Positions 1 through 64,000 of a stretch of DNA of 64,000 nucleotides are shown here, one piece after another. Below the pieces are notes generated by a model. The model was not told the DNA's origin, did no database searches, and saw only the letters and a list, made by a program, of their open reading frames with translations. How positions within the stretch are numbered: position 1 is the stretch's first letter; each line of letters starts with the position of its first letter. The position numbers and the translations under genes were made by a program. The stretch spans positions 234,108 to 298,107 of the forward strand of contig CAMTYL010000003.1 of the NCBI GenBank assembly GCA_947085985.1. Reading direction: 5' to 3'. This DNA comes from an uncultured bacterium. GTDB taxonomy: Bacteria; Patescibacteriota; Minisyncoccia; Phycocordibacterales; Phycocordibacteraceae.

Positions 1-339
1 GATGAGCGTTGCGTTTGGAGGAATAACTCCCCCAGCGCCCTGGGAACCATATCCCATATCAGGTGGAATAATGAGCTGGCGTGTACCGCCCACTTTCATA
101 CCTGCAAATCCCTGGTCCCAGCCCGCGATGACCTGCCCTGCACCAAGAGTAAATGTGAATGGCTGACCGCGCTTCTTAGAGCCATCAAAGACGGTCCCGT
201 CTGGCAACATGCCGAGGTAGTGCACGGTAATAGTCTTACCAGCGACCGCTTCTGCTCCTGTTCCTACTACCTTATCTCCAATGGTGAGTGTGGTAGGAAG
301 TTCCTGTGGAAGCGTATCCATTAAGTTCTCTTGATTCAT
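1..339 (-). CDS. FKBP-type peptidyl-prolyl cis-trans isomerase (partial; C-terminus runs off window start)
   Basis: Reverse-strand translation MNQENLMDTLPQ...GKTITVHYLGMLPDGTVFDGSKKRGQPFTFTLGAGQVIAGWDQGFAGMKVGGTRQLIIPPDMGYGSQGAGGVIPPNATLI matches the FKBP domain consensus. ATG at 337-339. Confidence 0.75.
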   Translation of the reverse strand, partial: MNQENLMDTLPQELPTTLTIGDKVVGTGAEAVAGKTITVHYLGMLPDGTVFDGSKKRGQPFTFTLGAGQVIAGWDQGFAGMKVGGTRQLIIPPDMGYGSQGAGGVIPPNATLI

Positions 340-527
340 AGATTCTTGTTCTTGGGTGCTAAAACTTGTAGGTGCGAACTCGGGCTCTCCTAGTGCCGAG
401 GTAGGTGCAAAGTATCCAAGGAGTGCGTTCCCGAAGAACAGGAACCCTCCCACGACTACAATAGCTACCGCAACGGCAATTCCTGTACCTGTGACATTCA
501 TACCAGTCTTGCTATGGGTGAATAGGA

Positions 528-836
528 TTAATCGGTGTCCGACACCGCTAGTATATCATCAGCAATAGAAGCCACTGCCTCTTCAATTGCCTTCTCGGCC
601 CCGGGTACTTTTTCAGCGAGAAACTTCTCTAACTCTTCCTCACTTGCCTCGTTTTCCATGAGCGTAGCGAACTCTTCACGTGTCTTTTCGTCCATACTCT
701 CAATCATGCGCACGAGAGAGCTCTTGAATATGGCGGAATTTAGGTCCGTGAGCAGCTCATCCTGTTCCTCGCCCGGCGCTAGTTCGTCTAGCTCTAGCGC
801 TTCTATAAGTCGTTGGAATTTTGTAGTGTCAGTCAT
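528..836 (-). CDS. hypothetical small acidic protein (102 aa)
   Basis: Intact ORF, strongly acidic (many E/D), no recognised motif. Co-directional with and immediately upstream of the giant ORF. Confidence 0.4.
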   Translation of the reverse strand: MTDTTKFQRLIEALELDELAPGEEQDELLTDLNSAIFKSSLVRMIESMDEKTREEFATLMENEASEEELEKFLAEKVPGAEKAIEEAVASIADDILAVSDTD

Positions 837-845
837 GGTTGAATC

Positions 846-3800
846 TTAGCGTCTCGTAGGTAGAGTGAATTTGGATGCATCCGGAAGATCGGGTATCTTG
901 ACTCCTGCCTCAGGGCCCGCGATTTGTGGATCTGAGCCTGGAGTGGTGTACACCATCTTCACAGCAAAGAATGGCACCCCGAGTTCATTAACTTGCTTTG
1001 CGACAAAATAAACGTTTGTGAGTGATGAGTCAGAACTTGCTCCAGGTGCCATTGCCAATTCTTTGGATAGCATCGCTGCCCTGTTGAAACTGTCTTCAGT
1101 AGAAGTACCCATGGCCCAATACCGATTCTCGTTCACGAGAATCTGAGGCTTGTTCAAGTCCACACCGTTCGGATTCATGAGTGGTCCAGCGTCTGGCTGT
1201 GCAAATGGGTGCATGGCTCCACCTACCACTTCAGCCGCCGGCGCTTGTTCAGGCGCAGGTGCTGGCGCCCTTGGAGCTTCAGTTGGAGCTTTCGGTGCCT
1301 CTGTCGGTGCTGGCTCAGTCGCTGGCGCCTTTGGTGCTGCTACTTCTTCCGGAGGGGTGGTGTTTAGGTCCGCAGGCACGCTAAGTCCTGGCTGCAGCTC
1401 TACATTTTTCTCCACCGTCACACCTACTACACTCTGCTCTACCGTTATTGGCTGCGGAGCTTCCGTTGTGGCAGTGGTGACTGGTGTTTCAGTAGCTGCT
1501 CCTCCAACGGTCTGCCCCAGCGCCTTTGCTTGTGGAATTACATCTGCGCGCATTTCACCCTTGATATCATGTGCGTCATATCCAAGCGGATGCTCAGCAG
1601 AGACCGGTACATTTTCAAAGGCAAGTTGCGGCTTACCGCCCGCAGTCTGGTACCAGATATTCTGGTCGTTATCTACAATGAACTTATCACCAGGATGTAC
1701 GACGAGACTCTGTCCGTCCCTTGCCACCTGCAATTCACGCGTAAGCGCATTCGCATCAGTTTCTAACACGTGCTTAAGTGCAGCGGAAGGATTCTCTACG
1801 TCGTCAGGAATTTGTCCGCGGAGCGCAACAATCATTTCTCCAAACCCTTGCCCTGGCTTCACTACCGCCTCTGCCATAAGTCCGTCAGGAGCAGCTGGAG
1901 CTGCTTCTACCTTTGCAGCGGCGACAGGGGCAGCGTCAACCTTGCTCGCATCTACTGCTTTAGTGTCAGCGCCGGCGACTGTTTTTTCAGCGGGCGCCGC
2001 ATCTGTTTGCGCGCCAGTAGTAGGTGCACCCTTGTCTACTTCAACCTTTAGCGCACCTGCAGGCTCGGCGGCAGGCGCCGGAGCATCCTTTCCACCAAAT
2101 ACATCCTTTGCCTTATCTACTCCAGAATCAAATACATCACCAACCTTATCTGTACCCGCCTGTAACACATCGGCACCATTATCAGCAGCGTAGTGCGCCA
2201 CTTCTCCGTACAGAGCACCAGCACCTATACCGATTCCCGCACCTACTGTTGTAGACAGAGTAGTCTTGATTGAGTCCATTTGCTTGATAGAAGCATAGGC
2301 ACGGTCAAGGTCTTTAGTGAGAACTTGAAGCGCATCTTCGCTGCGTAAATCTCCAATGCTCATTGTGTTTCCACCGATGTTCCCTTGCGTATCTTTTCTG
2401 AGTATCGCAGCTTGCTTTCTGGCACGTGCCTCCTTTTGTGCCTTGCTCGTGACTAAACCAGTGAGAAATCCGCCGATACCACTAAACGTAGTGAATGCCG
2501 ATCTCTCCTGCAGGTTTGCTTGTGCCGCTCGCAGACGTGCTACCTCAGTAGCAGGACCCCCCGCTCTTTCTAGATCCTCCGCCTTGACGCGCTTGTCCTC
2601 AGCCATCCAGCGCATGGTAAGACCAGCCGATGCAGCCACAAGAACAGGAACCATCGCTATACCACCCGTTGCAAGCGTTCCTGCGGTAAGGGCTATTCCA
2701 GTGGCCGCACTACCAAACCCAACACCCAATGAAGAAGCGATGAGCATTGCCTTAGGGTGCTCCTTTAGCCATTTAGCACTTGCTTCTACAAAATTTCCGC
2801 TTCGCGCACCAAGTGCACTAGCGCGGACAGTCGCCTCCTCTTCCGCTGCCTTTATGGCGGCCTCCTTCACAATGTAGCGGCGCTGAAATCGCTCTAGAAC
2901 TTTCTCTGTATCACGACTCTTGCGCTCTTCAGTTCCGCGCTCCTCGCGTTGCAATTGCGCTGCTTCAAGACGGAAGCGAGCTTGTTCTGCACGAGCTTGC
3001 ACCCACTGACGCTTCAGGCTCTTAAGCGCCTCGTCTCCCTGGTTTTGTTCTGCCTTCTTAAGACCCAAACGCTCAGGCACGGCGTCTATCATGCTCCGCT
3101 TCAATTGAAATGCTTCAAGGGCTTTGAAGTATTCTTGCTTCCTGCCTTCCACTACACCCGCTAATTCCTTATCTCTTTCAACATACACCTCCCTTAGCTC
3201 TGATTTACGAACTTGACGCTCAAGCCTTGCTTTTGCGAGCTCAGGTGTGTCCTTATATGCTACAGCTTCAGTAGTAAGCGCCTCTTTTGTCACAGTATTC
3301 AACGCAGCAACAATCTCCGCGCGAGTAGCGTCCATTCCTGGCTCACCAGAAGGAGGACCATCATTACTTAACTGAAAGCCATCTACAGCAGAGCTGCCTG
3401 GCTTGTGGGGGACACGTCCTCTTTTCGTCTTTGCTGGACTTGAGACAGAGCCTGTCTCAACAGCAACGTCGGGGGAATCGCCCAGCCCTTCGGGAGCCGG
3501 CTCCGCTGATGGTTCTCCCGCGCCAGATTGATCTGTTTCAATGGCAGTAGGTACAGTTTCTGAAGTAACAGACTTCTTTTTTCCTCTCTGACGAATCAGC
3601 TCTCCTTTTGCTCCAGCGCTTGTTCCGCGACGGGTGCCACCACTTGTACCAGTCGCATCTGGAGCGGGAATCACTGTCGTCTCCTGTTCCACTCCAGCTC
3701 GACGAGCTATGTCAGAGGGACGCTCGTTCTGCGTATCCTCTTCCGCGACAATCCCACCTCGCGTCGCCATCTCCAATGCCTTTTCAATAGGTAAAGCACT

Positions 3801-4286
3801 ACCCACCCCTTGGAGTGATCTATTGAGTGAAGCAATACCAGCGTTTGCATCTGCGAGATCTCCAAACAAGGAGTCTTGCTCGCGAAGTTGTTGCCCAAGC
3901 ATACTCTTTCCGTTTTTGGCGTAGCGAGCATATGCCTTTCGAGAATCCTTAACGAGTGCAGCAAGCGCACTGCGCTCTGGCAGTGGGTTCCCACTTCTTT
4001 TGAGCTCAGTATCGATGCTATCAATCTGCTCGGCACACCGATCCAAATATGCATCCAATTCGGAGTGCTTAATTTTCCTGTCTAAAAAAGCTGCAAAGAT
4101 TGATTCTGCACGCGCCCAATCATTAGTAAACGTGTTAATTAGCGCTGATATGCGCTCACGCTCCTGACTGGCCTCAGGGGAGTTCCCTGCACCACCAGCA
4201 TCTTCAGCGCCCTCTTGAGTTATAGAAGCTACACTCTTTTTAGAGCCTGGTGGAAAATCGATGCCGCCTCCCATGCCTTTTGCCAT
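846..4286 (-). CDS. giant hypothetical protein (1146 aa): coiled-coil-rich N-region, Gly/Ala-rich hydrophobic two-helix block, long Ala/Pro/Thr/Val low-complexity linker, C-terminal globular domain
   Basis: Single long ORF. Hydrophobic block ...MLIASSLGVGFGSAATGIALTAGTLATGGIAMVPVLVAASAGL.... Linker: repeated APxxP/TEAP motifs. Antisense ORFs 1150-2254 are low-complexity shadows. Confidence 0.5.
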   Translation of the reverse strand: MAKGMGGGIDFPPGSKKSVASITQEGAEDAGGAGNSPEASQERERISALINTFTNDWARAESIFAAFLDRKIKHSELDAYLDRCAEQIDSIDTELKRSGNPLPERSALAALVKDSRKAYARYAKNGKSMLGQQLREQDSLFGDLADANAGIASLNRSLQGVGSALPIEKALEMATRGGIVAEEDTQNERPSDIARRAGVEQETTVIPAPDATGTSGGTRRGTSAGAKGELIRQRGKKKSVTSETVPTAIETDQSGAGEPSAEPAPEGLGDSPDVAVETGSVSSPAKTKRGRVPHKPGSSAVDGFQLSNDGPPSGEPGMDATRAEIVAALNTVTKEALTTEAVAYKDTPELAKARLERQVRKSELREVYVERDKELAGVVEGRKQEYFKALEAFQLKRSMIDAVPERLGLKKAEQNQGDEALKSLKRQWVQARAEQARFRLEAAQLQREERGTEERKSRDTEKVLERFQRRYIVKEAAIKAAEEEATVRASALGARSGNFVEASAKWLKEHPKAMLIASSLGVGFGSAATGIALTAGTLATGGIAMVPVLVAASAGLTMRWMAEDKRVKAEDLERAGGPATEVARLRAAQANLQERSAFTTFSGIGGFLTGLVTSKAQKEARARKQAAILRKDTQGNIGGNTMSIGDLRSEDALQVLTKDLDRAYASIKQMDSIKTTLSTTVGAGIGIGAGALYGEVAHYAADNGADVLQAGTDKVGDVFDSGVDKAKDVFGGKDAPAPAAEPAGALKVEVDKGAPTTGAQTDAAPAEKTVAGADTKAVDASKVDAAPVAAAKVEAAPAAPDGLMAEAVVKPGQGFGEMIVALRGQIPDDVENPSAALKHVLETDANALTRELQVARDGQSLVVHPGDKFIVDNDQNIWYQTAGGKPQLAFENVPVSAEHPLGYDAHDIKGEMRADVIPQAKALGQTVGGAATETPVTTATTEAPQPITVEQSVVGVTVEKNVELQPGLSVPADLNTTPPEEVAAPKAPATEPAPTEAPKAPTEAPRAPAPAPEQAPAAEVVGGAMHPFAQPDAGPLMNPNGVDLNKPQILVNENRYWAMGTSTEDSFNRAAMLSKELAMAPGASSDSSLTNVYFVAKQVNELGVPFFAVKMVYTTPGSDPQIAGPEAGVKIPDLPDASKFTLPTRR

Positions 4287-4297
4287 ACGCTAAATAG

Positions 4298-7039
4298 TTA
4301 TGATAAATATCGCTCCCTGATTATACCTTCAACGGTAGCACGGTCTCGCCCGTAGGTCAGGAACGACAACTGCCTAAGGTCGTCTACCTGGTCTGGGTTC
4401 CCTGGCTGCAGTGGCACGGTCTTCATATTGAACGGCTTCTGCGGTACGCCATTTGCAAGCATGCGCACATACGCGTTACGGTTTTCAATATTCACAAAGT
4501 CATGTGCAGTAAATACTGGCGCAAATTGCTTGGCAAAAAACTCGGCATCTTCCTCGCCCACACGGAATACCGCCATATTACCCACGTTGCCAAACACCGC
4601 ACCGCGAATCTTCTCGTCCACCTGCGCGAGGTACTGGTGGGCAATCGTAAGCGAGAGCTTGTATTTACGGGCTTCAGAGAGAATGCCTGGAATGGAGGAC
4701 GTGGTGATGTTCTGGAACTCATCAATGTAGAGGTAGAAAGGAGGGAAGTTCTTCCCCACAGAATCAGCACGCGAAAGCGCCGCCATGAAGAGTTTGCCCA
4801 CAATGATAAGCCCGAGCAGGTTTGCGTTGCGCTCTCCCAGGCGACCCTTGGATAGGTTCACCAGTAGAATCTTCTTGTTATCAATGACCTCGCGGAACTT
4901 AAACGAAGATTCCTGCTGCCCAATGATTGGGCGCATAAAGTCGTTTGACGTGAACTCATCAATTTTGTTGGTGATGTAGGGCACCAAATTTTGCAGTGAT
5001 GCTTCGCCCTCTGTTTTAGTCGCAATCTCATTCCAGAACTGGTTAACCACTGCGTTGTTGCTACGAGAGAGCTTTAGATTTCTGAAGGCGGCATTAGACA
5101 TAACGCGTCCAATATCCATGAGCGTAGAACCTGAGGAAGGGTCCTCCATCACAAGCTGCGTCGCGTTTGTGAAATACTGCACAAACATTGGCCCCATAGA
5201 CTCGGGCACGTCTCCATAGAGTTGCTGGAATATAGCCAACATCTCGTTCACAATGAACGACTTTTGCTCAGGGCGTGCTGGATCATACTCCAACATGTTG
5301 AGTCCAAATGGTCGGTCAAGACTCGCTGGGTCAAAATAAATGACGTCCTCGTATCGCTCCGGAGGAATGCTTTCAAGTACTTCTATGACGTCGTTGCCGT
5401 GCGGGTCTATAAAACACACGCCGTTGCCTGCACGGATGTCCTGGTCAATAAGGGTGCGGAGCATTCCCGACTTACCTGCACCCGTCTGCCCGATGACATA
5501 GAGGTGGCGAAGCCGGTCTTCTGGAGAAATGCGTATTTCTGTTTCCACCCCCCTGTACGTATTGGTTCCCAGAATAGTACCTTCACTTGGTAGTCCTAGT
5601 GGAGGAGGAGCCACGGCTGCACGCGACTGCTTCAAGTGTGGAGACGACTCTATACCCTGTGGAGGGAAGTGGTAGAGGGTAGTGAGTTCACGAAGTGACA
5701 GCGGTACGTTGCTTGCCTTTTCATACAGACGGAAGGAAAAGTCGCGGAAGAATCGCTTCAGCCCGCTTTTGCCAGGACGCTTAAACTCAATACGGTTGCC
5801 CTTAGTATTCTCAAACTGATTGAAGGGTGCCTCTATTTCAGATAGCATTTGTTCCGCACGGTGCGCGTCCATGGACGAGGTCACGATGCGTATGTTTGTA
5901 GAAACAATCGGAGCAGCCATTTTCTTCTCCATCTGCTCAATAGCAGTTTCGTCCACAGGACGCTGTTCGGCATTGGTCTGTTTTGGGACAAACAGTCCTA
6001 CGGTCTCGCGCGCGAGGTCTCCGACAAACGTTTCAGGTAAACTAAATGCGCGTGCTCGATGCTCGCCCTTGCGGAGCTGATACAAAATACGACGATAGTG
6101 TTCCATGTATTTCTGGCCAGAGGGCTTAAATACAATCTGGAGTGACGCCCCTTCATCTTCGGGCGCAATTTTGGCAAACGCGTTTAAAAGCGCATTGATT
6201 GGGTCGGCATCAAAATCCTGGTAATCCTTTAGCGGAAGCATCGGCTTATCTTTTAGTTCAGCCACTGACCCAACAGCAGAACCTCCATCTACAAATACGT
6301 TGTAGTCGTTTGGCTGAACGACCGCGATGGCATCTGGGAAAATTGCGTGGAGCTGCTTCTCAAACAGGTCACGTCGTGAATTTGGAATAGCAGCATAAAA
6401 CATAAGGTGCGTGCGGTCCACGGGCACGGCCAACTCAAGGGTCATGTAGGACAACTCCCCCGCGTGGGCACTCTCTAGTCCGAGCATGCCTGAATAAAAC
6501 TGCTCCATACTAGAAACAAGCTCGCGCAGTGGGCGCATACGACCGCTTCCATCGTCTCCCTTGTGCTCTGGAAGGGATATTTCATACAGCGTCATGTGGA
6601 GCGCCTTCCATTCCGGCTGACTCTCACTAATCCCTCGCAGAGGCATGCCAGCAAGAAGGTACTGCACCAGGAAGCGGTGGAAGTCGTCGTCTAAGTGAGG
6701 GCTTCCTACTTTATCTAGAACAGCCATCGCGTTTCGCACACCCTTCGTTTCCATAATGCCCCGCAACTCTTCAATGCTGGAGTCGGTGCTTGCTGGGTCT
6801 AAGTTTAGTGAGAGCTTTCGTGCAGCATTCTCAGCGTCTGCAACCGGCATGGCGTAGCTGGGGTGAAATGCCTCATCAGGGGTTGCTATGCGGTGGTGCA
6901 CAATACGTTCCCGTGCGATTTCCGTCCGCGGTTTTTCTACTCGCAGCGTTGCGAGCTCCTGCTCTTTTACGGCAATTTGTGCACGCAGATACGCGAGCTC
7001 CTCCTCGGGAGAGGTTAATGGCTGTACAGGCCCTTCCAT
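4298..7039 (-). CDS. P-loop NTPase of the VirB4 / VirD4(TraG,TraD) / HerA-FtsK superfamily, likely type-IV-secretion-associated ATPase (913 aa)
   Basis: Walker A VIGQTGAGKSGML. CFIDPHGNDVIEVL (DPxG motif as in T4CP/HerA). Walker B-like LYIDEFQNI. Downstream ARKYKLSLTIAHQ (Arg-finger/Q motif pattern of TraD/HerA-type ATPases). About 450-aa N-terminal extension of unknown function. Confidence 0.55.
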   Translation of the reverse strand: MEGPVQPLTSPEEELAYLRAQIAVKEQELATLRVEKPRTEIARERIVHHRIATPDEAFHPSYAMPVADAENAARKLSLNLDPASTDSSIEELRGIMETKGVRNAMAVLDKVGSPHLDDDFHRFLVQYLLAGMPLRGISESQPEWKALHMTLYEISLPEHKGDDGSGRMRPLRELVSSMEQFYSGMLGLESAHAGELSYMTLELAVPVDRTHLMFYAAIPNSRRDLFEKQLHAIFPDAIAVVQPNDYNVFVDGGSAVGSVAELKDKPMLPLKDYQDFDADPINALLNAFAKIAPEDEGASLQIVFKPSGQKYMEHYRRILYQLRKGEHRARAFSLPETFVGDLARETVGLFVPKQTNAEQRPVDETAIEQMEKKMAAPIVSTNIRIVTSSMDAHRAEQMLSEIEAPFNQFENTKGNRIEFKRPGKSGLKRFFRDFSFRLYEKASNVPLSLRELTTLYHFPPQGIESSPHLKQSRAAVAPPPLGLPSEGTILGTNTYRGVETEIRISPEDRLRHLYVIGQTGAGKSGMLRTLIDQDIRAGNGVCFIDPHGNDVIEVLESIPPERYEDVIYFDPASLDRPFGLNMLEYDPARPEQKSFIVNEMLAIFQQLYGDVPESMGPMFVQYFTNATQLVMEDPSSGSTLMDIGRVMSNAAFRNLKLSRSNNAVVNQFWNEIATKTEGEASLQNLVPYITNKIDEFTSNDFMRPIIGQQESSFKFREVIDNKKILLVNLSKGRLGERNANLLGLIIVGKLFMAALSRADSVGKNFPPFYLYIDEFQNITTSSIPGILSEARKYKLSLTIAHQYLAQVDEKIRGAVFGNVGNMAVFRVGEEDAEFFAKQFAPVFTAHDFVNIENRNAYVRMLANGVPQKPFNMKTVPLQPGNPDQVDDLRQLSFLTYGRDRATVEGIIRERYLS

Positions 7040-7096
7040 ACTCTCTAGTATACGGCACTACTGCACGCATTCTGTCTCTACCCTGTAGAGAGCGCC

Positions 7097-7435
7097 CTAG
7101 TCTGTCTTGCGAATGATGATGTGGAAGAAGGCGTTGATGAGTGAGAGCACAATAGAGAAGAAGAGCGCGCCCCAGAATCCTCCCACAGAGAAGTCTGGCA
7201 CAATCGCGGCTGCCAAAAGCACTAGCAGTGCGTTAATCACCAGTGAAAACAGTCCCAGCGTCAAAATTGTGATAGGGAGCGTAAGAATAGCAATCACCGG
7301 CTTTACAAAGAGGTTCAGCACACCGAGCACCACCGCAAGAATAACCGCGCCAAGCAGGGTGACGTCGGTGTTAGGCACAATGTACCCAGCAATCAGTATT
7401 GCAACGACTGAGACGAAGAAATGTACGATGTTCAT
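7097..7435 (-). CDS. DUF360 / phage holin family 4_2-like membrane protein
   Basis: 112 aa, 4 predicted TM helices. Pattern LLGAVILAVVLGVLNLFVKPVIAILTLPITILTLGLFSLVINALLVLLAA...FWGALFFSIVLSLIN fits DUF360 consensus. Confidence 0.6.
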   Translation of the reverse strand: MNIVHFFVSVVAILIAGYIVPNTDVTLLGAVILAVVLGVLNLFVKPVIAILTLPITILTLGLFSLVINALLVLLAAAIVPDFSVGGFWGALFFSIVLSLINAFFHIIIRKTD

Positions 7436-7446
7436 GATGGGTACGG

Positions 7447-8130
7447 TTATGGTGTTACGAATGTAAATGTCGCAATAATTCTAGCAAGCTTGGCGTATTC
7501 CTCGTCCAGTACTGCCTGCGGAATGTCGCGGTCACTCGCAGCCTCGCGGTAGTTAGAACCAACGGCTAGCTTCTCTATCGCAAAGCAGGTGTTTTGGTGC
7601 ACCGTGCGATATGAAATGCCCCGCACGTACTGTTGCATGCCGGCGTTCTCAAACGAGTACGCCTTCCAGGTGGTGCCACCCATAACAATTTCAGTCAGCT
7701 CAATCTCTCCCTGGTCAGCTGCTGCGAAAAGGCATTCCTTCACTTCTTTACTATCCTTGCTGGCACCAATGCGAATAAGCGCGTCAAAATAGCGAGGGTA
7801 GCTATCTTTGCTCTCGGTAGAATATGTAGTGAACGACACGATAGGAGTGCCGACAGTCTCTGTGCCCGCCGCTACACGCCATAGTGCTGGCAGATGGTAC
7901 CCTGCAGCAAATGTCTCCGACACCACTGCCGACTCGGGGTACTGCAACATAAAGCCGTAGTCTCCGCTAATGTATATAGCGTCGCCTGGAGTCATAGGGA
8001 TATTATCCTCTTCGGTGCCAAACGAGTCAGCGAGCCGTTGACTTGAATCAACTAAATACCACGCCGCCCCGAGCGCGATAGCCACAAGCACAGTCGTAAG
8101 TAGTGTAATGATGAGTGTTCCGCGCTTCAT
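7447..8130 (-). CDS. hypothetical membrane-anchored protein (N-terminal TM, 227 aa)
   Basis: ORF with N-terminal hydrophobic anchor LIITLLTTVLVAIALGAAWYL. No recognised domain. Confidence 0.4.
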   Translation of the reverse strand: MKRGTLIITLLTTVLVAIALGAAWYLVDSSQRLADSFGTEEDNIPMTPGDAIYISGDYGFMLQYPESAVVSETFAAGYHLPALWRVAAGTETVGTPIVSFTTYSTESKDSYPRYFDALIRIGASKDSKEVKECLFAAADQGEIELTEIVMGGTTWKAYSFENAGMQQYVRGISYRTVHQNTCFAIEKLAVGSNYREAASDRDIPQAVLDEEYAKLARIIATFTFVTP

Positions 8131-8196
8131 ATATAAAAGTATAGTCTAGAGAACGCTGTCCCCACAGAACTATGTGACGGACAGCGAGCTGTTGTA

Positions 8197-9768
8197 TTAC
8201 GCGCAGGCCAGGTGAAGCTGACGCACTACATATTCGCGAGGCAAAACCGAGAGAAACCAGCCCGCCTTTGGACCAGAATCCCTATCCAGAAACACACGAT
8301 AGAGAGCCTGGAATAACTCTTTGGGAGCAATAGGTACCTCTGTCTTTAGTTGATGCAGTTTCTCGTGGAGCTCTTCACCAGTGCGCTCACCCTCCCCCAG
8401 AAACTGCGCCAGTGCGCCTAGTGCTGTCTTTTGTACCGCAGACAACTCCAGTCCACTTGGCAGCTCTTGCTGCAGACGGTACTGATGAGCCAGAGGCGCG
8501 TAGGTAGATAACCAGTACAGAGCATAGGTCTCACGCTCTTCTAGCACTCGTACTTCTTCCTTGGTGAGAGCTTCTCCCTTTATTCGCGCGGCTTCCTCAA
8601 GCAGTGATACATGGGGCATCTGCGCTATGAAAGCTACCTGCGAAAATCGCAGTATCCATGGTGCCACGTTATCCGCGCGCTCGTTTGGCAATTGCGTGTA
8701 CGCGTACAATCGGGTAAAATCATCCGCGACACCCGTTCGCACCAACTCCGACAAGTCGTCGTGCCAGTCATACATCCGCGGTACCGAGTCCCCTTCGGGG
8801 TCAACATCCACTTGCTGATTTATGTCCTTGCCAATAAGGGCGAGTCTAAACACCGCTGGAGGGAACAGATCACTCATATCGCGCGCAGAAGAGCCGCGAC
8901 CCTTTGAGGAAGACATTTTTTTGCCACCGACGAGAAAGAACTCATATGGCACGTCAAATGGTGGCTCGTAGTTGAACAATTCGCGTGCAATGTGCGCTGC
9001 GGCGTCGCGTGACCCGCCTTTGGTAGAGTGGTCCTTGCCAGCTCCTTCAATATCTACCTGTTGCACCATCCACTTTGCGGCCCAGTCCGCCTTCCAGAAC
9101 AACTTGGACGCCCCCTTCCAAGGAGCGATACGTCCCGTGTGTCCACACGGGACCGTTCCATCTGGACCCTTGTCGCACGCGTAGCCCACTGTTTCTCCAT
9201 CAAAATCAAACGCCCGCGTTGTCATCATCTTTCCACACGCCTCACACACCACCGACACCGGTAGCCACGACTCGTCCTTCACACTTCCAGATACTTCCTT
9301 CAAAATACGGCGCACATCAGCTGCGCGGGTAAGCACGGTTCGGATACAGTCGTCCATTTTTCCAGACTGGTAGAGCTCGGTTGCGCGGTAGTACGTAGGA
9401 GTAAAGCCTGACTTTTGGTGCACTGCTACAAACTCAGCACCAAAGTATTCCGCATAGTTATCGTATCCAGGAACGGGAGAAGGCACAGTGTACAGCGGCT
9501 TCCCTAAGTGTTCAGTGAACACTGCCTCGTCTAAGTAGCCGGGAATGCTATCAAAAGGGTCAAAATCATTTAACTCGTACCGGTACTCGCTTTCTACTCC
9601 GCGTGCTGCGAGCGCCTCGTGAACAAGTCCGTGAATGGCAACTCCCCGCATACTACCAACATGAACCCTTCCTGAAAGGGTCTTCTCGTCACGAATGAGA
9701 AATGTCTTTCCGTCCCGCGGAGTGCGGGTGCGAATAATGTCGTCAGCAATGCGGTCTGCCCAGAACAT
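8197..9768 (-). CDS. lysK: lysine--tRNA ligase, class I (archaeal/CPR type)
   Basis: HVGSMRG (HxGx class I motif) and KMSSSKG (KMSKS-equivalent of class I LysRS). Length 523 aa. Confidence 0.8.
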   Translation of the reverse strand: MFWADRIADDIIRTRTPRDGKTFLIRDEKTLSGRVHVGSMRGVAIHGLVHEALAARGVESEYRYELNDFDPFDSIPGYLDEAVFTEHLGKPLYTVPSPVPGYDNYAEYFGAEFVAVHQKSGFTPTYYRATELYQSGKMDDCIRTVLTRAADVRRILKEVSGSVKDESWLPVSVVCEACGKMMTTRAFDFDGETVGYACDKGPDGTVPCGHTGRIAPWKGASKLFWKADWAAKWMVQQVDIEGAGKDHSTKGGSRDAAAHIARELFNYEPPFDVPYEFFLVGGKKMSSSKGRGSSARDMSDLFPPAVFRLALIGKDINQQVDVDPEGDSVPRMYDWHDDLSELVRTGVADDFTRLYAYTQLPNERADNVAPWILRFSQVAFIAQMPHVSLLEEAARIKGEALTKEEVRVLEERETYALYWLSTYAPLAHQYRLQQELPSGLELSAVQKTALGALAQFLGEGERTGEELHEKLHQLKTEVPIAPKELFQALYRVFLDRDSGPKAGWFLSVLPREYVVRQLHLACA

Positions 9769-9788
9769 GGGGCTATCCTACCACGAGA

Positions 9789-10856
9789 TTACAGTCCGAG
9801 TGTTTTTGGCACGAGTCGAGCTGGACTTTCCACTGTTTCAATTATGGCGCCCGCATCAAGCACTGGAGCCTCTGTAGCCGCAGGCTTGTCTTGCTGCTCC
9901 CGCTCCTCCCTCGCCTCTTGCTTTGCTTTTAGCAGTGCTCTGATGAAATGGGTACCGTCCTCGGGCGTTGAACTAGCAGTGGTTGAAGCGGAGATTCCTG
10001 CCTTCATGACTGACGCTCCTGAAAGGAGACCGCGCGAAGCTGCCACAGGTCGCTCTTCACCCTTATCACTTATGGCGCGGAGGGCTTCTCCTTCGGCAAT
10101 CACTCGCGCGTCCATGTGCAGTGAGCGCAGATACACTACTTTCTTGGAAACAAGCATCTTAAACGTTTCCTTCTCATCAGTGTCTAGCGGGGCTGCCATT
10201 TTTGCCATCGGCATTGCAGCGAGCGCTGACGCGTCCGCAACTTCAGGTGCAGCCGATGCACTGGTCGCAAGCACATCATCAGCTGGCTCGTGGTCCACGC
10301 GTGCACCAAGTTCCTCCGCCAGTTCGCTACGAATGGCGATGGACGCGCCTGGGTCGGTAGTCTCAAATGCCATAGCAAGTGTCTCAACACGCTCAGTTTC
10401 GGCTATAAAGCGCTTGCTCAGCTCTGATTCTTGCTCAGGCGAAAGTGGGCCGCGTCCCTCAAGTGCCTTTGCCTCTTCAACGCGCTTTACCGCAAGCTTT
10501 GCATGGAAGCGGGCCTTCTCTACTCCGGTTCCTGCAAATACGCTTGCTACTGGCTCTGCGACGCCAACCTTTATTGGATAGAGCATATCCCCAGGGAGCG
10601 CCTTCTCGCTCGCAAACGCGGTAGCGCTCGTCGTAGAAACCACAAACACAATCGCAAAAGCACTCGCCATAAGTGGGCGCGATGTAGAAAAGATGCCGGT
10701 GATGAATGAAATACTATTGAACGGAGCCTTCTCTGTCTGTGGCATTGCGTGTAGGTCTGCGTACGCCAAAAGCTCACTGCGCATTGCAGCTCGTGAGCGA
10801 TCCTCAAGGGTGAGGTTCTTCAATTCTTGAAATAGTTGCTTTTCAGTTAGTTTCAT
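9789..10856 (-). CDS. putative anti-sigma factor / membrane protein (4-bp overlap with the sigma factor gene)
   Basis: Start overlaps the stop of the upstream ECF sigma gene (ATGA). Single TM FITGIFSTSRPLMASAFAIVFVV, then an Ala/Glu-rich extracytoplasmic region. Confidence 0.4.
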   Translation of the reverse strand: MKLTEKQLFQELKNLTLEDRSRAAMRSELLAYADLHAMPQTEKAPFNSISFITGIFSTSRPLMASAFAIVFVVSTTSATAFASEKALPGDMLYPIKVGVAEPVASVFAGTGVEKARFHAKLAVKRVEEAKALEGRGPLSPEQESELSKRFIAETERVETLAMAFETTDPGASIAIRSELAEELGARVDHEPADDVLATSASAAPEVADASALAAMPMAKMAAPLDTDEKETFKMLVSKKVVYLRSLHMDARVIAEGEALRAISDKGEERPVAASRGLLSGASVMKAGISASTTASSTPEDGTHFIRALLKAKQEAREEREQQDKPAATEAPVLDAGAIIETVESPARLVPKTLGL

Positions 10857-11353
10857 ACGTGTAGTTGTTCGCGGACCTTTTTCAATGCGCGATTGATGCG
10901 CACCGATACCGCATTTGCGCTCTCTCCACGAAGCGCCGCAATCTCGGCAGGAGAGAATCCTTCCACAAAACGGAGCACCATAGCCTCACGCGAGGGTTCG
11001 TCCAGGGTATATATCACGCGTAGTACTTCTTCATTCATCGCATGATGCAGAATAGGCACTTCGTTAGAACCTTCTATTTCCACGCCTTCGTCAGTTATAG
11101 CATCAAGCGATGTTTCTTTTTTCTTTCTATACCAGTCAATGACAAGATTACGCGCGATAGCATACAAAAGTGCCCTATCGTTTCGCAACACGGTACCCTC
11201 TCGCAAGGCTTGCCAGAAACGGACAAAAACGTCCTGAGTGATATCTTCCGCCTTCTCTTTGTTACTTACCTTCATGAGAACAAAGCGATAGATAGCGTCA
11301 GCGTACGTCTCGTACGATAGGAGAAAATAGTCTTTAGCTTCGTCCTGGTCCAT
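10853..11353 (-). CDS. RNA polymerase sigma factor, ECF (sigma-70 regions 2 and 4)
   Basis: DITQDVFVRFWQ (region 2.x), YAIARNLVIDWYRKKK (region 2.4/3). C-terminal region 4 HTH AEIAALRGESANAVSVRINRALKKVRE. Confidence 0.8.
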   Translation of the reverse strand: MDQDEAKDYFLLSYETYADAIYRFVLMKVSNKEKAEDITQDVFVRFWQALREGTVLRNDRALLYAIARNLVIDWYRKKKETSLDAITDEGVEIEGSNEVPILHHAMNEEVLRVIYTLDEPSREAMVLRFVEGFSPAEIAALRGESANAVSVRINRALKKVREQLHV

Positions 11354-11511
11354 AGAATATGACGTATTCCAGCCAGCATTCTGTCGCTACAGAATCTGGT
11401 GATGGAACACTAAGTCCCCTCTATGGTGCCACAATACTGTGCGTAGGGCTATGGGTACTATAGAACAAGCGCCCCTGTAGGGGCGCTTGTTACAAAAAAC
11501 GGAGCGAGATG

Positions 11512-11988
11512 CTAGCGAGACTTCTTTGCTACTTTCGTAGCCTTTTTGACTGCCTTTACAATTGCCTTCTTGGCGGCCTTTGGGTTGGTAGCTGTCTTTA
11601 CCGCTTTCTTCACGTCAGTTGACGGCTCCAGCTCCTTTTTCATCTTTGTCCAGTTCTTCTTGAGCTCTTCAACAGCTGCGTCCACGTCTTTCTTAGACAC
11701 ACCCTCCATCTGGCGGTATGCCGCTGATGCCTTCTCCACTGCAGCAGCCACGCTCTTGGCGTCTAGCTTCTGAAGCTTCTTCACCTGCTTGAGGGTGTCG
11801 CGCTTTAGGCCCTTTGCCCACTTGCTTGCAGACTCGCGGTGCGCTGCTGCGTTCTTGGTACCGTAGAAGTAGTACCCTGCTGCGCCAGCTGCTGCGACTG
11901 CTGCAAGTACTCCTGCACCAATCTCAACTGCGTCCATAGCACTCATTCCCTTCTTGCTTGCTGCTTTCTTTACAACTTTCTTAGCCAT
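11512..11988 (-). CDS. Lys/Ala-rich basic protein (histone-H1-like / nucleoid-associated?); alternative upstream start at 12045
   Basis: MAKKVVKKAASKK...KAVKKATKVAKKSR. Extreme K/A content with one internal hydrophobic stretch. A start at 12045 would overlap the upstream gene by 38 bp. Confidence 0.4.
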   Translation of the reverse strand: MAKKVVKKAASKKGMSAMDAVEIGAGVLAAVAAAGAAGYYFYGTKNAAAHRESASKWAKGLKRDTLKQVKKLQKLDAKSVAAAVEKASAAYRQMEGVSKKDVDAAVEELKKNWTKMKKELEPSTDVKKAVKTATNPKAAKKAIVKAVKKATKVAKKSR

Positions 11989-12007
11989 ACCGTATGTACT
12001 TAAATTA

Positions 12008-12283
12008 TTAGGACCGCTTTGCGCGGGGCTTGCGCTTGGTAACACCGCTCAGAAACCCGAATAGATGACCGATACGAAGACCGCCCTCTGTCACGCTTTC
12101 GCGCACATTCTGAATGTCTTCGCGCAGCTGCTCACCTTCTTCTTTCACCAGCGTTGCAACTTCGTCAATCTTTCTTAGTACCCCGAGCACGCGGATGAGG
12201 ACTAATGTCAAAAGGATAGTTAGTACAACTACCGCGACAGTCGTCACGACAAAGAAGACATCCATTTTGAGAAAATCGCTCAT
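12008..12283 (-). CDS. DUF948-like small membrane protein
   Basis: N-terminal TM VFFVVTTVAVVVLTILLTLVLI followed by a coiled-coil segment. Architecture of DUF948. Confidence 0.4.
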   Translation of the reverse strand: MSDFLKMDVFFVVTTVAVVVLTILLTLVLIRVLGVLRKIDEVATLVKEEGEQLREDIQNVRESVTEGGLRIGHLFGFLSGVTKRKPRAKRS

Positions 12284-12343
12284 CTGTACCTACATGGTAG
12301 CCTCTCCGTTGCCAAGTGCAAGCTCTTCTGTGTATACCGAGCC

Positions 12344-12574
12344 CTAATCCATTACCTGAACGAAGCGTGGGCCAGAGTAGCCAATCTCGGGCTTGAACAC
12401 TTCCTCCATAAACATCGGAAGTGGGCGGGCGAACATCTCCGCCTTCGCGCCGCCGTAGAGTGGCTTATACACCACGAGCGATTCTTCGGTCTCGGTGTGC
12501 ATGGCGGTGCCGAGCACTTCGTACAATTTTGTGTCATCTTTAAAGTGGTGGTAGATGCCGGGTTCTGGTTGCAT
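12344..12574 (-). CDS. DUF1653 domain protein
   Basis: GIYHHFKDDTKLYEVLGTAMHTETEESLVVYKPLYG...ARPLPMF matches DUF1653 signature (G-Y-HYKG..Y.V...A.H.ET.E..VVY..LY). Confidence 0.6.
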   Translation of the reverse strand: MQPEPGIYHHFKDDTKLYEVLGTAMHTETEESLVVYKPLYGGAKAEMFARPLPMFMEEVFKPEIGYSGPRFVQVMD

Positions 12575-12748
12575 ACAGGCAGTGATTGAAAGCGAAGTAA
12601 TAATGCTCCTGTGCTAGGCGCGCACTGCCCGGAAAAGGAAGCGTATGCAGTATACGATGACTGCAGTCGGGCTGTGCTACAACAACGCACAGGGATAGTA
12701 GTACGAGCGATATGTACTTTTTGTTAAAGATGTGTTATACTTATATTA

Positions 12749-13657
12749 ATGTCATCATCTCGCCGAAAGCCTGGATTCACCCTTAAAAGGGCGCCCGTAG
12801 CCGCTAAAAAGCCTGCAGCGTCCTCGCGCAGGGGTGCTACTAAGACAGCACCTGAACCAAAGCCGAAAGCTCCTCGTGGTCGCGCGTCTTTTTCTACGAC
12901 GCCAAGCTTCGTAAAGCAGCGTGGCCCGTCCCCTATGCCAAAGGGAGAGCTCTACCCTATGCGTATTAATAAGTACCTGGCACTCAAGGGGCACTCTACG
13001 CGCCGCGAAGCAGACACACTGATTACTCGCAAGGCAGTCCTTATCAACGGACGTGTCGCCCAAGTGGGAGACAAGGTACTTGAAACCGATGCAGTGGAGG
13101 TGCGCCGCAACAGTCGCCCAAAGCAGTACGCGTACTTTGCCTTCAACAAGCCAGCGGGCGTAGACACCCACCGAGAAGACACCGGCGCAGAGAACATTTT
13201 TGATTCGCTTCCTGCTGAACTGAAGCAGTTGAAGCTCTTTCCTATTGGCCGCTTGGACAAGGCGTCACACGGTCTCATTATTTTGACGAACGATGGACGC
13301 ATTACCGACCGCCTCTTGAATCCCGACTACGCGCACGAGAAGGTCTACGAAGTGCGTACCAAGCAACCGATACGTGCAACGTTTAAGGATCACATGGAGA
13401 AGGGGGTGCTTATTGAGGGCTATATGACCCGACCTGCTAAAGTAAACCTACTTGGCGAGAAGGCGTTCCGCATCACTCTTACTGAAGGCAAGAGTCACCA
13501 GATTCGCCGCATGGTGGTGGCGCTTCACAACGAAGTGTCCGACCTGCGCCGTATGAGCATCATGAATATTAAAATTGGCGCGCTAAAGGGAGGAAGCTAC
13601 CGCGCAATTGAAGGCGACGAACTTGCTGCATTTCTTTCCGCCCTGGGCTTAGCCTAA
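12749..13657 (+). CDS. RluB/RsuA-family rRNA pseudouridine synthase with basic N-terminal extension
   Basis: S4 domain MRINKYLALKGHSTRREADTLITRKAVLINGRV. Catalytic motif PIGRLDKASHGLIILTNDG (Asp of PseudoU_synth_2). Confidence 0.8.
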   Translation: MSSSRRKPGFTLKRAPVAAKKPAASSRRGATKTAPEPKPKAPRGRASFSTTPSFVKQRGPSPMPKGELYPMRINKYLALKGHSTRREADTLITRKAVLINGRVAQVGDKVLETDAVEVRRNSRPKQYAYFAFNKPAGVDTHREDTGAENIFDSLPAELKQLKLFPIGRLDKASHGLIILTNDGRITDRLLNPDYAHEKVYEVRTKQPIRATFKDHMEKGVLIEGYMTRPAKVNLLGEKAFRITLTEGKSHQIRRMVVALHNEVSDLRRMSIMNIKIGALKGGSYRAIEGDELAAFLSALGLA

Positions 13658-13677
13658 TACAAGGTTCAACCTTGTAT
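13657..13677. repeat. 21-bp perfect palindrome ATACAAGGTTCAACCTTGTAT (copy 1 of 3 in window)
   Basis: Self-complementary except for the central base. Overlaps the stop codon of the pseudouridine synthase gene. Confidence 0.85.
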
Positions 13678-13727
13678 GTATTCACGTTGTATTTTAAGAG
13701 TTGCACGGCTTCATTTATACAGAGCTT

Positions 13728-13746
13728 TACAAGGTTGAACCTTGTA
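13728..13746. repeat. 19-bp palindrome TACAAGGTTGAACCTTGTA (copy 2, reverse-complement form of copy 1)
   Basis: Identical arms to copy 1, 51 bp away, between convergent genes. Confidence 0.85.
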
Positions 13747-13783
13747 TTGGGAGGCTTGGGATAACGTAGAATGGGCCGGCACC

Positions 13784-14488
13784 CTAGGGTGCCGGCCCAT
13801 CTTCATTTTCCCGCGCCTGCTTCCCAACTCGCGCGAGGGCTTCGCGACGAACGTGCTTGGGAAGGTACGTAAGCGAGAGCTTTATGTACATCTTTGAAAG
13901 GTACACGACCACCGAGCCCAGAGTGAACTGAATCTCACCTGCAATCTCTTTGTTCGTTCTTCCTTCCCCTGCCAGCGCAAGCAGTCTGGATTCATTGACC
14001 GATAGCCTGACTAACAAGTCCAGATGATTGCTCGGGTTGAAGTCGGCTAAGTCGTCTCCCTCCTCTGCCGCCGACGCACCCTTTTTCTTTGACTGGTAGG
14101 GACTTCTGGCGCCCCTGGGACTTTCAACCCTTACCTGCCTTTGGAGTACCGCAAGCGAGGCAAGATGTGGCAGCGATTGACCTTGCTCCATGCGAGTAAG
14201 TCGCGCCGCGTCTACGGGCGAATTGTCCGAGTGCTCGGCGCACGTACCCTGGTCAAAATCGGTCACCAGGTTCTTTTTGTCGGAGGTGAGTGCGCACACT
14301 TTACACACTCGTCGTGGCGACCGACAGCCGATTGCGCAGCACCCTTGAGCGTTGCGTAATGGGATGCGGGTCTGCCTGTCGCAGACAGCAGCACTTACTC
14401 CTTGGGGGTTCCAAGCACAGGGCTTGTGTAGAATGACGGTCGGTTTTGAGAGCGAGGTCTCTAGACCTGGCTCAGGATTTCTTGCCAT
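13784..14488 (-). CDS. LuxR/GerE-family HTH transcriptional regulator with Cys-rich N-terminal domain (start uncertain; longest ORF to 14554)
   Basis: C-terminal LSVNESRLLALAGEGRTNKEIAGEIQFTLGSVVVYLSKMYIKL (LuxR HTH). N-terminal cluster CAWNP...CDRQ...CCAIGC...CKVC...CAEH suggests metal binding. Confidence 0.55.
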   Translation of the reverse strand: MARNPEPGLETSLSKPTVILHKPCAWNPQGVSAAVCDRQTRIPLRNAQGCCAIGCRSPRRVCKVCALTSDKKNLVTDFDQGTCAEHSDNSPVDAARLTRMEQGQSLPHLASLAVLQRQVRVESPRGARSPYQSKKKGASAAEEGDDLADFNPSNHLDLLVRLSVNESRLLALAGEGRTNKEIAGEIQFTLGSVVVYLSKMYIKLSLTYLPKHVRREALARVGKQARENEDGPAP

Positions 14489-14584
14489 GAAGGACCTCTC
14501 TGGTTTCTGTTGTATCCGCTGTGAGTATACGCAGGAACCCTGGACTGTCCACAAATATGCCTGTCCCCCGCCATTCTTTGACAG

Positions 14585-14600
14585 GTGAACCCTAGTTCAC
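14585..14600. promoter_or_regulatory. putative LexA (SOS) box GTGAACcctaGTTCAC in the divergent lexA / LuxR-like promoter region
   Basis: Matches GAAC-N4-GTTC (Cheo-box type, CGAACRNRYGTTYC). Located 14 bp upstream of the lexA start. Confidence 0.55.
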
Positions 14601-14613
14601 TTACTATGGGGGT

Positions 14614-15183
14614 ATGGATTACCACACACGGAGGCGCGCGGTTATTGGATTTTGGCAACAGCATCGCCGCATGCCTGGCTACCAAGAGTTTATGAAATTG
14701 CTCGGCGTGAAGAGCAAGAACTCGGTATATAAGTTTGTAGAGAAACTCGTTGATGAGGGTGTTTTGGAAAAAGATTTGCAGGGCAGACTCACCCCCGGGC
14801 GCGAACTGCGCGGCGTACCACTCCTTGGCGTTGTTGAAGCTGGCTTCCCCACTCCTGCAGAGGAAGAGATGCTCGATGTGATGGATTTTGACGAATACCT
14901 GACACCCAACAAGGAATCTAGCTATGTACTCAAAGTGAAGGGTGACTCCATGATAGAAGCTGGTATTCACCCGGGCGACCTGGTCATTGTAGAGCGAAAA
15001 CCCACCTATAAAGTGGGGCAAATTGTGATTGCATCTATTGAAGGCGAATACACCATGAAGTACTTGCGCAAGAAGAACGAGCACTACTATCTGGAACCCG
15101 CTAACAGCGCGTACAAGCCTATCTATCCGAAAGGCAATCTCAACATTGAAGCTGTTGTGACCTCCGTCGTTCGTAAGTACTAG
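14614..15183 (+). CDS. lexA: LexA repressor (S24 peptidase)
   Basis: N-terminal wHTH. Cleavage-site region VEAGFP. Catalytic GDSM...K (VKGDSMIEAGIHPGDLVIVERK..., KYLRKKN). Confidence 0.85.
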   Translation: MDYHTRRRAVIGFWQQHRRMPGYQEFMKLLGVKSKNSVYKFVEKLVDEGVLEKDLQGRLTPGRELRGVPLLGVVEAGFPTPAEEEMLDVMDFDEYLTPNKESSYVLKVKGDSMIEAGIHPGDLVIVERKPTYKVGQIVIASIEGEYTMKYLRKKNEHYYLEPANSAYKPIYPKGNLNIEAVVTSVVRKY

Positions 15184-15294
15184 AGGAACATCCATATATG
15201 GCACGCTGCTTTGTTGTGGGTTCCGATACTCGTTCACCGTATACTCGATACGCCTCACTCCGTTTCTCACCCACGCCTCGCATCGTACTCATAT

Positions 15295-16572
15295 ATGAAT
15301 ATTCCTAAGCCGCCACAATCTTTGATACTCCATGTGGACGGAGATGCCTTCTTCGCCATGTGTGAAGTGTCGCGGCGTCCTGATCTGCGCGGCAAGCCCG
15401 TGGTAGTCGGACGTGAACGTGGCATTGTCACTGCTGCTACCTACGAAGCGAAAGCACTTGGGATTAGTCGAGCCACACCGATATTTGAAGTGCGCAGTCG
15501 CTTTCCACAGGTGACTATCCTCCCTTCCGATTTTGAGCTCTACGCGCAGGTGAGTAAACGCATGTATGCGATTGTGCGGCGTTACGCACCACTCGTAGAG
15601 GAGTATGGGACCGATGAATGTTTCGCTGATCTTTCGCTACTCACTAACCCCATTGAGGACGCGCGACGTATTAAAGAGGAACTTCAGAGTGAGCTCAACA
15701 TCACCTTCTCACTTGGTATTGGTCAAACCAAAGTATTAGCGAAGCTCGGCTCAAAACACCAGAAGCCCGACGGCTTTTTTGTCGTAACCAAGGACAATCG
15801 CACAGAATGCCTTTCGCAGACACTCGTATCCAACATATGGGGACTTGGACCAAAAACATCAGCAAAACTAGCCGGTATGGGAATACTGAACAGTCTTCAG
15901 TTTGCGCAGCTACCGCGCGAGCGCGTGCATGAGTTATTCAACGCACCCATTGTAGACCTGTGGGATGAATTGAATGGAGAGAGCGTTCTTGCAGTAGACT
16001 TTGTAAACGCAAACGACCAAAAATCTATCCAGAGGACGCGAAGTTTTAACCCACCCACTACCGACCCACGCATTCTTTTCTCGGAACTTTCCCAACATGT
16101 TGAGAACGGTTGTCGCAAGGCGCGCCGTCTTGGCACCGTTGCCACGCACGCATCTTTCTTCCTTAAGACGCAGGCATTCCGTTTCCATACTGGCGAAGTA
16201 AAACTACTGGCTCCCACCAACAACCCAAGCGACATTCTTCCTCTTCTTCGCACCGAGTTTCTCCGTGTATATAAATCAAACACGCTCTACCGCACCACCG
16301 GGATTACCCTCTCGGGCCTGAGGGAGCCTGCGAGCCTCCAGCAGAACCTTTTTGAGAGTATACATACCCACGAGCACAGTAAAGTACTTATGCAGACGCT
16401 AGACCGTCTGGAACATAAGTTTGGCGAACACACCGTATTCTTTGGGACGAGCGCTCGCTCAATCACTGCTGACGCTCTACGCCCAGCTCCTTCGCGTATG
16501 CACGAGGATTCTCTCATCTACACCAGTGAAGGCGCGAAGCGCTTTCCTATTCCCTTTATGGGTTCTGTGTAG
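15295..16572 (+). CDS. dinB: DNA polymerase IV (Y-family, DinB)
   Basis: ILHVDGDAFFAMCE...KPVVV...GIVTAATYEAKALGI...YGTDECFADLS are canonical Y-family motifs. Longest ORF from 15211; ATG at 15295 gives a typical N-terminus. Confidence 0.85.
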   Translation: MNIPKPPQSLILHVDGDAFFAMCEVSRRPDLRGKPVVVGRERGIVTAATYEAKALGISRATPIFEVRSRFPQVTILPSDFELYAQVSKRMYAIVRRYAPLVEEYGTDECFADLSLLTNPIEDARRIKEELQSELNITFSLGIGQTKVLAKLGSKHQKPDGFFVVTKDNRTECLSQTLVSNIWGLGPKTSAKLAGMGILNSLQFAQLPRERVHELFNAPIVDLWDELNGESVLAVDFVNANDQKSIQRTRSFNPPTTDPRILFSELSQHVENGCRKARRLGTVATHASFFLKTQAFRFHTGEVKLLAPTNNPSDILPLLRTEFLRVYKSNTLYRTTGITLSGLREPASLQQNLFESIHTHEHSKVLMQTLDRLEHKFGEHTVFFGTSARSITADALRPAPSRMHEDSLIYTSEGAKRFPIPFMGSV

Positions 16573-16816
16573 CCTTAAGTGCCAGCTTCTCGTCTCGAGA
16601 CAGCTGCTTCATCTCGTACTCGCGCCTTGATGCGGAACTTCTATCCGTATGCTCCTCGCTATATACCAGCACAACTGGTCGCTTCGCCCGCGTGTAGCGC
16701 GCCCCTTTGTCGGACTCGTTGTGCTCTTTGATTCTCCTGTCTACATCAGTGGTAATGCCGCTATAGAGGGTTCCGTCTGCGCACTCCACCATGTAGACGT
16801 GCCAGGTACTCGCCAT
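16556..16816 (-). CDS. GIY-YIG nuclease family protein (UPF0213-like)
   Basis: WHVYMVECADGTLYSGITTDVDRRIKEHN is a GIY-YIG motif. 86 aa. Confidence 0.8.
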   Translation of the reverse strand: MASTWHVYMVECADGTLYSGITTDVDRRIKEHNESDKGARYTRAKRPVVLVYSEEHTDRSSASRREYEMKQLSRDEKLALKATQNP

Positions 16817-16819
16817 GCG

Positions 16820-18310
16820 CTATTTCTTACCGAGATCGAGAACATTATCAATGCGAATCTGCTCTACAAATTCCGGAACGTGCGACACAAGAATCATTGC
16901 GCCCTCATACTGGTCAAGCGCTTTTGCAATGACTGGAAGGTGACGGAAATTAATGTGGTTGGTCGGCTCGTCCAAAATGAGAAGCCCTGGACGCATAAGC
17001 ACGAGGCGTGCAAAGGCAACGAGACCCTTCTGTCCCTCGGACAAGGAGCCAATCTTCTTATTCATGTGTTCTGCCGTGATGATGAAGCTTGCTGCAACTT
17101 TGCGCATCTGCTCCTCGTCCTGCTTGTCCATGATGGCGAGCAGCTCCTCGCGTACTGTGCGTTCAAAATCAAGCGTAGAGAAGTCTTGGCGGTAATAGCC
17201 AACACGCACACCCTTTGCAATCTCTGCACCATCTGCTTTGCCCGAAGCAAGACGTTCAAGTAGGGTGGTCTTTCCAATACCATTCGGCCCCTTTAATTGC
17301 AGGTGCTGTTTCTTCTTAAGCACAATGTCTGCTTTGTGCGTCACGGGCACATGCTTCTTTGGGTCAATCGTAGTGTAGGAAGTAATGGTGAGAAGCTCAC
17401 CGACAATCTCGGGCTGCGCAGGAATAACGAATGGACGAATGGTGCGGTCCTCCTTGCGTACATCCACCTTGTTCTCCTCCATCTCTTCAATTGCGGTGCG
17501 CATCTTCTTGGCTACCACGCGCATCTTTCCTCCCTTTTGTGCAAAGAAGTTTGCCTTGTCCTTGTTGTCTTGAATTTGCTTTTCAAGCTGTGCGTTCTTG
17601 CGATTCTCGCGTTCAATACGCGCTGAAATTTCCTTCAAGAGGTCGTAGTAGTTTCCTACGTACTGTTCAATCTTTCGGGTATGGACGTCTAGGTACAACA
17701 CGCCTTCAGTGAAGGAGTTTAGGAACTCCGCATCGTGGGAAATAACCATCACGCTCTTCTCGTACTTCTTAAGGAAGGCGGTAAGGTGCTCAATACCTGC
17801 AGTGTCTAGATTGTTGGTAGGCTCATCAAGTAGGAGCAAGTCGGGATCCTGAATGAGTGCAGAAGCAAGAAGCAAGCGTGCTTGCTGTCCACCAGAGAAG
17901 CTCTTAATAATGCGGTCGTGCGGAGCGTGCAGGTTTACCACTTCAAGTGCAGCATCAATCTTTGGGTCAATATCGTAGACCTTCTCTGTAAAGCGCTTCT
18001 CAAAAAATGCACGCACGGTAAGCTCGCGCTCGTCTGGCGCAATTACCTGGGCCGCGATGGCAACGGTTGTTCCGCGAGGAATAAGTACGCGTCCGTCCTC
18101 TGGCTTTCGCGCTCCGGTGATAAGACTGAAGAGCGTGGACTTGCCTGCGCCGTTCTGTCCCATCAAAGTCACCTTCATACCGCGACGAAGTGAGAAGTTT
18201 ACCGTATCTAGGATAGGGTGATTGTGACCGTATCCAAATGATACGTCTTCAAATTTGACCAGGACCTCGCGTGAAGGTCCTCCTTGTTCTGTATTGTTTT
18301 TTCCAGCCAC
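16820..18310 (-). CDS. ABC-F family ATPase (two tandem ABC domains; EttA/Uup-like)
   Basis: Two Walker A sites (GQNGAGKST, GPNGIGKTT), two signature LSGGQ-like motifs (FSGGQQARL, LSEGQKGLV), no TM domain. Confidence 0.8.
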   Translation of the reverse strand: MAGKNNTEQGGPSREVLVKFEDVSFGYGHNHPILDTVNFSLRRGMKVTLMGQNGAGKSTLFSLITGARKPEDGRVLIPRGTTVAIAAQVIAPDERELTVRAFFEKRFTEKVYDIDPKIDAALEVVNLHAPHDRIIKSFSGGQQARLLLASALIQDPDLLLLDEPTNNLDTAGIEHLTAFLKKYEKSVMVISHDAEFLNSFTEGVLYLDVHTRKIEQYVGNYYDLLKEISARIERENRKNAQLEKQIQDNKDKANFFAQKGGKMRVVAKKMRTAIEEMEENKVDVRKEDRTIRPFVIPAQPEIVGELLTITSYTTIDPKKHVPVTHKADIVLKKKQHLQLKGPNGIGKTTLLERLASGKADGAEIAKGVRVGYYRQDFSTLDFERTVREELLAIMDKQDEEQMRKVAASFIITAEHMNKKIGSLSEGQKGLVAFARLVLMRPGLLILDEPTNHINFRHLPVIAKALDQYEGAMILVSHVPEFVEQIRIDNVLDLGKK

Positions 18311-18351
18311 GTTTTTACTACTCTACCACATTTTCAGCAGATTGGTAAGTA

Positions 18352-19599
18352 CTATGCGTTCTTGCCAGCCAGGTACCCGGTAGTCCAACAAAGTTGAAGT
18401 GAGTACCCGCCCGATGGACGGGTGATATCAAGCAGGTCGCCTGTCACAAACAAATTCTCCACTTTCTTGGAACGCATGGTGCGCATATCAATCTCGGTAA
18501 GTGCCACCCCGCCGTCAGCAACGACCGCACGACTCATACCCATAAGTCCAGAAATGCTAATCGGCAAACCCTTGAACAAATCAATAAGCACACGGCGCTC
18601 TTCCTTGGTTACCGAATGCACTTTAGTGTCGGGACTAATATCTGGAACGAGACCAAGTAGTGTCTCTACCATTGAAGAAGGAACGAGTTGTGGGAGTGTG
18701 TTCCGTAGCAACTTATTCTTGTTGCTATCAAACAGAGCGACGAGTTCCTTGTCCAAGATACCAATGTCTTTGGTTGGGAACATGTCTATGGTCGCAGTAA
18801 CCACTCCTTCGTACAGAAGGTCAGCAACAGTTCCTGCAGCGTTTAGAATAGTTGGTCCTGAAATACCAAAATGTGTGAGCAGAATGTCGCCACGCTTATT
18901 GAGTTTCCTCTCACCATCCAAATAGAAGGTAATCTTCGCATCAGTAAGCGTCGTGCCCTTCAAGGTGTGCACCCACTTCTCTTTTACCGCTAGGGGCACA
19001 ATCGTTGGTGTTGGCGCGGTGACGGTGTGCCCAAGCTCACTCAGCCAATCAAAGCCGTCTCCGGTAGAGCCCGTCTCTGGGTGCGACACGCCACCAGTCG
19101 CAAAGATGTAAGTATCAGCACTGAACTCAAATCCTTGCGCCACAATCGCCGTGATTCTACTTCCCTCTGTTTTTATGCGCGCGATAGCAGTATTGGTACG
19201 TACTTCTACCCCAAGCTCACGCAAATAATTTTCTAACGCTTCAACCACGAATACTGCGCGCTGTGAGACAGGGAACGCACGCTTGCGAGCTTCCACCACA
19301 ATAGGCACACCAATGCGATTAAAGAAGGCTGTTGCTTCTTGCACCCCAAACTCAGCAAACGCAGAGTAGAGAAAGGGCGCAGCCTCGCCATAATTAGCCA
19401 GAAGTGCATGTACGTCTTCTTCTGCATTCAGTATGTTGCAGCGACCGCCACCAGAAATGGCGAGCTTCTTGCCGAGCTCTGCGTTCTTCTCGATGAGTAG
19501 AACGCGCTTGCCCTGCTCAGCTGAAATACAAGCCGCCATCATGCCCGAGGCTCCACCACCCACAACGATAACGTCGTGCGTGTTTCCTGATTTAGGCAT
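18352..19599 (-). CDS. HI0933/BaiN-family FAD-binding oxidoreductase
   Basis: HDVIVVGGGASGMMAACISAEQGKRVLLIEKNAELGKKLAISGGGRCN is the diagnostic N-terminal motif. Confidence 0.8.
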   Translation of the reverse strand: MPKSGNTHDVIVVGGGASGMMAACISAEQGKRVLLIEKNAELGKKLAISGGGRCNILNAEEDVHALLANYGEAAPFLYSAFAEFGVQEATAFFNRIGVPIVVEARKRAFPVSQRAVFVVEALENYLRELGVEVRTNTAIARIKTEGSRITAIVAQGFEFSADTYIFATGGVSHPETGSTGDGFDWLSELGHTVTAPTPTIVPLAVKEKWVHTLKGTTLTDAKITFYLDGERKLNKRGDILLTHFGISGPTILNAAGTVADLLYEGVVTATIDMFPTKDIGILDKELVALFDSNKNKLLRNTLPQLVPSSMVETLLGLVPDISPDTKVHSVTKEERRVLIDLFKGLPISISGLMGMSRAVVADGGVALTEIDMRTMRSKKVENLFVTGDLLDITRPSGGYSLQLCWTTGYLAGKNA

Positions 19600-20473
19600 G
19601 GGCAGCTGGCTGTGCGGTTACGTGCTCCATACACGAAACTGAACAGAGAGTTCCTTCTTCTTTTTGGCACGACTCACACGCAAGAAAGTGCAGGTGACAG
19701 TCATTGTTTGCGCAGTTCACATACTTCTCCGTAGAATCACCACATAGCTTGCAGCGCCCCACCACTTCGCGATCACCGCCAAAATCCATCGTGAGGCGCT
19801 TGTCAAACGTGTACAGTGTTCCCTGGAAATCCTTGCCGGGGAACTTTTCCATGTATGCATGCATGCCGTTCTCTAGCTGGTACACGTCCTCAAACCCGTG
19901 CTCAAGAAGAAACGCGGACATTTTTTCGCAGCGCACACCACCTGTACACACGGTCACTACCTTCTTAGGCTTTAGCGGCTCAAGTACATGCATAGCTTTT
20001 GGCAAATCACGCGAGTTCTCCATACCAGGATTCACCGAACCCTTAAAGTGGCCCGACTGATATTCGTAGTCGTTTCGCATATCCACCACGACAAAATCCT
20101 CACCCTTTTCGTACCACTCGCGCAGTGTCTCTGCGGCTAGGTGCGGCGCAGTACGCACGCGCGGGTCAATGTTCTTAGGGAAGCGTGTTCCCACAATCTC
20201 GTCGCGCACTTTTACATACAGCTTACTGAAGGATGCTCCCGTTCCCTCACTTCGCTTTATGTTCATATCTACAAAGCGTTGATCTTTCACAAGCTCCACT
20301 GCAAACGCTTCGGTATCAGCGGTGAGCCCCTCAAGGGTTCCGTTGATTCCCTCCTCTGCTACGAGTACGCGCCCCAGAAGATTGTGCTCCTTGGCAAGCG
20401 CCCTGACACTGTCCATGACAGCTTTTGGGTCCTCTATAGTGACGTATTTATAGAAAAGCAGTACTTGATGCAT
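19592..20473 (-). CDS. trhO: rhodanese-domain tRNA U34 hydroxylase TrhO (YceA/UPF0176) with C-terminal Cys cluster
   Basis: LLFYKYVTIEDP...EGINGT (N-domain). Rhodanese CTGGVRCEK. C-terminal CKLCGD...CANNDCHLHFLACESC. Longest ORF reaches 20542; Met at 20473 avoids overlap. Confidence 0.7.
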   Translation of the reverse strand: MHQVLLFYKYVTIEDPKAVMDSVRALAKEHNLLGRVLVAEEGINGTLEGLTADTEAFAVELVKDQRFVDMNIKRSEGTGASFSKLYVKVRDEIVGTRFPKNIDPRVRTAPHLAAETLREWYEKGEDFVVVDMRNDYEYQSGHFKGSVNPGMENSRDLPKAMHVLEPLKPKKVVTVCTGGVRCEKMSAFLLEHGFEDVYQLENGMHAYMEKFPGKDFQGTLYTFDKRLTMDFGGDREVVGRCKLCGDSTEKYVNCANNDCHLHFLACESCQKEEGTLCSVSCMEHVTAQPAAHA

Positions 20474-20486
20474 CGGTGGCAGTCTA

Positions 20487-21086
20487 TCAGTTTTGCGCTC
20501 GTTCGTCAGCAGGGCGCTTCTCTTTGCGAAAGCGTGCTGCAAAGAGAATGATGGTCATCGCACCGTTAGCGAGCAGCATCGCGACTGAGTGCAGGACGGT
20601 AGCAACGTTATATGAACTTAGCGAGAGAAGCGAGAGCACATGACGAACCACGTTTGTACCGTATAGTAGAGGCGTCTCGGTCTCTGGGTGTAGGTATGCC
20701 TTGCGCAGCGTAGGAACGAACGCAATCAAATCAATGGTCACAGCAATGACAACAGAAAGCGTTGGGTCCTTAGTGAGGAGCCAAGGAATAAGCCCAAGCA
20801 ACGCGATAATGAGAAATATCGTGTCGGTTCGTGTGACATGCTTAAAACCAAACCGTAGACTGAACAAAAGAATAAGAATTGTGAATGCCTCAGCAACGGC
20901 CGTTGGGAGCGCACCCCAACCCGCACCACTTGCAAGTTGTCCGGCCAACGTAATGCCTGAGACAATACTCCAGACAAACCACGTATAGGCGTGTGGCTCA
21001 ATCTTTCTGCGCAGCAAGTCACGCAAGTAGGGAGCATGACCAACAATTACCAAAAGTGCTGCAAGCACTGCAAAGGTCTCCTTCAT
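20487..21086 (-). CDS. hypothetical polytopic membrane protein (199 aa)
   Basis: 5-6 hydrophobic helices. 4-bp overlap with the upstream 2H phosphoesterase gene. Confidence 0.45.
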   Translation of the reverse strand: MKETFAVLAALLVIVGHAPYLRDLLRRKIEPHAYTWFVWSIVSGITLAGQLASGAGWGALPTAVAEAFTILILLFSLRFGFKHVTRTDTIFLIIALLGLIPWLLTKDPTLSVVIAVTIDLIAFVPTLRKAYLHPETETPLLYGTNVVRHVLSLLSLSSYNVATVLHSVAMLLANGAMTIILFAARFRKEKRPADERAQN

Positions 21087-21631
21087 ACACTAGTCTGCTC
21101 TCCAAAGGGAAATTCACCAATTCTCTTCCACACGTCGGTCGCACCTGGCGTGTGCCACAACGTAAATGAGGAAACCTCAAACGAGACTGGGGACAAAAAC
21201 TGTAGAGAGGCAATACTCTCTTGCTTGCGCTCAGTGTCGTAGAGCCCGTAAAGCAAACTCACGTGTGGCATGTACACCGAGGCATCTTCTCCGCAAAAAA
21301 CACTTCGTGCCATCTGGTGACACTCTGCAACTTCTTCTGCATTCTGGACCGTCATGTACAACGTTCTAAAGTACGTTTCCTCAGCACCAAATCCATTCAA
21401 GGTAAGTGTAAACGGCGACAACTTGTCAGCGAGCAATTGTGCCTTTTGCGCAAGAAGTTCTTCTTCATCTTCGGGAATGGTGGCCAGAAGTGTGAGGTGC
21501 GGAGCAAAGATTGGACCACCGTACTCACCCGCTAGAGCTTCAACGGTACGCGTGAGCATTTCCCCAACTTCGCCACCCGGTTCAAAAAACAAATGGTAGC
21601 CTTCGGTTTCGTTGTTCCTTGGATCAATCAT
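21083..21631 (-). CDS. 2H phosphoesterase superfamily protein (LigT / 2'-5' RNA ligase-like)
   Basis: Two H-x-T/S-x motifs: APHLTLL and MPHVSLLYG. Confidence 0.6.
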   Translation of the reverse strand: MIDPRNNETEGYHLFFEPGGEVGEMLTRTVEALAGEYGGPIFAPHLTLLATIPEDEEELLAQKAQLLADKLSPFTLTLNGFGAEETYFRTLYMTVQNAEEVAECHQMARSVFCGEDASVYMPHVSLLYGLYDTERKQESIASLQFLSPVSFEVSSFTLWHTPGATDVWKRIGEFPFGEQTSV

Positions 21632-21744
21632 TCCTCCATTGTAATACGAGCCTATGTTCCTCGTGCAGGAGTATGCTTAGGAGAGGTTGACCGTTTACAA
21701 CTTTCAATGTATAAACACTTCAGGTTCCTTCTGGGAGAAACATC

Positions 21745-22119
21745 GTGACCACATTCGATTCGTTTCGCTTTTCGCGTCTGATGAGCGACAGACACAGCCT
21801 CTTTGCCGAGTTTCAGGCAAAGATGCATAAGCAGCAGGAGGCTGAGGAGAAGTTCGCCAAAGACCTTCTTGCAGCGGTCCCGAAGCGCTTGAGGCGCTTC
21901 GTCCGTGAACAGGGAGTGATTGAGGTGCTCTTGAAGTACGGTTCCTATTCGGACCGTTACGGCTACAACCTTCCTGGCCTCGGCACCTACGAGTCTGTGC
22001 TGACGGCCATCAAAGAACTGCGCACCGCATGGAAGAAGAACGTCGTCATCACCATCGACGCCCCAGGCGAAATCGGAAGAGTGTCGATTCGTTACTTCGT
22101 CGCTCCGCACATCTACTGA
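21745..22119 (+). CDS. hypothetical protein (124 aa)
   Basis: Intact ORF followed by a strong intrinsic terminator. No recognised motif. Confidence 0.4.
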   Translation: MTTFDSFRFSRLMSDRHSLFAEFQAKMHKQQEAEEKFAKDLLAAVPKRLRRFVREQGVIEVLLKYGSYSDRYGYNLPGLGTYESVLTAIKELRTAWKKNVVITIDAPGEIGRVSIRYFVAPHIY

Positions 22120-22131
22120 CCGCCTGAAGAA

Positions 22132-22178
22132 GCCCGGAGGAGTAATTCCCCGCCGCTCCTCCGGGCGGCTTTCTTTAT
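22132..22178 (+). terminator. rho-independent terminator
   Basis: GCCCGGAGGAG...CTCCTCCGGGC 11-bp stem followed by TTTCTTTATT. Confidence 0.6.
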
Positions 22179-22213
22179 TCAATTACAAAGTGAGGCAATA
22201 CTCTTTATCACGC

Positions 22214-22687
22214 TTAGGAAAAGGGATCCCATCCAGGCCTAGTGTTCGGCGCTCGCTCGCGCAGGCGAATACTAATGAGCACGATGCTTGCACACCACAG
22301 AAGCACGGCAGCCACGAAGAGTCCACCCCCGTCTTGATTCGGGTCTATGCCAAGCGGTGTGAACAGGTGGAAGAATAGGGCACCCGACATAATGACAAAC
22401 GCGATGCCGCTACCGATAAGCGAAAGCACGCGGAAGCGCGGCAATAGTCCAAGGAGGATGAGAACCACCGCGATGAGTTCCACCGTGCCGATGACGTATG
22501 GACTGAATATGCCCGCGTGAGCAAAAATCCCAGAGAACCCAAGCGTACCGGCCCACGAATCAAGGATGCCAAAAATATTTTCAGTGTTCGGGTGATTTGT
22601 GAATTTATACCGAAGCGAGTCCAGGAATATAGCTGCGATATAGAGAGAAAGCACTATGGGAAAAACTGATGTGAATGATTTCTTCAT
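22214..22687 (-). CDS. DoxX-family membrane protein
   Basis: 157 aa, 4 TM. Pattern consistent with DoxX (MKKSFTSVFPIVLSLYIAAIFLDSLRYKF...ELIAVVLILLGLLPRF). Confidence 0.55.
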   Translation of the reverse strand: MKKSFTSVFPIVLSLYIAAIFLDSLRYKFTNHPNTENIFGILDSWAGTLGFSGIFAHAGIFSPYVIGTVELIAVVLILLGLLPRFRVLSLIGSGIAFVIMSGALFFHLFTPLGIDPNQDGGGLFVAAVLLWCASIVLISIRLRERAPNTRPGWDPFS

Positions 22688-22720
22688 ACAGACATAGTAT
22701 AGCGCTTCACAGTACTAACA

Positions 22721-22750
22721 TTGACAAAAGTACATTTATATGTATATAAT
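22721..22750 (+). promoter_or_regulatory. sigma-70-like promoter (TTGACA-N18-TATAAT) at the left edge of the GC-shifted island
   Basis: TTGACA at 22721-22726. TATAAT at 22745-22750. AT-rich context, 27 bp upstream of the 22777 ORF. Confidence 0.5.
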
Positions 22751-22776
22751 ACTTATAGGAATATCATTGCGCAGAC

Positions 22777-23133
22777 ATGGAGATTGCCATGCGCCTCGTT
22801 GCCCTTTCTATCGCCCTTGGCCTGCTACCCAGCGGACAGGTCGTCGCTGCCGAACCGAACTTCCTCCAGTTCTCGGAGGAACCGGTGGGACAGCCCTTCA
22901 CGCCGCCGCACTTGTCCGTCCGCTACAAAAACCGGACGCCCACCTACGCGGAGGCAGTGGCGCTGACGAAGTCCAAGCAGGAGTGCACAGCCGAAGTGGC
23001 GTCCCTCACGTCGTTTCGGAAGGACCGCTATGTCGCCTGCTTGAACTTCAAGCTGAAGCCGCTCGGAGTCGAAGTCACGCTCGCCGGCTCGGCGGCCGAG
23101 TTCGACGCCAAGTACGGTAAGAAGTTGAAGTAA
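22777..23133 (+). CDS. hypothetical secreted protein (signal peptide, 118 aa), GC-rich
   Basis: N-terminal MRLVALSIALGLLPSGQVVAA signal-like. GC visibly higher than flanks. Confidence 0.45.
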   Translation: MEIAMRLVALSIALGLLPSGQVVAAEPNFLQFSEEPVGQPFTPPHLSVRYKNRTPTYAEAVALTKSKQECTAEVASLTSFRKDRYVACLNFKLKPLGVEVTLAGSAAEFDAKYGKKLK

Positions 23134-23150
23134 CTATATCGCCTAACGGA

Positions 23151-23177
23151 GTCGCCCGACCCGTTGGGCGATTTCTG
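23151..23177 (+). terminator. rho-independent terminator
   Basis: TCGCCC-gacccgtt-GGGCGA then TTTCTGT. Confidence 0.45.
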
Positions 23178-23232
23178 TACCCCACCCCTGTTGTGTGATA
23201 GGTTGTCCTCGGACCAACAAGGGAGGCGCAAT

Positions 23233-23533
23233 CGTGCCTAAGAAAGAATTAGGCACCGTTGTGCCAAGCTCTGAGATGCCTGCATACGAAGCGCGCATCA
23301 TGACCACGACCGAGGGCCGCCAAAGTCTGCCCGACGTGCTTCAAAAAATGTACGGCGATAAAGGCATCGTGGCCTTTGACCGCTACGGACGAGTGATTGG
23401 GGTTGCGGTTCCGCTTGAAGCGATTCGCATGCTCGCCGGCGTCTATGTGGATGAAGCGGTCCGAATCCGCATTCGAAACACAGCCCACAACCTTCTCGAT
23501 CACCTTGACCAGCAACAAGAGGATGCCAAGTAG
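23233..23533 (+). CDS. Phd/YefM-like antitoxin-family protein (start uncertain: GTG 23233 after GGAGG, or ATG 23276; longest ORF from 23195)
   Basis: ARIMTTTEGRQSLPDVLQKMYGDKGIVAFDRYGRVIGVAVPLEAIRMLAG resembles the Phd/YefM fold pattern (T.TEAR..L.D.L....G.V...R.G...AV.V..E.Y..L). Confidence 0.45.
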
Positions 23534-23758
23534 ATGCAAACAGTAATACTGCCGCAGGCAGTTCCCACCTACGAGAAGTTCCCTGGGTGCGGGCTTATGA
23601 CCACGAACATTCGGCTTCCCGCTGGTACTGAGGTGGTCCTGGACCCACCCGTGATGGTGCAGGTCAACGGGCGCGAGGTCAAAGCCTACCCGCTCTACAA
23701 CGAACCCGAGACTTTCGTACTCTTCAGGGAGCTCGGTCTGCCCGACCTCGTCGACTAG
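23534..23758 (+). CDS. hypothetical small protein translationally coupled to the Phd/YefM-like gene (candidate toxin partner)
   Basis: ATG directly abuts the upstream TAG (TAGATG). 74 aa, no match to RelE/ParE/Doc motifs. Confidence 0.4.
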   Translation: MQTVILPQAVPTYEKFPGCGLMTTNIRLPAGTEVVLDPPVMVQVNGREVKAYPLYNEPETFVLFRELGLPDLVD

Positions 23759-23762
23759 CCAG

Positions 23763-23800
23763 CCCACCGGCTGCGGATTGCCCGCTCCGGTGGGTTTTCT
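23763..23800 (+). terminator. rho-independent terminator
   Basis: CCCACCGG...CCGGTGGG stem followed by TTTTCT. Confidence 0.55.
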
Positions 23801-23811
23801 GTATCAACGCG

Positions 23812-24618
23812 CTAGTAAACCGATACGGAATTCACAATTCGCCTTGATGCAGCCCTATGTGCAATTCTTTCTTTAGAAGTAGGAACGGTGGCATACAATA
23901 GCGCAGCTAAGTCCTCTGAAGTCCTAGCGACTACTGCATCCACTGCAGGCATACCGCATAGCGTCTCTAGCAGTGCGCACTTCTCTTCTTCCGAATTTCC
24001 TACTGCGGCACCAAGGATTACGCACCCTGCCACGGACCCCTGAAGGCTGTCAGCGTCCTGTTGTCGAACGACAACGTACTCGGTAAGTCCAAGCGCGCTA
24101 ATCACCGCACGCGAGCGCACACAAGCTGTCTCGTCTCTGTCTATGCAGATGATGCGGGTGCCATATAGGTGCGCAGTAAGAATAGCGGAGAGCGGAAGCG
24201 GGCCAGAGCCTACAAAGTACATGGGCTCAGTCACTGAGGTATGTTCCTGATAGAAATCAAACTCCTCATGCACCAACGCAACGTAGTTTTTATAGTACGG
24301 GAACTCGCGCAAACAGGTCCACGCATCCTCTGCGTCGACAATCCTCTGCGACCAATACTCTTCCATACGAAACTCTCCTTCTGCTGCGACACTGCGCACG
24401 CGTGCCACATCTGCTTCAGAGAACACCGAGAGGTGACCGTTTCCACGATGAGCAAGGATAAGACCAACTAACTCCGAAAAGAGTGCGTCAACCTCGGGCG
24501 AGGGAGCAAGTGATGGAAGAGCTTGCAACGCGTCAACAACAGAAAGAACCTGCGCTTTTATCTGCGCAGGTGAAACGGGAGTACTAGTAGCAGTTGTCAT
24601 GAGTAGTATGAGTGCCAC
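23812..24618 (-). CDS. nicotianamine synthase-like protein (NAS/CntL family SAM-dependent aminobutyryl transferase)
   Basis: Collinear NAS hallmarks: LAPSPEVDALFSELV, FPYYKNYVALVHEEFDFY, MYFVGSGPLPLSAILTA, C-terminal RIVNSV. Confidence 0.65.
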   Translation of the reverse strand: MALILLMTTATSTPVSPAQIKAQVLSVVDALQALPSLAPSPEVDALFSELVGLILAHRGNGHLSVFSEADVARVRSVAAEGEFRMEEYWSQRIVDAEDAWTCLREFPYYKNYVALVHEEFDFYQEHTSVTEPMYFVGSGPLPLSAILTAHLYGTRIICIDRDETACVRSRAVISALGLTEYVVVRQQDADSLQGSVAGCVILGAAVGNSEEEKCALLETLCGMPAVDAVVARTSEDLAALLYATVPTSKERIAHRAASRRIVNSVSVY

Positions 24619-24666
24619 AGACCCAAAGGGTCTGTGGCAAAAAGTTGAGCAAGCGTGCGCTTCGTC

Positions 24667-26280
24667 CTAGATGGATTCGCGCGTCGTCTGCCAGACCTGG
24701 ACGTCACCACCGAGCTGTTGTGCGTGGTTAAGCGCACGCAGCAGGAGGTGACGGTCCTTGTTGAGCGTCGAGAAAGAAAGCGCACGGCAGAGTTCGAGTT
24801 GTTGCCAGTAGGCCCGCTCAGGGTCGCTGTTGAGCGATCCCAGCGAGAGCACGCCTTCGGCCGCCATGTCGGCGAGCCTGAGCGACTCGGCTTCTTCTCG
24901 AAACTGACCGAGCTCTGCAGGAAACGCATGCAGCCACCAGGTGATGGAGACGGCAAGCTCACGCTTGTTCGTCGCCACCTCAGAAGCGGCAATGTGCTCT
25001 TCTTGTTCCCGCAGGACCGTTGCGGCTGCGAGCCAGTACTGCATGCAGCGATACAAGGCCCTAGGGAACCACTCGTCGCGCACCGACCCTCGCCGTGCGA
25101 CTTCTTTCAGGATCTGCAGCGGTTCCGGATGTGTAATGAGCCGAAGCGCACCATCAGCCGACACAATCTGCGGCGACGCAGGAATCTCTTCCATGAGTCG
25201 CTGAACTTCCCGAATGGTCTCCTCGCGGGTTCCGGACTCCCTACGCATCAGCTGATAGCTTTCCGCGAGTTCGCCGGGCCCGTCGTACGAGACGATGAGC
25301 TGCGCGAGGCTTGGCAGGTCGAGCGCAAGCGATACGGGCCGCGTGGCGTAGAACGTCACGAAGCCGCGTTCGTCTGGCAGTGTCTGCGTCCAGGTCTCAT
25401 GGACCCGGTTGAACAGTCGACCGTCGCAGGCGCCCTTCACACGAGGAACGAATTCCTGCGTGCCATGGAACACCTGTTGCACGCCGGCGAATGTAGCATC
25501 CGCGGCAAGCAGGTATGAGTAGAGCGCCATGCCGTGTTCATCGTGATGATGATCGTGGTGGCCTTCGTGATTGTGTGGATGCGCGTGATGGTCGTGATGA
25601 CCATGACTACATGCACTGTGGTGGCACGCGGACTTCATGACGACGCCCTCGCCAAGCAACGCGCGAGGAACCGCATCACCTTCGGGAAGAAGGAAGATGC
25701 GCTTACCCGAGGCGTGTTGCTCGATGTAGTCGATGACGCCGTCGAGACGTTCGTCAGCGACGCTCATGACGTCAGGCGGATACTTGGTGAGCGCGATGCC
25801 CACCGTAGCCGCCTTTATCTGGCTTTCCATGATGGCGCCATAGCGCACGCGATTCTGCTCCAGATGGAGCACATCCACGACGCAGACCACCTGGAATGGG
25901 TATCCCGCGGACGAGAGAAAGTTTTTCGTTTCGTCGCCCGACACAATGCCGAACCCCTCCACGAAGATCCATTCCATCCCGTCTGCCGCAAGCGCATCAA
26001 GCGTTCGCCGCAGATCAGCTTCGTCCGAGCAGGTGAAACAGCCGTTCACCATGGGCATGACGGAAGCGTAGGCCGAAGCCACACTTCCGTCCACATTCCC
26101 AATGCCACCCTCGTCGTTGACGATATAGGCGCATCGCTCGCGACTCACTTCTCCAGACTCGGTAAGCGAGCGAAGTGTGGCCACCGTCAGACTGGTCTTA
26201 CCAGCTCCAAACGGCCCCACAGCCGCAAAGATATGCGGCACTGCCGTAGCTTTCATTATCTTCCCCTCCTTGGGGTTCAC
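24667..26280 (-). CDS. COG0523-family (CobW/ZigA/YeiR-like) metallochaperone GTPase with His-rich linker and extended C-terminal domain
   Basis: Walker A GPFGAGKTSL. CxxC-type metal motif NGCFTC (compare CobW GCICC). His-rich stretch CHHSACSHGHHDHHAHPHNHEGHHDHHHDEHG. About 280 aa of C-terminal sequence of unknown function. Confidence 0.6.
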   Translation of the reverse strand: MNPKEGKIMKATAVPHIFAAVGPFGAGKTSLTVATLRSLTESGEVSRERCAYIVNDEGGIGNVDGSVASAYASVMPMVNGCFTCSDEADLRRTLDALAADGMEWIFVEGFGIVSGDETKNFLSSAGYPFQVVCVVDVLHLEQNRVRYGAIMESQIKAATVGIALTKYPPDVMSVADERLDGVIDYIEQHASGKRIFLLPEGDAVPRALLGEGVVMKSACHHSACSHGHHDHHAHPHNHEGHHDHHHDEHGMALYSYLLAADATFAGVQQVFHGTQEFVPRVKGACDGRLFNRVHETWTQTLPDERGFVTFYATRPVSLALDLPSLAQLIVSYDGPGELAESYQLMRRESGTREETIREVQRLMEEIPASPQIVSADGALRLITHPEPLQILKEVARRGSVRDEWFPRALYRCMQYWLAAATVLREQEEHIAASEVATNKRELAVSITWWLHAFPAELGQFREEAESLRLADMAAEGVLSLGSLNSDPERAYWQQLELCRALSFSTLNKDRHLLLRALNHAQQLGGDVQVWQTTRESI

Positions 26281-26340
26281 TGTTGAAGGACATAGAGCGC
26301 CAAGGTGGCGCTCCCCATAACGACTGTATCGTGTTTAGGT

Positions 26341-26367
26341 TCTAGTTGCAAACCATTCGCAACTAGA
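26341..26367. promoter_or_regulatory. near-perfect ~26-bp palindrome TCTAGTTGCAAaccaTTCGCAACTAGA upstream of the COG0523/NAS operon (candidate metalloregulator operator)
   Basis: 11-bp arms with 1 mismatch. Lies between a putative promoter and the RBS (AAGGAGGGGAAG) of the 26280 start. Confidence 0.45.
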
Positions 26368-26408
26368 TGCTGTTGGCATGGTGTATACTAGCACGGTTAA
26401 TAGGAGCG

Positions 26409-26675
26409 TTAGCGATGCGGACACCCAGCAAAACAGCATGGACGGCGCATGCCTCCACTTAGTTTTGAGATAGTCTTCTCAATACGAATTCCGCGCGTCT
26501 CTGCCCTTTTTCCTGAAATTACCCAACAGACCCATTCACTGCGCGCAAGCGGAGTAATATCCTCCCAGACCGCAAGAGCTTTTGGTGCCATTGCAATTGC
26601 AGCCTTCAAATCAGCAGGCAATGTGTGAGCAGGACCCTTCCGTTTCATAACAGTATTGTACAGCGCCCAGATCAA
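26409..26675 (-). CDS. YdeI/OmdA-family protein (DUF1801-like)
   Basis: LPADLKAAIAMAPKALAVWEDITPLARSEWVCWVISGKRAETRGIRIEKTISKL matches the YdeI/OmpD-associated family pattern. Confidence 0.5.
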   Translation of the reverse strand: MIWALYNTVMKRKGPAHTLPADLKAAIAMAPKALAVWEDITPLARSEWVCWVISGKRAETRGIRIEKTISKLSGGMRRPCCFAGCPHR

Positions 26676-26768
26676 GAAGCGTGCTGTGCTGGCAGTCTGG
26701 GAGATGTTGGAACCTTTTGACCAAATCTTCCGAAGCCCTTAGTATGCGACCAGACGGAGGAGCGCATA

Positions 26769-27119
26769 ATGCTTGATTCAGAAATCGCCAACTCCATTGT
26801 GGAGTCGAGCCTAAAATTGCTCGGTGCTCCATACCGAGAAGACTACAGATGTATTGAGTTCGCCCGAGAGGTGTACAGCACCGTCGGACTTTCTCTGCCT
26901 CCGCCTTCGATGAATCTAACGGTGGCGGATATGAAAGACCCGCCCATAGGTTATGTCCTGTACCTGAGGCACAAGGCTCATCGCGGAACGAGTCTATTCA
27001 CTCACGTAGTGATTACGCTTTCAGAACGTAGATGTATACACGCGTCCTATTACTTCGGGATGGCAGTTGTCATAACTGATCTTGATGTACTGCTTGAACT
27101 GTACGACGTAGCCACCTAA
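26769..27119 (+). CDS. small NlpC/P60 (C40 peptidase)-like protein (tentative)
   Basis: LGAPYREDYRCIEFAREVY (Cys in DCSG-like position), later THVVI / CIHAS His residues. Overlaps the convergent 27021-27776 ORF by 99 bp, so one of the two may be shorter. Confidence 0.35.
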   Translation: MLDSEIANSIVESSLKLLGAPYREDYRCIEFAREVYSTVGLSLPPPSMNLTVADMKDPPIGYVLYLRHKAHRGTSLFTHVVITLSERRCIHASYYFGMAVVITDLDVLLELYDVAT

Positions 27120-27776
27120 ACGACCCACTTCAGCGAAGTGGGTCGAGCTGTTTTTGCTGGCCGTCTCGCAAGGTAGATCAATACCTGCGAGTACGAGAAT
27201 TGAAAGTGCTGAGAACAACAGCACACACAGATTCCCTATTATGAAGAAAAAGAAAGCGCTCTTTCGCAGTAACGAACCTACGATTCCATATCGAGCAGCT
27301 CTTCCTTTAGAAAGCTCTGCTAGCCCAGCAAACTCCGTTGCGGATATCCTGAGCTCCTCGATTTTTTCTGGCTCGTCTTCGGGCGCGATTCCGTTAAAAG
27401 TTAATCTCCCTTCCTCCGCCATTGCGACCATCTCTTTCCTCTCTTCAGCATGAAGACGCACCCATTCTGCGTGTAACATCCGTGACGTATGCTCAGCAGT
27501 AAAGACTCTGATGTAAATACCGACAAGGAGAGTTACGAAAAGGAGTCCCCAGCCCAGGAACACAATCTCATATAGTGGAACCGAAAAGGCTTCCTCTGTA
27601 AGAACATCTACTTCAACCGAGATTAAGTAACCTATGAAGGTTATGCTCAGCGAGATAACGCCACCGCTGTAGAGCGCCAGCTTCTCGTAGAAGCTTGATA
27701 GTGCTTTTGTGTGCTCATCGTTGGCATCACTATATGCAATGGCGGCCTCCTGAATAGAGTTCGGTTGTATAGGCAT
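27021..27776 (-). CDS. hypothetical membrane protein (251 aa)
   Basis: Several hydrophobic helices (FYEKLALYSGGVISLSITFIGYLISV; FLGWGLLFVTLLVGIYIRVF; FFFFIIGNLCVLLFSALSILVLAGI). Confidence 0.45.
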   Translation of the reverse strand: MPIQPNSIQEAAIAYSDANDEHTKALSSFYEKLALYSGGVISLSITFIGYLISVEVDVLTEEAFSVPLYEIVFLGWGLLFVTLLVGIYIRVFTAEHTSRMLHAEWVRLHAEERKEMVAMAEEGRLTFNGIAPEDEPEKIEELRISATEFAGLAELSKGRAARYGIVGSLLRKSAFFFFIIGNLCVLLFSALSILVLAGIDLPCETASKNSSTHFAEVGRLGGYVVQFKQYIKISYDNCHPEVIGRVYTSTF

Positions 27777-27881
27777 GACTTACACATCATAGCGGAACTA
27801 CAATGTTTTGCCTTACTTATTTACTAGCCCATGTACGCTAGAACGAGAATAACCTACAACACGTGTCGTGCTAGCTGTCAA

Positions 27882-27912
27882 TGGCTGGGGGAAAGGGATT
27901 CGAACCCCTATA
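27882..27912 (-). pseudogene. orphan tRNA 3' fragment (T-arm + acceptor 3' strand + CCA) with no matching 5' half
   Basis: Reverse strand reads ...AGGGGTTCGAATCCCTT-TCCCCCA-G-CCA. The required 5' acceptor complement (TGGGGGA) is absent within 100 nt. Confidence 0.4.
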
Positions 27913-27966
27913 GACGGCACCAAAAACCGTGTCCTACAGGCGAGTGAGCGAGTGAAATGTGCTGTG

Positions 27967-28037
27967 CTGGGAGACTAGGGATCGAACCTAGATTCACGGC
28001 TTCAAAGGCCGCTGTCCTACCATTAGACGATCTCCCA
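27967..28037 (-). tRNA. tRNA-Gln (anticodon TTG)
   Basis: Reverse strand TGGGAGA-TC-GTCT-AATGGTA-GGAC-A-GCGGC-CTTTGAA-GCCGT-GAAT-CTAGG-TTCGATC-CCTAG-TCTCCCA-G. All stems pair. Confidence 0.8.
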
Positions 28038-28039
28038 GC

Positions 28040-28108
28040 ACAGAACACTTCCGAGCGAACGCTGTCTGTATGGGCGTAGCCCATACCATTAGACGATCTG
28101 CAGCTCTA
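28040..28108 (-). pseudogene. degenerate tRNA-Gln-like 5' fragment (shares AGATCGTCTAATGGTA and GACAGCG with tRNA-Gln, interrupted by 17 nt)
   Basis: Reverse strand GCTGCAGATCGTCTAATGGTA-TGGGCTACGCCCATACA-GACAGCG-TTCGCTCGG. No T-arm. Confidence 0.35.
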
Positions 28109-28129
28109 CCTACAAATATTTCTAACCTC

Positions 28130-29164
28130 CTAATCCTGCCTGGAAACCTCCATCACTGCAAGCTCAAGCGGGAGTGCAGGAATCGGGGAAAAGCGGATGC
28201 GACTTGCCGCATCCAAGAACACACGAAGCGTGTCGTGCGTCAGTTTGGAATCCTTTGCACTTGAAAGCTGTTCCACCTCCCCATACACATCACTTCCAAG
28301 CTCAGCAGCAATCTCTTTACGAAGCTCGGGCGCCTGGCGCACCAAGAGCACCGCGCGCATATGCTCTAGCACAAGGGTCAGATACAAATTCATGTCTACT
28401 CCCTGCCTACTCGCAGACGCAATGGCCACCAGCGCTCCCTCTGAATTCCCTGCTGACAGTGCCCCAACCAACTCGTGCACGAGCGCGTGGCGTGGCGCAC
28501 CCGTTGCTTGCTCCACCTCCGTGAGGCTCAGCTTTTTGTCAGTGGCTGATGCGAGCACTTTCTCAAGCACAGAGAGCGCGTCGCGATAGGAACCATCCGC
28601 CAAAAGGGCGACCAAGTCAGCGGCAGCTGGTTCAAGTGTGTACCCCTCCTTCTTTGACACGCCACTCACTACCCCAGAGAGTACTTCACGCGTCGGTTTC
28701 TTGAATTCAAACACCTGGCAACGCGAACGCACCGTCTCTGGCACCTTCTCAAGCTCCGTCGTTGCAAGCACAAAGATTGCGTGTGCTGGTGGCTCTTCAA
28801 GCGTTTTTAGAAACGCATTCCAGGCACTCTTGGAGAGCATGTGCGCCTCGTCCAGAATGTAGAACTTGAACGAGGAGTTGAACGGCAGCGTGTACACCTG
28901 CTCAGTGAGCGCGCGAATATCTTCCACACTGTTATTAGATGCTGCGTCTATCTCGCATAGGTCACGATCGTCGGTGCCAAGCTCGCGCGCAAAGATTCGC
29001 GCAACAGAAGTCTTTCCGAGCCCGCGACTTCCGGAAAATAGGTACGCATGCCCAATCTTTTTGCTTGCCAGCTGTTCCTTCAAGGGACGAACGATGTGGT
29101 CCTGTCCTACCAGGTCGTCAAAGGTGTGCGGACGATATGCGCGATACAGCGACTGATGAGCCAT
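28130..29164 (-). CDS. dnaX: DNA polymerase III subunit gamma/tau (short form)
   Basis: YRPHTFDDLVGQDHIV. Walker A GSRGLGKTS. Walker B ILDEAHML. Sensor VRSRCQ. Confidence 0.8.
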   Translation of the reverse strand: MAHQSLYRAYRPHTFDDLVGQDHIVRPLKEQLASKKIGHAYLFSGSRGLGKTSVARIFARELGTDDRDLCEIDAASNNSVEDIRALTEQVYTLPFNSSFKFYILDEAHMLSKSAWNAFLKTLEEPPAHAIFVLATTELEKVPETVRSRCQVFEFKKPTREVLSGVVSGVSKKEGYTLEPAAADLVALLADGSYRDALSVLEKVLASATDKKLSLTEVEQATGAPRHALVHELVGALSAGNSEGALVAIASASRQGVDMNLYLTLVLEHMRAVLLVRQAPELRKEIAAELGSDVYGEVEQLSSAKDSKLTHDTLRVFLDAASRIRFSPIPALPLELAVMEVSRQD

Positions 29165-29181
29165 TACGAGCAGTATACCAG

Positions 29182-30147
29182 TTAGCGAGCGCTCTCCAGA
29201 ATCTGGAGAAAGGAGTCAAAGTCGGGCGCGTCCATGAGGGCGGCTCGTAGTGGTGCGGCGTCATCAAACCCGACAATGAATGCCTTTACGTGCTTTTTAA
29301 GAATATGAAAGGATTTCTGAGGACGCAGTTCCTGGTAGCGCACCGCAAGGTCGAGAAGCGCGCTCACCTTCTCTTCTTTAGACACATCTTCACGCGTCTT
29401 TCCAAGAAAGAGCCACGGATTTCCAAAAATGGCACGCCCGAGCATGATGCCGTCGGCTCCGCTTGCGAGCGCCTTTGCACGCGCGTCCGCAATGTCTTCA
29501 ACGTCGCCATTACCCAGAATGAGTGTCTCAGGACTTACGCGGTCACGAATAGCTACTGCGCGCGGCATAAGGTCCCAGTGCGCGGGCACCTTGCTCATTT
29601 CTTTGCGGGTACGCAGGTGCACGGTAAGCGCCGCTGGTTTTTCTTCCAGTACCTGCGTGAGCCACTCCTCCATATTCTCGCTGTTGTAGCCTATGCGCGT
29701 TTTGACAGAGACTGGCAGGCCACCCTCCTTCGCTGCGCGAATAATCGCGCGCGCCTTCTCGGGATTCCTTATCATCGCGGAGCCACATCCCTGCTTCTCA
29801 ATCGCCTTGTCCGGGCAACCCATGTTGATATCAACGCCATCAAACCCAAGCTCTTTGCAGAGCTTTGCAGCGTACGCCATGTTCTCGGGATTGCTTGAAA
29901 AGAGTTGCGCCACAATAGGTCGCTCTCCTTCACTAAACTGCAAGTCACGCAGAAGCGGGTTCTCCGCGTCTGGCATGAGCTTGCGCTCACGAGTAGCGTA
30001 CAGCCCGTCAGCAGACACAAATTCCGTCCAGGTGACGTCGGGCTTTCCCGTCTCTGCTATAAGCGCACGATAGGCAGGGTCGGTGACGTCCGCCATAGGA
30101 GCGAGTACAAAAAAGGGTTTTGGGAGATTGTTCCAAAATGACGTCAT
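29182..30147 (-). CDS. tRNA-dihydrouridine synthase (Dus family)
   Basis: FVLAPMADVTDPAYRALI; DGVDINMGCP (catalytic Cys); VSVKTRIG. ORF extends to 30177; Met at 30147 chosen. Confidence 0.8.
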   Translation of the reverse strand: MTSFWNNLPKPFFVLAPMADVTDPAYRALIAETGKPDVTWTEFVSADGLYATRERKLMPDAENPLLRDLQFSEGERPIVAQLFSSNPENMAYAAKLCKELGFDGVDINMGCPDKAIEKQGCGSAMIRNPEKARAIIRAAKEGGLPVSVKTRIGYNSENMEEWLTQVLEEKPAALTVHLRTRKEMSKVPAHWDLMPRAVAIRDRVSPETLILGNGDVEDIADARAKALASGADGIMLGRAIFGNPWLFLGKTREDVSKEEKVSALLDLAVRYQELRPQKSFHILKKHVKAFIVGFDDAAPLRAALMDAPDFDSFLQILESAR

Positions 30148-30180
30148 AGAAGTATGGGTACCGCACTTAGTGAGCACTGT

Positions 30181-31224
30181 CTAGAGCGCGTCCTGACTTG
30201 GCTCTGAATCTTGCTCCGGTACTGGTTCTTGAACCGGCTCTGGATCTGGCGTAGAAACTACTGGTGCCCCCTTGCGCAGGTACACCTTACTCTCAAATCG
30301 GAGGTCTACGTACTCCACGGTTCCGTCATTGATTTTTACTTGTGGGAACACGCTTGCGGCTAGTTGCGCCGCTTCTTTCTCCCTGCCAATCACATAGGTG
30401 ATGCGTGTTCCGGCGAGCGTGTAGAAGTCGGCTTCGTCGTCCCGAATCGCAAGCTCCGAGATGTTTGCCCCAAGGGCGCGGAAGGTCTTAGCAAGACGAA
30501 GGGAGTTGGGTATCGCGCTTGCATACCCCACGTGCGCTCGCACTGGCTCCACCGCGCCACCCTCAAGCGGTACATACACTTTCAGCAGAAGCGTGGAAGA
30601 TGCAGCGGGCTCCACCCCTGTGTACGGCGCAAACACGTATCCGTCCGCGTCAGTCCCAAAACATGTTTCCACCTTCTCACTGCGAGCTGGTCCACACCAC
30701 ACAAAGGCACTAGAGCGAAGCACCGGCACCACTTGTATTCCCTGTAAGCCCGCGGAATGAAACGACACTGCTACGACGTGCGGGTGCTCTGCCAAAATTC
30801 GTTTTCGTATATCCGACTCGGGAATAAAGAAGATTGAATTGCGCGGAACAATAAAAAGATGTGTTCCCTGCATGGCTTTCGTTGCAATCGCACGAATGCT
30901 CTCTGCGTCCTCTCCAACCACTTCAACATTTTTGATGCGAAGCTCAGGTATCCATGCGGCATAGATGAGAGCAGCAACGGCGAGCGCGACAAACGCACTC
31001 ACACCAATGTAAAAAATTCGCTTTGCTCGGGCGCGACGCACTTTTAACGGCTCCGCGGATGCTGGCTGCCTACGTGTACGCGTTGCCACTATTGGCTGCG
31101 CCACTGCTCTCGGTGCTGGTTTTCGTGCAGGATTACGCTTAGCCCGTGCAGGCGTACTGACCGCAGCAGGAGTGCGCGCAGGCGGCGCGCTACGCACTAC
31201 GTCCCAAGACTTAGTAGACTTCAT
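30181..31224 (-). CDS. FtsQ/DivIB-like cell-division protein (basic N-tail, TM, POTRA-like domain)
   Basis: N-terminal Arg/Pro-rich tail. TM IFYIGVSAFVALAVAALIYAAW. IKNVEVVG...LFIV... pattern typical of the POTRA region. Confidence 0.45.
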   Translation of the reverse strand: MKSTKSWDVVRSAPPARTPAAVSTPARAKRNPARKPAPRAVAQPIVATRTRRQPASAEPLKVRRARAKRIFYIGVSAFVALAVAALIYAAWIPELRIKNVEVVGEDAESIRAIATKAMQGTHLFIVPRNSIFFIPESDIRKRILAEHPHVVAVSFHSAGLQGIQVVPVLRSSAFVWCGPARSEKVETCFGTDADGYVFAPYTGVEPAASSTLLLKVYVPLEGGAVEPVRAHVGYASAIPNSLRLAKTFRALGANISELAIRDDEADFYTLAGTRITYVIGREKEAAQLAASVFPQVKINDGTVEYVDLRFESKVYLRKGAPVVSTPDPEPVQEPVPEQDSEPSQDAL

Positions 31225-31349
31225 TGACTAAATAATACCAGCTCCGCCGTACAAAAGGGTGGCTGCAGACGGCAACGGCTCGCACTCAACGTATTGCTCT
31301 TACTTATACGCTTCGTGCTCCGCCGGCCATCTTCGCTCACCCTTTCGCA

Positions 31350-32627
31350 CTACTCGCCTTGGCCTGATTTACCCAATGAAGTCTTCCCGACATAGGGGAC
31401 GAGTACTTCAGGCACACGGATAGTGCCGTCTTCTTGCTGATAATTTTCTACAAGCATTGAGAGAATGCGCGGCATTGCTACTGCGGTGTTGTTGAGTGAG
31501 TGGGCAAACTGCAACTTGCCCTCGCTATCGCGATAGCGCGTGGTAAGACGGCGTGTCTGGAAGTCGTGGAAGTACGAGGAGGAGTGTGTTTCGCGGTACG
31601 TGTTTTGCGACGGCATCCACGCTTCAATGTCGTACTTCTTTACCTGTCCAAGCCCTAGGTCACCACCGCAATTAACCACTACGTGGTATGGCAGATTTAG
31701 GAGCTGCAAGAACTCTTCCGCGTTCTGTGTGAGCTCTTCATGCAAACGCACTGACTCAGTGTGTGACGCTTCACACAACACTACCTGCTCCCATTTGAAA
31801 AACTCGTGTACACGAATGAGGCCCTTCGTGTCCTTGCTGTGACTACCTGCCTCTCTGCGGAAACAGGGAGAGTAGGAAACAAACTTCACCGGAAGCTGAT
31901 TCATATCAAGCGTCTCGTTCATGTAGTAGCCCATGGTCGCCACCTCAGCGGTGCCTGATAGATACTCCCCGTCCTGTGTCTTGTACAAATCTTCCTCGCT
32001 CTGTGGCAGGTAGCCCGTTCCCATAAACGTCTCACGACGAACCAGAGACGGCGCGATGAGCGGCTCAAATCCTTTCTTCACAAAATGCATGAGCGCAAGT
32101 TGGGAGACGGCGTTCGCAAGGAGTACTCCATCACCCTTCAAAAAGTATCCGCGGAACCCTGCCACCTTCGTACCACGCTCAAAATCAGCCATGCCGAGAT
32201 TGGTCATCAGCTCCACATGATCCTTTGGCGCAAATGAAAATGTAGGAATGTCGCCCCAGGTCCTCACTTCTACGTTGTCAGCATCACTATCCCCCTCAGG
32301 CACCGTCATGTCAGGAATGTTTGGGACGGAGAGCATAAGCTTCTGCCACTCTTCCATTACCTTCACCAGCTTTTCTTCCGCTTCTGCCATGCCGTCCTTT
32401 AGCGTCTTTAGCGATTCAAGCAGCTTCTCCTTTTCTTCTCCTTGAATATTTACAATATTAAAACTTGCACGGTTCTGCTCTGCGCGCTTTTCATCAAGCT
32501 CCGTGCGCAGTGCTTTGCGCTCGTCGTCCACCGCAATAAGGCGATCTATGTCCACCTCAATGTGTTTCTTGCGGGCACCCTCCTGTACCAGCTCTTTATT
32601 CTCGCGGATGAAATGAATGTCTAGCAT
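31350..32627 (-). CDS. serS: serine--tRNA ligase
   Basis: N-terminal coiled-coil arm MLDIHFIRENKELV...LDEKRAE. Class II motifs FRREAGS, GYRGYF. 425 aa. Confidence 0.9.
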   Translation of the reverse strand: MLDIHFIRENKELVQEGARKKHIEVDIDRLIAVDDERKALRTELDEKRAEQNRASFNIVNIQGEEKEKLLESLKTLKDGMAEAEEKLVKVMEEWQKLMLSVPNIPDMTVPEGDSDADNVEVRTWGDIPTFSFAPKDHVELMTNLGMADFERGTKVAGFRGYFLKGDGVLLANAVSQLALMHFVKKGFEPLIAPSLVRRETFMGTGYLPQSEEDLYKTQDGEYLSGTAEVATMGYYMNETLDMNQLPVKFVSYSPCFRREAGSHSKDTKGLIRVHEFFKWEQVVLCEASHTESVRLHEELTQNAEEFLQLLNLPYHVVVNCGGDLGLGQVKKYDIEAWMPSQNTYRETHSSSYFHDFQTRRLTTRYRDSEGKLQFAHSLNNTAVAMPRILSMLVENYQQEDGTIRVPEVLVPYVGKTSLGKSGQGE

Positions 32628-32652
32628 AGGACTATAATAATGAAAGCATAGT

Positions 32653-33513
32653 ATGGAGTACCAAATGCGACAACTCTCTCCTGCGGACTACCCCGAAGGA
32701 CTGCGAGAAATTCCTGATGTACCGCCTTCGCTCTATATCCGCGGGAGCCTACCTCCGGAGGGCACCGTCTATTTGACCGTGGTTGGCTCGCGCGACCTCT
32801 CTACCTATGGGCGCGAGGCCGCCGAGCGCCTGATTGCCGGCCTTGCTGGCTACCCCGTCTGTATTGTCTCGGGGCTCGCGCTTGGCGCTGATGCTTGTGC
32901 GCACCGAGCAGCGCTTGCCGCAGGTCTCCACACCATAGCGTTCCCTGGCTCTGGTATAGACGATGCAAGCATAGCGCCTAGAACGAACGCTGGGCTTGCG
33001 GCGCAGATTCTCGCGTCTGGTGGAGCACTTATGAGTGAGTACCCACCAGGCACCCTTGCAGCGCCCTGGATGTTCCCCGCACGCAATCGCCTCATGGTGG
33101 GCATAGCGAGCGCCGTGCTCGTGATTGAAGCGGGTGAGCGCTCGGGCACACTTATCACCGCAAGACTCTCAGGCGAATACAACCGCGACTTATTGTGCGT
33201 ACCCTACCGCATTGGTGACCGTGGTGGGTACGCGGCAAACCTATTTATTCGCCTCGGTGCTGCGCTCGTAGCAGAGCCTGTGCATATTTTGGACGCGCTT
33301 AGTATAAACCGGGAAAAGAAGGTGAACGATTCTGTCGTGCACAAACTCACTCCACAGGAGCACGTGTTGTACGAGCTTCTGCAAGTGCCACTCGCCCGCG
33401 ACGAGATAATTCGCGACTCGGGCCTGCCTGCACACGAGGTGCTCACCGCGCTCGTCATGCTAGAGCTTCGCGGCGTACTCAAAGAGGAATTTGGTGCGTG
33501 GCGCAGAGTGTAA
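32653..33513 (+). CDS. dprA: DNA-processing protein DprA (Smf)
   Basis: VVGSRDLSTYGREAAERLIAGLAGYPVCIVSGLALGADACAHRAAL...VIEAGERSGTLITA is a Rossmann-fold DprA signature. Confidence 0.8.
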   Translation: MEYQMRQLSPADYPEGLREIPDVPPSLYIRGSLPPEGTVYLTVVGSRDLSTYGREAAERLIAGLAGYPVCIVSGLALGADACAHRAALAAGLHTIAFPGSGIDDASIAPRTNAGLAAQILASGGALMSEYPPGTLAAPWMFPARNRLMVGIASAVLVIEAGERSGTLITARLSGEYNRDLLCVPYRIGDRGGYAANLFIRLGAALVAEPVHILDALSINREKKVNDSVVHKLTPQEHVLYELLQVPLARDEIIRDSGLPAHEVLTALVMLELRGVLKEEFGAWRRV

Positions 33514-33577
33514 CTGCCACTGCGCACTCGCGTGCGCTTGACTATATATAGGTACGCGCGTTATGCATAGGCAAATG

Positions 33578-35977
33578 GCAAAGAAACTTCTTATCGTTGA
33601 GTCCCCAGCAAAAGCGCGCACTATCGGCCAGTACCTAGGTACTGGCTACGAAGTATTGGCGTCTGTCGGCCATGTGCGCGATTTGCCCAAGACCAACAAG
33701 GATGCGGTAGATATTGAAGGCGGGTTCACCCCACGCTACGTAGTCTCGCCCGATAAGCGCGACGTGATTGAGCGCATTACTGCCGCATCAAAAAAAGCAG
33801 AAGAGATATTCCTTGCGACTGACCCCGACCGCGAGGGAGAAGCTATTGCCTGGCACATCAAGGAGGCTGTGGGCATGAAGAACCCGAAGCGTGTAGTGTT
33901 CTACGAAATTACTAAGAATGCCGTTGAAGAGGCGCTCACCCACCCGAGAGAGATTGACGAGAACCTGCGCCAGGCGCAAGAAGCACGCCGTGTACTTGAC
34001 CGCCTCGTAGGGTACGACCTCTCCGGACTTATCTGGAAGAAGGTGCGCTACGGACTTTCCGCAGGACGAGTGCAGTCCCCTGCGCTTCGTATTCTTGCTG
34101 AACGCGAGCGCGAAATTAAGGCCTTTGTTCCAGAGACTTACTACTCGCTAGACGCTGTTTTCCATGCAAAGGGTGGCGACATTCCTGCAAGCTGCACGGT
34201 GGAGCCGAAAACAAACGAAGAAGCAACACGCATCGTCACCCTAGGGCGCACTAGTAGCTGGAGCATTAGCGATATCACCGAACGCGAGGAGGAGAGAAAG
34301 CCACGCCCACCCTTCACTACGTCCACCTTGCAACAGGTTGCCTCTACTCGTCTTGGATTTTCTCCAAGTCGTACCATGCGCGCTGCGCAAAAGCTGTACG
34401 AGGCAGGACACATCACCTACATGCGTACTGACTCCGTAAATCTCTCCAAGGACGCGGTTGCAAAAATTGCGGAGGTGGTTGCAGGCGAGTTTGGTGCTCC
34501 TTCTGTTGAAACGCGCTCATACAAGACGACGAGTAAGAATGCGCAAGAAGCGCACGAAGCGGTGCGCCCCACCGACCCAGCCCGCACACACGCAGGCACC
34601 CCAGGGGATGAGCAGTCCCTCTACGACCTTATCCGCGCACGCACTCTCGCCTCGCAGATGAAGTCAGCACGCATGCTACGCACCGCGGTAAAGATCAAAG
34701 CTGACGCGGACATCCCTCTTTTTAGTACAAATGGTTCACGCCTTGTGTACCCTGGGTGGCTTGCCTGCGATACACGCGCTCGCGGTGAGGATGTTGAACT
34801 ACCGCTTCTCGCTGTCGGTGAGTCGGTAGATGTGATGAAGTTGGGCTCACTTGAAAAGCAGACCGAGCCACCAAATCGCTACACTGAAGCAGGGCTCGTG
34901 AAGGAGCTTGAGAAGCGTGGCATCGGCAGACCGTCCACCTATGCGAGCATCATGAAAACTATTCAAGACCGCGGCTATGTGGAAAAGACTGGGCGCACCC
35001 TTACTCCAACGGCTACCGGCATGGTGGTCTCTGGCTGGCTTGAAGAGCACTTCGCGGAGTACGTGTCTGACTCGTTTACCGCAGAAATGGAGAACGAGCT
35101 GGACGAGATTGCGCGCGGAGAGCGCGGATACGTGGAAACACTGAGGGAATTTTATACGCCCTTTTCCAAAGCAGTTGCGAGCAAGGAAGATTTGCCAAAG
35201 GCAACGTCGCTTGGTGCCGTTCCTGCAGAGTTCCTGTGCCCACTGTGTTCTGCGTCCATGGAATTCAAGCTTGGTCGTGGTGGCATATTCATGAGCTGTA
35301 CTCGCTACCCGGAGTGCGAGGGCGCCAGGCAGGAGGACGGTACTGAAGTAAAGCCGGACGAGCCCATTGGAAACGACCCCGCAACGGGTGCACCTATTTA
35401 TGTAAAGACCGGGCGCTTTGGGCCCTACGTTGAGCTGGTCCTTCCACCGAAAGAATTGCCACCGGTAGAAGACGTGCCACTGCTGACTAAGAACGGAAAG
35501 CCAAGCAAGCGAAAGCCAAAGAAGCCAGCAGAACCAAAGCCAGAGCTTCGCCGCGCGAGTATTCCCGCTGGAGTGCCACTTGATACGGTGGATTTGAAAC
35601 TTGCCCTACATTATCTCTCCCTTCCTCGTGAGCTAGGTAATCACCCCGACAGCGGCAAGGTGCTCATTGCAAACATCGGACGCTTCGGTCCCTACATTGG
35701 ACACGACGGAGAGTTCCGTTCTCTAAAAAAGGGCGACGACCCGTACACCATCACTCTTGAGCGTGCGGTTGCCGTACTCGCAGAACCAAAGCTTCCTCCA
35801 AAGGGCGTGACTATTGTGCGCGAGCTTGGAAAGCACCCAAAGACGGGCAAGGCGCTCGTGCTCTACAAGTCAAAGTCCGGTTACTTCCTCAAGAAGGGTC
35901 TGCGGCGCATATCGCTCCCCGAGAGCATTAGTCCAGATTCGCTCACTGCAGAAGAAGCAGCAAGTTACCTCGCCTAG
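33578..35977 (+). CDS. topA: DNA topoisomerase I
   Basis: TOPRIM LLIVESPAKARTIGQYLG...TDPDREGEAIAWH. Active-site Tyr region HITYMRTDS. C-terminal zinc ribbon CPLCSASM...CTRYPEC and Lys-rich tail. Confidence 0.9.
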   Translation, partial: AKKLLIVESPAKARTIGQYLGTGYEVLASVGHVRDLPKTNKDAVDIEGGFTPRYVVSPDKRDVIERITAASKKAEEIFLATDPDREGEAIAWHIKEAVGMKNPKRVVFYEITKNAVEEALTHPREIDENLRQAQEARRVLDRLVGYDLSGLIWKKVRYGLSAGRVQSPALRILAEREREIKAFVPETYYSLDAVFHAKGGDIPASCTVEPKTNEEATRIVTLGRTSSWSISDITEREEERKPRPPFTTSTLQQVASTRLGFSPSRTMRAAQKLYEAGHITYMRTDSVNLSKDAVAKIAEVVAGEFGAPSVETRSYKTTSKNAQEAHEAVRPTDPARTHAGTPGDEQSLYDLIRARTLASQMKSARMLRTAVKIKADADIPLFSTNGSRLVYPGWLACDTRARGEDVELPLLAVGESVDVMKLGSLEKQTEPPNRYTEAGLVKELEKRGIGRPSTYASIMKTIQDRGYVEKTGRTLTPTATGMVVSGWLEEHFAEYVSDSFTAEMENELDEIARGERGYVETLREFYTPFSKAVASKEDLPKATSLGAVPAEFLCPLCSASMEFKLGRGGIFMSCTRYPECEGARQEDGTEVKPDEPIGNDPATGAPIYVKTGRFGPYVELVLPPKELPPVEDVPLLTKNGKPSKRKPKKPAEPKPELRRASIPAGVPLDTVDLKLALHYLSLPRELGNHPDSGKVLIANIGRFGPYIGHDGEFRSLKKGDDPYTITLERAVAVLAEPKLPPKGVTIVRELGKHPKTGKALVLYKSKSGYFLKKGLRRISLPESISPDSLTAEEAASYLA

Positions 35978-36299
35978 AAAACAGCTGAGCCCGCTCCCTA
36001 AAAGGGGCGGGCTCTTCGCTTAGGCCGCAGCGACTGACACCACCGGGATTGGCACGATGTAGGGAGACGACGGGTGGTCGATCTCAAACTCCAGCGTGTC
36101 CTCTTCGGTGCACAGCAGCCGGACGCGCTGCGAATTCATGCGGTCCGTATGAAGTACACGGTTTACTCCACACGCTCCGCAGTGCGACCGTGCTTTACTC
36201 AGCAATATTTTCAAAAGAACTCTCCTCCTGATTGCACGATTTCTACAACTGCTCGCGCAGTAAACGGGTTACCGTTTGTGACAAACGGATTAGAGCAGT

Positions 36300-37919
36300 A
36301 TGCTAAAGACCATGACAACGGTCAAGGAAATACTCGCCCAAATGACCAACGTGAGTGCCACTGACAAGGCACTTGTGGAAAAGGCATACGAATTTGCCAA
36401 AAAGGCGCACGAGAACCACACCCGCTATTCAGGTGAGCCTTACTTCATTCACCCCAGTGCCGTGGCCAAACACTTGGCCGAGCTCGGACTAGATGCACAA
36501 ACTGTTGCTGCTGCCCTTTTGCACGACGCTATTGAAGACACCCACGTCACCGACGAAGAGGTCTCGGCTGAATTTGGCCCTGAGGTGCTTTTTTTGGTAC
36601 AAGGGGTCACCAAGCTCGGGCAACATAAGTATCAGGGCACTGAGCGCCACGCAGAGAGTCTGAGGCGCCTTCTGGTAGCCACCGCGGCTGACGTGCGAGT
36701 ACTGATTGTGAAATTGGCCGACCGCTACCACAACATGACGACGCTTGAGCATGTACCTGCGGAGAAGCGTCGCCGCATTGCCCTTGAGACACTAGAAATT
36801 TACGCACCGCTTGCCGACCGTCTCGGCATGGGCCGTATCAGAAAGGACTTTGAGGACATGGCGTTCCCATTCATTGACGAAGATGCGTACCATCACGCCG
36901 TTGAAGTGCGCAAACTGGCCGCAAAGGAAACAGAGGCCGGACTCATCAAGGTACAGAAGGAGGTGCGTCATGCACTTGCGCGCAAAGGCATGCGAGATTT
37001 CAAGACCGGCATTCGCATGAAGGGGCTGTGGAGCTTGCACCAAAAGCTGAAGCGTAAGGGTGACGATATCACGAAGATTCACGACATTGCCGCGCTTCGT
37101 ATCATTGTGCCAACTATCCCCGACGCGTACACCGCGCTTGGCGTACTCCACTCGCTGTGGAAGCCACTGCCAGGAGAATTTAAGGACTACATTGCGGTAC
37201 CAAAGCCTTCTAGTGGCTACCAGTCGCTACACACTACGCTCGTGACTCCCGAGGCTGGAATTGTAGAAATTCAAATTCGCACCAACGAAATGCACGAGCA
37301 GGCAGAGTTTGGCATTGCGTCGCATGGCTCCTACAAAGCGCTTGGTCGCAAAGCAAAGCAGGGCTCTGTGCAAAAACTTTCCATTCCTTGGATTCGCGAC
37401 CTGCTTCCAAATCTAATGAACATGAAGCGGACGGCCGCTGAGTCGGCCTCAAACGGAAAGGCCACACCTATCCCAGGCTGGCTTACCGAGCTTGCAGACG
37501 CACATGCAAAAAATTCCGAGTCGAGCGAGTTTGTGGAGGGACTAAAGACAGATTTCTTCTCGCATCGCATTTTTGTGTTCTCTCCAAGGGGAGACGTGAT
37601 AGACCTTCCGACCGGTTCAACACCTGTAGACTTTGCCTACGCCATTCACAGTGATTTGGGTGAGCACATGCAAGGAGCAAAGATTAACGGCAAGCTAGTT
37701 TCTTTTGATACTGAACTTAGAAATGGCGACATTATTGAAATCATAAAGAGCAAAAACGCGCGCCCAACAGCAAAGTGGCACGACTACGCGCGTACAAGCA
37801 TGGCGCGCCGACACATACGAAGCTACTTGGATACGCACGCGCGACCAGAGTCCACCATTCCGGAAATAAAGCCCCTTCGTCTCACGAGAAAGAAGAATCC
37901 AAAAAAAGCGAAGGATTAA
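36300..37919 (+). CDS. rel: RelA/SpoT-homolog (p)ppGpp synthetase/hydrolase (HD + synthetase + TGS; no ACT)
   Basis: HD motif LLHDAIEDT. Synthetase RIIVPT...YQSLHT. TGS FVFSPRGDVIDLPTGSTPVDFAY. Confidence 0.85.
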   Translation: MLKTMTTVKEILAQMTNVSATDKALVEKAYEFAKKAHENHTRYSGEPYFIHPSAVAKHLAELGLDAQTVAAALLHDAIEDTHVTDEEVSAEFGPEVLFLVQGVTKLGQHKYQGTERHAESLRRLLVATAADVRVLIVKLADRYHNMTTLEHVPAEKRRRIALETLEIYAPLADRLGMGRIRKDFEDMAFPFIDEDAYHHAVEVRKLAAKETEAGLIKVQKEVRHALARKGMRDFKTGIRMKGLWSLHQKLKRKGDDITKIHDIAALRIIVPTIPDAYTALGVLHSLWKPLPGEFKDYIAVPKPSSGYQSLHTTLVTPEAGIVEIQIRTNEMHEQAEFGIASHGSYKALGRKAKQGSVQKLSIPWIRDLLPNLMNMKRTAAESASNGKATPIPGWLTELADAHAKNSESSEFVEGLKTDFFSHRIFVFSPRGDVIDLPTGSTPVDFAYAIHSDLGEHMQGAKINGKLVSFDTELRNGDIIEIIKSKNARPTAKWHDYARTSMARRHIRSYLDTHARPESTIPEIKPLRLTRKKNPKKAKD

Positions 37920-37967
37920 ATGTGACGCGACCCCGAGCGCTCTGCGCTCGGGGTCTTGCTGCGATAA

Positions 37968-38258
37968 TCAGCGAAAGCTGTTGATGAGTGTAGCCAGAGT
38001 AGCAATTCTGAGAGAATACTCAGGCTTCCCTACCCCCAACTTCGAATCTCCAGATTCAGCAATGAGAAATGCGACTCCTCCTTGCTGAGCAGGCGAAATT
38101 ATCGCGTTCTCGTTCACGAGTGTCATGATCTCCTTCAGGATCTGAGCCTTGTGCGAAAAATGCGCTTCGTCTGGGCGTCTGCGGTGCTCCTCTACTATCC
38201 GAAGATACGAGTCACGTAGCTCCTGAAGCCACCCCTTGGCACTCCTGGAAGTATTCAT
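37968..38258 (-). CDS. hypothetical protein downstream of parB (96 aa)
   Basis: Intact ORF co-directional with parB. No recognised motif. Confidence 0.35.
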   Translation of the reverse strand: MNTSRSAKGWLQELRDSYLRIVEEHRRRPDEAHFSHKAQILKEIMTLVNENAIISPAQQGGVAFLIAESGDSKLGVGKPEYSLRIATLATLINSFR

Positions 38259-38311
38259 TTCCGTCCCTCGCTGTTTTTAGTCCCACTGGACTATAACAGA
38301 AGTAAAAAGAA

Positions 38312-39358
38312 TTAAACAGTAAAGCTGGAAACAGAGTAAATATCCTCCTCTGGCTCCTTTTCCTTTTTCTCTTCAGCTACTACTACTGGAGCAGGCGCTA
38401 CTGGTTCTACCTGTGTAGTGTTTGGAAAAAGATACGGGACCACTGCCACGTCATTCTCGCCCGCGGCTGGGGCCTCCTTCTCTGCCAACAGCTGTGCCTC
38501 GCGTGTCGCAAGAATATTTGCGATGTTCGCAAGGTCTTCAGAAGAAAAGAATTCAATAAGAACACGCCCGCCATTTGGACGATTTTCAATCAACACGCGT
38601 GTGCCAAGAGTCTCGGTGAGGCTCTTCTCTAGTTCCATCATTTCCATGGTCTTGTCGTGCTTGCGGATGCGGTCGGTAGCGATGCGGCGAGCCATTTGTT
38701 CAACCATGCGCACACTTGTCTTCTTGAGCATGATTTCTCTAAACAATGTCTGCATCTCCTCCTTGCGATCCTGGAGCATCAAGAGTGCGCGTGCGTGCCC
38801 TTCGGTAATCTCTTTTGCTACCACTGCGTTCTGAATTTCTTCAGGAAGCAAAAGGAGGCGGATTGAGTTGGTGATGTATTCGCGACTGCGGCCCACCTTT
38901 GCTCCAACTTCAGCGTGCGAGAGTCCGAATGTCTCCACCAGTTGCGCGAGTGCCTTAGCGCGATCAATAGAGTTTAGGTCCTCGCGCTGCAAGTTCTCAA
39001 TGATGGCGAGCTCAAGCTTCATCTTGTCAGTCTGCTCGCCCGCACGGATAACTACAGGCACTTCTTTTAGACCGATTAATTTTGAAGCACGGAAACGGCG
39101 CTCACCCGCAATGAGTTCGTACGAGGCTTGAAGGCCGCCACCCGGTAGCTCGCGCTCGGTGCGTGTGACCACCAGCGGTTGCAGCACACCGTACTGACGA
39201 ATGCTTTCAGCCAGTGCCTTCAAGCGCTCTTCATCAAATTCTTTACGTGGTTGGTATGGGTTAGGTGAAATGCGTTCTACCTCTACCCAGTACACCGAGT
39301 CGTACTTGGTTGGCTCGGTATATTTAGATGCAAGCTTGTCGCCGCCAAACGGATTCAT
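38312..39358 (-). CDS. parB: ParB/Spo0J chromosome partitioning protein
   Basis: ParB box GERRFRASKL. HTH GLSHAEVGAKVGRSREYITNSIRLL. Confidence 0.85.
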   Translation of the reverse strand: MNPFGGDKLASKYTEPTKYDSVYWVEVERISPNPYQPRKEFDEERLKALAESIRQYGVLQPLVVTRTERELPGGGLQASYELIAGERRFRASKLIGLKEVPVVIRAGEQTDKMKLELAIIENLQREDLNSIDRAKALAQLVETFGLSHAEVGAKVGRSREYITNSIRLLLLPEEIQNAVVAKEITEGHARALLMLQDRKEEMQTLFREIMLKKTSVRMVEQMARRIATDRIRKHDKTMEMMELEKSLTETLGTRVLIENRPNGGRVLIEFFSSEDLANIANILATREAQLLAEKEAPAAGENDVAVVPYLFPNTTQVEPVAPAPVVVAEEKKEKEPEEDIYSVSSFTV

Positions 39359-39463
39359 GTATGCATTCTATCACTACGTACCCGCATCACACAGAAGGAG
39401 CGGTGGTGAAAAAAGAACCCGATAGTGGTATGGTTACCCCTAGTGAAGAAGACATTCACTGAT

Positions 39464-39550
39464 GCCGCGGTGATGAAATTGGTAGACATAGGGGTCTCAA
39501 AATCCCCTGCTGGCAACGGCGTGCGGGTTCGAGTCCCGCCTGCGGCACCC
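39464..39550 (+). tRNA. tRNA-Leu (anticodon CAA), long variable arm
   Basis: GCCGCGG-TG-ATGAAATTGGTAGACAT-AGGGGT-CTCAAAA-TCCCC-TGCTGGCAACGGCGT-GCGGG-TTCGAGT-CCCGC-CTGCGGC-A-CC. Confidence 0.8.
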
Positions 39551-40129
39551 ATAGACACTGCTCTCGCACCAGTACTCGCCTACATAGTCGGTGTTGCCTT
39601 AGGAGACGGGAATCTATCCTGCCCAAACGGCAGAGCCACGCGACTTCGCATAACTTGCGATACTAGATATCCAGAAGTAGCTGATGAGATTATCAAGAGT
39701 CTTAACCAGCTTTTCCCACATAACAAGGTTTCCAGGGTTAAGCCTCGAGGAGGTTGTTTTGATATCAGCGTTTACTCAAACAAACTGAATGACTGGATCC
39801 CATGGCGTGTTGGGCATGGCTCCAAAATTGTTCAGTGCGTAACTGTACCCGAGTGGATACTTTTGAATGAAGAGTATTCAAAGCATTGTCTTCGTGGACT
39901 AATTCAGACAGACGGATGCGTGTATGTAGATAGGGGCTACAGAATGGTGAATTTTACGAACAATTCAAAAGAGCTGGCGCAAAGTGTTCATGAGCTGCTA
40001 ACGCAATTGAAGTACCGCCCTCGCCTCATCTGTGTCAGTAACGGGGGCTTTAGAAAGTACACGACACGAGTGGCCAGGAAAGTTGAGGTTGAGCGGCTTA
40101 TACAAGATACAGGACTCTACAAATCGTAA
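39551..40129 (+). CDS. LAGLIDADG homing endonuclease (two motifs). Reading frame is open through the upstream tRNA-Leu(CAA) back to GTG 39425; no canonical start between tRNA end and motif 1
   Basis: Motif 1 LAYIVGVALGDGNL. Motif 2 LRGLIQTDGCVYV. In-frame codons from 39551 (ATA GAC ACT...) lack ATG/GTG/TTG until after motif 1. Confidence 0.6.
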   Translation: MDTALAPVLAYIVGVALGDGNLSCPNGRATRLRITCDTRYPEVADEIIKSLNQLFPHNKVSRVKPRGGCFDISVYSNKLNDWIPWRVGHGSKIVQCVTVPEWILLNEEYSKHCLRGLIQTDGCVYVDRGYRMVNFTNNSKELAQSVHELLTQLKYRPRLICVSNGGFRKYTTRVARKVEVERLIQDTGLYKS

Positions 40130-40169
40130 TGGGTGTGTATGGACAGGACGTAACAAGTTTCGGCGACCC

Positions 40170-40203
40170 TGCAAAGGGTCGCCGAAACTTTTTCACTATG
40201 GTA
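40170..40203 (+). terminator. rho-independent terminator after the LAGLIDADG ORF
   Basis: TCGGCGACCC-tgcaa-AGGGTCGCCGA then AACTTTTTC. Confidence 0.6.
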
Positions 40204-40428
40204 TCCTCGTACTTCCCGCAACGATAGTAAACAGGAATCCCCGATGCCGTTTGGAGTGCTTAATCTGTTCTTCCCCGTTGTAGTTTCCGCTCTGTTTGCG
40301 CCCGCGACTTCTACCCGTCGCGACGACGGCGCCGACACCGACAAGCCGCCTCTTGTGGGCGGCGAAGATTTTGCCCAGTGGGGTGCGCCCGAACGCGCAC
40401 GTTGTCACGGCTAAAGCCACAACGGGAA

Positions 40429-40459
40429 GGGCCCGGCGCAGAAGCGCCGGGCCCTTTTC
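40429..40459 (+). terminator. rho-independent terminator with no annotated upstream CDS (possible ncRNA end)
   Basis: GGCCCGGCGC-agaa-GCGCCGGGCC then CTTTTCA. Confidence 0.5.
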
Positions 40460-40601
40460 AATATCCTCTGTTGAATTTCCGTGCGAGAAAATTGCTTTAG
40501 CTGCTAGGCACGGAGAGGCGAGGAGCGAGCCGTACATGCGAGTACGGTGAGCGACTCGCAGAGGCTCCGTAACAACGCAGATAAGGAAATTTTGTCGTGC
40601 G

Positions 40602-41264
40602 CTATATCTTGCCAACAAGATCCATCCCCGGCTCTAGCGTATCCCCTCCTGGCTCCCACGCTGCCGGACACACCTGCCCCGAGTGCGTGTCGACAAACTG
40701 CGCTGCTTGTAGTTTGCGCAGTGTCTCTTTTGCAGAACGACCAATGCCATTGTCATGCACCTCCATAGTTTTGAGTACTCCCTTCGGGTCAATGATGAAC
40801 GTGCCGCGAAGCGCGAGACCTTCGTCTGGAGTGAGCATGGTGTCACCACCCTGAATGAGTACCCCGAATGCATCTGCAACCTTTCCTGTTGGATCTGCTC
40901 CCATAGGGAACTCAATCTTCTTGATTGCCTCTGACGTATCGTGCCATGCCTTGTGCACAAATACGGTGTCGGTTGAGAACGACACTACTTCTGCACCAAG
41001 CTCCGTAAACTTCGCGTAGAGGCCCGCCATTTCTTCAAGCTCTGTTGGGCATACAAACGTAAAGTCTGCCGGGTAGAACATGACGATAAGCCACTTGCCA
41101 CGGAAGTCTGAGAACTTCATTGGCTTCACTTCGTTGTTCTGAAACGCCTCAAACTCGTAGTCAGGGATCGTTTCTCCGATACGTATTGAAGAGGAGTACT
41201 CTCGGTACGAATCGTGGAAATCGCCACAGTGCTCACAGTAATTGCTCTTTTGTTCAGTAGTCAT
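40602..41264 (-). CDS. peroxiredoxin (AhpC/TSA, 2-Cys type) with short Cys-containing N-terminal extension
   Basis: Peroxidatic Cys FTFVCPTE. Resolving Cys VCPAAW. N-terminal CEHCGD. Confidence 0.85.
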   Translation of the reverse strand: MTTEQKSNYCEHCGDFHDSYREYSSSIRIGETIPDYEFEAFQNNEVKPMKFSDFRGKWLIVMFYPADFTFVCPTELEEMAGLYAKFTELGAEVVSFSTDTVFVHKAWHDTSEAIKKIEFPMGADPTGKVADAFGVLIQGGDTMLTPDEGLALRGTFIIDPKGVLKTMEVHDNGIGRSAKETLRKLQAAQFVDTHSGQVCPAAWEPGGDTLEPGMDLVGKI

Positions 41265-42152
41265 ATGCGTTTTCCGTTATGTGAAGGTCATGATAGCATC
41301 CCAAGTATTGTGAAGCACCTGGATAACGCTCTCCCGCTACTGTGCGTTGTGGGGCCCACTGCCTCGGGCAAATCTGCGCGCGCGGTAGCGCTCGCAAAAG
41401 AGCTGGACGGTGAGGTCATTTCCGTAGATTCTCGCCAGGTGTATCGGATGCTTGATATCGGCACCGAGAAGACAACCGTGGAAGAAATGGACGGCATTAC
41501 TCACCACCTCATAGATATTCTTGACCCGCGGGAATCCTACAGCGCGGCTGACTTCGTGCGCGACGCAGAGCGCCTGATCGTTGACATTGAAGCGCGTGGC
41601 AAGCGCCCCATACTAGCAGGAGGCACGCACTTCTATTTTGAAGCGCTCATATACGGACTGCCAGAAACGAGTGCCCCCGACCCCACTGCAAGGCTCGCAC
41701 TTGAAGCACTCCCGACAGAGGAACTTGTGTCTCGTCTTAAACACAGCGACCCGCGACGAGCGGAGCGCGTTGACCCTCAGAATCGCCGTCGCCTTATCCG
41801 TGCGCTTGAAATAGTGGCCGAGCATGGTCACGTGCCAGAGCGCAACACCGAGACGCCACTGCGAGACGTAGAGTGGGTAGTTATTAACCCCGAGCGCGAC
41901 GTACTGCGCGAGCGTATCACCAGCCGTCTTGAGTCAGCATTTGCTCGCGGACTCATAGAAGAGGTGCGCGGCGTCCGAGACTATGTGGGCGACACTCGTT
42001 TGAACGAACTAGGGCTTGAATATCGCGTCATCGGCGAGTTTCTGCGTGGCGAACGCGAGGAAGATACGCTTCTATCTACCCTCTCAACAAAGCTCTGGCA
42101 CTACGCGCGCCATCAAAAGGCATGGCTGCGCAAACTAGCTGCCACCACTTAG
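41265..42152 (+). CDS. miaA: tRNA dimethylallyltransferase
   Basis: P-loop VVGPTASGKS. DSRQVYRMLDIGTEK. THFYFEAL. Longest ORF from 41214 would overlap the divergent peroxiredoxin start; ATG at 41265 used. Confidence 0.8.
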   Translation: MRFPLCEGHDSIPSIVKHLDNALPLLCVVGPTASGKSARAVALAKELDGEVISVDSRQVYRMLDIGTEKTTVEEMDGITHHLIDILDPRESYSAADFVRDAERLIVDIEARGKRPILAGGTHFYFEALIYGLPETSAPDPTARLALEALPTEELVSRLKHSDPRRAERVDPQNRRRLIRALEIVAEHGHVPERNTETPLRDVEWVVINPERDVLRERITSRLESAFARGLIEEVRGVRDYVGDTRLNELGLEYRVIGEFLRGEREEDTLLSTLSTKLWHYARHQKAWLRKLAATT

Positions 42153-43126
42153 CGACCTGTTGGAGACCAGTGCAATGGATCGGTTGGTAGCGCATTTCTG
42201 AAGCCCCACTTACTACCATTCGCCTTAAGCCAGTTGTAAGTTTTGGTATTACATCCAGACTGGCCATTCTTACACCCAACGGATATATCTATGGCGACTC
42301 CGGAATTGTGATTGGAACCGTTACCTCCCTTTGAACAAGGAATCGCAGCCTTTCCTGACCCAAGTCTGCTCCAAATCGCCACCTGCTGTGCTTCGGAACG
42401 ATACGCGCTAGTGACTTTCAATGTCACTCCTTCCTTGCGCGCAGCTTCGTGCATTGCCATAAAGTTCTTTACGGTGGCTGGTGTCGCTTTTCGTGCCTCA
42501 CCACCGGTGACTGACGTTGGAAATGCCACCATGCTTGACTCGGGCGCGGCCGGACAGTTCTTTCCACCGACGGCTGGATTTACGGGAGTATCATTATCCC
42601 AAGATTCGCTGAGCATAAGTTCACCGGCGGTGATTTTTCCGGAAAACAGAGAGTCCATGTTGTCAGTCTTTCGCACACACGCAGAACCACTGCCCAAAAT
42701 GCTGTTCCATGGACCCCAACTCGCATCACTCGGGTTGTACAGCGTCTTCATGACAAAGTCCACAATCAGCCATGCGGATAGCGTGATGAGTAGGCCAATA
42801 GCAGCATTGCCGAGCATCTTTCTCGCTGTGCTCTTTGCTTCAGGATTCACTGCGGATGTGATGAGAAGGAACCCTGCCCACGCCATAATTATGACAAAAA
42901 AGAGCACGCCAAGCGCAATGGCAACGCCAAGCAAATTTTGTACGACATGCATCATTGCACCAAAGGAAAGCGGGTCCCCTTTGTTACAAGTTGGATCCAA
43001 GTCGCTTGCGTCCGGAATGATGTGGAATCCGCTCCCAAGAGTCGGTATTCCTTGTGCTTGAGCAAACACCGGAGCAATCAGTCCTACAAGAAGCGTGAGC
43101 GTGAGAATTGGAATGAATAGTTTCAT
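42149..43126 (-). CDS. fusion protein: signal peptide + pilin-like two-helix membrane module + C-terminal M15/VanY-type D-Ala-D-Ala carboxypeptidase domain
   Basis: N-module GAMMHVVQNLLGVAIALGVLFFVIIMAWAGFLLITSAVNPEAKSTARKMLGNAAIGLLITLSAWLIVDFVMKTLY. Peptidase motifs SAYRSEAQQ, HNSGVAIDI, WGFRN...DPLHWS. Longest ORF to 43186. Confidence 0.65.
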   Translation of the reverse strand: MKLFIPILTLTLLVGLIAPVFAQAQGIPTLGSGFHIIPDASDLDPTCNKGDPLSFGAMMHVVQNLLGVAIALGVLFFVIIMAWAGFLLITSAVNPEAKSTARKMLGNAAIGLLITLSAWLIVDFVMKTLYNPSDASWGPWNSILGSGSACVRKTDNMDSLFSGKITAGELMLSESWDNDTPVNPAVGGKNCPAAPESSMVAFPTSVTGGEARKATPATVKNFMAMHEAARKEGVTLKVTSAYRSEAQQVAIWSRLGSGKAAIPCSKGGNGSNHNSGVAIDISVGCKNGQSGCNTKTYNWLKANGSKWGFRNALPTDPLHWSPTGR

Positions 43127-43130
43127 ATAA

Positions 43131-43661
43131 CTATGGCAAAGGCTCTGCACCAGGACAGAAGCTGAGACCAAGGTCGTAGCCCCCATAGGTGTCGGAAAGT
43201 CCCGGCGTAGTACGTACCGATACTGCCAGCTTACAAAGCTCTGGTTCAGTCATTTCTAGTTTTGCCTTCATGGCAGCTTCTGCGCGACGACGCACTTCAC
43301 CCAGTGGCTCTGACTGTATGTTTACCAAAAATTCGCCCAGACCCGCGGCAGCGTCTGGAGGGAAGTACAGAATAATGTACGCATCTTCGTCAGAGCCCGC
43401 AAAAAGATACCCGGAGGCTACCCCAGCCCAATCTGGCTGATTCTCCTTTGTAAAATCCCGAGCCTGCACGGTAGAGCCGTCACGCAGTGAGAGTGTGAGT
43501 GTCTTTGATGCTACTGAGGCAGTGCCACCCGTAAACCCAAACGGGCTTGTGGTTGGCTCACTCGGTATTGGCTTGCCTTGTGAGAGAAATAAGAACAGAC
43601 CTGCACCAATTATTGCGACTACTACTAGCACCCCCGCGCAAGCAATCAAGACGTACTTCAT
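43131..43661 (-). CDS. hypothetical membrane-anchored protein (176 aa)
   Basis: N-terminal TM YVLIACAGVLVVVAIIGAGLFLFL, then a Thr/Ser-rich extracytoplasmic domain. Confidence 0.45.
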   Translation of the reverse strand: MKYVLIACAGVLVVVAIIGAGLFLFLSQGKPIPSEPTTSPFGFTGGTASVASKTLTLSLRDGSTVQARDFTKENQPDWAGVASGYLFAGSDEDAYIILYFPPDAAAGLGEFLVNIQSEPLGEVRRRAEAAMKAKLEMTEPELCKLAVSVRTTPGLSDTYGGYDLGLSFCPGAEPLP

Positions 43662-43683
43662 AGAAAAATAGTATCACGCATAC

Positions 43684-44751
43684 TTACTTACCTGCTTCAC
43701 AACCTTTTACATTGCGGATCGGCGTAACCTGACAGCGACTTGCCGAACATGCCCAGTCACTAAAATCCATATTCTTGTCCATTGCACAAGCAGCTGCCGT
43801 GCTTACGGCTGGATCCTTTGCGGCCTCGACACATGCACTGTATAGGGCCTTTGCCTCACTCGTATTCTTTATTTCAGAATTACACCAGCCTGGATGGTTG
43901 GCCTGGTCAGTGTAGTTTCCCTTCATACACGGCCGCGTAAAGGCATCTGGGCACTTCAGTGTCTTGCCGTCCTTCTTAAGCTCATGCACCGTAAGGTTTA
44001 TCTGCCACAAACCAACCGAATACGATGGACCTTTTCCATTATTCAACTTGTCGCTCCCGCTTACAACACGAGTGTTACCGCCAGCGCTTTCCATATTGCA
44101 TATAATTGCCGCGTCTGAAGCTCGCTTAGCAAAGCATGTCTTTTGCATACTAGTCACGCTGCACGGATTACTTTGCGTGACGGGCGGTTGACACTTCGGG
44201 CCAGCGGAAATGCCACTGGTTCCCGAAGAGCCACCTTCATAGGAGGATGTGGTGAGCTGGCCCGCAGTGATTGGCGCATCAAAAAGAGCTTTCATATTCG
44301 TCGTCTTTTGCACGCAGGTATCTCCACCCGTCAAAATTGAGTTCCAAGGGCCGAACTTTCCCTGTTGACCGTCAGGTCCGCTATACAAGGCCTTCATCAC
44401 AAAATCAACAATGAGCCACGCAGAGCACACAATCAGAAATCCAATCACCGCATTGATGAGCATCTTGCGCGCCGTACTCTTTGCCTCAGGATTAAACGGA
44501 GACATGATGAGAATGAATCCTGCCCACGCCATAATCACCACTGCAAAGAGTATGCCCACTGAGATGCCCGCGTTTATGAGGTTCTGGGCTATGCCCATTA
44601 CCCCCTCAAACCCGCACGGACAAGAGCGGCAGGCCTCTGGCACCAAGCTCCACCCGGAAGAGAAGAGTGGCATGTCCTGCGCACGGGATACAAGCGGGAC
44701 AGCAAGCAGCATTGCTGCCGAAATAATTGGAGTCGCCCGGACTAACTTCAT
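43684..44751 (-). CDS. fusion protein: signal peptide + pilin-like two-helix membrane module (paralog of 42149-43126 N-module) + VirB1/Slt-like lytic transglycosylase domain, Cys-rich
   Basis: N-module MGIAQNLINAGISVGILFAVVIMAWAGFILIMSPFNPEAKSTARKMLINAVIGFLIVCSAWLIVDFVMKALY. ESAGGNTRVV...YSVGLWQIN (catalytic E-S and GLxQIN motif of GH23/VirB1-type transglycosylases). Confidence 0.55.
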   Translation of the reverse strand: MKLVRATPIISAAMLLAVPLVSRAQDMPLFSSGWSLVPEACRSCPCGFEGVMGIAQNLINAGISVGILFAVVIMAWAGFILIMSPFNPEAKSTARKMLINAVIGFLIVCSAWLIVDFVMKALYSGPDGQQGKFGPWNSILTGGDTCVQKTTNMKALFDAPITAGQLTTSSYEGGSSGTSGISAGPKCQPPVTQSNPCSVTSMQKTCFAKRASDAAIICNMESAGGNTRVVSGSDKLNNGKGPSYSVGLWQINLTVHELKKDGKTLKCPDAFTRPCMKGNYTDQANHPGWCNSEIKNTSEAKALYSACVEAAKDPAVSTAAACAMDKNMDFSDWACSASRCQVTPIRNVKGCEAGK

Positions 44752-44833
44752 GTAAGCATTGTAGCCTGCAAATCGGGCGCGTGGCTGCGCTTTTCCCCGC
44801 CCCGGTTCTCTGGTATCGTGAGTCTGTCACCAC

Positions 44834-44907
44834 GGGTCCATAGTTTAGTGGTAGAACATCGGTCTCCAAAACCGATAGTGTAGGTTCGATTCCTACTGGG
44901 CCCGCCA
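44834..44907 (+). tRNA. tRNA-Trp (anticodon CCA)
   Basis: GGGTCCA-TA-GTTTAGTGGTAGAACA-TCGGT-CTCCAAA-ACCGA-TAGTG-TAGGT-TCGATTC-CTAC-TGGGCCC-G-CCA. Confidence 0.85.
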
Positions 44908-44912
44908 AGAAG

Positions 44913-44934
44913 AACCCCGAAAGGGGTTTTCTTC
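44913..44934 (+). terminator. rho-independent terminator after tRNA-Trp
   Basis: AACCCC-gaaa-GGGGTT followed by TTCTTC. Confidence 0.55.
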
Positions 44935-44968
44935 GTGGCGGGCCCAAGCAAACGTGGGACGTTTGCGC

Positions 44969-45304
44969 GTAGGAATCGAAGATGTTGCGAGCATATTTCG
45001 TAAGCGAAGCGGACTGAAATATCCGCAACGTGTACAGAAACTGTAAGTTTCGAAAGCGAAGCGTTTCCTACTGGACTTAGGAATCGAAGCGCGGAGCCGT
45101 GACGACGGCGAGCGGGGGTCGCGGAATTTTGCAGCAGGAAAATATCTGTGACCGATGCGTGAGCAAATTCTCTTACGAGCACAGCGAGTTTAGAGATATA
45201 AGGAGCTGCGCGACTATATATCTATTATTTGTCTATTTAGAGAATGCGAACTTCCTACTGGTCTTAGATCCCGGGCGAAAGTGGTACTCCACGGTTCCTA
45301 CTGA
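44969..45304. repeat. cluster of tRNA-Trp-derived fragments: inverted T-arm copies GTAGGAATCGAAG (44969-44981, 45076-45087) and direct 3'-end copies TTCCTACTGG/A (45063-45072, 45252-45261, 45295-45304)
   Basis: Exact 10-13-nt matches to the tRNA-Trp T-loop/acceptor TTCGATTCCTACTGG, in both orientations, within a 400-bp noncoding trailer. Confidence 0.7.
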
Positions 45305-45309
45305 GCCCC

Positions 45310-46224
45310 TTATCCGTACTTCTTAAGAAAATCTGCTACTTTAATGTAGCCAAGTTTCACTTGATGTGGTGCAACCCCAGTCTCCAAAAAATCGGCATAC
45401 TCTTTCTCCTTTACATTACCCTTCTGATCAATAAACTGCCCCCAGAACATGAGGCCAGACGGGTATGCATCAGAGTCATCTGCGACGGAGAAGCCGACAC
45501 GCCTTGCTATCGGTGTGTCCATAAGCCAGGAGCGTCCAATAATATATTTTGCATTCGGGCTGTTCTCCTTAATAGACGTTGCGAGCTCGCGAAAGGAATC
45601 CTGAGAGAAAATATTTACAGCTGAAATTTCATCATTTTCAACTTGCTCTGCAAGCGGAGTAACATGAATCTCAACAACTTCGTCCTCTGCAGATATCTGT
45701 GGGAAGTCAGGAAAGAGCTTCCCGTTAAATACTGCGTAGCCTATTAATCCCGCATGAAAAGGACCTCTTCTATCTTGTGGCGGCATCTCCTCTGGTACCC
45801 TATCCTCAACTACCTTTTCTCCAATCTCTGCTGCAGAAAAACTTTCTCCCACTTTTGAAACGATACTCGGTAAACGAGGAATGAATGATGTATCCTCGGG
45901 CGCGTAGCTGGCATCAACAGCATCAAGTACACACTGAGTAAATGATTGGTATGTATCTGGTAGCTGCCAGGAGTGCTTTCTCGTATTCGTATAGAAAGCG
46001 TCAGAGATAAGGGGCTGGAGAATGTAACAGTCGTGAAGGTATGAACTTAGTCGCTCCCCCTTTGGAATAGTTTCTGTGCTCGGTGTTTTACCTTCCCATA
46101 CGCGTACCCGGTACTGAGTCTCAAGCGAATCAAGCTTTGCGTATACCGACTCCTTAGTTTCAGCGGGGCTTGTTTCTGCTATAGCAGGTCGTGGCTTTTG
46201 TTCAGCAATACCTTCGTATCCCAT
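45310..46224 (-). CDS. hypothetical protein (start ATG 46224; longest ORF from GTG 46269)
   Basis: Intact 300+ aa ORF. No recognised motif. Confidence 0.4.
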   Translation of the reverse strand: MGYEGIAEQKPRPAIAETSPAETKESVYAKLDSLETQYRVRVWEGKTPSTETIPKGERLSSYLHDCYILQPLISDAFYTNTRKHSWQLPDTYQSFTQCVLDAVDASYAPEDTSFIPRLPSIVSKVGESFSAAEIGEKVVEDRVPEEMPPQDRRGPFHAGLIGYAVFNGKLFPDFPQISAEDEVVEIHVTPLAEQVENDEISAVNIFSQDSFRELATSIKENSPNAKYIIGRSWLMDTPIARRVGFSVADDSDAYPSGLMFWGQFIDQKGNVKEKEYADFLETGVAPHQVKLGYIKVADFLKKYG

Positions 46225-46251
46225 GACGAAACTGTAGCATAGTGAAAACCC

Positions 46252-46280
46252 TTGACACCGAAAAGCCACTTTGATAGATT
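46252..46280 (+). promoter_or_regulatory. sigma-70-like promoter TTGACA-N17-TAGATT driving candidate sRNA 1
   Basis: TTGACA 46252-46257. TAGATT 46275-46280. Confidence 0.45.
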
Positions 46281-46286
46281 ACTTGA

Positions 46287-46362
46287 ACTGCCAACAAGTT
46301 CGTCTCCGGACAGACTTTGCTGGCAGTACAAAGAAACCGCCCTCGGGCGGTTTCTTTGCTTT
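46287..46362 (+). ncRNA. candidate small RNA 1 (~75 nt): 5' imperfect hairpin (CTGCCAACAAG...CTTTGCTGGCAG) + terminator hairpin AAACCGCC-ctcg-GGCGGTTT + U-tract
   Basis: Promoter-TSS-terminator spacing. No plus-strand CDS. The terminator hairpin is identical to that of candidate 2. Confidence 0.4.
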
Positions 46363-46403
46363 CTAATACGAAATCACACGGTTAAAGGCTATCCACAGGG
46401 TGC

Positions 46404-46432
46404 TTGACAAGAAAACCGGGATAGTATATCTT
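46404..46432 (+). promoter_or_regulatory. sigma-70-like promoter TTGACA-N17-TATCTT driving candidate sRNA 2
   Basis: TTGACA 46404-46409. TATCTT 46427-46432. Confidence 0.45.
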
Positions 46433-46438
46433 ACGTAG

Positions 46439-46512
46439 GTGCTCATGAGTTTTCGCTCTCGGGCAAATTCTTGTGAGCACACTGGAGAAACCGCCCTCGG
46501 GCGGTTTTTCCA
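46439..46512 (+). ncRNA. candidate small RNA 2 (~75 nt): 5' hairpin (GTGCTCATGAG...CTTGTGAGCAC) + terminator hairpin GAAACCGCCCTCGGGCGGTTT + UUUUU
   Basis: Same architecture as candidate 1, 150 bp downstream. 24-nt identical terminator segment. Confidence 0.4.
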
Positions 46513-46629
46513 TTTACGGGCAGTCAACTCGCTTGCGAGTTGCTTTGCCCCTTATGCAGGATTCTGGCTGGGCTTCCTCGCCAGAATCCTGCGAAAGGAG
46601 AAAGTACTTACATTTCAATGCCCAAAACA

Positions 46630-46660
46630 AAACCGCCCCTTCCGAGGCGGTTTTGCTATC
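46630..46660 (-). terminator. rho-independent terminator of rpmG (third member of the AAACCGCC...GGCGGTTT hairpin family)
   Basis: Minus strand reads AAAACCGCC-tcggaagg-GGCGGTTTT then GTTTTGGG. Confidence 0.55.
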
Positions 46661-46678
46661 TGCGCGAATCCCTATCTG

Positions 46679-46831
46679 TTACTTCTTAACCTCCTTGTAT
46701 ACCTCGCGCTTTCGGGTGTTTGGGTCGTATTTCTTAAGCTCCAACTTTCGAGTGACCTTCTTCTTATTCTTGGTGGTCATACGAATGTGTCCCGAAGGAG
46801 ACTTCATTTTCTGTAGGCGGTCTTGTGACAT
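46679..46831 (-). CDS. rpmG: 50S ribosomal protein L33 (zinc-less form)
   Basis: MSQDRLQKMKSPSGHIRMTTKNKKKVTRKLELKKYDPNTRKREVYKEVKK aligns with L33 ...[40 protein letters not shown]. Internal start within a longer 80-aa ORF. Confidence 0.8.
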   Translation of the reverse strand: MSQDRLQKMKSPSGHIRMTTKNKKKVTRKLELKKYDPNTRKREVYKEVKK

Positions 46832-46862
46832 AGATAGGCAGACTATACCAGCGGGCGGGATA

Positions 46863-49541
46863 CTACGCAACTGCGACAGGAGTCTTAGCCTTAGCCCGCT
46901 TAGCGGTCTTCTGGACCTCAAACGAAGGCACTCCGCCCTTAAGTACTACCTTTACCACTCCACCCTCCATAATGCCCTGTCCAATCATCAGCGAGGCGAT
47001 AGGGGTCAGAATCTTGTCCTGGATAGTGCGCTTCAGGGGGCGAGCTCCGTACTGTGGGTTGTAGCCCTTGTCTGCAAGCCATGCCTTTACCTCGTCAGAA
47101 AGTTCAAGCGTAATGCGCTTGCCACCAAGGCGAGCGACCACTTCCTTAACCTGCTTCTCCACAATGCGAGCAAGTGATTCCTTGCTGAGCACATCAAAGA
47201 TGACGATGTCGTCCAAGCGGTTCAAGAACTCGGGACGGAACTGATTCTTAAGGGCCTGCATCACACGCTCCTTAATCTGCTCGCGCTCAGCCTCTCCTTC
47301 GGCGCTGGATGCTTCAAAGCCAATGCCTGCCATACGGTCCATAAATTCAGAACCGATGTTCGAAGTAAGCACAATGATGGTGTTCTTGAAGTTCACCTTC
47401 CTGCCCTTTCCGTCAGTAAGGTGACCTGAATCAAGAACCTGAAGAAGAATGTTGAACACCTCCGGATGCGCCTTCTCAATTTCGTCGAAAAGCACAACGG
47501 CGTACGGTCGGTGGCGAATACGCTCCGTGAGCGAGCCTGCTTCCTCGTATCCCACATATCCCGGTGGGGCACCAATAAGCTTTGCTATTGAGTGCTTCTC
47601 CATAAACTCCGACATATCCACGCGCACGAGCGCTTCCGTGTCGTTAAACATAAACTCCGCAAGTTTGCGTGATAGCTCGGTCTTACCTACTCCCGTTGGC
47701 CCCATGAATAAGAAGGAACCAATCGGACGATTTGGGTCACTAATACCTACACGAGAGCGCTTTACGGCGTCAGTAATGATCTGTACCGCTGCGTCCTGCC
47801 CAATAACCGCCGCTTTGAGCTCATCCTCCATGCGAGAGAGTTTTGCTGCCTCCTCTTCAAGCATCTTCACGACCGGAATTCCTGTCCAGCGCGCCACTAC
47901 TCCAGCAATCTCTTGCTCAGTCACTTCCTCATGCAGTACCCGGCGCGACTTCTGAAGCGTCTTCAGGCGCTTTGATTTAGTCTCCAATTCCTTCTGTAGA
48001 GTTGGCATTTGTCCGTAGCGAATTTCTGCAGCGGTGCCAAGGTCAGCAATAGCTTCTGCGTTGTCAGAGGCCACGCGCAATCGATCCAGCTCGGCCTTCA
48101 GAGCACGAATGCTTTGAATAACCTCCTTCTCGTTCTTCCACTTAAGCTCAAGCTCGCTGGTCTTCTCGCGCCAATCTGCAATCTCTGCATCAATAGTTGC
48201 AATGCGTCCCTTGATTTCCTTTGCATGCTCACCCCCTTCGTCTTTCTTCAACGCCTGGCGCTCAATCTCAAGTCGGCGAATCCTTCTATCTGTCTCCTCA
48301 AGTTGTGGCGGCTTGTTCTCAAGCGCAATACGAAGGCCTGAGGCAGCCTCGTCAATCAAATCAATTGCTTTGTCTGGCAAAAAACGGTCGGTAATGTAGC
48401 GACTAGACAGCTCTACTGCAGACACAAGCGCACCGTCCGTAATACGCACCCCATGGAAGAGCTCGTACCTATCACGAAGACCACGCAAAATTGCCACCGC
48501 GTCCTCAATGGACGGCTCATTTACATACACAGGCTGGAAGCGGCGCGTAAGCGCTCCATCCTTCTCAATGTGTTGCTGGTACTCCTTAAGCGTTGTCGCG
48601 CCAATCACGCGCATCTCTCCGCGTGCAAGCGCTGGCTTTAGCATGTTGCTTGCGTCCATCGCGCCGTCGGCCGCCCCTGCTCCCACAATCGTGTGTAGCT
48701 CGTCCACAAACAAAATAACCTTGCCCTCGGAGCGCTCCACCTCCTTCATTACATTCTTCATACGCTCCTCAAATTCTCCGCGGTATTTAGTGCCCGCAAT
48801 CATGAGTCCTAAATCAAGCGACAGCAGCTCCTTGCCCTTTAGACTCTCAGGCACGTCACCCGCTGCGATGCGTGCCGCTAGACCCTCTGCCACGGTTGTC
48901 TTTCCGGTACCCGGCTCTCCAATCAATACGGGATTGTTCTTGGTGCGGCGCGAGAGGATTTGAATAACGCGATTAATCTCTTGGTCGCGACCAATGACTG
49001 GGTCCAGCACATTGTCTGCAGCAAGCTTTGTTAAGTTGCGAGTGAACTTGGTAAGCGCGCGGAACTTTTTCTCACCAGTCACCTGTCCGTCCTTAGACGA
49101 CTTTAATTCCTTCAACACCTGCATGACGGTGTCTGCGTCAATTTTAAAACGCGAAATGATTTCCTCGGCAGGGCCTGGGTGCTCAAGCACCGCCACAAAC
49201 AGGTGCTCGGTTCCGACAAAGGAATCGTTCATTCTCGCTGCCACTTTCGCAGCAGACTCTAAAGCGCTTGCCAAGTCTGGCGTGAGATACAAATTATAGG
49301 AAGGGGAAAGAGTGCCCGCGGACTCTGGCATTTCTAGCATCTCAAGCAAGGTGTCAGCCAAGAGCATGGTGTCCGTGTCCATGCGATCTAGTACGGAAAA
49401 GACAAGGCTCTCTTCCTGATAGACCAGCGCAGCAAGAAGGTGCAAGGGGCTCACGTGGTTTTGCCCCCGCTCAATAGCAAGCTCGTGCGACTTCTTTATC
49501 GCTTCTTTGGCCTTTGTAGTGAAATTCTTGAATGGTGGCAT
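46863..49541 (-). CDS. clpB: ATP-dependent chaperone ClpB
   Basis: Clp N-domain. AAA1 [13 protein letters not shown]. Long coiled-coil M-domain. AAA2 [17 protein letters not shown]. 892 aa. Confidence 0.9.
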
Positions 49542-49598
49542 GGAATGAAGAGACTATGCTAATAAAGACGCCCGAGCCTGCACCTCCTTACCCTACAC

Positions 49599-50357
49599 CT
49601 ATTGTGCGGGCGACGAGGTGGCAGAAAGTAGCACGAGGATACGGTCAGAGGAGGCAACCAGCCCTGGAATCCCCGTAGCAAGCCCAATAAGGTCGCCAGA
49701 GATGTTCACCACACCCGCACCAACGGGAATACCAGTAAGACTTGTGTGTACGCCCGCTTCTTCTACCTTGGAGATAATACCGGTGGTGGCACTTCCGTCA
49801 CGGGTGACCGCAACAGCGGTCTGTCCCTGTTTCAAGGAGCTGCTCTTTATCAAATCTGGCGAGGCGACGGTCGGCAACACCGCCGTGTCAGCGAATCCAT
49901 AAATGGTGAAGGTTGCTCCTGCACGCGAGATTGACGCAGGAACACCTACCTGTCCAGGGAACACGATGAATGCTTCTGTCGGAAGTCCGGGCACCGTCAT
50001 GGTTACCACCGCGCGAGCCTTTGGAATATAGGTAGCGGTCGCGATGGCAGGGGTGCTGGTGCCACTTCCTTTATATACGTATACCGTACGCGCAGCGTTA
50101 GCGGCAATGGCGGCTGACAGCAGATCCTCGTCCTTTATCACCACCGTGGTCTGCTTGGTAACAATGCCTGGCAACTGTGTGGTCTGCACCGCACCTTCAA
50201 CCGTACGCTCCACAATGTGGTTAATGGTCTGGGTAACTGTTGGGGGCGCTTGGTCAAGGAGGGATACCGCAAGCACCGCGGTGGCAATAGCCGTCACAAA
50301 GTTCACCAAAATGGTGAGCAGGAGGAGCTGGGTCTTACTTAGGTCCTCTATGTTCAT
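49599..50357 (-). CDS. hypothetical membrane-anchored protein (252 aa), 4-bp overlap with upstream desulfurase gene
   Basis: N-terminal TM LLLLTILVNFVTAIATAVLAVSLL, then a Thr/Ala/Val-rich domain. Confidence 0.4.
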   Translation of the reverse strand: MNIEDLSKTQLLLLTILVNFVTAIATAVLAVSLLDQAPPTVTQTINHIVERTVEGAVQTTQLPGIVTKQTTVVIKDEDLLSAAIAANAARTVYVYKGSGTSTPAIATATYIPKARAVVTMTVPGLPTEAFIVFPGQVGVPASISRAGATFTIYGFADTAVLPTVASPDLIKSSSLKQGQTAVAVTRDGSATTGIISKVEEAGVHTSLTGIPVGAGVVNISGDLIGLATGIPGLVASSDRILVLLSATSSPAQ

Positions 50358-51526
50358 GTCTTTAGTATACCAGCGGTGTCAAGGAAATTCACACTACGGA
50401 TAAGTGCGCGGGAAAAGGAGCGTACCTCGGCAGGCGTGGTCTGCGGCGAGAAGGATACGCGAAGCGTGGTGGTGGCTTCCTCTATTGAGCTGGTCCTTTG
50501 TAGCACGGGGCGAGAGCCTTCGCCGTTTTGCTCACATGCACTTTTGGTAGAGACCGCAAACCCCTCCGCATCAAGAAGAGCTACGAGGTAATCAGTATCG
50601 CGCCCAACAAACGAGACATTCACAATATGCGGCGCTTGAAGCTTCGCCTCGTGCACCACTGCGCCGCCTATCCGCCCCACCGCCTCCAAAAGTTCAGTGC
50701 GCAGTAGATGGGCCCGAGCGTTGAAGGTGTCTCGGTGATGTGCAGCGTCTGCGAGTGCCTCTGCAAACGCAGACAAAAGTGCAGGAGAAGGAGTACCCGG
50801 GCGTAGCCCGCGCTCTTGCCCGCCACCTACATAGAGCGGAGATAGCAGCACGCGACGTGGCGCGATAAGCACCCCAGCGCCACGCACCCCGCCTACCTTC
50901 TGCGCGTCCAGAACAACAAGGTCCGCTCCGAGTCGCGTCAGCTCAAAGGGAGCTACGATGGGTGCTTGACTTGCGTCCACATGAATGACAGGGTGTGTAC
51001 CCACTACTCGGCGCACATCGCGCACGGGAGTAATCGCTCCCGTTTCTCCACAGACTAGAGTGAGTGCAACAAGCACCGTATCTGGTGTCACCTGTGCACG
51101 CAGGGAGTTTAGGTCTAGCACCCCGTCTCGGTATGCAACTGGCTCGGTGCGCACGCTGAGTTTTGCAAGTTCCTCTACCGCCCCAACCAGGGAGCGATGA
51201 GCCCCCGCGTCATACAACACATGCATATCGCTTGCCTGACGCCCAGCCTCAAGGAGCGCCTCAATATGCCCCTCTATTCCAAGAGCGTTTGCCTCTGTCG
51301 CGGAGCCCGTAGCAATCACTGCGTCTGCTTTCACTTCTGCGAGCGCCGCGATACGAGCACGAGCCTGTTCAAGTACCTGCTTTGCCTTCCTTCCCTCCTC
51401 GTGAGGAGATGCGGGGTTCCCATACAGCGAAAGCGCAGCCACAAAAGCCCTCTGAGCACGCGGATTGACCGGGCACGCAGCGGCAGCGTCTAGGTACACG
51501 CGGCGCCGGTTCGTTAGGAGATTCAT
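50354..51526 (-). CDS. cysteine desulfurase (class V aminotransferase, NifS/IscS-like)
   Basis: PLP-lysine region LDAQKVGGVRGAGVL. Active-site Cys loop STKSACEQ. ATGSATEANALG. Longest ORF to 51625. Confidence 0.7.
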   Translation of the reverse strand: MNLLTNRRRVYLDAAAACPVNPRAQRAFVAALSLYGNPASPHEEGRKAKQVLEQARARIAALAEVKADAVIATGSATEANALGIEGHIEALLEAGRQASDMHVLYDAGAHRSLVGAVEELAKLSVRTEPVAYRDGVLDLNSLRAQVTPDTVLVALTLVCGETGAITPVRDVRRVVGTHPVIHVDASQAPIVAPFELTRLGADLVVLDAQKVGGVRGAGVLIAPRRVLLSPLYVGGGQERGLRPGTPSPALLSAFAEALADAAHHRDTFNARAHLLRTELLEAVGRIGGAVVHEAKLQAPHIVNVSFVGRDTDYLVALLDAEGFAVSTKSACEQNGEGSRPVLQRTSSIEEATTTLRVSFSPQTTPAEVRSFSRALIRSVNFLDTAGILKT

Positions 51527-51557
51527 TACCTCTAAAGGTGCAGGGAACGTTGCAAAT

Positions 51558-53069
51558 ATGCAAGTACCATGGTCTATTAAGAACATTATGGCTGTTTCCC
51601 CTCGCCCACCTATCGTCGCTGTCATGGGTCACATTGACCACGGCAAGTCGTCCCTGCTTGACTACATCCGCGCGTCCAAAGTGACTGAGGGTGAGGCAGG
51701 TGGTATCACCCAGCACGTTTCAGCCTACGAGGCCGTACACGAGCATGAGGGTGTGGCCCGCACCATCACCTTCCTGGACACCCCCGGGCACGAGGCCTTT
51801 CGCGCTCTTCGCTCACGTGGCGCGGCCGCTGCAGATGTGGCGATTCTAGTAGTTGCTGCTGACGACGGCGTGAAGCCCCAAACTCTTGAAGCTTACGAAG
51901 CAATCCAGGAGGCAGGCACTCCGTTTGTTATAGCGTTCACTAAAATTGATAAGAACGGCGCTGACCTAGAAAAGGCAAAGTACGGCGTGCTTGAACACGG
52001 CATCTACCTTGAGGGTCTTGGCGGGTCTATCTCGTACGCAGGCGTGTCGTCTAAGACGGGCGAAGGTATCGCAGAGCTCCTCGATCTCGTACTCCTTACT
52101 GCTGAAATGGCCGAGCTTACTACCAACCCAGAGGCAGAGGCTTCTGGGTACGTACTTGAGTCTTCACAGGACCCGAAGCAAGGAATCACCGCAAGCCTCA
52201 TCATAAAAGATGGCACGCTCTCGGTAGGAGACTTTGCGATTGCGGGAAGCGCGATGGTACCCGTTCGCTTTATTGAGAACTTTGCCGGAAAGCGCATTAT
52301 AACGGCTGCGGCGTCTCAGCCAATACGTTTGGCTGGCTGGAGCGTATTGCCCCCTGCGGGCACGCCGTTTCTCTGTGCACGCACCAAGAAGGACGCTGAG
52401 AAGCTGGTGGTAGCGCCCGAGCGAGCCTCCCTTCGCTTGGACCAGCTCACTACTGAGGAGAAAGGAAAGGTACTGTTGCCACTCATCATAAAAGCTGACG
52501 CAACGGGCAGTATCGCCGCTATCAAGCACGAGCTCGCCAAAATTGAACACGAACGCGTCCTGGTGCGCATTGTGTCAGAGGGGCTTGGCGCCGTATCAGA
52601 AAACGACGTGAAGACCGCGCAGGCAGGCGGCGCGGTCGTCATTGCCTTTACGGTGAGCACCGACGGAAGAGCACGCGACCTTGCAGACCGTGCAGGTGTT
52701 TCTATAGAGACCTTCTCAATCATTTACGACCTCACCAAGCGTATTCAGGAAATCGTCACTGAGCGCTCACCGCGCTTTATGCAGGAAGAAATTTTGGGTC
52801 AGGCAAAAATCCTAAAGGTGTTCAGTGTTGCTGGGGTCAAGCACGTGCTTGGCGCACGCTGGGAGAGTGGCGCGCTTACCGTAGGGGACATGGTAAAAGT
52901 AGACCGCCGTGGTATTCCGCTTGGGAATATGAAGCTTACCAACCTGCAGCAGGTGCGTCAGGACGTGAAGGAAATCCACGTTGAGGGTGAATTCGGACTC
53001 CAGCTTGAGGGTAAGGTAGAGATTGCTGCAGGAGACACCATACAAGCGTTCACCATGGTTGAAAAATAG
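51558..53069 (+). CDS. infB: translation initiation factor IF-2 (short form lacking N-terminal domain)
   Basis: G1 [15 protein letters not shown]3 [12 protein letters not shown] (FTKIDK). C-terminal beta-barrel domains. Start ATG 51558 (or 51588); longest ORF from 51465. Confidence 0.85.
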
Positions 53070-53070
53070 T

Positions 53071-53418
53071 ATGAGTATCCGCGACAACCGCATCAGCATT
53101 CAGCTTATGGAACAGGCGGGCGCCTACATCGCTCGCGAAGCTGGCCGTAACACCCTCATCACGCCAACGCGTGTAGCCCTTTCCAAAGACGGCAAGGATG
53201 CCACCATTTTCGTAAGCGTCTATCCTGTGAAGGATATTGACCACGCACTCGCCTTTCTCTTGCGTCACAAAGACCTCTTCCGTAATAGCCTGCGAAAGAC
53301 CACGCGCATTGGACGCATCCCCTACATCCGTTTTGAGTTTGATCACGGAGAGGCAAACCGTCAGCACATAGACGAGATTTCTCGCGAGATATCCAAAGGA
53401 CACTCGCACGAGGACTAG
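53071..53418 (+). CDS. rbfA: ribosome-binding factor A
   Basis: MSIRDNRISIQLMEQAGAYI...LITPTRVALSKDGKDATIFVSVYP...IPYIRFEFD fits the RbfA KH-like pattern. Start 2 nt after the infB stop. Confidence 0.7.
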   Translation: MSIRDNRISIQLMEQAGAYIAREAGRNTLITPTRVALSKDGKDATIFVSVYPVKDIDHALAFLLRHKDLFRNSLRKTTRIGRIPYIRFEFDHGEANRQHIDEISREISKGHSHED

Positions 53419-53443
53419 CTTCGCGGTAGTATTGCCGTATCAG

Positions 53444-53515
53444 GCTCGGTGGTGAAGTAGAAACACGGCGGATTGCAAACCCGCTACTGCGCGGGTGCGA
53501 TTCCCGCCCGGGCCT
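53444..53515 (+). tRNA. tRNA-Cys (anticodon GCA), atypical (A-C at 31-39, G54 in T-loop)
   Basis: GGCTCGG-TG-GTG-AAGTAGAAA-CAC-G-GCGGA-TTGCAAA-CCCGC-TACTG-CGCGG?-TGCGATT-CCCGC-CCGGGCC-U73. The U73 discriminator fits Cys identity. Confidence 0.55.
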
Positions 53516-53656
53516 CTGAACGAAGTGAAGAGAACGGGAGAACCCTGCCTGCGCAGGGTTCGTCGGGAATCGCAAGCCGCAGCGATACTTCTTGTACTCA
53601 AGAGGTCGCGAGGCCGGGCAGGAGCACTTGCTCGTCCGCGAGCTTAGTGACTGGTG

Positions 53657-53676
53657 CCGTTTCCCGCCCGGGCCTC
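53657..53676 (+). repeat. direct repeat of the tRNA-Cys 3' end (TTCCCGCCCGGGCCTC, 16/16; extended GGTGC-G-TTCCCGCCCGGGCCTC) 160 bp downstream of the original
   Basis: Exact 16-nt identity between 53501-53516 and 53661-53676. Confidence 0.8.
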
Positions 53677-53693
53677 CAAGGTATACTTATTTA

Positions 53694-54197
53694 GTGTCGG
53701 CACGCGTACCAGAGCGTTGGGCTGAGGCAAATGTGCGAGACGCTGTGTCTCGTTCAACCAGTGTTCGTGATCTCATTCAAAATCTTGGACTGGTGCCTGC
53801 TGGTGGTAATTATGACCAGTGCTATCTGCACATTGAACGTTACAAGATTGATATCTCGCACTTTACTGGAAAGGCGTGGTGTAAAGGACGCACTATTCCG
53901 AAGTCTCCCGTATATTCGCTTGAGGAGCTGCTCGTTAAAGACGCAAAAACTTCTCGTGTAAATCTCAAGAGGCGCTTGTTTTCTTCAGGACTGAAAAGAC
54001 GTGCGTGCGAGGAATGCGGCTGGGCGCGAGTAAGTGAGGACGGGAGAATTCCAATTGAGCTTGATCATATAAACGGGGACAGTAGGGACAACAGGCTGGA
54101 GAATTTGAGAATTCTGTGCCCTAATTGCCACAGTTTGAAACCTACACACAGAGGAAGTAATATTCTCTACAAGCGCCGGGGTGGTGAAATTGGTTAG
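53694..54197 (+). CDS. HNH endonuclease (homing-endonuclease-like). Start uncertain (longest ORF from 53592 runs through the tRNA-Cys repeat); stop codon lies inside tRNA-Leu(TAA)
   Basis: CEECGW...IELDHINGDSRDNRLENLRILCPNCHS is a canonical HNH (His-Asn-His, Cys4) motif. TAG stop is the TTAG of the tRNA D-loop. Confidence 0.7.
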   Translation: MSARVPERWAEANVRDAVSRSTSVRDLIQNLGLVPAGGNYDQCYLHIERYKIDISHFTGKAWCKGRTIPKSPVYSLEELLVKDAKTSRVNLKRRLFSSGLKRRACEECGWARVSEDGRIPIELDHINGDSRDNRLENLRILCPNCHSLKPTHRGSNILYKRRGGEIG

Positions 54198-54259
54198 ACA
54201 CGAAGGTCTTAAACACCTTCGACGGAAACGTCATGCGGGTTCGAGTCCCGCCCCCGGCA
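54175..54259 (+). tRNA. tRNA-Leu (anticodon TAA), long variable arm
   Basis: GCCGGGG-TG-GTGAAATTGGTTAGACAC-GAAGGT-CTTAAAC-ACCTTC-GACGGAAACGTCAT-GCGGG-TTCGAGT-CCCGC-CCCCGGC-A. Confidence 0.8.
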
Positions 54260-54442
54260 CATTTGAGTGAAGCGAAAGGAGTGCTGGGGAGCACATCTGG
54301 GAGATGTGCGTGCGGGACCCGAAAACCTTGCGAGACTGGACGCTAGTCCAGCCGCAAGGTGTACGCTGAGATTCTTAAGGAGCACAGCGACTGTAAGAAT
54401 CCAAGTGCAGTTTAGCAAAAGCTGCCCGTCCCCGTAGGGAAA

Positions 54443-54460
54443 GAGTCCCGCCCCCGGCAC
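54443..54460 (+). repeat. direct repeat of the tRNA-Leu(TAA) 3' end (GAGTCCCGCCCCCGGCAC, 18/18) exactly 200 bp downstream
   Basis: Identical to 54243-54260. Confidence 0.8.
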
Positions 54461-54482
54461 CGAGATATCGTATAATCACCAG

Positions 54483-55625
54483 ATGCTCAGCCGACTACTT
54501 TCTCGCTTTTCTCCGCACCACCCTCTTATTGAGGTAGGCATTTCTAAAGAGGCCCTACTGCACAACCTTAGAAGTTATCAGACCGCATACCCAGAGTTTG
54601 GTCTTGCTCCTGTTCTCAAAAGCAACGCCTACGGCCACGACCTTGGGCTGGTTGCTCGCGTACTTGATACTGAGCCAATTTCTTTTTTTATGGTGGACTC
54701 ACTCTACGAGGCAAGGCGCCTGCGCGCGGCAGGAGTTCGAAAGACGGTGGTGGTCATGGGCTACACTCGCCCCGAGGATATGGCGGAAAGTAGGTACCGC
54801 GACGTGCACTTCGTGATTGTTGATATTGAGCAGCTGCGGCTTGTCGCCACCCAAGCCAAGCGTTCTCTCACACTTCACCTGAAGCTTGATACGGGTATGC
54901 ATCGCCAAGGGATCACTAAAGCAGACCTTCCTGAAGCCATCGCCCTCCTTTCTGGCAACCCGCACCTCTCTCTTGCGGGTGTGTGCTCGCACTTTGCTGA
55001 CGCTGATACTGAAGGGTCCGCACATGCACAAAGGCAGCTAACCACCTGGAAAGAGATGCTCTCGGTCCTTGAGTCAACCTTCACAAGCATTACGTACAAA
55101 CACTTTGCAGCCACCAAAGGTGTGCGCTTCGCAAAGGAAGCGGGCACGAACGTGATTCGTCTTGGTATTGGACTCTATGGGTTTGATACCGCACCAAACA
55201 AGGACACGCCCCTTATGCCGGTGATGGAGTTGCGCTCCATTGTGGGAGGATTGCGCACGGTCGCAGCGCTTGAATCCGTAGGGTATAACGCTACCTACAC
55301 TGCAGACCACGAAACCAGGGTGGCAACGGTCCCTGCGGGCTATTTTGAGGGCATAGACCGCAGACTCTCCAACAAGGGACAGGTATCCATACGGGGCGTC
55401 CTCTGCCCCATCATTGGGCGAGTCTCTATGAACATGGTGTGCGTAGACGTAACGCACGTTCCTGACATTGCAATCGGCGACGAGGTCATTCTGATTAGTC
55501 GTGCCGCCACTAACCCAAACTCGGTGCCGAGCATCCGTTCATTAGTGAGCTGTCCTGACTACCAGGAATCAGAGTATGTGATTATTTCGCACATTCCCCA
55601 GCACTTGCGCCGAGTACTTGAATAA
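54483..55625 (+). CDS. alr: alanine racemase
   Basis: PLP-lysine motif APVLKSNAYGHDLG. 380 aa. C-terminal beta-domain. Confidence 0.85.
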   Translation: MLSRLLSRFSPHHPLIEVGISKEALLHNLRSYQTAYPEFGLAPVLKSNAYGHDLGLVARVLDTEPISFFMVDSLYEARRLRAAGVRKTVVVMGYTRPEDMAESRYRDVHFVIVDIEQLRLVATQAKRSLTLHLKLDTGMHRQGITKADLPEAIALLSGNPHLSLAGVCSHFADADTEGSAHAQRQLTTWKEMLSVLESTFTSITYKHFAATKGVRFAKEAGTNVIRLGIGLYGFDTAPNKDTPLMPVMELRSIVGGLRTVAALESVGYNATYTADHETRVATVPAGYFEGIDRRLSNKGQVSIRGVLCPIIGRVSMNMVCVDVTHVPDIAIGDEVILISRAATNPNSVPSIRSLVSCPDYQESEYVIISHIPQHLRRVLE

Positions 55626-55676
55626 CTGTGCGGATACGTATATTATTCCCCTATTCCTGACCTCGGTCAGGAATAT

Positions 55677-55749
55677 GCGCCCTTAGCTCAGTTGGTAGAG
55701 CAACTCCCTCTTAAGGAGATGGTCCCTGGTTCGAATCCAGGAGGGCGCA
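55677..55749 (+). tRNA. tRNA-Lys (anticodon CTT)
   Basis: GCGCCCT-TA-GCTCAGTTGGTAGAGC-A-ACTCC-CTCTTAA-GGAGA-TGGTC-CCTGG-TTCGAAT-CCAGG-AGGGCGC-A. Confidence 0.8.
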
Positions 55750-55796
55750 CAAATAAAAACACCCGGACCTCCGGGTGTTTTTATTTGTGCGCCCTC
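55741..55796. terminator. 56-bp perfect palindrome made of the tRNA-Lys 3' end (GAGGGCGCACAAAT), a terminator hairpin (AAAAACACCCGG-acct-CCGGGTGTTTTT) and an inverted copy of the tRNA 3' end (ATTTGTGCGCCCTC)
   Basis: Read directly. Outer arms 14 bp, inner arms 12 bp, 4-nt loop. Confidence 0.75.
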
Positions 55797-56047
55797 AGGA
55801 AGACATCTGCATGTCTTCCGTCTGGATTCGAACGCCGGAGCATGTTTCTCTCAGCAGAGAGAAACAGCGAGGCGGTGCCCGACCTAAATTTCTTGAGCGC
55901 AGCGATTAGAAATTGAAAGTACTCCTGTGGTGCAGAGCAAGCCGAGTGACGACGAGGCGCAGACTCGCGGGCGAAAAGCGTAATCGCGGTCCAGGATGAT
56001 TTTATCTGTTTGTGCAGCTTATGATTTCTGGTACCATAGCAAAACAA

Positions 56048-56129
56048 GCCCGGGTGGTGAAATTGGTATACACGCCTGCCTTAGGAGCAGGTCCCTTCGG
56101 GGGTGGAGGTTCAAGTCCTCTCCCGGGCA
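56048..56129 (+). tRNA. tRNA-Leu (anticodon TAG), long variable arm
   Basis: GCCCGGG-TG-GTGAAATTGGTATACAC-GCCTGC-CTTAGGA-GCAGG-TCCCTTCGGGGGT-GGAGG-TTCAAGT-CCTCT-CCCGGGC-A. Confidence 0.8.
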
Positions 56130-56417
56130 CAACAACGAACAAGTCTGATGCGGAAGCATTGGACTTCTATCGTTTTGTAGACCCGGTAGAGGACTTGAAA
56201 GACGGAGGTGCGCGCCGAGAATCTCTTGAGCGAAGCGATTAGAGATTCCAAGTACTCCTGGGGTGAAGCCACGCGAAGCGTGTAGCCGAGTCGGGGTCGC
56301 GCTACTTAGCGAGTCTGCGAGCTTAGTGATGCGTGGCCAAAAGTGTAATCACGTGTCCTCCGGGCACAACAACGAACAAGTCTGATGCGGAAGCATTGGA
56401 CTTCTATCGTTTTGTAG
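56123..56417 (+). repeat. 58-nt direct repeat (CCGGGCAC + 50-nt trailer) at 56123-56180 and 56360-56417, bracketing a ~180-bp trailer unit homologous to the unit after tRNA-Lys (55890-55995)
   Basis: Exact 58/58 identity. Bracketed unit shares CTTGAGCG(A/C)AGCGATTAGA...AGTACTCCTG...AGCCGAGT...AAAAG(C/T)GTAATC(G/A)CG(G/T)GTCC with the Lys trailer. Confidence 0.8.
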
Positions 56418-56447
56418 CACTGGGAAAAGACTCCAGAGTAGTAAGGG

Positions 56448-57542
56448 TTAGTTACTTTCCGAAGAGTAGTCCGCCACCTGAATGAGCTCTCTGCCGTACT
56501 CCTCAACAAGTTCACGAATTTCTGCCACTTCTGTATCAGTCCCTATCAGATCTTCGGACACACTCGCCGTACCGAGCGTTACGCCGATGAGGTTGCCCGT
56601 AATGGCACCCGTGCTGTCACTGTCCCCGTCGTGATTTACCGCAAGACGCAGCGCATCTGCAACGGACAGTGTTCCGTTTGCACATTGCAGTGCGCAGTAC
56701 AATGAAATCGCGAGTGCTTCCTCCGCTATCCATCCCTGCCCAAGAGCCTGGAGACTCTCTGTGCTTGGCTGGTGTTGCGCACCTTCTAGTGCTCGCTCGT
56801 ATAGCTCCTGTACGTCCGGAGCGGGGAAATACTTAAGCGCGGTTTCAACCGCTTCTCCGAGACTTTCACCATGGAGCACAAGTGCAATGACGACTGCAAG
56901 CAGGCCACTTGCATGATGAGCTATGGGGTTGCCATGAGTAATGGCAGCGTCACTTGCTCCCTGCTCGTACACTTTTTGTAAGTCTGTGCGAGTTGTGCCC
57001 TTAACTACGTTCCCGAAGAAAAGTCCTATAGGAGCTGCGCGCATCACTGCTCCACAACTTTTACTATCATTTGCAGCTGGCTCTGGAGGCAGCGGCATAT
57101 TCTTAAGCGCACTTAGGCACGTCAAACCAGGTGCGCGTGGACCCTGAGCGTATATCACTTCATGCAAATGTTTGCTTCCCCATTCTCTGTTTATGTATCT
57201 AGGGTTTTCTTCGCGTTGTGTCGTAAGCCACTGCAAATAGCTTTCGGCAGTATACGTCCAGTAGGGCGCGAGGATTCCTTTATCCAAGCCACGCTTGTGC
57301 GCGTGGATTAGTCCGTCGGCTGCAAATAGTGCCATCTGCGTGTCATCCGTCACTGCGCCCTTCTTGCCGTAGCAAACGTCCGGGTACTGAATACCAGAGA
57401 CCTTTTGTTCTACTCCACCGTACTTTTCTAGAATCGCGTCGAGCTTCATGAACTCTACAGCAGAGCCAAGTGCGTCTCCTGTTGCCCCAAGCAACAAGCA
57501 GGCCTGCGCCTTGTCTATTCTTGTAGCTTTGTCTGTCGTCAT
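56448..57542 (-). CDS. ADP-ribosylglycohydrolase family protein (DraG/ARH-like)
   Basis: LLGATGDALGSAVEF (metal-binding GDALG motif). C-terminal D..D.TGAI (NHDGDSDSTGAITG). Confidence 0.75.
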   Translation of the reverse strand: MTTDKATRIDKAQACLLLGATGDALGSAVEFMKLDAILEKYGGVEQKVSGIQYPDVCYGKKGAVTDDTQMALFAADGLIHAHKRGLDKGILAPYWTYTAESYLQWLTTQREENPRYINREWGSKHLHEVIYAQGPRAPGLTCLSALKNMPLPPEPAANDSKSCGAVMRAAPIGLFFGNVVKGTTRTDLQKVYEQGASDAAITHGNPIAHHASGLLAVVIALVLHGESLGEAVETALKYFPAPDVQELYERALEGAQHQPSTESLQALGQGWIAEEALAISLYCALQCANGTLSVADALRLAVNHDGDSDSTGAITGNLIGVTLGTASVSEDLIGTDTEVAEIRELVEEYGRELIQVADYSSESN

Positions 57543-57743
57543 ACAGTGGGTGAGATTATGAATATGGTCCCAGTATACCGTTTAACACCTAGGAGTAATG
57601 CTCTTGCGCAACTTTGGATAGAGCAAAGCAAACTTGACTTTTGTCTATTTTGTGTGTTATACTGTGTGTTGAGTCTAGTTCCTCGAAAACTCAAGGTAAC
57701 TAGCATCCACAAACGGCCTGCGGGCCATACTTGGAGACGTACC

Positions 57744-58931
57744 ATGACCAAGGCCAACATCATCCACAAGCCGTGGAAGTACAAAATGCTGCTTGGCGCA
57801 TACGTCGCCTTGCTACTCGTATCTCTTCTGAGCCGCACGTTCACCGGAGGGCTTGAGTGGCTGACGAAGAACGGCTTCTACAACGCCGACTTCGTCTCCT
57901 TCATGCTCATCGCTGTATTTGCTTTCAGTTTGAGAAATGTCCGCGCTGGTTTCATCGGTGGAATCGCGGTATTCAACCAACCTTCGATGGAAATAGGCAG
58001 CGGGTTGTACCTGATTGTGCCAGGCTCTGAGCTTGGTGTGTTGCCTCTACACGAGCAGAATGACCAGTTTCCGGCCGATCCTGATCTCATCAGTAAGCGA
58101 CCGGACACCAGCCCATTGATGCCAGGTGAGGTTCGCCCCATCCGCATCATGACCGGTCCGCCCGAGGCCGCTGATGAGTACGAAGTTCTCGGCGAGCGCA
58201 CTGCTCCCGAGTTCACCTTCAGTGTTCGTTGGAGAGTCCACGAAAAAGGATTCTTCGAACTCGCCCTGAACCTTCCTGGAGGGACTGACTGGAAGAACAA
58301 GCTTTTTCATGTCCGCAAATACATGCGCGACACGGCCGAGGGCTTGCTCAACCTGGAAGTCACCAGTCGGTCGCCGGCGAAGGTCGTTGCTGAGCAACGA
58401 AAGATCGGCGTAGAGCTTAAAACTGCGCTCGAGACAGCCTTCAAGCGATACGCTCTGGAGATCGTGGAAGTACTGCTGCAGTCGCCAGACTTCGGCGACG
58501 GCATCAACCACGCTCTCGCACGAGTCATCGAAGCTCGTGGCGAGGCCAAGGAAACCAGAACGAAGGCGGATGGCAAAAGCTACGAAACAGCTAAGCTGTC
58601 CGAAGGCGCTGCTACTGCTGCTGTAAACGCAGCCGAGGCTGAGAAGGTTCGCTTGCGACTGGTCTCAGAAGGCCAGAAGGAAGCGGATCTGAACGCTGCA
58701 ATCGGGCGTGAAGCAGCCCTGGCTGCTGAAGGCACTGGTCGTAAGAAGGCCGCCGAAGCTCTCGACATGGAAGGCGCTCACTACATGGCGCTTGAACAAG
58801 CCCCAGAGATTCTCGGGGATAAGACCGTCATTGTGGGAGCTGAAGGCGTTGCTCAAGCTCTCGGAATCGGTTCTGCAGTCCAAGCGGCTACGAAACCACC
58901 CGCAAGCCAGAAAGGAGGCACGGCGAAATGA
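57744..58931 (+). CDS. SPFH/band-7 (stomatin/HflK-like) membrane protein; GC-richer than flanks
   Basis: N-terminal TM, central SPFH-like region, C-terminal Ala/Glu-rich coiled coil ARGEAKETRTKADGKSYETAKLSEGAATAAVNAAEAEKVRLRL. Longest ORF from 57546. Confidence 0.55.
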   Translation: MTKANIIHKPWKYKMLLGAYVALLLVSLLSRTFTGGLEWLTKNGFYNADFVSFMLIAVFAFSLRNVRAGFIGGIAVFNQPSMEIGSGLYLIVPGSELGVLPLHEQNDQFPADPDLISKRPDTSPLMPGEVRPIRIMTGPPEAADEYEVLGERTAPEFTFSVRWRVHEKGFFELALNLPGGTDWKNKLFHVRKYMRDTAEGLLNLEVTSRSPAKVVAEQRKIGVELKTALETAFKRYALEIVEVLLQSPDFGDGINHALARVIEARGEAKETRTKADGKSYETAKLSEGAATAAVNAAEAEKVRLRLVSEGQKEADLNAAIGREAALAAEGTGRKKAAEALDMEGAHYMALEQAPEILGDKTVIVGAEGVAQALGIGSAVQAATKPPASQKGGTAK

Positions 58932-59581
58932 GTTTGCTCATAAACATTCTTGTTCCGCTTGTCTGCGTCACCATCATCATCGCACTCATCATGCGCGCTG
59001 GTTGGTGGCAAAGGGCGACGAAACGGGAAGAGGAGGGCGCCAACCAAGCCCCTCCTCAAGCAACACCGACTCCAGCAGCTGCACCCGCAGCTGCTGGCCA
59101 CGGTGGCGGTCACGACAGTCACAGCGATCATGGCCCCCCGCCATGGTCTTCGCAAGTGATTGCTGTTCTGGTTGTGCTCTTCGTCCTCGGCGGCATCTCC
59201 GCCGGAGTTGTCTGGTTTGTTAACCGAGACGAACCAGCAAAGGAGACTCGCACCCGGCAGAAAGAATCGCGGGCTTCGGCGGACGCACAACGTGCTCCGT
59301 CTTCGGGCGAAGCAAGCAAGTGCTCAACAGAGCAGGGGGACGTCGAGGAAATCGTCGTCCCCACCGAAGGCCTCTACGGTCCCATCAGGGTCCCAAGGGG
59401 TCATACGGCCTGCTATGGTCCCGGCGACATCTACCAGAAGCTTCGTTTCAAGCGAGGGTACGGGGACACCCCGCCCAACACCTGGAACGAGGGCTACGGC
59501 AGCCGGCAGTGGGTGGCAATCATTCCGGGGGAATCCTCGGAGCCACTCACGGTTCGCGTTTGGACCGAGCCGCTTCGCTAG
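58928..59581 (+). CDS. membrane protein translationally coupled to the SPFH gene (NfeD-like partner?)
   Basis: ATGA overlap. Two TM helices flanking a Pro/Ala/His-rich loop. C-terminal beta-rich soluble domain. Confidence 0.4.
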   Translation: MSLLINILVPLVCVTIIIALIMRAGWWQRATKREEEGANQAPPQATPTPAAAPAAAGHGGGHDSHSDHGPPPWSSQVIAVLVVLFVLGGISAGVVWFVNRDEPAKETRTRQKESRASADAQRAPSSGEASKCSTEQGDVEEIVVPTEGLYGPIRVPRGHTACYGPGDIYQKLRFKRGYGDTPPNTWNEGYGSRQWVAIIPGESSEPLTVRVWTEPLR

Positions 59582-59616
59582 CACCCTGAGTTTACTTCCG
59601 GCACATCCCGTGCCAC

Positions 59617-59657
59617 GCCGCCCAACCCCTAACCGGGAAGGGCGGCTTTGTTTTACC
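59617..59657 (+). terminator. rho-independent terminator
   Basis: GCCGCCC...GGGCGGC stem followed by TTTGTTTT. Confidence 0.5.
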
Positions 59658-59895
59658 CACCGACGATGTTGCGCAGGAGCGCAATGATGGCGTTAGCACC
59701 GAAAATAATCACCAGGCCGATGATTCCCCACAGCATGTGCTGTTGACCCTTCTTGCGCTTCTCCTCGTCCTCAGAGCCTCCAATAAAGAGAACGACTCCC
59801 CAGACAAAAATGACAAAAGCAGCAAGAGAGAGAAGGGTGATGATTGGTATCAAAATGGCGCTCTCCACCTTCGCGAGAAATTGTTCGTAGTTCAT
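59653..59895 (-). CDS. T4SS-pilin-like (TrbC/VirB2-type) small two-helix membrane protein, paralog 1 of 5
   Basis: helix1 - GGSEDEEKRKKGQQHMLWG - helix2 architecture. Confidence 0.5.
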   Translation of the reverse strand: MNYEQFLAKVESAILIPIITLLSLAAFVIFVWGVVLFIGGSEDEEKRKKGQQHMLWGIIGLVIIFGANAIIALLRNIVGG

Positions 59896-59964
59896 TACTT
59901 ACTATCATAGCAAACGGCCACGCCTGAAGCGTGGCCGTCCACAGAAGAAACCGAAAGCTGGTCT

Positions 59965-60333
59965 TTAGCGAGGACCGCCTGTAGTAGGGGCTACTGGGTA
60001 GCTAGGCACGTTGTTCTGCAGGCCTACTGACCCGGTAAGAATACGTACGAGTCCCCATACTGATACCATCACGAAGAAGCCGATAAGGCCCCAGAGCATG
60101 AGTGCACGACCCTTCTCCTTTGCCTCCTCGTTAGTTCCGCCGAGGATGAACACCTGGAACACGCCCCAGATAAATACGATAAACGCGAGTGCAAATACTA
60201 CCGGTACCGCAACGTTGTTGATGAGACCGATAATAAACTCACCTGCACCCTGCACACTTGTGACGGTTCCCGTCTGCGCGAATGCGATGAGTGGGAAAAC
60301 GAGCACGGCACCAATAAGACCAAGTTTCTTCAT
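59965..60333 (-). CDS. T4SS-pilin-like protein, paralog 2 (with signal peptide)
   Basis: Signal peptide, then VPVVFALAFIVFIWGVFQVFILGGTNEEAKEKGRALMLWGLIGFFVMVSVWGL. Confidence 0.5.
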   Translation of the reverse strand: MKKLGLIGAVLVFPLIAFAQTGTVTSVQGAGEFIIGLINNVAVPVVFALAFIVFIWGVFQVFILGGTNEEAKEKGRALMLWGLIGFFVMVSVWGLVRILTGSVGLQNNVPSYPVAPTTGGPR

Positions 60334-60416
60334 AGAGGATAATTAGCTAGATACCCTTATAGGATAGTCTAGTGGTGGGTAACGTCAATAGAATAAGCAG
60401 CCTGGTGTGGAAAACA

Positions 60417-60845
60417 CTAGCGATTACACTTCGACGGGTCTTTGTCAAAACACGGCAAGTTTGGGCGCGTGTTGTTGTCGGTAGGAATAAGTGACTTAGC
60501 AAGATTCACCAGTCCCCAAATGGAGAGCATCACCACAAAGCCAATGAGTGCCCATAGTACAAACTTAGCTCCCTCCTTTCTCTTTTCCTCGTTATTAGCT
60601 CCAAGAATAAAAGCCTGGAACACGCCCCAGAGAAACACTATGAATGCGAGCGCAAACACGAATGGCACTACCACCGTATTAAGCACTCCAATAAATGAGT
60701 CACTCAAGTTCTGAATCGCACTCGTATTTAGCGCCCCGGGCTGTGGGGCCGGGGCTGGATTCTGTTGCGCTACGGCAACTGAGGCAGAGAGCAACAGCAG
60801 CGAGAGTAAGGCAACGTGTCCCAGTCGGAAAAAGAAAGTCTTCAT
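60417..60845 (-). CDS. T4SS-pilin-like protein, paralog 3 (with signal peptide)
   Basis: VVPFVFALAFIVFLWGVFQAFILGANNEEKRKEGAKFVLWALIGFVVMLSIWGL. Confidence 0.5.
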   Translation of the reverse strand: MKTFFFRLGHVALLSLLLLSASVAVAQQNPAPAPQPGALNTSAIQNLSDSFIGVLNTVVVPFVFALAFIVFLWGVFQAFILGANNEEKRKEGAKFVLWALIGFVVMLSIWGLVNLAKSLIPTDNNTRPNLPCFDKDPSKCNR

Positions 60846-60894
60846 ATATCTATAAGCGTACCAGACTACCCTACTCTACTTCGCGGTTATCCCA

Positions 60895-61134
60895 CTAGCT
60901 AGGGAGTATACCCAGAAACAGTCTGACGATGCTCCACACAGAGAACAGTACGACAAATCCAATAATTCCCCAGAGCATAAAGACGCGCCCCTTCTGCCGC
61001 TGCTCTTCGCCGCCCATAAAAAAGAACCGCACCATCCCAATGAGGAAGAAAATAAAGGCCAGCGCGTACAGAAGCGGTATAACCGCTCCATCTACCAGGC
61101 GCGCAATACTGTTTACGAGGTCTGCGAACGTCAT
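60895..61134 (-). CDS. T4SS-pilin-like protein, paralog 4
   Basis: IPLLYALAFIFFLIGMVRFFFMGGEEQRQKGRVFMLWGIIGFVVLFSVWSI. Confidence 0.5.
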   Translation of the reverse strand: MTFADLVNSIARLVDGAVIPLLYALAFIFFLIGMVRFFFMGGEEQRQKGRVFMLWGIIGFVVLFSVWSIVRLFLGILPS

Positions 61135-61135
61135 A

Positions 61136-61558
61136 CTAGCCGAGTGAATCTACTGTTGAGCGAATCACCATACCAATGGTTTGAGCACCCAAAAGCACCA
61201 GTCCTCCTATCACCGTCCACATAAGGGCGCTTCTGGCTGACCGAAGCTCTTCTTCATTTCCCTGGGCTTTTACAAACAGAAAGCCCACATACACAATGGC
61301 AAGGGTCAAAACAATGGTTCCGAGCGTTATTACTGCCTCAAGAATTTTTTCCAGGAATTCAGGGAGTGAATCAATCCCATCGAGCGGATTGGTGAGTCCT
61401 CCGCTGTAGCCACCAGGATTATCACCACCAGAGCCTCCCGCAGGATTGCCTCCTCCAGAGCCTCCTGCCGGCGTCTGCGCCAATGCGAAGGAGGCAAAGG
61501 AGCCATTGATTGCCACAAACGTCAGTGCGATGAATAAGAGTCTAAAGAAGCGATTCAT
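61136..61558 (-). CDS. T4SS-pilin-like protein, paralog 5 (signal peptide, Gly-rich insert)
   Basis: Signal peptide, GGSGGGNPAGGSGG repeats, then LGTIVLTLAIVYVGFLFVKAQGNEEELRSARSALMWTVIGGLVLL. Confidence 0.45.
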   Translation of the reverse strand: MNRFFRLLFIALTFVAINGSFASFALAQTPAGGSGGGNPAGGSGGDNPGGYSGGLTNPLDGIDSLPEFLEKILEAVITLGTIVLTLAIVYVGFLFVKAQGNEEELRSARSALMWTVIGGLVLLGAQTIGMVIRSTVDSLG

Positions 61559-61567
61559 AAAGAGTAA

Positions 61568-62872
61568 TTAGCGAAGCCCCGCACTAATAGCTTGGTCGAG
61601 GCTGGTGACTGCTGAAGTAGCATCCTGACGACCGCTGGTAACACTACTTACCATCGTAGCAAATAGCGCATCAGTTTCAGATGGTGATGGGGACAGCCAG
61701 CCGCGAGCCATGAGCGCCTGTGGGTAGTATATCGGCTCAAAGAGGTTTCCTTCCTGCGGGACTAGTAGCGCACGCTGCGCTGGGGCCATAGAGAGCTCGC
61801 GTGCTAGTACAGGCAGGGTGTTGCTCTTAGTGAGTGCCATAGCTACCCGGAATGCCCCATTCGGGTTCTGAGAGGCCTTAGGAATGGCAAAGGCATAGAG
61901 TCTCCCGTAGGTTATGCGACTGTCTGTCACTCCAGGCTGTGGGATAGCCGTCATGTCAAAATCCAAATTGGGATTCCCGCCAGAGATAAGGGGTTCTTCA
62001 GACGCAAACCCTGGGTACAGGCTCACATCCCCCGCAAGGAATGACTGGCGCGCAGACGGGAATGCACGGTTCCAGGTGTAGCTTGTCTTAGAAGGATTTG
62101 CGAACTGTAGATAGTATCCAACAGCGGAGACTGCTGGCTCTACTCCAAAACTCTGCCCTACTTGGCGTGAAAGCGTACCGCGTAACCCGTCGTTACTACG
62201 CTCCGAAATTGAATACCCTGCCTGCATAAGTAGCAAGGACATGATTGCGCGTGCGTTCTCAATATTCTCGTACGTACCGAGCGAGATTCCGCTTCGCGCG
62301 ATGCCGCCCACCTGATCCAGCCGGGTCAAGGCCTGCGAAAGTCCTGCTACCGCTTCCCAGGTTGTGGGAGGTGTTGCTGCGCCCACGGCGGTTAGGTGCG
62401 TGCGATTGTAGTAGAGAACAAGCGGGTCAAGCACAAAGGGAATCCCGTATGCCCCCTTTCCGTAGAGGAAAAGTTCCGCCTCGGGCAAATACGTGTCTCG
62501 GAATGTGCGCGCAGACGTGGCGGAATTCTCAAGTAATTGAATCTTGTCCTCAACTCCCGCCAATTGCTCTTGAGAAATAAGAATCATGTCCGGTCCTCGA
62601 CCGGCAGCGATAGCATCGGAGAGGTCGCGGTCAAAGGTATCAACCGGGTACTCATAGTAGGTAGTTGCCTCTAACTCTCCGTGAGCATTGCGCAGGTTCA
62701 TAATGGTGTCCTGCACACTTCGCTCGGGCAATGTTCCCCAAATGGTCACTCGGCCAACCGGGGTCACTCCGCTACTAAATCCTTTAAAGTTTGCAAAGAG
62801 AAACAGGCTGACAAGCGCAATCAACCCAAACGCGACCATGATGACGATTTGGAATGGTTTTAGTTCCTGCAT
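61568..62872 (-). CDS. membrane-anchored extracellular solute-binding protein (ABC transporter SBP family 1-like)
   Basis: N-terminal TM anchor. 434-aa periplasmic-binding-protein-like composition. No adjacent permease in window. Confidence 0.45.
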   Translation of the reverse strand: MQELKPFQIVIMVAFGLIALVSLFLFANFKGFSSGVTPVGRVTIWGTLPERSVQDTIMNLRNAHGELEATTYYEYPVDTFDRDLSDAIAAGRGPDMILISQEQLAGVEDKIQLLENSATSARTFRDTYLPEAELFLYGKGAYGIPFVLDPLVLYYNRTHLTAVGAATPPTTWEAVAGLSQALTRLDQVGGIARSGISLGTYENIENARAIMSLLLMQAGYSISERSNDGLRGTLSRQVGQSFGVEPAVSAVGYYLQFANPSKTSYTWNRAFPSARQSFLAGDVSLYPGFASEEPLISGGNPNLDFDMTAIPQPGVTDSRITYGRLYAFAIPKASQNPNGAFRVAMALTKSNTLPVLARELSMAPAQRALLVPQEGNLFEPIYYPQALMARGWLSPSPSETDALFATMVSSVTSGRQDATSAVTSLDQAISAGLR

Positions 62873-62898
62873 ATGTAGCTAATCATACCGCGCCGCGC

Positions 62899-63447
62899 CT
62901 ATGGAGCGGTGAACACTATGGAATAGTGATGGGGCCCTGCACGGAAGTCCTTCAATTTATGAAAGCCGCCAGTGATGAAGAGTTCAAGCGCGGTGTGTTC
63001 GGGTACCACGTGTCCCTTAGATGGCCCCATGCCATCGTAACTTCCCGCCCAATCAACGACCAACAGACGCCCACCGGGCTTTAAAATACGCTTAATCTCT
63101 GATATTGCAGTGGCGACATCTTCTAACTGAAACAGAATGTTAGAAAGTATGACAGCGTCCATGGATGCTTCCTTCAAGGTTGTGCCGCCATTTCGTTCAA
63201 TATTTCCCCAAATGGTTTCAACGTTCTTAAGGCCGGAGTCTCGCGCCGTGTTCGCCAAGTGCTTCAGAACTTCTTCCTGCACATCTATCGCGTACACGCG
63301 CCCGCTGTTTCCTACGATACGCCCAGCCGCAAGCGCGTGGTGGCCCACCCCTGCACCCAAATCAGCCACCTTCATGCCCTCACGAAGACCAAGCTGCAAG
63401 ACGTTTGAAAAAGGGTCGCTAAAGTTCATATATATATAAAGTAGCAC
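62899..63447 (-). CDS. class I SAM-dependent methyltransferase
   Basis: Motif I VADLGAGVGHHAL. Motif post-I VYAIDV. GGRLLVVDW. Confidence 0.75.
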   Translation of the reverse strand: MLLYIYMNFSDPFSNVLQLGLREGMKVADLGAGVGHHALAAGRIVGNSGRVYAIDVQEEVLKHLANTARDSGLKNVETIWGNIERNGGTTLKEASMDAVILSNILFQLEDVATAISEIKRILKPGGRLLVVDWAGSYDGMGPSKGHVVPEHTALELFITGGFHKLKDFRAGPHHYSIVFTAP

Positions 63448-63490
63448 AGGCCGCCCAAGGGGCGGCCTGTATCAACAGCAGCGCAAAAAA

Positions 63491-63847
63491 TTACTCCACT
63501 ACACTTCTTGCAAAGGTAATCGCACCGTTCTTGTGCAGAGTGACTGTGAGCGGATAGCCAGAACCAGTAGTTATCTCGGAGGTGATGTCTATGTCTTCTT
63601 CGCCTGGACGTCCATGATCGTACTTTCCTGCTCCACGCTCTTCCGCTGGTGAATTATTAAAGTCATCAATCCAGCGATCAAAACTTTCAACAGGAGTTCC
63701 TGTAGCCTTCATTGCCATCCATGTCGCTAGAGCACCTCCTTCTAGACTGTAGACGAGCGCACTCTGCACCCTCTCGTCAGGAGTAAGCACGCTCTTTTCG
63801 TATTTGTTTGTTGGGGTGGCGTAGCCACCTTCTATGCCGAAGTTCAT
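63491..63847 (-). CDS. hypothetical protein (start at ATG 63847 preferred; longest ORF to 63922 would cover the palindrome)
   Basis: Intact ORF. No recognised motif. Confidence 0.4.
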   Translation of the reverse strand: MNFGIEGGYATPTNKYEKSVLTPDERVQSALVYSLEGGALATWMAMKATGTPVESFDRWIDDFNNSPAEERGAGKYDHGRPGEEDIDITSEITTGSGYPLTVTLHKNGAITFARSVVE

Positions 63848-63896
63848 ATATCTAAATCGTATCACGCTGCACCCCTCTACTGTCTCTGTTTTCTGT

Positions 63897-63915
63897 TTAC
63901 AAGGTTCAACCTTGT
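63897..63915. promoter_or_regulatory. 19-bp palindrome TACAAGGTTCAACCTTGTA (copy 3), about 10 bp downstream of a minus-strand -10 element: candidate operator
   Basis: Identical to copies at 13657-13677 and 13728-13746. Sits between the promoter and the start codon of the 63491-63847 gene. Confidence 0.6.
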
Positions 63916-63925
63916 ACCACACCGG

Positions 63926-63954
63926 CCTTATAATACATAGTGCTGTGGCACGTA
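63926..63954 (-). promoter_or_regulatory. sigma-70-like promoter (minus strand) TTACGT-N17-TATAAG
   Basis: Minus-strand reading AAAAATTACGTgccacagcactatgtatTATAAGgccggtgtgg then the palindrome. Confidence 0.4.
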
Positions 63955-64000
63955 ATTTTTCAATTGCACCAGAAGAGTTCTATCATGTATATAATCGCGG

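Follow-up and report, generated by a model that had tools for sequence, protein, structure and literature searches.

Do the hairpins crowded into a short intergenic region beside rpmG mark genes for small RNAs (sRNAs), or do they merely serve the protein-coding genes on either side? The region, 454 bp between rpmG and a gene at 45310-46224, lies in the 64-kb stretch of patescibacterial DNA that we analyzed (the window). An original prediction, made from the sequence of the window by itself, had placed two tandem promoter-to-terminator units here and left three readings for them: paralogous sRNAs, a duplicated transcription unit, or a type I toxin–antitoxin-like RNA pair. Having compared the locus with its counterparts in related genomes, we consider the units to be two tandem, related, genuine and conserved paralogous sRNA genes, with a probability of about 0.8. 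The family to which they belong is previously undescribed and is restricted to one Paceibacteria-like sublineage of the Patescibacteria.

The locus and its predicted transcripts

The genes of this neighborhood lie on the minus strand in the order clpB (46863-49541), rpmG (46679-46831), the intergenic region, and a 304-aa gene (45310-46224) that has no Pfam match. The rpmG gene adjoins clpB, encodes ribosomal protein L33 (Pfam PF00471 Ribosomal_L33, E 3.6e-8), and is convergent with both units, which the intergenic region carries on its plus strand. The window genome is close to Paceibacteria/Kaiserbacteria-like MAGs. Its ClpB shares 82% identity with the ClpB proteins of loci L001-L003 and 76% with that of a Kaiserbacteria MAG, and metagenomes hold many relatives at 83-96% identity. 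The absence of a plus-strand coding sequence from the region had been predicted and is borne out: the plus-strand open reading frames (ORFs) at 46439-46816 and 46473-47177 run antisense through rpmG and clpB and have no Pfam match.

From promoter through terminator, unit A spans 46252-46362 and unit B spans 46404-46512. A promoter scan recovered both of the proposed TTGACA-N17-TA..TT promoters, each with 10 of 12 matches. On the plus strand at 46252-46280, unit A has a -35 box TTGACA (46252-46257), a 17-nt spacer, and a -10 box TAGATT (46275-46280); the predicted promoter of unit B, at 46404-46432 on the same strand, joins TTGACA (46404-46409) to TATCTT (46427-46432) across a 17-nt spacer. The looser pattern TTGAC-N(17-19)-TAnnnT occurs seven times on the two strands of the 64 kb, and two of the seven occurrences are these sites. 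The 304-aa gene, which is divergent from unit A, is probably read from a promoter placed back to back with that of the unit (TATGCT, 11 nt before the ATG, minus strand). Because of this putative promoter, unit A is unlikely to be an antisense RNA to that gene, and in the related locus L083 unit A does not even have it as a neighbor.

With starts and ends placed by promoter and terminator geometry, unit A would yield an RNA of ~75 nt (46287-46362, plus strand) composed of a 5′ hairpin (46287-46327) and a terminator hairpin (46329-46358) with a U-rich tail. The predicted RNA of unit B, of ~73 nt (46438-46512, plus strand), has a 5′ hairpin at 46439-46480, an AC linker, and a terminator hairpin at 46483-46512. 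Computed folds agree with the imperfect 5′ hairpin and the terminator hairpin with U-tract first proposed for each unit: both hairpins form in 46287-46366 (folding energy -43.0 kcal/mol, z = -8.9) and in 46439-46518 (-44.2 kcal/mol, z = -8.4). At its apex, the 5′ hairpin is capped by a stable YNCG tetraloop (CUCG, UUCG, or UCCG). The conserved unpaired parts of the RNA are limited to a U-rich internal loop and the 2-nt linker.

The terminator of unit A (T1) has 13 pairs, seven of them G-C, and the tail CUUUCU, and that of unit B (T2) has the GC core CCGCCC-UCGG-GGCGG (stem CCGCCC/GGGCGG), followed by UUUUUCCAUUU. A predicted intrinsic terminator at the 3′ end, with a GC-rich stem and a U-tract, is conserved in all of the units that we collected, as would be expected of stand-alone sRNA genes. 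The terminators of the two window units had been described as identical over 24 nt; the identity is real, and its length is 22 nt (AGAAACCGCCCTCGGGCGGTTT, 46332-46353 and 46486-46507). The sequence AAACCGCCCTCGGGCGGTTT is found in the window at 46334-46353 and 46488-46507 only, with 0 occurrences expected by chance.

Distribution in related genomes

Homologues were collected by two routes. The synteny route took the loci of close ClpB relatives, drawn from a genome collection and from exact-protein look-ups, and was unbiased as to the RNA. The pattern route was a single metagenome scan with a terminator-only pattern, ACTGGARAAACC-N6-16-GGTTTTTCCA; 11 of its 33 matches carry a full unit, and the other 22 are unrelated terminators. 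Since the promoter and the first hairpin lie outside this search pattern, they are unbiased regions, while the conservation of terminator sequence in the metagenome-derived copies is partly imposed by the pattern. In all, 24 units were collected from 20 loci of related Patescibacteria, in which ClpB has 82-100% identity with that of the window. Several of the homologous contigs stem from assemblies of Hainich groundwater (Hain_H41, H43, and H52, accessions ERZ12926xx).

In 23 of the 24 units from the 20 loci, TTGACA, the 17-nt length of the spacer, and a -10 box of the form TAnnnT are kept, with the T, the A, and the last T of the -10 box invariant, and the 5′ hairpin begins at a constant distance of 6-7 nt past that box. 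The sequence of the spacer varies, as does most of the sequence upstream of the -35 box when the units are aligned on it. A promoter that is kept next to a spacer that drifts is the pattern expected of selection on the promoter. The one exception is the unit of L122, the most diverged copy. For unit A, the counterparts in L081, L083, and L125 have the same hexamers and spacing as in the window. The original prediction had allowed for a bare duplication of terminators, in which the hairpins would be kept and the promoters would not, and the 23 units with conserved promoters and drifting spacers contradict it. As far as sequence comparison can tell, each unit appears to have a conserved promoter of its own, as a stand-alone sRNA gene would.

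The position of the sRNA relative to rpmG is nearly constant. By tblastn, the two are convergent in 13 of 14 related loci. Seventeen of the related loci hold rpmG, and the sRNA faces it directly in 15 of them; in L081 and L083, an inserted gene lies between. This gene, of 360-368 aa and without a Pfam match, is present in L081, L083, and L121. In L121, it has 368 aa and sits between two near-identical B units, the second of which is far from rpmG. On the side of the unit away from rpmG, the neighboring gene differs from locus to locus. A cis-regulatory leader, attenuator, or riboswitch was rejected because the next downstream gene is on the opposite strand in every examined locus that extends past the unit, this gene being rpmG or, in L081, in L083, and at the second L121 copy, the inserted gene.

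Several relatives gave no sRNA within 4-6 kb of clpB, namely L003, L123, and L124 (ClpB 82-84%) and L004-L009, some of which are labeled Saccharibacteria. Judged by the loci compared, the family is narrow, patchy, and lineage-restricted, and its absence from the vicinity of clpB in these relatives indicates that it is dispensable. Beyond the syntenic site, model searches with filters off added no sRNA copy, whether in the 64 kb of the window or in the ~250 kb that the related loci cover; weak matches at 55741-55828 and 40155-40236 proved to be ordinary terminator palindromes. A dispersed repeat of the REP or MITE type was likewise rejected, since the copies are confined to one locus, with 64 kb of the window genome covered. 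There were 0 matches to the terminator pattern in viral contigs and, consequently, there is no sign of a phage origin.

Covariation and strand

Checking the structure for conservation and covariation, as had been proposed with the original prediction, we found that related genomes keep the two-hairpin fold and show compensatory changes within it. RNAalifold applied to 14 B-type sequences returned two hairpins as in the window, and 14 of their 30 pairs have undergone compensatory changes. These 14 sequences were made into a covariance model, R1, which aligns 21 units. In the resulting alignment, 95.7% of cells are paired, versus 42-54% when the partners are slid by 1-3 columns. Across the 21 sequences, both sides have changed in 20 of the 30 pairs, and none of 500 shuffles matched the observed values. 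The changes reach both parts of the RNA. In the lower stem of the 5′ hairpin, nine of 11 pairs change on both sides. The lower terminator stem is seemingly invariant in the pattern-selected sequences and covaries in the synteny-derived L121 (CUGAAGAAACC/GGUUUCUUCA) and L122 (AAUGGAAAAGCC/GGCUUUUCCAUU).

The same alignment distinguishes the two strands. G.U occupies 60 of its cells and A.C 12. Read as the plus strand, the alignment has canonical pairs in 596 of 623 cells; read as the opposite strand, it has them in 548. The excess of G.U over A.C indicates a plus-strand RNA. A covarying structure on a defined strand is what a stand-alone sRNA gene is expected to have, and we found one here. Promoter, structure, strand, and terminator are all, on this comparative evidence, under selection.

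Two paralogous units

The R1 model contains no A-type sequence. It nonetheless finds unit A of the window (46286-46366) at full length with 60.6 bits (E 8.7e-12); unit B scores 96.4 bits. L081 and L125 (ClpB 96%) and L083 (92%) likewise have unit A followed by unit B, each with its promoter, and their A-type orthologues lie at 8700-8782 (L081), 7227-7307 (L125), and 8600-8682 (L083). This tandem in three close relatives, together with the match of unit A to a model made from B sequences alone, upholds the reading of the locus as paralogous sRNAs or a duplicated transcription unit. A single B-type copy is found in L120 (ClpB 91%), L126 (90%), L127 (89%), L084 (88%), and the more distant RNA-bearing relatives, and L121 (87%) has two B copies. 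The A and B pair thus occurs only in the closest relatives sampled (ClpB 92-96%), though not in every locus in that range.

Across the four genomes that have it, the hairpin of unit A is almost invariant, and an A.C mismatch in the window copy is a G.U pair in L083. The DNA between units A and B is not conserved. The terminator stretch shared by the two units measures 22 nt in the window, in L125 it reaches 30 nt, and in L081 the two terminators are more different. This variation suggests gene conversion between the tandem A and B terminators, and the identical hairpin would then be a local feature of the window genome.

The rpmG terminator and the downstream module

A third hairpin, at 46628-46655, had been taken for a diverged copy of the shared terminator that serves rpmG. 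Its U-tract is on the minus strand only (UUUUGUUUUG) and it lies ~24 nt past the rpmG stop, which identifies it as the intrinsic terminator of rpmG (minus strand; AAAACCGCCUCGGAAGGGGCGGUUUU, then GUUUUG); relatives have an equivalent after rpmG. While the assignment to rpmG stood, the proposed homology to the sRNA terminators was not supported, with 9.8-15.6 bits and E 0.1-2 in R1. The rpmG terminator may be a generic terminator of an A-tract, a GC stem, and a T-tract.

Downstream of unit B lies another structured sequence, an H3-TTATG-H4 module that ends in CGAAR (consensus). In the window, its first hairpin, H3, is at 46518-46551 on the plus strand (GGGCAGTCAACTCGC..GCGAGTTG..GCCCC), and TTATG, H4, and CGAAA follow at 46552-46596 on the same strand. 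H4 (46557-46591), with the conserved loop YGGGCTTYC, is the hairpin with a 12-bp stem that had already been noticed in the sequence, and it is present as described (CAGGATTCTGGC / GCCAGAATCCTG at 46557-46568 / 46580-46591). The window module scores 82.6 bits with a second model, R2. In an alignment of seven copies from five loci (A5), 16 of 30 pairs show compensatory changes; the architecture and the covarying stems are found in L081 (three copies), L107, L117 (two H4 copies), L121, and L125. R2 gave no copies outside the 46286-46598 neighborhood in the 64-kb window, nor off the syntenic site in related loci.

The copy number (0-2 per unit), orientation, and sequence of the module all vary, even where ClpB is 96% identical between genomes. 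For example, unit A is followed by GGGGCAGTC... in L081, where L125 has AAGTAAAACC... In these two loci, there are also module copies in rpmG orientation, directly past the rpmG stop, with repeated pieces of the rpmG 3′ end (AAGAAATAA...) on either side. H3-TTATG-H4 is a separate, locus-specific structured element. Given the order of predicted signals, transcription of the window copy is possible only by read-through of T2. The module could be an RNA element of the 3′ end or a locally recombining structured repeat. An integron attC site or an IS200/IS605 end was considered and rejected: no R′/R″ core-site consensus was seen by eye, and there are no dispersed copies.

On the other side of unit B, a conserved 9-mer at 46389-46397 (plus strand, CTATCCACA) is a candidate DnaA box. 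Most B units have such a 9-mer, within one mismatch of TTWTNCACA, ~24-25 nt upstream of the -35 box. We estimate the probability that a conserved 9-mer would be this DnaA-box-like by chance at roughly 0.03. DnaA boxes are not enriched in the window, with 10 sites within one mismatch versus an estimated ~14 expected. We treat the putative DnaA box as a lead only.

Searches for known RNAs and targets

An Rfam scan, which had been suggested as a check, was consistent with a new family: with Rfam 15 (4227 models) at gathering thresholds, the window gives seven tRNAs and nothing else. Between 46100 and 46800, the matches at E<=10 are all below gathering, the best of them being Phe_leader (24.5 bits, gathering 55), RNAI (22.3, gathering 47), and rnk_pseudo (22.1, gathering 55). 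In the alignments to Phe_leader and RNAI, it is mainly the terminator hairpin that matches. TIGR-Tas arrays were also considered and, going by the portion of the source that was available, are unrelated in architecture.

Possible targets of the B RNA were sought with ViennaRNA duplexfold in the -50..+25 regions of rbfA, infB, an aminotransferase gene, a 252-aa gene, clpB, and rpmG. In six genomes, z was not beyond about -2 and no target recurred, in what is a weak test that ignores accessibility.

A model for the locus and its alternatives

We propose that each unit is independently read from its near-consensus sigma-70-type promoter (TTGACA-17-TAnnnT). Transcription would start at the base of an irregular hairpin of ~19 bp, capped by the YNCG tetraloop and interrupted by the U-rich internal loop, and a strong intrinsic terminator 2 nt after this hairpin would give a two-hairpin RNA of ~73-75 nt. 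The RNAs are presumably made and stable. Unit B would be the ancestral, widespread copy. A tandem duplication that predates the split between the window genome and the relatives with 92-96% identical ClpB would have given rise to unit A, whose terminator would later have been partly homogenized with that of unit B. As to function, hardly any bases are left unpaired, the tetraloop at the apex is structural, and there is no conserved single-stranded seed. For these reasons, we judge structured protein-binding or decoy-type RNAs to be likelier than seed-pairing sRNAs, at about even odds among the functional options; this is a judgment rather than a result.

The main alternative, which we consider unlikely, is a cis-acting convergent device, in which a leaky or conditional terminator would let transcripts read through H3-H4 and run antisense into rpmG and clpB, modulating both, much as cII is acted on by the 77-nt OOP RNA of phage lambda. 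The orientation toward rpmG in almost all loci would suit such a device, as would L122, where one terminator, that of the sRNA, lies right against the rpmG stop and would act for both genes. In addition, H3-H4 is conserved on the sRNA strand (~16 G.U versus 2 A.C cells by our own count from the pair table), which on this reading implies some read-through transcription. However, the terminator is strong, with a 14-bp stem and a U5 tail, and the units do not overlap the rpmG coding sequence. A gene separates the sRNA from rpmG in L081 and L083, the second copy of L121 is far from rpmG, and the conserved 5′ hairpin would be left without a role. Another reading has no RNA gene at all: the hairpins would be terminators or insulators of flanking convergent genes, and the hexamers would be fortuitous. 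The terminator hairpins are indeed near-palindromic and could act both ways, and the core of the rpmG terminator is similar. However, 23 of 24 units keep the hexamers, the spacing, and the hairpin distance despite a drifting spacer sequence, a 5′ hairpin that is not a terminator covaries in nine of 11 lower-stem pairs, and the G.U bias points to the plus strand, where no gene needs a terminator. This reading is largely refuted, and we regard it as very improbable.

Other explanations start from the rearrangements at the locus. The sRNA genes and H3-H4 may constitute a recombination or insertion hot spot, with a promoter perhaps controlled by DnaA. The sRNA gene would then have the part of tRNA and tmRNA genes elsewhere, as a landing site where genes are inserted and exchanged in the streamlined genomes of the CPR. 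Such a hot spot is suggested by the L121 gene with its duplicated sRNA flanks, the module swaps at 96% ClpB identity, and the repeats resembling target-site duplications in L081 and L125; we find it doubtful, and rank it after the read-through device. If it were true, DnaA control of the sRNA promoter would couple the RNA to replication status. More improbable is that the units, or at least H3-H4, are selfish or structural DNA, that is, palindromes like REPs, MITEs, or recombination sites, with the sRNA gene as their hot spot. The copy number and orientation of H3-H4 vary at 96% ClpB identity and variants at the same site are strongly different; repeats of the rpmG 3′ end bracket the L081 and L125 copies, the 368-aa gene of L121 lies between two B units, and the whole locus is a hot spot of rearrangement, crowded with hairpin modules. 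Against this, units and modules are both limited to this one site, as judged over the 64-kb window and ~250 kb of related loci. No gene for a transposase or recombinase adjoins it, and the stems covary with a strand-specific G.U bias, as RNA would. Selfish DNA could also account for H3-H4 alone, with the conclusion on the sRNAs unaffected. Least probable of all is a small peptide or a type I toxin–antitoxin pair, with a toxic peptide from one unit and an antisense RNA from the other. It was raised by the original prediction, and two adjoining small units with a common stretch of sequence could bring it to mind, as could the short ORFs that exist mechanically on both strands. However, neither strand has a conserved ORF, nor is the DNA between the units conserved; a check for small ORFs, proposed at the same time, found no conserved frame and no Pfam match among the local ORFs of both strands. 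Indels of 1-3 nt in the hairpin and loop break every reading frame, and the substitutions compensate one another pairwise. The units lie on one strand and so are not mutually antisense, and most genomes have a single unit.

Comparison with known RNAs

For the paralogous sRNA genes that we favor, several known systems offer partial parallels. The plasmid antisense RNAs include FinP, CopA, and RNAI; FinP has ~79 nt and two stem-loops, the second of which is the terminator. Our predicted RNAs resemble this group in their ~75 nt, in two stem-loops that are nearly fully paired and separated by a spacer of 2-4 nt, and in a terminator that forms the 3′ stem-loop. A constitutive sigma-70 promoter would be a further likeness, as a sigma-70-type promoter is predicted here. 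However, the opposite strand carries no target gene that overlaps the units or is complementary to them, their apical loop is a stable YNCG tetraloop rather than a YUNR kissing loop, and their locus is chromosomal and syntenic; the RNAI model gives 22.3 bits, through the terminator only. Phage lambda OOP RNA, of 77 nt, is convergent with cII and overlaps the end of its coding sequence. Like OOP, the predicted RNA is short, runs from a promoter to a terminator, and converges on the 3′ end of a protein gene; it differs in ending 20-170 nt before the rpmG stop, with the own terminator of rpmG in between.

The units also share features with trans-acting sRNAs, including those of the ProQ/FinO type: a stand-alone intergenic gene, a conserved promoter, a terminator hairpin with a U-tail, and a lineage-restricted distribution. 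Paralogous tandem copies are a likeness to Qrr and OmrA/B. In contrast to trans-acting sRNAs, the window sRNAs have no identifiable single-stranded seed. The H3-TTATG-H4 module, and only this part of the locus, recalls REP and BIME elements, as it consists of imperfect palindromes between convergent genes that vary in number and orientation and keep their structure more than their sequence. However, H3-H4 is confined to one locus and has a conserved loop sequence, and no RAYT-type transposase gene was seen nearby.

Significance

To our knowledge, the regulatory RNAs of the CPR have hardly been explored, since the bacteria of this group are uncultured and the sequences between their genes have rarely been analyzed. 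Our literature search on sRNAs in Patescibacteria or CPR found nothing relevant. While the narrow distribution of the family limits its impact, the comparative support for it is unusually complete and extends to promoter, covarying structure, strand, terminator, and tandem paralogues. Near-consensus sigma-70-type promoters and canonical intrinsic terminators are conserved in this lineage and are therefore presumably used. The sRNA family provides a concrete, testable entry point to the regulatory RNAs of the CPR.

Variation at the sRNA–rpmG locus

Downstream of unit B, the second of the two tandem predicted sRNA genes beside rpmG, the window carries a module of two conserved hairpins, H3-TTATG-H4 (46517–46598), with covarying stems and the H4 loop YGGGCTTYC. 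Further copies were found in five related Patescibacteria loci: three in L081 (8402–8484, 8618–8704 and 6872–6958), two in L125 (7146–7232 and 6855–6940), and one each in L121 (6931–7017), L107 (77–162) and L117 (1584–1669). The module is restricted to the sRNA–rpmG locus, copies differ in orientation and number, and one and the same site holds different variants even at a ClpB identity of 96% between genomes.

In L081 and L125, H4-type hairpins are inserted past the rpmG stop codon and are flanked on both sides by fragments of the rpmG 3′ end. These fragments (AAGAAATAA followed by C(A/T)GAATT...) occur in two or three repeats (L081 6855–7065; L125 6855–6945), an arrangement that resembles a target-site duplication or repeated local duplication.

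Elsewhere in the window, at 55741–55840, a long perfect palindrome (GCGCACAAATAAAAACACCCGG...CCGGGTGTTTTTATTTGTGCGC) lies directly 3′ of tRNA-Lys (55677–55750), and prolongs the 3′ end of the tRNA; past it is a stretch like a tRNA T-arm fragment, GGATTCGAACGCC. This region gave weak matches to both covariance models, R1 (B-type sRNA units, the widespread form) and R2 (the two-hairpin module), probably because the palindrome is terminator-like.

Elements upstream of the sRNA units and rpmG

A conserved 9-mer (CTATCCACA, TTATCCCCA or ATTTGCACA), with at most one mismatch to the DnaA-box consensus TTWTNCACA, is located at 46389–46397 in the window. In the related loci, most B-type units have it approximately 24–25 nt ahead of their -35 box. 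It is often followed, immediately ahead of the -35 box, by CCC(T)CCCAAAA. This 9-mer may be a regulator binding site or an UP-like element.

The 31-nt minus-strand spacer between clpB and rpmG (46832–46862; TATCCCGCCCGCTGGTATAGTCTGCCTATCT, then ATG) is kept in relatives (on the opposite strand, ...GACTATACCAG). It lacks a Shine-Dalgarno sequence but contains an extended -10-like element, TGGTATAGT, just 10 nt ahead of the start of rpmG. Possibly rpmG is transcribed from a promoter of its own into an almost leaderless mRNA.

Gene content around the sRNA locus

Divergent from unit A, the minus-strand gene at 45310–46224 has no Pfam match and shares 32% identity with its counterpart in L081 (8827–9807), even though ClpB of the same two genomes is 96% identical; it is therefore either very fast-evolving or a replaced allele. 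The stretch from the sRNA to the T4SS_pilin genes, which in the window also includes tRNA-Trp, differs in gene content from genome to genome among the related loci. Downstream of it, the two genes with T4SS_pilin domains (42149–44751), one fused to a VanY domain, are syntenic in relatives.

Another gene without a Pfam match, encoding 356–368 aa, is missing from the window. It sits between the sRNA and rpmG in L081 (7229–8311) and L083 (7044–8114), and in L121 (7279–8385) between two near-identical B-type sRNA copies (7013–7096 and 8459–8542). By eye, the start of its product (MKKH...) looks like a signal peptide. The sRNA locus behaves as a hot spot for insertion and rearrangement.

Follow-up and report, generated by a model that had tools for sequence, protein, structure and literature searches.

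The locus analysed here raises the question of whether two tRNA genes, each followed by a copy of its own 3' end, and the nuclease gene lying between them form a single mobile unit. A sequence-only reading of the 64,000-nt stretch (hereafter the window) had proposed a homing-endonuclease cassette wedged between tRNAs. ARAGORN and Rfam placed tRNA-Cys(GCA) at 53443-53516 and tRNA-Leu(TAA) at 54175-54260, on the plus strand like all features described below. The last 16 nt of tRNA-Cys (53501-53516, tRNA positions 59-74), TTCCCGCCCGGGCCTC, occur exactly twice in the window, recurring at 53661-53676 with a spacing of 160 bp (0.01 expected from shuffles). Likewise, the last 18 nt of tRNA-Leu(TAA) (54243-54260), GAGTCCCGCCCCCGGCAC, occur exactly twice, recurring at 54443-54460 with a spacing of 200 bp (0.00 expected). 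Both exact copies, with their spacings, had been described correctly.

The nuclease gene (53694-54197) was identified as an ORF, by Pfam and by gene callers; GTG at 53694 is its likely start, and the gene callers give an identical 167-aa product (P0001). Its stop codon, TAG at 54195-54197, corresponds to nt 21-23 of tRNA-Leu(TAA) and lies in the D-loop, as had been noticed, and the last 23 nt of the gene overlap the tRNA, so that the C-terminal RRGGEIG is translated tRNA sequence. The product passes the Pfam cut-offs for both HNH (26.0 bits, cut-off 21.4) and HNH_3 (27.5 bits, cut-off 24.8), and a PDB sequence search gave only a marginal match, to McrA. Degeneracy of the HNH motif was checked on an alignment of 20 homologs, two of them from phages, in which C105, C108, D124, H125, N127, N137, C142, C145, H146, and H152 are invariant; conservation covers the D-H…N…N/H residues of the catalytic site as well as two CxxC pairs that bind zinc. 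By its predicted residues, the ORF is an intact ββα-Me nuclease. The phage members of the family are annotated as HNH endonucleases and are located within tRNA clusters; in Felix-O1-like phages, homologs with 33-37% identity to the window protein end 1-2 nt upstream of tRNA-Leu(TAG). The window gene resembles these genes, as well as T4 SegB (PMC2330249), in being a small nuclease gene wedged among tRNA genes, and its geometry beside tRNA-Leu is that of the Felix-O1-like homologs. However, unlike the free-standing homing genes of phages, it lies on the chromosome, shows purifying selection, is fixed throughout a broad Parcubacteria clade, and ends at a stop codon inside the tRNA; its homing role is putative. 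The HNH/tRNA-Leu pairing is common to these ultra-small Patescibacteria bacteria and the Felix-O1-like phages.

Comparison of orthologous loci found the HNH gene present and syntenic in all nine closer relatives examined, with 63-78% identity, and the order rbfA-tRNA-Cys-HNH-tRNA-Leu(TAA)-alr was constant in all close relatives examined. However, in the more distant genome L007 (Kaiserbacteria), tRNA-Cys and tRNA-Leu(TAA) are 42 nt apart with no HNH gene between them, an empty site; L007, L017, and L079 were taken from a genome-contig scan with an Alr alignment, in which the matches listed were mostly from distant taxa. Codon-position identity of the HNH gene (82/88/43%) indicates purifying selection. 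Most short-form homologs terminate in translated tRNA-Leu sequence, with tRNA-Leu-derived tails in about 80 homologs, suggesting long-standing vertical inheritance of the HNH/tRNA-Leu pair. On these comparisons, the HNH gene is not recently mobile and is an old, stably inherited resident beside tRNA-Leu. The proposed cassette thus survives in part: its nuclease is intact, L007 provides an empty site, and its phage kin occupy tRNA clusters, but the gene is not recently mobile and the repeats lie outside it.

The proximity of two homing-endonuclease families to Leu tRNA genes was borne out by the Pfam matches to HNH/HNH_3 and LAGLIDADG_3. The LAGLIDADG ORF (39521-40129; LAGLIDADG_3, E=1.5e-10, 41.6 bits) retains an invariant LGDGN motif and has in-frame starts only inside tRNA-Leu(CAA) at 39463-39551 (GTG 39521), the pair occupying 39463-40129. 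It adjoins tRNA-Leu(CAA) in many relatives too, and in these genomes HNH, LAGLIDADG, and GIY-YIG nuclease genes habitually have a boundary in common with tRNA genes.

The repeats are scars of small non-coding, hairpin-rich insertions in tRNA 3' ends. Each is a displaced tRNA 3' fragment, from T-loop position ~59 to the end, flanking a non-coding element of 145-240 bp. Element A (53517-53660, 144 nt), between the tRNA-Cys copies, consists of a spacer (53517-53529), a degenerate inverted acceptor (53530-53539), a small perfect hairpin (53540-53561; GAACCCTGC-CTGC-GCAGGGTTC), an inverted tRNA-Cys T-arm (53563-53574; TCGGGAATCGCA), and a core with GCGAGCTTAGTGA. Its distal copy (53661-53678) comprises tRNA-Cys positions 59-74 followed by CA, giving the full CCA. 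Element B (54261-54442, 182 nt) comprises a spacer with GAGTGAAGCGAAAG, an inverted acceptor (54281-54289), a small hairpin (54291-54309), an inverted T-arm (54311-54323), a central hairpin (54326-54359) within a 41-nt block that is 100% conserved with L001, and a further hairpin (54370-54401) with loop GGAGCACAGCGACTG. Its distal copy (54443-54460) corresponds to positions 57-74 of tRNA-Leu(TAA). Duplication of the tRNA end was also found at tRNA-Lys, tRNA-Leu(TAG), and tRNA-Trp, and every element in the window also contains the tRNA 3' part in inverted orientation; the sequence-only reading had missed both features. Downstream of tRNA-Lys(CTT) (55677-55750; whole region 55677-55998), element C (55751-55989) forms, together with the tRNA end and terminator, a 27-bp perfect palindrome, followed by a small hairpin, an inverted T-arm, module 1, a hairpin with a GAGCGCAGCGAT loop, the 3' motif GCGTAATCGCG, and a decayed distal copy, TCCAGGATG (55990-55998). 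The region of tRNA-Leu(TAG) (56048-56425) contains the tRNA (56048-56130), a terminator-like hairpin X within 56131-56180, element D (56181-56354), the distal copy GTCCTC--CGGGCAC (56355-56367), and then a duplicate of X. Finally, tRNA-Trp(CCA) is followed by a tandem array, E1, E2, and E3 (44834-45312 including the tRNA), in which each element ends in a TTCCTACTG(G) copy. Small insertion elements are thereby borne by five of the seven tRNAs in the window.

The distribution of these insertions separates them from the HNH gene. Element A was found in the window species only, the orthologous site being unoccupied in L001, L003, L087-L089, L096, L097, and L099. Element B is shared by the window species and L001 alone (88% identity), and L003, L087-L089, L096, L097, L099, and L007 lack it. 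Seven relatives bearing the HNH gene, as well as L007, have no element at all, none of four tRNAs being occupied in those seven. Since seven of the nine HNH-bearing relatives lack the repeats and elements A and B come and go independently, the repeats are not part of the HNH cassette, and nothing points to its nuclease as their maker, so that the earlier attribution is not supported. Precise empty sites were found for A in L001 and L003 and for B in L003, L087, L088, L096, L097, and L099. For instance, the L001 site for A reads tRNA-Cys…GGGCCTCCA+aag, equal to the window distal copy plus flank, and in L003 the end of tRNA-Leu(TAA), …ACCA, directly abuts alr. Distal copy A is the displaced original 3' end, continuing into a flank orthologous in L001 (…GGGCCTCCAaag).

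The elements share a layout that begins with a spacer/terminator and the acceptor 3' strand in inverted form; a small perfect hairpin then marks the T/acceptor junction, and the inverted T-arm and conserved core hairpins lead on to the direct copy. This layout is common to at least 10 elements at seven tRNA species in three lineages, the known sample of the family being ~12 elements, and two other Patescibacteria MAGs have elements of this kind at tRNA-Gly and tRNA-Tyr. An inverted T-arm was found 46-72 nt downstream in 9 of 79 tRNAs, compared with two matches in the upstream control. Copies at different tRNAs are ~50-80% alike, and core modules unrelated to the tRNA (module 1, the AGCGNAGCG hairpins, and the 3' motif) are homologous across elements, tRNAs, and lineages. 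Four copies of AGCGNAGCG lie in ~1.3 kb of element sequence (~0.09 expected, scaled from 4.5 expected in the whole window). Of the 68 cells of the small hairpin, 67 are Watson-Crick, and double changes were seen in 12 of 17 pairs with no one-sided (G·U) changes; element B folds alike on both strands (z -6.8 and -6.3), and tRNA-Lys with the start of element C gives a Y-shaped DNA hairpin (z = -15). The pairing in the small hairpin, the equal folding of the two strands of B, and the Y-shaped fold of C indicate that the constraint on the elements acts at the DNA level. A strong bidirectional terminator separates the tRNA from most elements. Outside these genomes, an exact scan of JGI metagenome contigs for the 3' motif KGGCSAAAAGYGTAATCRCGK did not find the family (six matches, all chance, with no tRNA within 3 kb), a module-1 pattern scan of viral contigs gave no matches, and blastn of element C against phage genomes matched nothing. 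Matches to module 1 and the loop motif in L022, L033, and L046 were set aside as chance, with no tRNA nearby, and a serine-recombinase island beside tRNA-Leu/tRNA-Lys in L089 does not share the architecture. A full-text literature search returned nothing comparable to the elements.

Sequence differences between the copies bear on which of them arrived with the element. The distal scar of element C, TCCAGGATG, retains the state of tRNA-Lys in L001, and a newer acceptor sequence, common to the functional tRNA-Lys and the inverted copy, makes up the 27-bp perfect palindrome. In addition, E1- and E2-type elements give tRNA-Trp different ends, one with CCA and one without. As read from these differences, the proximal tRNA 3' end is element-borne. 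The order of the tRNA-Trp array also differs, being Trp-E1-E2-E3 in the window vs Trp-E2-…-E1 in L105 (neighbouring protein 89% identical), and the tandem arrays behave as accretion arrays.

The explanation that we favour, and to which we give about an even chance, is that the locus carries two independent selfish layers, a fixed HNH gene and miniature non-autonomous tRNA-integrating elements moved in trans by a putative recombinase. The first layer would be an old, fixed, free-standing gene of homing-endonuclease type directly 5' of tRNA-Leu(TAA), borrowing the tRNA for its stop codon. The second would be a miniature, protein-less, palindrome-rich family whose integration into the 3' part of tRNA genes gave rise to the repeats. 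Each element would supply a substitute tRNA 3' end that begins at T-loop position ~59, followed by a spacer/terminator, inverted tRNA positions 74-54 split by the small hairpin at the T-stem/acceptor junction, and the conserved core hairpins, and the original 3' end of the host gene would be pushed downstream to become the distal repeat. Integration and excision would proceed at the T loop or T/acceptor junction through site-specific recombination of the Campbell type, with the putative recombinase encoded elsewhere and acting in trans, and the Y-shaped palindrome and repeated AGCGNAGCG motifs may constitute its recognition architecture.

The 3' ends of tRNA genes are classic landing pads for kilobase-scale islands, and tyrosine-integrase attachment sites reportedly lie at the tRNA T loop or T/acceptor junction, as Williams is said to have described in 2002. 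The defining signature of tRNA-integrating islands is a regenerated tRNA with a displaced 3' fragment, the crossover lying at the T loop or T/acceptor junction (PMC4383910). In terms of the Islander approach, the window shows an intact tRNA with a displaced 3' fragment downstream in direct orientation; however, the elements are 144-240 bp long and no integrase accompanies them, a recombinase not being found among the flanking genes. The likeness to islands and prophages extends to regeneration of the tRNA by element sequence, a direct 16-18 nt displaced fragment at the far end, precise empty sites, tandem arrays, and a supplied 3' end that may differ from that of the host. In contrast, the window elements are tiny, lack an integrase or ORF, and hold an inverted att region split by a hairpin; tRNA identity of the distal copy usually begins at 59 rather than 54 and does not cover the T loop, unlike the classical T-loop-centred overlap of tyrosine recombinases. 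CIMEs, the cis-mobilisable att-flanked elements without recombination genes derived from Streptococcus ICEs, are similar in that att repeats flank them, that they lack autonomy and accrete in tandem, and that they need a recombinase supplied in trans (putative for the window elements). However, CIMEs are kilobases long and ICE-derived, the palindromic architecture is unlike theirs, and no helper element is known for the window elements. An analogy of shape only is offered by CTXφ-type phages, whose attP is a folded single strand, and by the T-shaped terminal hairpins of parvoviruses, in that an extended palindrome bears a side hairpin with a stem equal in sequence to the chromosomal target duplex; XerCD, the HUH protein, and the single-stranded intermediate belong to those systems. 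Among the genes next to the elements, none for a recombinase, transposase, or reverse transcriptase was found, and no circular or excised form was seen.

Among the alternatives, a reading of the elements as structured non-coding or cis-regulatory RNAs (acceptor/T-stem mimics, or processing/termination modules), inherited vertically and often lost by repeat-mediated deletion, is rather unlikely. Deletion across the 16-18-nt direct repeats would produce apparent empty sites without mobility; however, the distribution is sporadic (0/4 tRNAs in the seven relatives), the array order is swapped between close species, and the distal copies decay whereas the inverted copy follows the functional tRNA. 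Conservation speaks for an RNA, element B being 88% identical between the window and L001, with its 41-nt block at 100%, despite saturated third codon positions (39-47% identity in flanking genes that are 60-79% identical overall). Judged by sequence, this excess of conservation over the flanking genes could point to a role in the host and not to mobility. Pairing of the inverted with the direct copy would give a closing helix that mimics the acceptor/T-stem stack, in which one change preserves pairing (U·G to U-A), and folding is strong (z about -6.8), but both strands fold equally, the small hairpin is free of G·U pairs and one-sided changes, and a bidirectional terminator stands between the tRNA and most elements. 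With the Rfam 15 covariance models over 53300-56700, tRNAs alone reached the gathering score, and nothing credible appeared at E up to 10.

A more far-reaching version of mobility, which we consider quite unlikely, is that the elements represent a previously undescribed class of mobile element, encoding no protein, that picks its tRNA target by nucleic-acid complementarity. An antisense "guide" to positions 54-74, split by the fast-evolving junction hairpin, would combine with the replacement 3' end in a Y-shaped target mimic, using a single-stranded DNA or RNA intermediate, and retargeting would require a change of the guide only.

A SINE-like retro-element origin by target-primed or tRNA-linked reverse transcription, in which a nick at T-loop A58/N59 primes cDNA synthesis on an element RNA ending in tRNA 59-74, appears very unlikely. 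Six of the 10 junctions have their left boundary at ~58/59, and the right boundary varies (16, 18, and about 74 nt), element A shows an A-to-T difference exactly at position 58, and every element contains an antisense, primer-binding-site-like copy of the tRNA 3' end together with a conserved 3' end motif. Retroviral primer-binding sites are bounded by m1A58, and the 18-nt length recalls them. However, the proximal tRNA/element junctions (A, B, L079, and L105-E2) carry no non-encoded CCA, so mature tRNA was not the template; the CCA after distal copy A resembles a post-transcriptional one, but L001 encodes CCA natively. Moreover, target-primed reverse transcription would gain support from 5'-truncated copies, but the apparent ones proved to be internal palindrome collapses. 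A reverse transcriptase was not found nearby, and the perfect Watson-Crick hairpins are DNA-like.

Closest to the "endonuclease-driven duplication" of the sequence-only reading is the improbable case that repeats and palindromes are by-products of breaks made by HNH, LAGLIDADG, or GIY-YIG nucleases and repaired by terminator-hairpin fold-back priming with template switching. Three nuclease families do adjoin tRNA genes in these genomes, the palindromes centre on terminator loops, and two template switches would yield the direct-inverted-direct order of tRNA-end copies, but such repair is at odds with tRNA-unrelated core modules homologous across tRNAs and lineages, with a small hairpin always at one junction, and with the HNH gene in seven relatives without any element. 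Casposons make a 14 bp duplication at the tRNA-Leu 3' end and pile up in tandem with one shared duplication, and they carry terminal inverted repeats, Cas1, PolB, and a fixed duplication length (PMC4779613). Derivation from a classical transposon, whether a MITE or a casposon-like element with a long target-site duplication, is extremely unlikely: the duplications here are mostly 14-18 bp, and the tRNA 3'-end target and the tandem arrays sharing a duplication are casposon-like, but the sequences just inside the duplications, compared by eye, do not form terminal inverted repeats, the duplication length is not fixed (14 to about 74 nt), the copy differences fit an element-borne end, and no ORFs, Cas1, PolB, or transposase were found.

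To our knowledge, few mobile elements have been described in Patescibacteria. If mobile, the window elements would mark a further recombination system in this group and would be among the smallest site-specific integrating elements known to us, the footprint of a tRNA island being left by gene-less elements of ~150-250 bp with a conserved, target-copying Y-shaped palindrome. Five contigs with an identical neighbouring protein, from five sequencing runs of the same species, carry identical arrays, which, with the only ~50-80% likeness between copies at different tRNAs, suggests that element activity is not recent within the species. The elements also create tRNA fragments and long palindromes and seed spurious ORFs in annotation, those listed over them being short and overlapping. 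Assemblies break near elements, L105 ending within tRNA-Trp and within tRNA-Cys.

Seven tRNA genes were predicted in the 64-kb window (ARAGORN, Rfam), including tRNA-Cys(GCA) at 53443-53516 and tRNA-Leu(TAA) at 54175-54260, both recovered by the two methods. The final 16 nt of tRNA-Cys are repeated exactly at 53661-53676 and the final 18 nt of tRNA-Leu(TAA) at 54443-54460; each of these sequences occurs twice in the 64 kb, against 0.01 and 0.00 occurrences, respectively, expected from shuffles. The HNH ORF lying between the tRNAs (P0001, 167 aa) begins at a GTG codon at 53694, in agreement with the gene callers, exceeds the cut-off for both Pfam HNH and HNH_3, and terminates in a TAG formed by nucleotides 21-23 of tRNA-Leu(TAA). 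Coordinates and shuffles bear out every detail observed in the sequence-only reading, which had reported these repeats, the HNH ORF, and its stop inside tRNA-Leu(TAA).

Duplication of the tRNA end was also found at three further tRNAs of the window: tRNA-Lys, whose displaced 3' fragment (hereafter distal copy) lies at 55990-55998; tRNA-Leu(TAG), where the distal copy occupies 56355-56367 and a duplicate of the downstream terminator-like hairpin comes next; and tRNA-Trp, with three copies of the tRNA end. The sequences enclosed by these copies are mutually homologous, sharing hairpins with the loop GAGCGNAGCGAT, a GGAGC…hairpin…GAGGCGGGGTCG module, GCGAGCTTAGTGA, and a 3' motif GGCSAAAAGYG-TAAT-CRCG. 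Landmark alignment of all copies gave a common layout which, read outward from the tRNA, consists of a spacer (in some copies the palindrome of an intrinsic terminator, in others a GAGYGNAGCGA motif), the acceptor 3' strand in inverted orientation, a small perfect hairpin of 7-10 bp (loop CTGC, GGG, TAA, or TTGA) preceded by A and followed by G, the T-stem 3' strand together with the T loop, again as an inverted copy, the core modules, a direct tRNA copy from about position 59 to the end, and the original flank. The elements are insertions at tRNA 3' ends with a displaced 3' fragment, and their common architecture takes in an inverted copy of the target. Across the 79 tRNAs of all fetched loci, an inverted T-arm lies 46-72 nt downstream in nine (two matches in the upstream control), and the rest of the architecture is present at all nine. 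Two of them belong to unrelated Patescibacteria MAGs fetched by chance, namely tRNA-Gly of L079, where the 18-nt copy is perfect and another unit follows in tandem, and tRNA-Tyr of L017, with the inverted T-arm and element architecture. In all, the sample comprises some twelve elements in four genomes; an exact-motif scan of metagenome contigs returned chance matches only. Within the elements, AGCGNAGCG occurs four times (window 45003, 45055, 55896, and 56229) against about 0.09 expected in that much sequence, a calculated enrichment of ~40-fold; it lies on the tRNA strand in all four cases, typically with one occurrence close to the 5' end and another in the loop of a hairpin, and could represent a protein-binding repeat.

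The elements are polymorphic among relatives. The element after tRNA-Cys (A) is absent from the relative L001, whose tRNA-Cys ends in …GGGCCTCCA followed by aag, identical to the distal copy of the window plus its flank, while the element after tRNA-Leu(TAA) (B) is present there at 88% identity. Another relative, L003, lacks element B, and its tRNA-Leu ends in …ACCA two bases ahead of alr. No elements were found at these tRNAs in seven HNH-bearing relatives, nor in the more distant Kaiserbacteria MAG L007. Array order also differs between species. L105 is the closest other species, with 89% identity in the neighbouring protein; its tRNA-Trp is followed by the same two element types as in the window, but with their order exchanged, and the type collapsed in the window is complete. 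Arrays are identical in 5/5 contigs of the window species.

The HNH gene, on which the elements do not depend, is an old resident and no recent cassette. Its protein has more than 6000 homologs, the majority in Parcubacteria/Patescibacteria MAGs, and in the nine relatives in which it was looked up (63-78% identity) the location was identical (infB-rbfA-tRNA-Cys-HNH-tRNA-Leu(TAA), with alr next in 8/9) and the ORF always terminated within the tRNA. Among the 120 best homologs, most of those of the short form carry a RRGGEIG… or IHATLKTL tail, which is the translated 5' half of tRNA-Leu, so that the HNH/tRNA-Leu pair is conserved over a broad clade. By codon position, the HNH genes of the window and L001 are 82/88/43% identical, above the values for alr (65/76/39%), which points to purifying selection. 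In 20 homologs, the CxxC…DH…N…N…CxxCH motif does not vary. Further out, an empty site occurs in L007 (Alr 51% identical), where 42 nt separate tRNA-Cys from tRNA-Leu(TAA). Full-length homologs (34-41% identity) occur in 254 phage records; in Felix-O1-like phages (L101 1459-1989 and L102 1492-2022; 33-37% identity) the gene lies within a cluster of 13-15 tRNA genes, its stop 1-2 nt ahead of tRNA-Leu(TAG). SegB of phage T4, a homing endonuclease by experiment, is likewise located in a tRNA cluster (PMC2330249). Given the empty site and the phage homologs, the gene can fairly be described as of homing-endonuclease type and as wedged between tRNAs; the description of a mobile cassette bounded by the repeats does not hold, as the repeats flank separate elements absent from seven HNH-bearing relatives.

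The tRNA ends themselves bear on the origin of the elements. The distal scar of the element after tRNA-Lys (C) reads TCCAGGATG, an acceptor state still in use by tRNA-Lys of L001, while the functional tRNA-Lys of the window and the adjacent inverted copy have a newer common sequence and form a 27-bp perfect palindrome. The ends that tRNA-Trp receives from E1- and E2-type elements differ, one having an encoded CCA and the other none. These states fit an element that carries its own tRNA 3' end and displaces that of the host; target duplication by a staggered cut would fit less well. Islands integrating into tRNA genes likewise bring their own 3' end and displace the host's, with crossovers at the T loop or the T/acceptor stem junction (PMC4383910). 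The footprint is of this well-known kind; for the size of 145-240 bp, lack of any gene, and split inverted target copy, full-text literature searches returned nothing comparable. The elements would integrate by site-specific recombination of the Campbell type, close to the T loop or the T/acceptor junction, probably by an enzyme encoded elsewhere that may recognise the palindrome and the repeated motifs; the surroundings of the elements yielded no candidate for this enzyme. A retro-element origin ranks lower, since all proximal junctions lack non-encoded CCA and the seeming truncations are palindrome collapses. Repeats arising as by-products of break repair also rank lower, as this leaves unexplained the core modules common to several tRNAs and lineages, and MITE or casposon models fail on terminal inverted repeats and fixed duplication length.

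Several features favour a constraint at the DNA level over one on RNA. Pairing holds in 67/68 cells of the small hairpin, with two-sided changes in 12 of 17 pairs and one-sided (G·U-type) changes in none; element B folds equally on both strands (z -6.8 and -6.3); tRNA-Lys and the start of element C are predicted to form a Y-shaped DNA hairpin (z = -15); the palindrome centre is lost in distal array members, a typical fate of DNA palindromes; and Rfam gave no match to the elements. In the E1 hairpin (window 44949-44967), 4/8 base pairs differ from L105, three of them compensated, with the GGG loop kept, although the surrounding element is ~95% identical; the stem changes much faster than its flanks. 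However, element B is 88% identical between the window and L001, including an identical 41-nt block, against 39-47% at third codon positions. With conservation so far above neutral sites, this element is under some sequence-specific function, which could be that of a cis-acting recombination site or an RNA role.

Other features were observed at tRNA boundaries. Pieces of a second, diverged tRNA-Gln flank tRNA-Gln(TTG) (27880-28105, minus strand), with a D-arm copy GATCGTCTAATGGTA about 50 nt upstream and an anticodon-arm-to-CCA fragment …ACGGTTTTTGGTGCCGT…GGGGTTCGAATCCCTTTCCCCCAGCCA downstream; the arrangement resembles that of an older gene interrupted by an insertion carrying a new complete tRNA-Gln. 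The LAGLIDADG ORF (39463-40129), syntenic in L103, has no start codon past tRNA-Leu(CAA), the first usable one being GTG 39521 in the tRNA T-arm, and an N-terminal VDIGVSKSPAGNGVRVRVPPAAPI, translated tRNA-Leu(CAA), is present in many homologs. GIY-YIG is the third nuclease family whose gene borders on a tRNA gene: an 89-aa ORF of L079 (9038-9307, minus strand) ends 10 nt into the 5' end of the tRNA-Gly bearing the tandem element array. In the relative L089, an island (10615-20528) replaces alr directly past tRNA-Leu(TAA) and tRNA-Lys, beginning with a large serine recombinase of 575 aa together with a Toprim primase, a DEAD helicase, and a methyltransferase; the small-element architecture is not present at its junction. 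tRNA-Lys(CTT) is reversed directly past the alr terminator in L003 (7753-7826) and L088 (11778-11851), and lies on the alr strand in all other relatives. Long spurious ORFs run across tRNAs and elements at 53159-53575 (-), 44748-45182 (-), and 53473-53694 (+), and one of them, 144 aa long and lying over the tRNA-Trp array, has been annotated as a gene in the public assembly of L108. On the downstream side of the tRNA cluster, T4SS-pilin-like genes (PF18895; 59965-61558) form a conserved row of 3-5 small genes found in all relatives, with equivalents in L001, L003, and L087.

Follow-up and report, generated by a model that had tools for sequence, protein, structure and literature searches.

Several described systems come close to the elements reported here. 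In the integrated form of CTXphi, a copy of the target is followed by the cargo, an inverted copy, about 100 nt of sequence and a direct copy of the target. Group IIC introns insert just 3' of the hairpins of intrinsic terminators, which they recognise along with short pairings on the flanks. Among the ERIC, BOX, REP and Correia type of repeats there are several families for which the mobilising enzyme is unidentified. Bridge RNAs and tigRNAs carry two guides which address adjacent, non-complementary segments. TIGR arrays consist of units of ~36 nt with two alternating repeats of 8-12 nt and spacers of 9 nt, or, in their other form, of stem-loop units with box C/D motifs; a gene for a Tas protein with a Nop domain lies next to the array (PMC12045711).

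In the window (the whole stretch of DNA that was analysed, 64,000 nucleotides; all features given below lie on its + strand), a common layout was found downstream of five of the seven tRNA genes, namely those for tRNA-Trp, tRNA-Cys, tRNA-Leu(TAA), tRNA-Lys and tRNA-Leu(TAG). In 5' to 3' direction it comprises the 3' end of the host gene (a), a terminator (Y), an inverted copy of the 3' end (a'), a core (U) and a direct copy (a); the order a-Y-a'-U-a is also present at most related loci. The cassettes are 100-250 nt in size, contain no open reading frame (ORF) and lie just 3' of the terminator of a gene, almost always a tRNA gene, but also that of tmRNA, ftsZ or others. Behind tRNAs, a' corresponds to the inverted sequence from the T-loop to the 3' end, mostly interrupted by a conserved hairpin (hpA); the most regular feature, found upstream of every unit, is the inverted T-loop and T-stem 3' strand, which may or may not include the acceptor 3' strand. 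Behind many different tRNAs, hpA lies precisely at the acceptor/T junction, and its GCAA..TTGC-GT format occurs at other loci, too. In U, a conserved and covarying multi-hairpin core, a T-module, an S/B-module or both are combined with optional hairpins, e.g., one with GAGCGAAGCG in its loop; the unit marked by GAGCGAAGCG, which the preliminary description took for the core of the family, is in reality a facultative hairpin-loop module inside U. The direct copy behind tRNAs starts in the T-loop (frequently at C56) and extends to the tRNA end or past it; in 8 of 34 elements it starts exactly at C56 and is fused to the GUGAC that terminates the core. A second terminator usually lies 3' of the units. 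The scaffold is constant and the a-a' arms are locus-specific, matching both strands of the adjoining target. As the inverted copy extends into the genomic trailer rather than CCA, a PBS-like primer site for a mature tRNA was rejected. No unit was found in the window trailers of tRNA-Gln and tRNA-Leu(CAA), and the tRNA-Lys trailers of two relatives (L003 and L004) are empty, so that a unit does not follow each tRNA, as had been supposed. At tRNA-Gln of the window, an islet of 1.28 kb has a copy of the tRNA-Gln 3' end at its edge.

The cassettes resemble integron cassettes and their attC sites in that they are stacked in tandem at one attachment point (at loci L158 and L200, and at tRNA-Trp of the window), each one is closed by a hairpin, an imperfect palindrome whose central part varies (the arms a' and a enclosing U), the single-stranded fold outweighs the sequence, and gene content is optional within the same layout, (a)-cargo-a'-loop-a. 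Unlike attC sites, however, they have arms that are copies of the host gene 3' end, locus by locus, and no R'' (RYYYAAC) or R' (GTTRRRY) boxes, and the 'loop' is a conserved, covarying multi-hairpin core of 60-200 nt. The attachment point differs from that of integrons in being the 3' end of a tRNA, tmRNA or other gene, and neither intI nor attI nor Pc turned up (the integrase search covered 20 window ORFs and 613 ORFs near 120 loci). The order a-Y-a'-U-a with a regenerated target agrees with integrative elements of the CTXphi type (IMEX), which use a folded single-stranded hairpin and XerCD/dif; the targets here are, in contrast, tRNA, tmRNA, ftsZ and other 3' ends instead of dif, with many targets per genome, no XerCD-binding motifs, and a cargo made up of the terminator only instead of a phage genome. 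With ERIC, BOX, REP/BIME and Correia/MITE repeats the cassettes share a multi-copy, non-coding nature, a size below 300 nt, an intergenic position after genes, modularity with optional inserts and secondary structure on the transcribed strand. Those repeats have constant termini, whereas the termini here are templated by the neighbouring gene in both orientations; the linkage to tRNA 3' ends is much stricter in the cassettes than in ERIC, BOX or REP, and the short fixed target-site duplication of MITEs is replaced by direct repeats of 6 to 68 nt. Group IIC introns have the same location just downstream of a terminator hairpin, but the cassettes show no six-domain ribozyme or domain V, no intron-encoded protein and no Rfam match, their core being of 60-200 nt only. 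Group I or group II introns and split or permuted tRNAs were rejected in view of the intact upstream tRNA, the insufficient size of the core and the lack of matches to intron models.

Two covariance models (R1 and R2) were built, the matches of which are confined to tRNA trailers within the window. Regarding tRNA-Trp(CCA) (44834..44907; ARAGORN and Rfam tRNA), the host gene of a three-part cassette array, its acceptor 3' strand, Y and the inverted acceptor copy (a'Acc, 44936-44946) form a near-palindrome (44897..44946), which is followed by hpA (44947..44968), inserted exactly where acceptor and T-stem meet in the inverted copy. Cassette 1 (44969..45074; R1 match at 44969-45064, E=2.8e-19) has an inverted T-loop/T-stem arm at 44969-44980, a direct arm at 45064-45074, and a T-module as its core, with P2, P3 with a GTAAGCGAAGCGG loop (44993-45022), UGUAC and P4 (45036-45051). 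Cassettes 2 and 3 (45078..45309; R2 match, E=8e-7) have an inverted arm at 45078-45088, direct arms at 45251-45263 and 45293-45309, an S-family core at 45087-45153 and a hairpin with a GAGCACAGCGA loop at 45168-45197. tRNA-Cys(GCA) (53443..53516; ARAGORN) is followed by a cassette (53517..53677; R2 match, E=2.7e-5) with a trailer hairpin (53540-53561), an inverted arm (53564-53574), an S-family core (53573-53658) and a direct arm (53657-53677); orthologous copies of this cassette exist in L001 and L002. The cassette (54260..54461; R1 match at 54312-54460, E=1.3e-13) of tRNA-Leu(TAA) (54175..54260; ARAGORN) is composed of a trailer with GAGTGAAGCGA (54260-54279), a'Acc (54281-54289), hpA (54290-54311), the T-loop/T-stem part of the inverted copy (a'T, 54312-54323), a T-module core and a direct arm (54443-54461); a 62-nt hairpin module inserted into the core (54365-54426) is specific to the window and absent from the orthologues in L001, L002, L004, L048 and L049.

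Downstream of tRNA-Lys(CTT) (55677..55750; ARAGORN), the 56-bp perfect palindrome of the preliminary description was recovered at 55741..55796; it is built from the tRNA 3' end, a bidirectional terminator and the inverted acceptor copy. The adjoining cassette (55797..55996; weak R2 match, E=0.42) comprises hpA (55797-55821), a'T (55822-55833) and a B-variant of the S-family core with hairpin hpB (55841-55867), hairpins with GAGCGCAGCGA (55886-55914) and GAGTGACGACGA (55941-55958) in their loops and a small hairpin (55978-55987), whereas the direct arm is reduced to a 7-nt remnant (55990-55996). Regarding tRNA-Leu(TAG) (56048..56130; ARAGORN), the last 8 nt of the tRNA and the trailer with its terminator (56123..56180) recur exactly, as had been noticed, as a second copy of 58 nt which includes the second terminator (56360..56417). 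The cassette in between (56181..56359; R2 match, E=7e-6) consists of a 19-nt inverted copy of the T-loop, T-stem 3' strand and acceptor 3' strand (56181-56199), an S-family core (56198-56338) including a hairpin with a GAGCGAAGCGA loop (56219-56248), a small hairpin (56343-56352) and a direct arm which starts at 56355. The proposed homology of the Lys and Leu(TAG) units corresponds to an identity of 80% over 65 nt (55871-55935 versus 56204-56268). A downstream copy of the tRNA's own 3' end, previously reported for all five trailers, is present behind tRNA-Trp, tRNA-Cys, tRNA-Leu(TAA) and tRNA-Leu(TAG), but not behind tRNA-Lys apart from the 7-nt remnant.

The T-module has 23 pairs, 19-21 of which show compensatory changes, and is 90% paired, with a covariation score of 0.626 compared with 0.177 after shuffling. 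Among the 140 distinct sequences of the S-family, 95.1% of the positions in pairs were paired and all 26 pairs showed double changes; the covariation score was 0.471, as against 0.154 with shuffling and no more than 0.06 with sliding. Of these 140 sequences, 119 keep one particular G·U pair, and G·U outnumbers A·C by 196 to 36 over all pairs, which identifies the folded strand as the tRNA-sense strand. A full-length core yielded a folding z of -6.1. Loop nucleotides are invariant at GUA in the P4 loop, at UGUAC and at a K-turn-like GGA/GA internal loop that is flanked by covarying helices. What is under selection in the core is the fold that the tRNA-sense strand adopts as a single strand; the similarities are not the low-complexity, GC-rich artefact against which the preliminary description had cautioned, and the conserved secondary structure it had proposed to look for is a covarying multi-hairpin one. 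Conservation of the G·U pair and of loop nucleotides speaks for a function at the RNA level, which the mobility model outlined below does not explain. By eye alone, the S hairpin looks like a Ro-binding helix at its base (GGUCG/UGACC with G·U); searches of the trailers for tmRNA (ARAGORN) and for Y_RNA/YrlA (Rfam) yielded no matches.

Covariation and long-range sequence conservation exclude chance. This bears on the view that the units are chance local duplications beside tRNAs or by-products of cuts by homing endonucleases with subsequent gap repair, the latter having been offered in the preliminary description. HNH (53592-54197) and LAGLIDADG (39425-40129) genes do adjoin tRNAs of the window. 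The majority of cassette loci, however, have no endonuclease gene nearby, and neither the covarying core nor the inverted arm nor the strict polarity of the units is accounted for; covariation and the distribution of the cassettes leave this explanation close to refuted.

The polarity was evident from 165 tRNAs, taken from 85 sequences of Patescibacteria. Inverted copies of the last 30 nt of the tRNA (score >=20, within <=450 nt) were found downstream of 34 of 164 tRNAs and upstream of 3 of 165, and a direct copy (score >=24) downstream in 30 cases versus upstream in 9. In 678 kb of Patescibacteria DNA, all 31 of the 31 model matches lie 42-494 nt 3' of a tRNA on the same strand, a placement with a chance of about 7% per match. 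A 17-mer of the S-core was found in at least 120 metagenome contigs and had zero matches in viral contigs, hence no sign of a phage origin; 43 matches of the hairpin-loop pattern CGAGTRACGACGAGRC in viral contigs were all chance matches within coding sequence. The S-family model yielded 169 matches in 560 kb of selected contigs, and the core is conserved down to single nucleotides across very distant lineages. The hosts of the 17-mer cores were tRNAs of 33 anticodons, tmRNA, ftsZ and further genes. Behind tmRNA, ftsZ and the other genes the arms are copies of the sequence just 5' of the terminator of the respective gene. Among the cores, an exact inverted repeat of >=10 nt around the terminator was present in 49 of 72 cases, compared with 11 of 72 in the direct-repeat control. 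The tRNA-trailer repeat family of the preliminary description is real, but it is not specific to tRNAs, since the same cores occur behind tmRNA, ftsZ and others with arms from those genes.

Islands which target tRNA or tmRNA genes by a tyrosine integrase with crossover in the T-loop likewise duplicate the 3' end from the T-loop while leaving the gene intact, and accumulate in tandem at tRNA and tmRNA genes. The cassettes might be the scars of such islands, since deleted, a view to which the direct repeat from T-loop to tRNA end, the presence of tmRNA among the targets and the tRNA-Gln islet with its 3'-end copy lend some colour. Scars would not, however, share a covarying core over hundreds of loci and dozens of tRNA identities, nor would they explain the inverted arm and hpA, an additional inverted target copy being foreign to tRNA islands. 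The elements differ from such islands also in their length of 100-250 nt without kilobase-scale cargo, in the use of one core at dozens of tRNAs as well as behind protein-gene terminators, and in that no integrase genes or remnants were found among the ORFs of the window and the metagenome loci. An origin as island scars is thus very improbable.

Several observations speak for a mobility of the cassettes. They are stacked in tandem, as in an array of five identical 136-nt units (L158), and an array can enclose a protein gene, as behind a tRNA-His (L200), where four cassettes, a gene for a HAD hydrolase and an exact 68-nt repeat were found. In related genomes one tRNA locus can carry different core types, and some trailers are empty. 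Near-identical cores behind different tRNAs carry different arms: the Lys core of the window and the tRNA-Cys core of L004 are 88.5% identical over 157 nt, whereas outside the core identity is 46% for Y and 40% for hpA. In L002 a direct repeat stops exactly at the CCA of the tRNA and is followed by the conserved flank with the alr promoter. The window encodes DprA, a component of the machinery for the uptake of single-stranded DNA. Neither an excised circle nor strain-level presence/absence of cassettes was seen; the sole candidate for a strain-level empty site (L128) turned out to be a chimeric Logan contig with the join inside tRNA-Lys. At tRNA-Leu(TAA), six related genomes have kept the cassette in position, with P2 showing a compensatory change, which fits a functional RNA retained by the host equally well as a mobile element.

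Searches for enzymes and known families gave the following picture. With Rfam 15, the window at the gathering threshold yielded tRNA alone, the window trailers at E<=10 no consistent match, and eight loci with canonical T and S units at E<=1 no match. Recombinases, transposases, reverse transcriptases and HUH enzymes were absent from the 20 window ORFs (Pfam), and none of them was enriched among 613 clustered ORFs of 120 metagenome loci, the neighbours being housekeeping genes and, at 5 loci, an HTH/LAGLIDADG-like gene 5' of tRNAs. A literature search which included the motif sequences found no description of the family. The preliminary statement that the element type is not a known one holds against Rfam and against the literature that was searched.

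Our main reading, to which we assign a rough probability of 45%, is that the units belong to a large and so far uncatalogued family of foldback cassettes of Patescibacteria, which are non-coding, structured as RNA and mobile. They would be non-autonomous mobile units, with entry and exit probably proceeding via recombination inside the duplicated 3' end of the host gene: a small circle or folded hairpin carrying a-Y-a'-U may integrate to yield a-Y-a'-U-a, as do integron cassettes or CTXphi. The core would act as an RNA produced by read-through of Y, with the a':a pairing as the putative closing helix of the read-through transcript. As no recombinase was found, the mechanism itself is a matter of inference. 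Conserved segments (part of Y, hpA and U) alternate with locus-specific ones (a'Acc, a'T and a), for which simple cut-and-paste is insufficient; template switching of the fold-back (quasi-palindrome) type at the terminator hairpin may copy the locus-specific arms anew from the sequence of the locus, a hypothetical step.

A bolder form of the mobile-cassette reading, which is possible if rather doubtful, sees a class of self-retargeting, non-coding elements in which a structured RNA core of 60-200 nt installs itself behind the terminators of highly transcribed genes and makes its closing helix by copying the host 3' end both ways. Any 3' end could then serve as a site without a sequence-specific enzyme encoded by the element, and templated copying might be primed by snap-back at the terminator hairpin, with either DNA or the terminated transcript as the template. 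If the copying is templated, this mode of target acquisition would be undescribed for any mobile element.

The cassettes could instead be trailer RNAs which serve the host, i.e., structured small RNAs within read-through transcripts, spread by local duplication and concerted evolution alone, in which the a':a helix marks a precise excision by RNase P plus RNase Z or by RNase III. In the case of tRNAs the helix would mimic the acceptor/T-stem stack with hpA replacing the tRNA body, and the RNA, in cis or released, could for example handle read-through transcripts, protect 3' ends or bind proteins. The tRNA-sense fold with its retained G·U pair and invariant loops, the persistence of the Leu(TAA) unit, the position of hpA exactly at the acceptor/T junction of many tRNAs and the usual second terminator after the units all speak for such a function. 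Behind ftsZ, tmRNA and other genes, however, the helix consists of arbitrary local sequence, so that tRNA mimicry is not the general principle; for the same reason a tmRNA-like or aminoacylatable tRNA mimic and an RNase P/Z minihelix were both rejected as general principles, the same cores there carrying arbitrary arms. An RNA function also offers no reason why the closing helix should copy the upstream gene, and the turnover of core types, the empty trailers, the identical tandem units and the enclosed protein gene are insertion-like dynamics. Taken together, a purely host-serving RNA is less probable than a mobile cassette; miniature targeting elements and co-transcribed trailer RNAs, both named in the preliminary description, are the two leading readings.

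Like TIGR arrays and the bridge RNAs of IS110, the cassettes combine a constant scaffold with two short variable segments which match both strands of a target, and like TIGR they have GA-type internal loops. They might accordingly be guide RNAs of a trans-encoded RNA-guided enzyme (nuclease or recombinase) aimed at the 3' end of the adjoining gene, where hpA and the 11-21-nt a' would serve as handle and guide, U would provide the scaffold and a would be a second guide or anti-guide, in analogy to IS110 bridge RNAs, the omega RNAs of TnpB/IscB and TIGR-Tas RNAs. The locus-specific arms on a constant scaffold, the K-turn-like loop between covarying helices and the presence of TIGR-Tas systems in Patescibacteria (PMC12045711) are in line with this. 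Both segments of a cassette cover one and the same stretch, however, and are mutually complementary, so that they would pair with each other. Units of 100-250 nt contrast with the 36-nt units of TIGR, the unit pattern and layout differ (a TIGR array or bridge RNA as such was rejected on the layout), and no box C (RUGAUGA)/box D pattern is present. No Nop/Tas, IS110, TnpB or IscB gene was found nearby (20 window ORFs and 613 metagenome-locus ORFs, with no Nop domain in the ORFs tested), and Rfam gave no match to HEARO or another omega RNA. A guide function is therefore improbable.

The observation made in the preliminary description is confirmed as real, and its extent had been underestimated. 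R1 and R2 can be applied to any complete genome or metatranscriptome. The cassettes account for tRNA-fragment 'pseudogenes' and for tRNA-adjacent repeats, and the latter may add to assembly breaks and chimeric joins, L128 being one chimera. Patescibacteria, poorly understood bacteria with tiny genomes, represent a large part of bacterial diversity; much of their scarce intergenic space is filled by a non-coding element which had escaped annotation. The arms of the cassettes follow the neighbouring gene, unlike those of known miniature elements, integron cassettes and tRNA-targeting islands; if the cassettes are mobile, they would represent a new kind of mobile element and indicate an undiscovered route of recombination or templating. 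If they serve the host, they would represent a new class of RNA with a tie to the expression of tRNAs or the handling of 3' ends, in organisms whose RNA processing is unusual.

Seven tRNA genes lie in the window, and two of them, tRNA-Lys (55677-55750) and tRNA-Leu(TAG) (56048-56130), are spanned by the feature under study. The repeats named in the preliminary description were recovered: a perfect 56-bp palindrome (55741-55796), exact copies of a 58-nt segment (56123-56180 and 56360-56417), a homologous stretch in the Lys and Leu(TAG) trailers (80% identical) and a downstream copy of the tRNA's own 3' end for Trp, Cys, Leu(TAA), Lys (a 7-nt remnant only) and Leu(TAG). An inverted copy had been overlooked. 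Alignment of each window tRNA to its own downstream sequence in both orientations located, for the same five tRNAs, an inverted copy (a') of the T-loop and the 3' strand of the T-stem, usually including the acceptor 3' strand, 30-70 nt beyond the tRNA gene; the direct copy (a) of the same 3' segment follows a further 60-170 nt past a'. In Lys, Trp and Leu(TAA), a hairpin of 21-25 nt (hpA) interrupts a' precisely where T-stem and acceptor meet, and the long palindrome arises because the acceptor part of a' abuts the terminator (Y). These positions give the common layout tRNA(a) - Y - a'(Acc) - hpA - a'(T) - U - a, where U is a structured core. Rfam, at curated and permissive thresholds, recognised only tRNAs in the window. 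The bacterium belongs to the Patescibacteria (CPR). The alanine racemase gene (alr) between window tRNAs has named relatives in Parcubacteria and Paceibacterota, and nearly all of its best 80 genomic relatives are Patescibacteria assemblies.

Arm copies were counted around 165 tRNAs belonging to the window, to four syntenic relatives and to 80 genome loci. Inverted copies scoring at least 20 within 450 nt occurred downstream 34 times and upstream three times (21 versus two at a score of at least 24), and direct copies scoring at least 24 occurred 30 times downstream versus nine times upstream. The copies are not due to chance and are polar, lying downstream of the tRNA. In genomes with an alanine racemase just 40-45% identical to the window enzyme, the same layout was seen behind tRNA-Tyr, Val, Arg, Glu, Ile and Ser.

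One type of core, the T-module, reads a'-GA-P2-GAGC-P3-P2'-UGUAC-P4, with a P4 loop of UGUAA or GUA. Its 11 seed sequences have 23 predicted pairs, 19 with compensatory changes; in 19 model-aligned matches 90.3% of the cells are paired and the covariation score is 0.626, versus 0.177 shuffled and at most 0.134 slid. The S-family starts with the internal loop GNC-G(G/C)A-GC / GC-GA-GNC, whose flanking helices covary, followed by a variable hairpin and a long hairpin, GGGGUCGMGAACACUUAG...CUUAGUGAUUCGUGACC. Among 140 distinct sequences, 95.1% of the cells are paired and double changes occur in 26 of 26 pairs, with a covariation score of 0.471 (0.154 shuffled, at most 0.06 slid; 0 of 500 shuffles reached 0.471). 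Conserved secondary structure, raised as a question in the preliminary description, is thus borne out by the covariance models of both types. Endonuclease-driven repair, proposed earlier as endonuclease-stimulated gap repair, fails on this conserved, covarying core and is extremely improbable; scars of integrase islands fail on the same point and are only slightly less improbable. One G·U pair of the S-family is retained in 119 of the 140 sequences, and G·U exceeds A·C by 196 to 36 overall (82 to 33 without the conserved column), so that selection acts on the fold of the tRNA-sense strand, which indicates RNA or, less likely, one DNA strand.

B units (Lys in the window; Cys and Leu(TAG) in relatives) are S-family variants, and full-length cores of about 200 nt, in loci L200, L113 and L165 (L denotes related-genome loci or metagenome contigs), join a B start, a T-module and an S hairpin (folding z = -6.1). 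The motif GAGCGAAGCG, previously taken as the mark of the unit, is real but is only the loop of an optional hairpin and not the unit core. This hairpin sits at the S-hairpin apex (L158), inside P3, directly 3' of some tRNAs, or in a 56-62-nt insert, which is present in the window Leu(TAA) and Lys units and missing from the L001, L002 and L004 Leu(TAA) orthologues and the related L001 Cys core.

Model matches numbered 31 (16 T, 15 S/B) in the 678 kb of window and genome loci, and all 31 lie 42-494 nt 3' of a same-strand tRNA (chance about 7% per match). With filters off, S-family matches in the window were limited to the Trp, Cys, Leu(TAG) and, weakly, Lys trailers. The family is multi-copy and abundant: the 17-mer CTTAGTGATTCGTGACC occurs in at least 120 metagenome contigs; it was not found in viral contigs. 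Among the matches listed, 79 of 130 have a same-strand tRNA upstream, 47 of these 79 lie 105-192 nt past the tRNA 3' end, and the host tRNAs represent at least 33 different anticodons; of the listed matches lacking a nearby tRNA, 22 are cut by contig ends, two are chance occurrences inside coding sequence, and others include units behind tmRNA, ftsZ, further protein genes and unidentified RNAs. In non-tRNA units, a' inverts whatever immediately precedes the terminator of the host gene. Y and hpA lie between the halves of an exact inverted repeat (10 nt or longer) in 49 of 72 units (direct-repeat control, 11 of 72). The two arms are equally kept in 34 first-in-array tRNA units (mean local scores 10.6 and 10.4; controls 6.4 and 5.6), eight of which have an exact repeat from T-loop C56, joined to the last C of GUGACC, to the tRNA end. 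These host and arm data tie the element to gene 3' ends and terminators, with tRNAs by far the commonest host. tRNA mimicry as a general rule was ruled out by the local arms of units behind tmRNA, ftsZ and other genes. The guide RNA of a trans-acting enzyme would combine a constant scaffold with local arms in the same way; it is nevertheless improbable, as the two cassette arms are complementary to each other, which the guides of bridge RNAs and tigRNAs are not, and no gene for a partner was seen.

The same tRNA carries different cores among related genomes. Behind tRNA-Cys the window has an S core, L001 both S and B, L004 a B core with the optional hairpin and L048 a B core; behind tRNA-Leu(TAG) the window has S, L001 B and L056 T. 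For tRNA-Lys the unit is complete in the window, truncated in L001, of type T in L056 and absent from the L003 and L004 trailers. The window Lys core and the L004 Cys core are 88.5% identical over 157 nt, whereas their terminators are 46% and their hpA 40% identical and their arms differ; for comparison, the orthologous Leu(TAA) units of the window and L004 are 92% identical. Cores are exchanged between loci, the arms staying local. Arrays are common: L158 holds five identical 136-nt units (hpA-a'-U-a), and behind tRNA-His in L200 two cassettes are followed by a terminator and a 215-aa HAD-hydrolase gene, an exact 68-nt repeat made up of tRNA end, Y and a', and two more cassettes.

The reading that we favour, with a probability of roughly 45%, is a mobile cassette that recombines within a and has its arms re-templated. 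A small circle or folded hairpin a-Y-a'-U recombining with the chromosome inside a would yield exactly a-Y-a'-U-a, the topology of integrated integron cassettes and of integrated CTXphi, and recombination between two a copies would excise or amplify the unit. Behind tRNA-Leu(TAA) of L002 the repeat ends precisely with the encoded CCA and the conserved alr promoter flank comes next, as insertion would predict. Since conserved parts (hpA, U, partly Y) alternate with local ones (a'Acc, a'T, a), simple cut-and-paste is insufficient for the arms. Template switching by fold-back at the terminator hairpin, a process known to perfect quasi-palindromes, may rewrite them from the local sequence. Such re-templating would also account for the perfect 56-bp palindrome and for substitutions that, between the window and L001, come in pairs on the two arms. 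No enzyme for cassette movement was identified among the window and metagenome-locus ORFs examined; the genome encodes DprA, part of the single-stranded DNA uptake machinery.

Endonuclease genes and an islet were also observed at tRNAs. An ORF with a LAGLIDADG_3 domain (39425-40129, + strand; E=2.5e-10) spans tRNA-Leu(CAA) (39463-39551), a tRNA with no foldback cassette, and continues immediately beyond it; the first LAGLIDADG-like motif of the ORF, LAYIVGVALGDG, starts about 30 nt past the tRNA, and the ORF resembles a free-standing homing-endonuclease gene located at a tRNA 3' end. An HNH endonuclease ORF (53592-54197, + strand; Pfam HNH, HNH_3) between the tRNA-Cys cassette and tRNA-Leu(TAA) is also present in L002 and L128; a second foldback cassette takes its place in L001, and L004 has a single B-type cassette there and no HNH gene. 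Five of 120 metagenome loci (L165 608-1333, L135 3543-4220, L211 5544-6203, L158 8932-9597, L227 6774-7394) encode a protein of about 220-240 aa that combines an N-terminal HTH with a LAGLIDADG-like motif (GLMLYIALGD); the gene lies immediately 5' of a tRNA in at least four of the five, and at least three of those tRNAs (L165, L135, L211) have cassettes. Downstream of tRNA-Gln (27966-28037, - strand) comes the 3' half of another tRNA (27937-27884) and then, still within the region 26681-28110 (- strand), a 1.28-kb islet. It encodes a 251-aa membrane protein and also contains a 116-aa ORF, neither with a Pfam match. A copy of the tRNA-Gln 3' end (26681-26707) closes the islet, and part of the tRNA 5' portion is repeated upstream (about 28050-28110); the whole looks like an ordinary small island without a'-U-a.

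Sub-threshold matches to Rfam sX4 (RF02223) in L083 (877-1045 and 6125-6288, - strand; E=0.008 and 0.36) span tRNA-Ser genes and trailers and probably reflect a tRNA-containing seed, not cassette homology. The terminator-like hairpin AAACCGCCCTCGGGCGGTTT brackets short segments (46334-46355 and 46486-46507; L001 2190-2360; L004 2240-2330), which may be small RNA genes; those in L001 and L004 follow promoter-like CTTGACA...TAGATT/TATATC boxes and a conserved hairpin, 3' of the tRNA-Trp array. The 21-nt palindromic repeat TTTACAAGGTTSAACCTTGTA (13653-13751, 32449-32469, 63896-63916) has two copies 70 nt apart adjoining a LuxR/GerE-type regulator gene (13784-14554), with a further copy close to the end of the window, and is a possible operator site. 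Beside a nicotianamine-synthase-family gene (23812-24618, - strand) lies the gene for a 537-aa GTPase-like protein (24667-26280, - strand) that contains a long stretch rich in His, HHDHHAHPHNHEGHHDHHHDEH; the two may form a metal-handling pair, unusual for so reduced a genome. Three paralogous 70-nt segments (64-70% identical) in three small adjacent ORFs of 122-142 aa (60047-60995, - strand) suggest a family of tandem genes for small membrane or pilin-like proteins. The Logan contig L128 (11255-11382) is identical to the window as far as the tRNA-Lys T-loop, beyond which come the tRNA-Lys 3' end of another organism, a plain terminator and tRNA-Leu; it is a chimeric assembly with its join inside conserved tRNA sequence, which calls for caution with tRNA-adjacent assemblies of these genomes.

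The cassettes share some defining features of integron attC, IMEX elements, tRNA-targeting islands, MITE/REP/ERIC/BOX repeats, TIGR arrays and group IIC introns and lack others. Rfam holds no model for them and no description was found in the searchable literature, in agreement with the earlier statement that this is not a known element type. Conservatively, they are assigned to the structured, non-coding repeat elements of intergenic regions, a loosely defined class; that their way of acquiring arms makes them a new kind of element is less likely than not. It is close to certain that this repeat family at gene 3' ends is real, structured and uncatalogued. A processed trailer RNA serving the host would fit the RNA-type conservation and the one unit conserved in place; this alternative, which leaves the turnover and a closing helix that copies the neighbouring gene unexplained, is unlikely. 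Regarding the mobile-cassette reading, the Leu(TAA) unit occupies the same place in six genomes, with a compensatory change in P2, and this conservation counts against pure selfishness.
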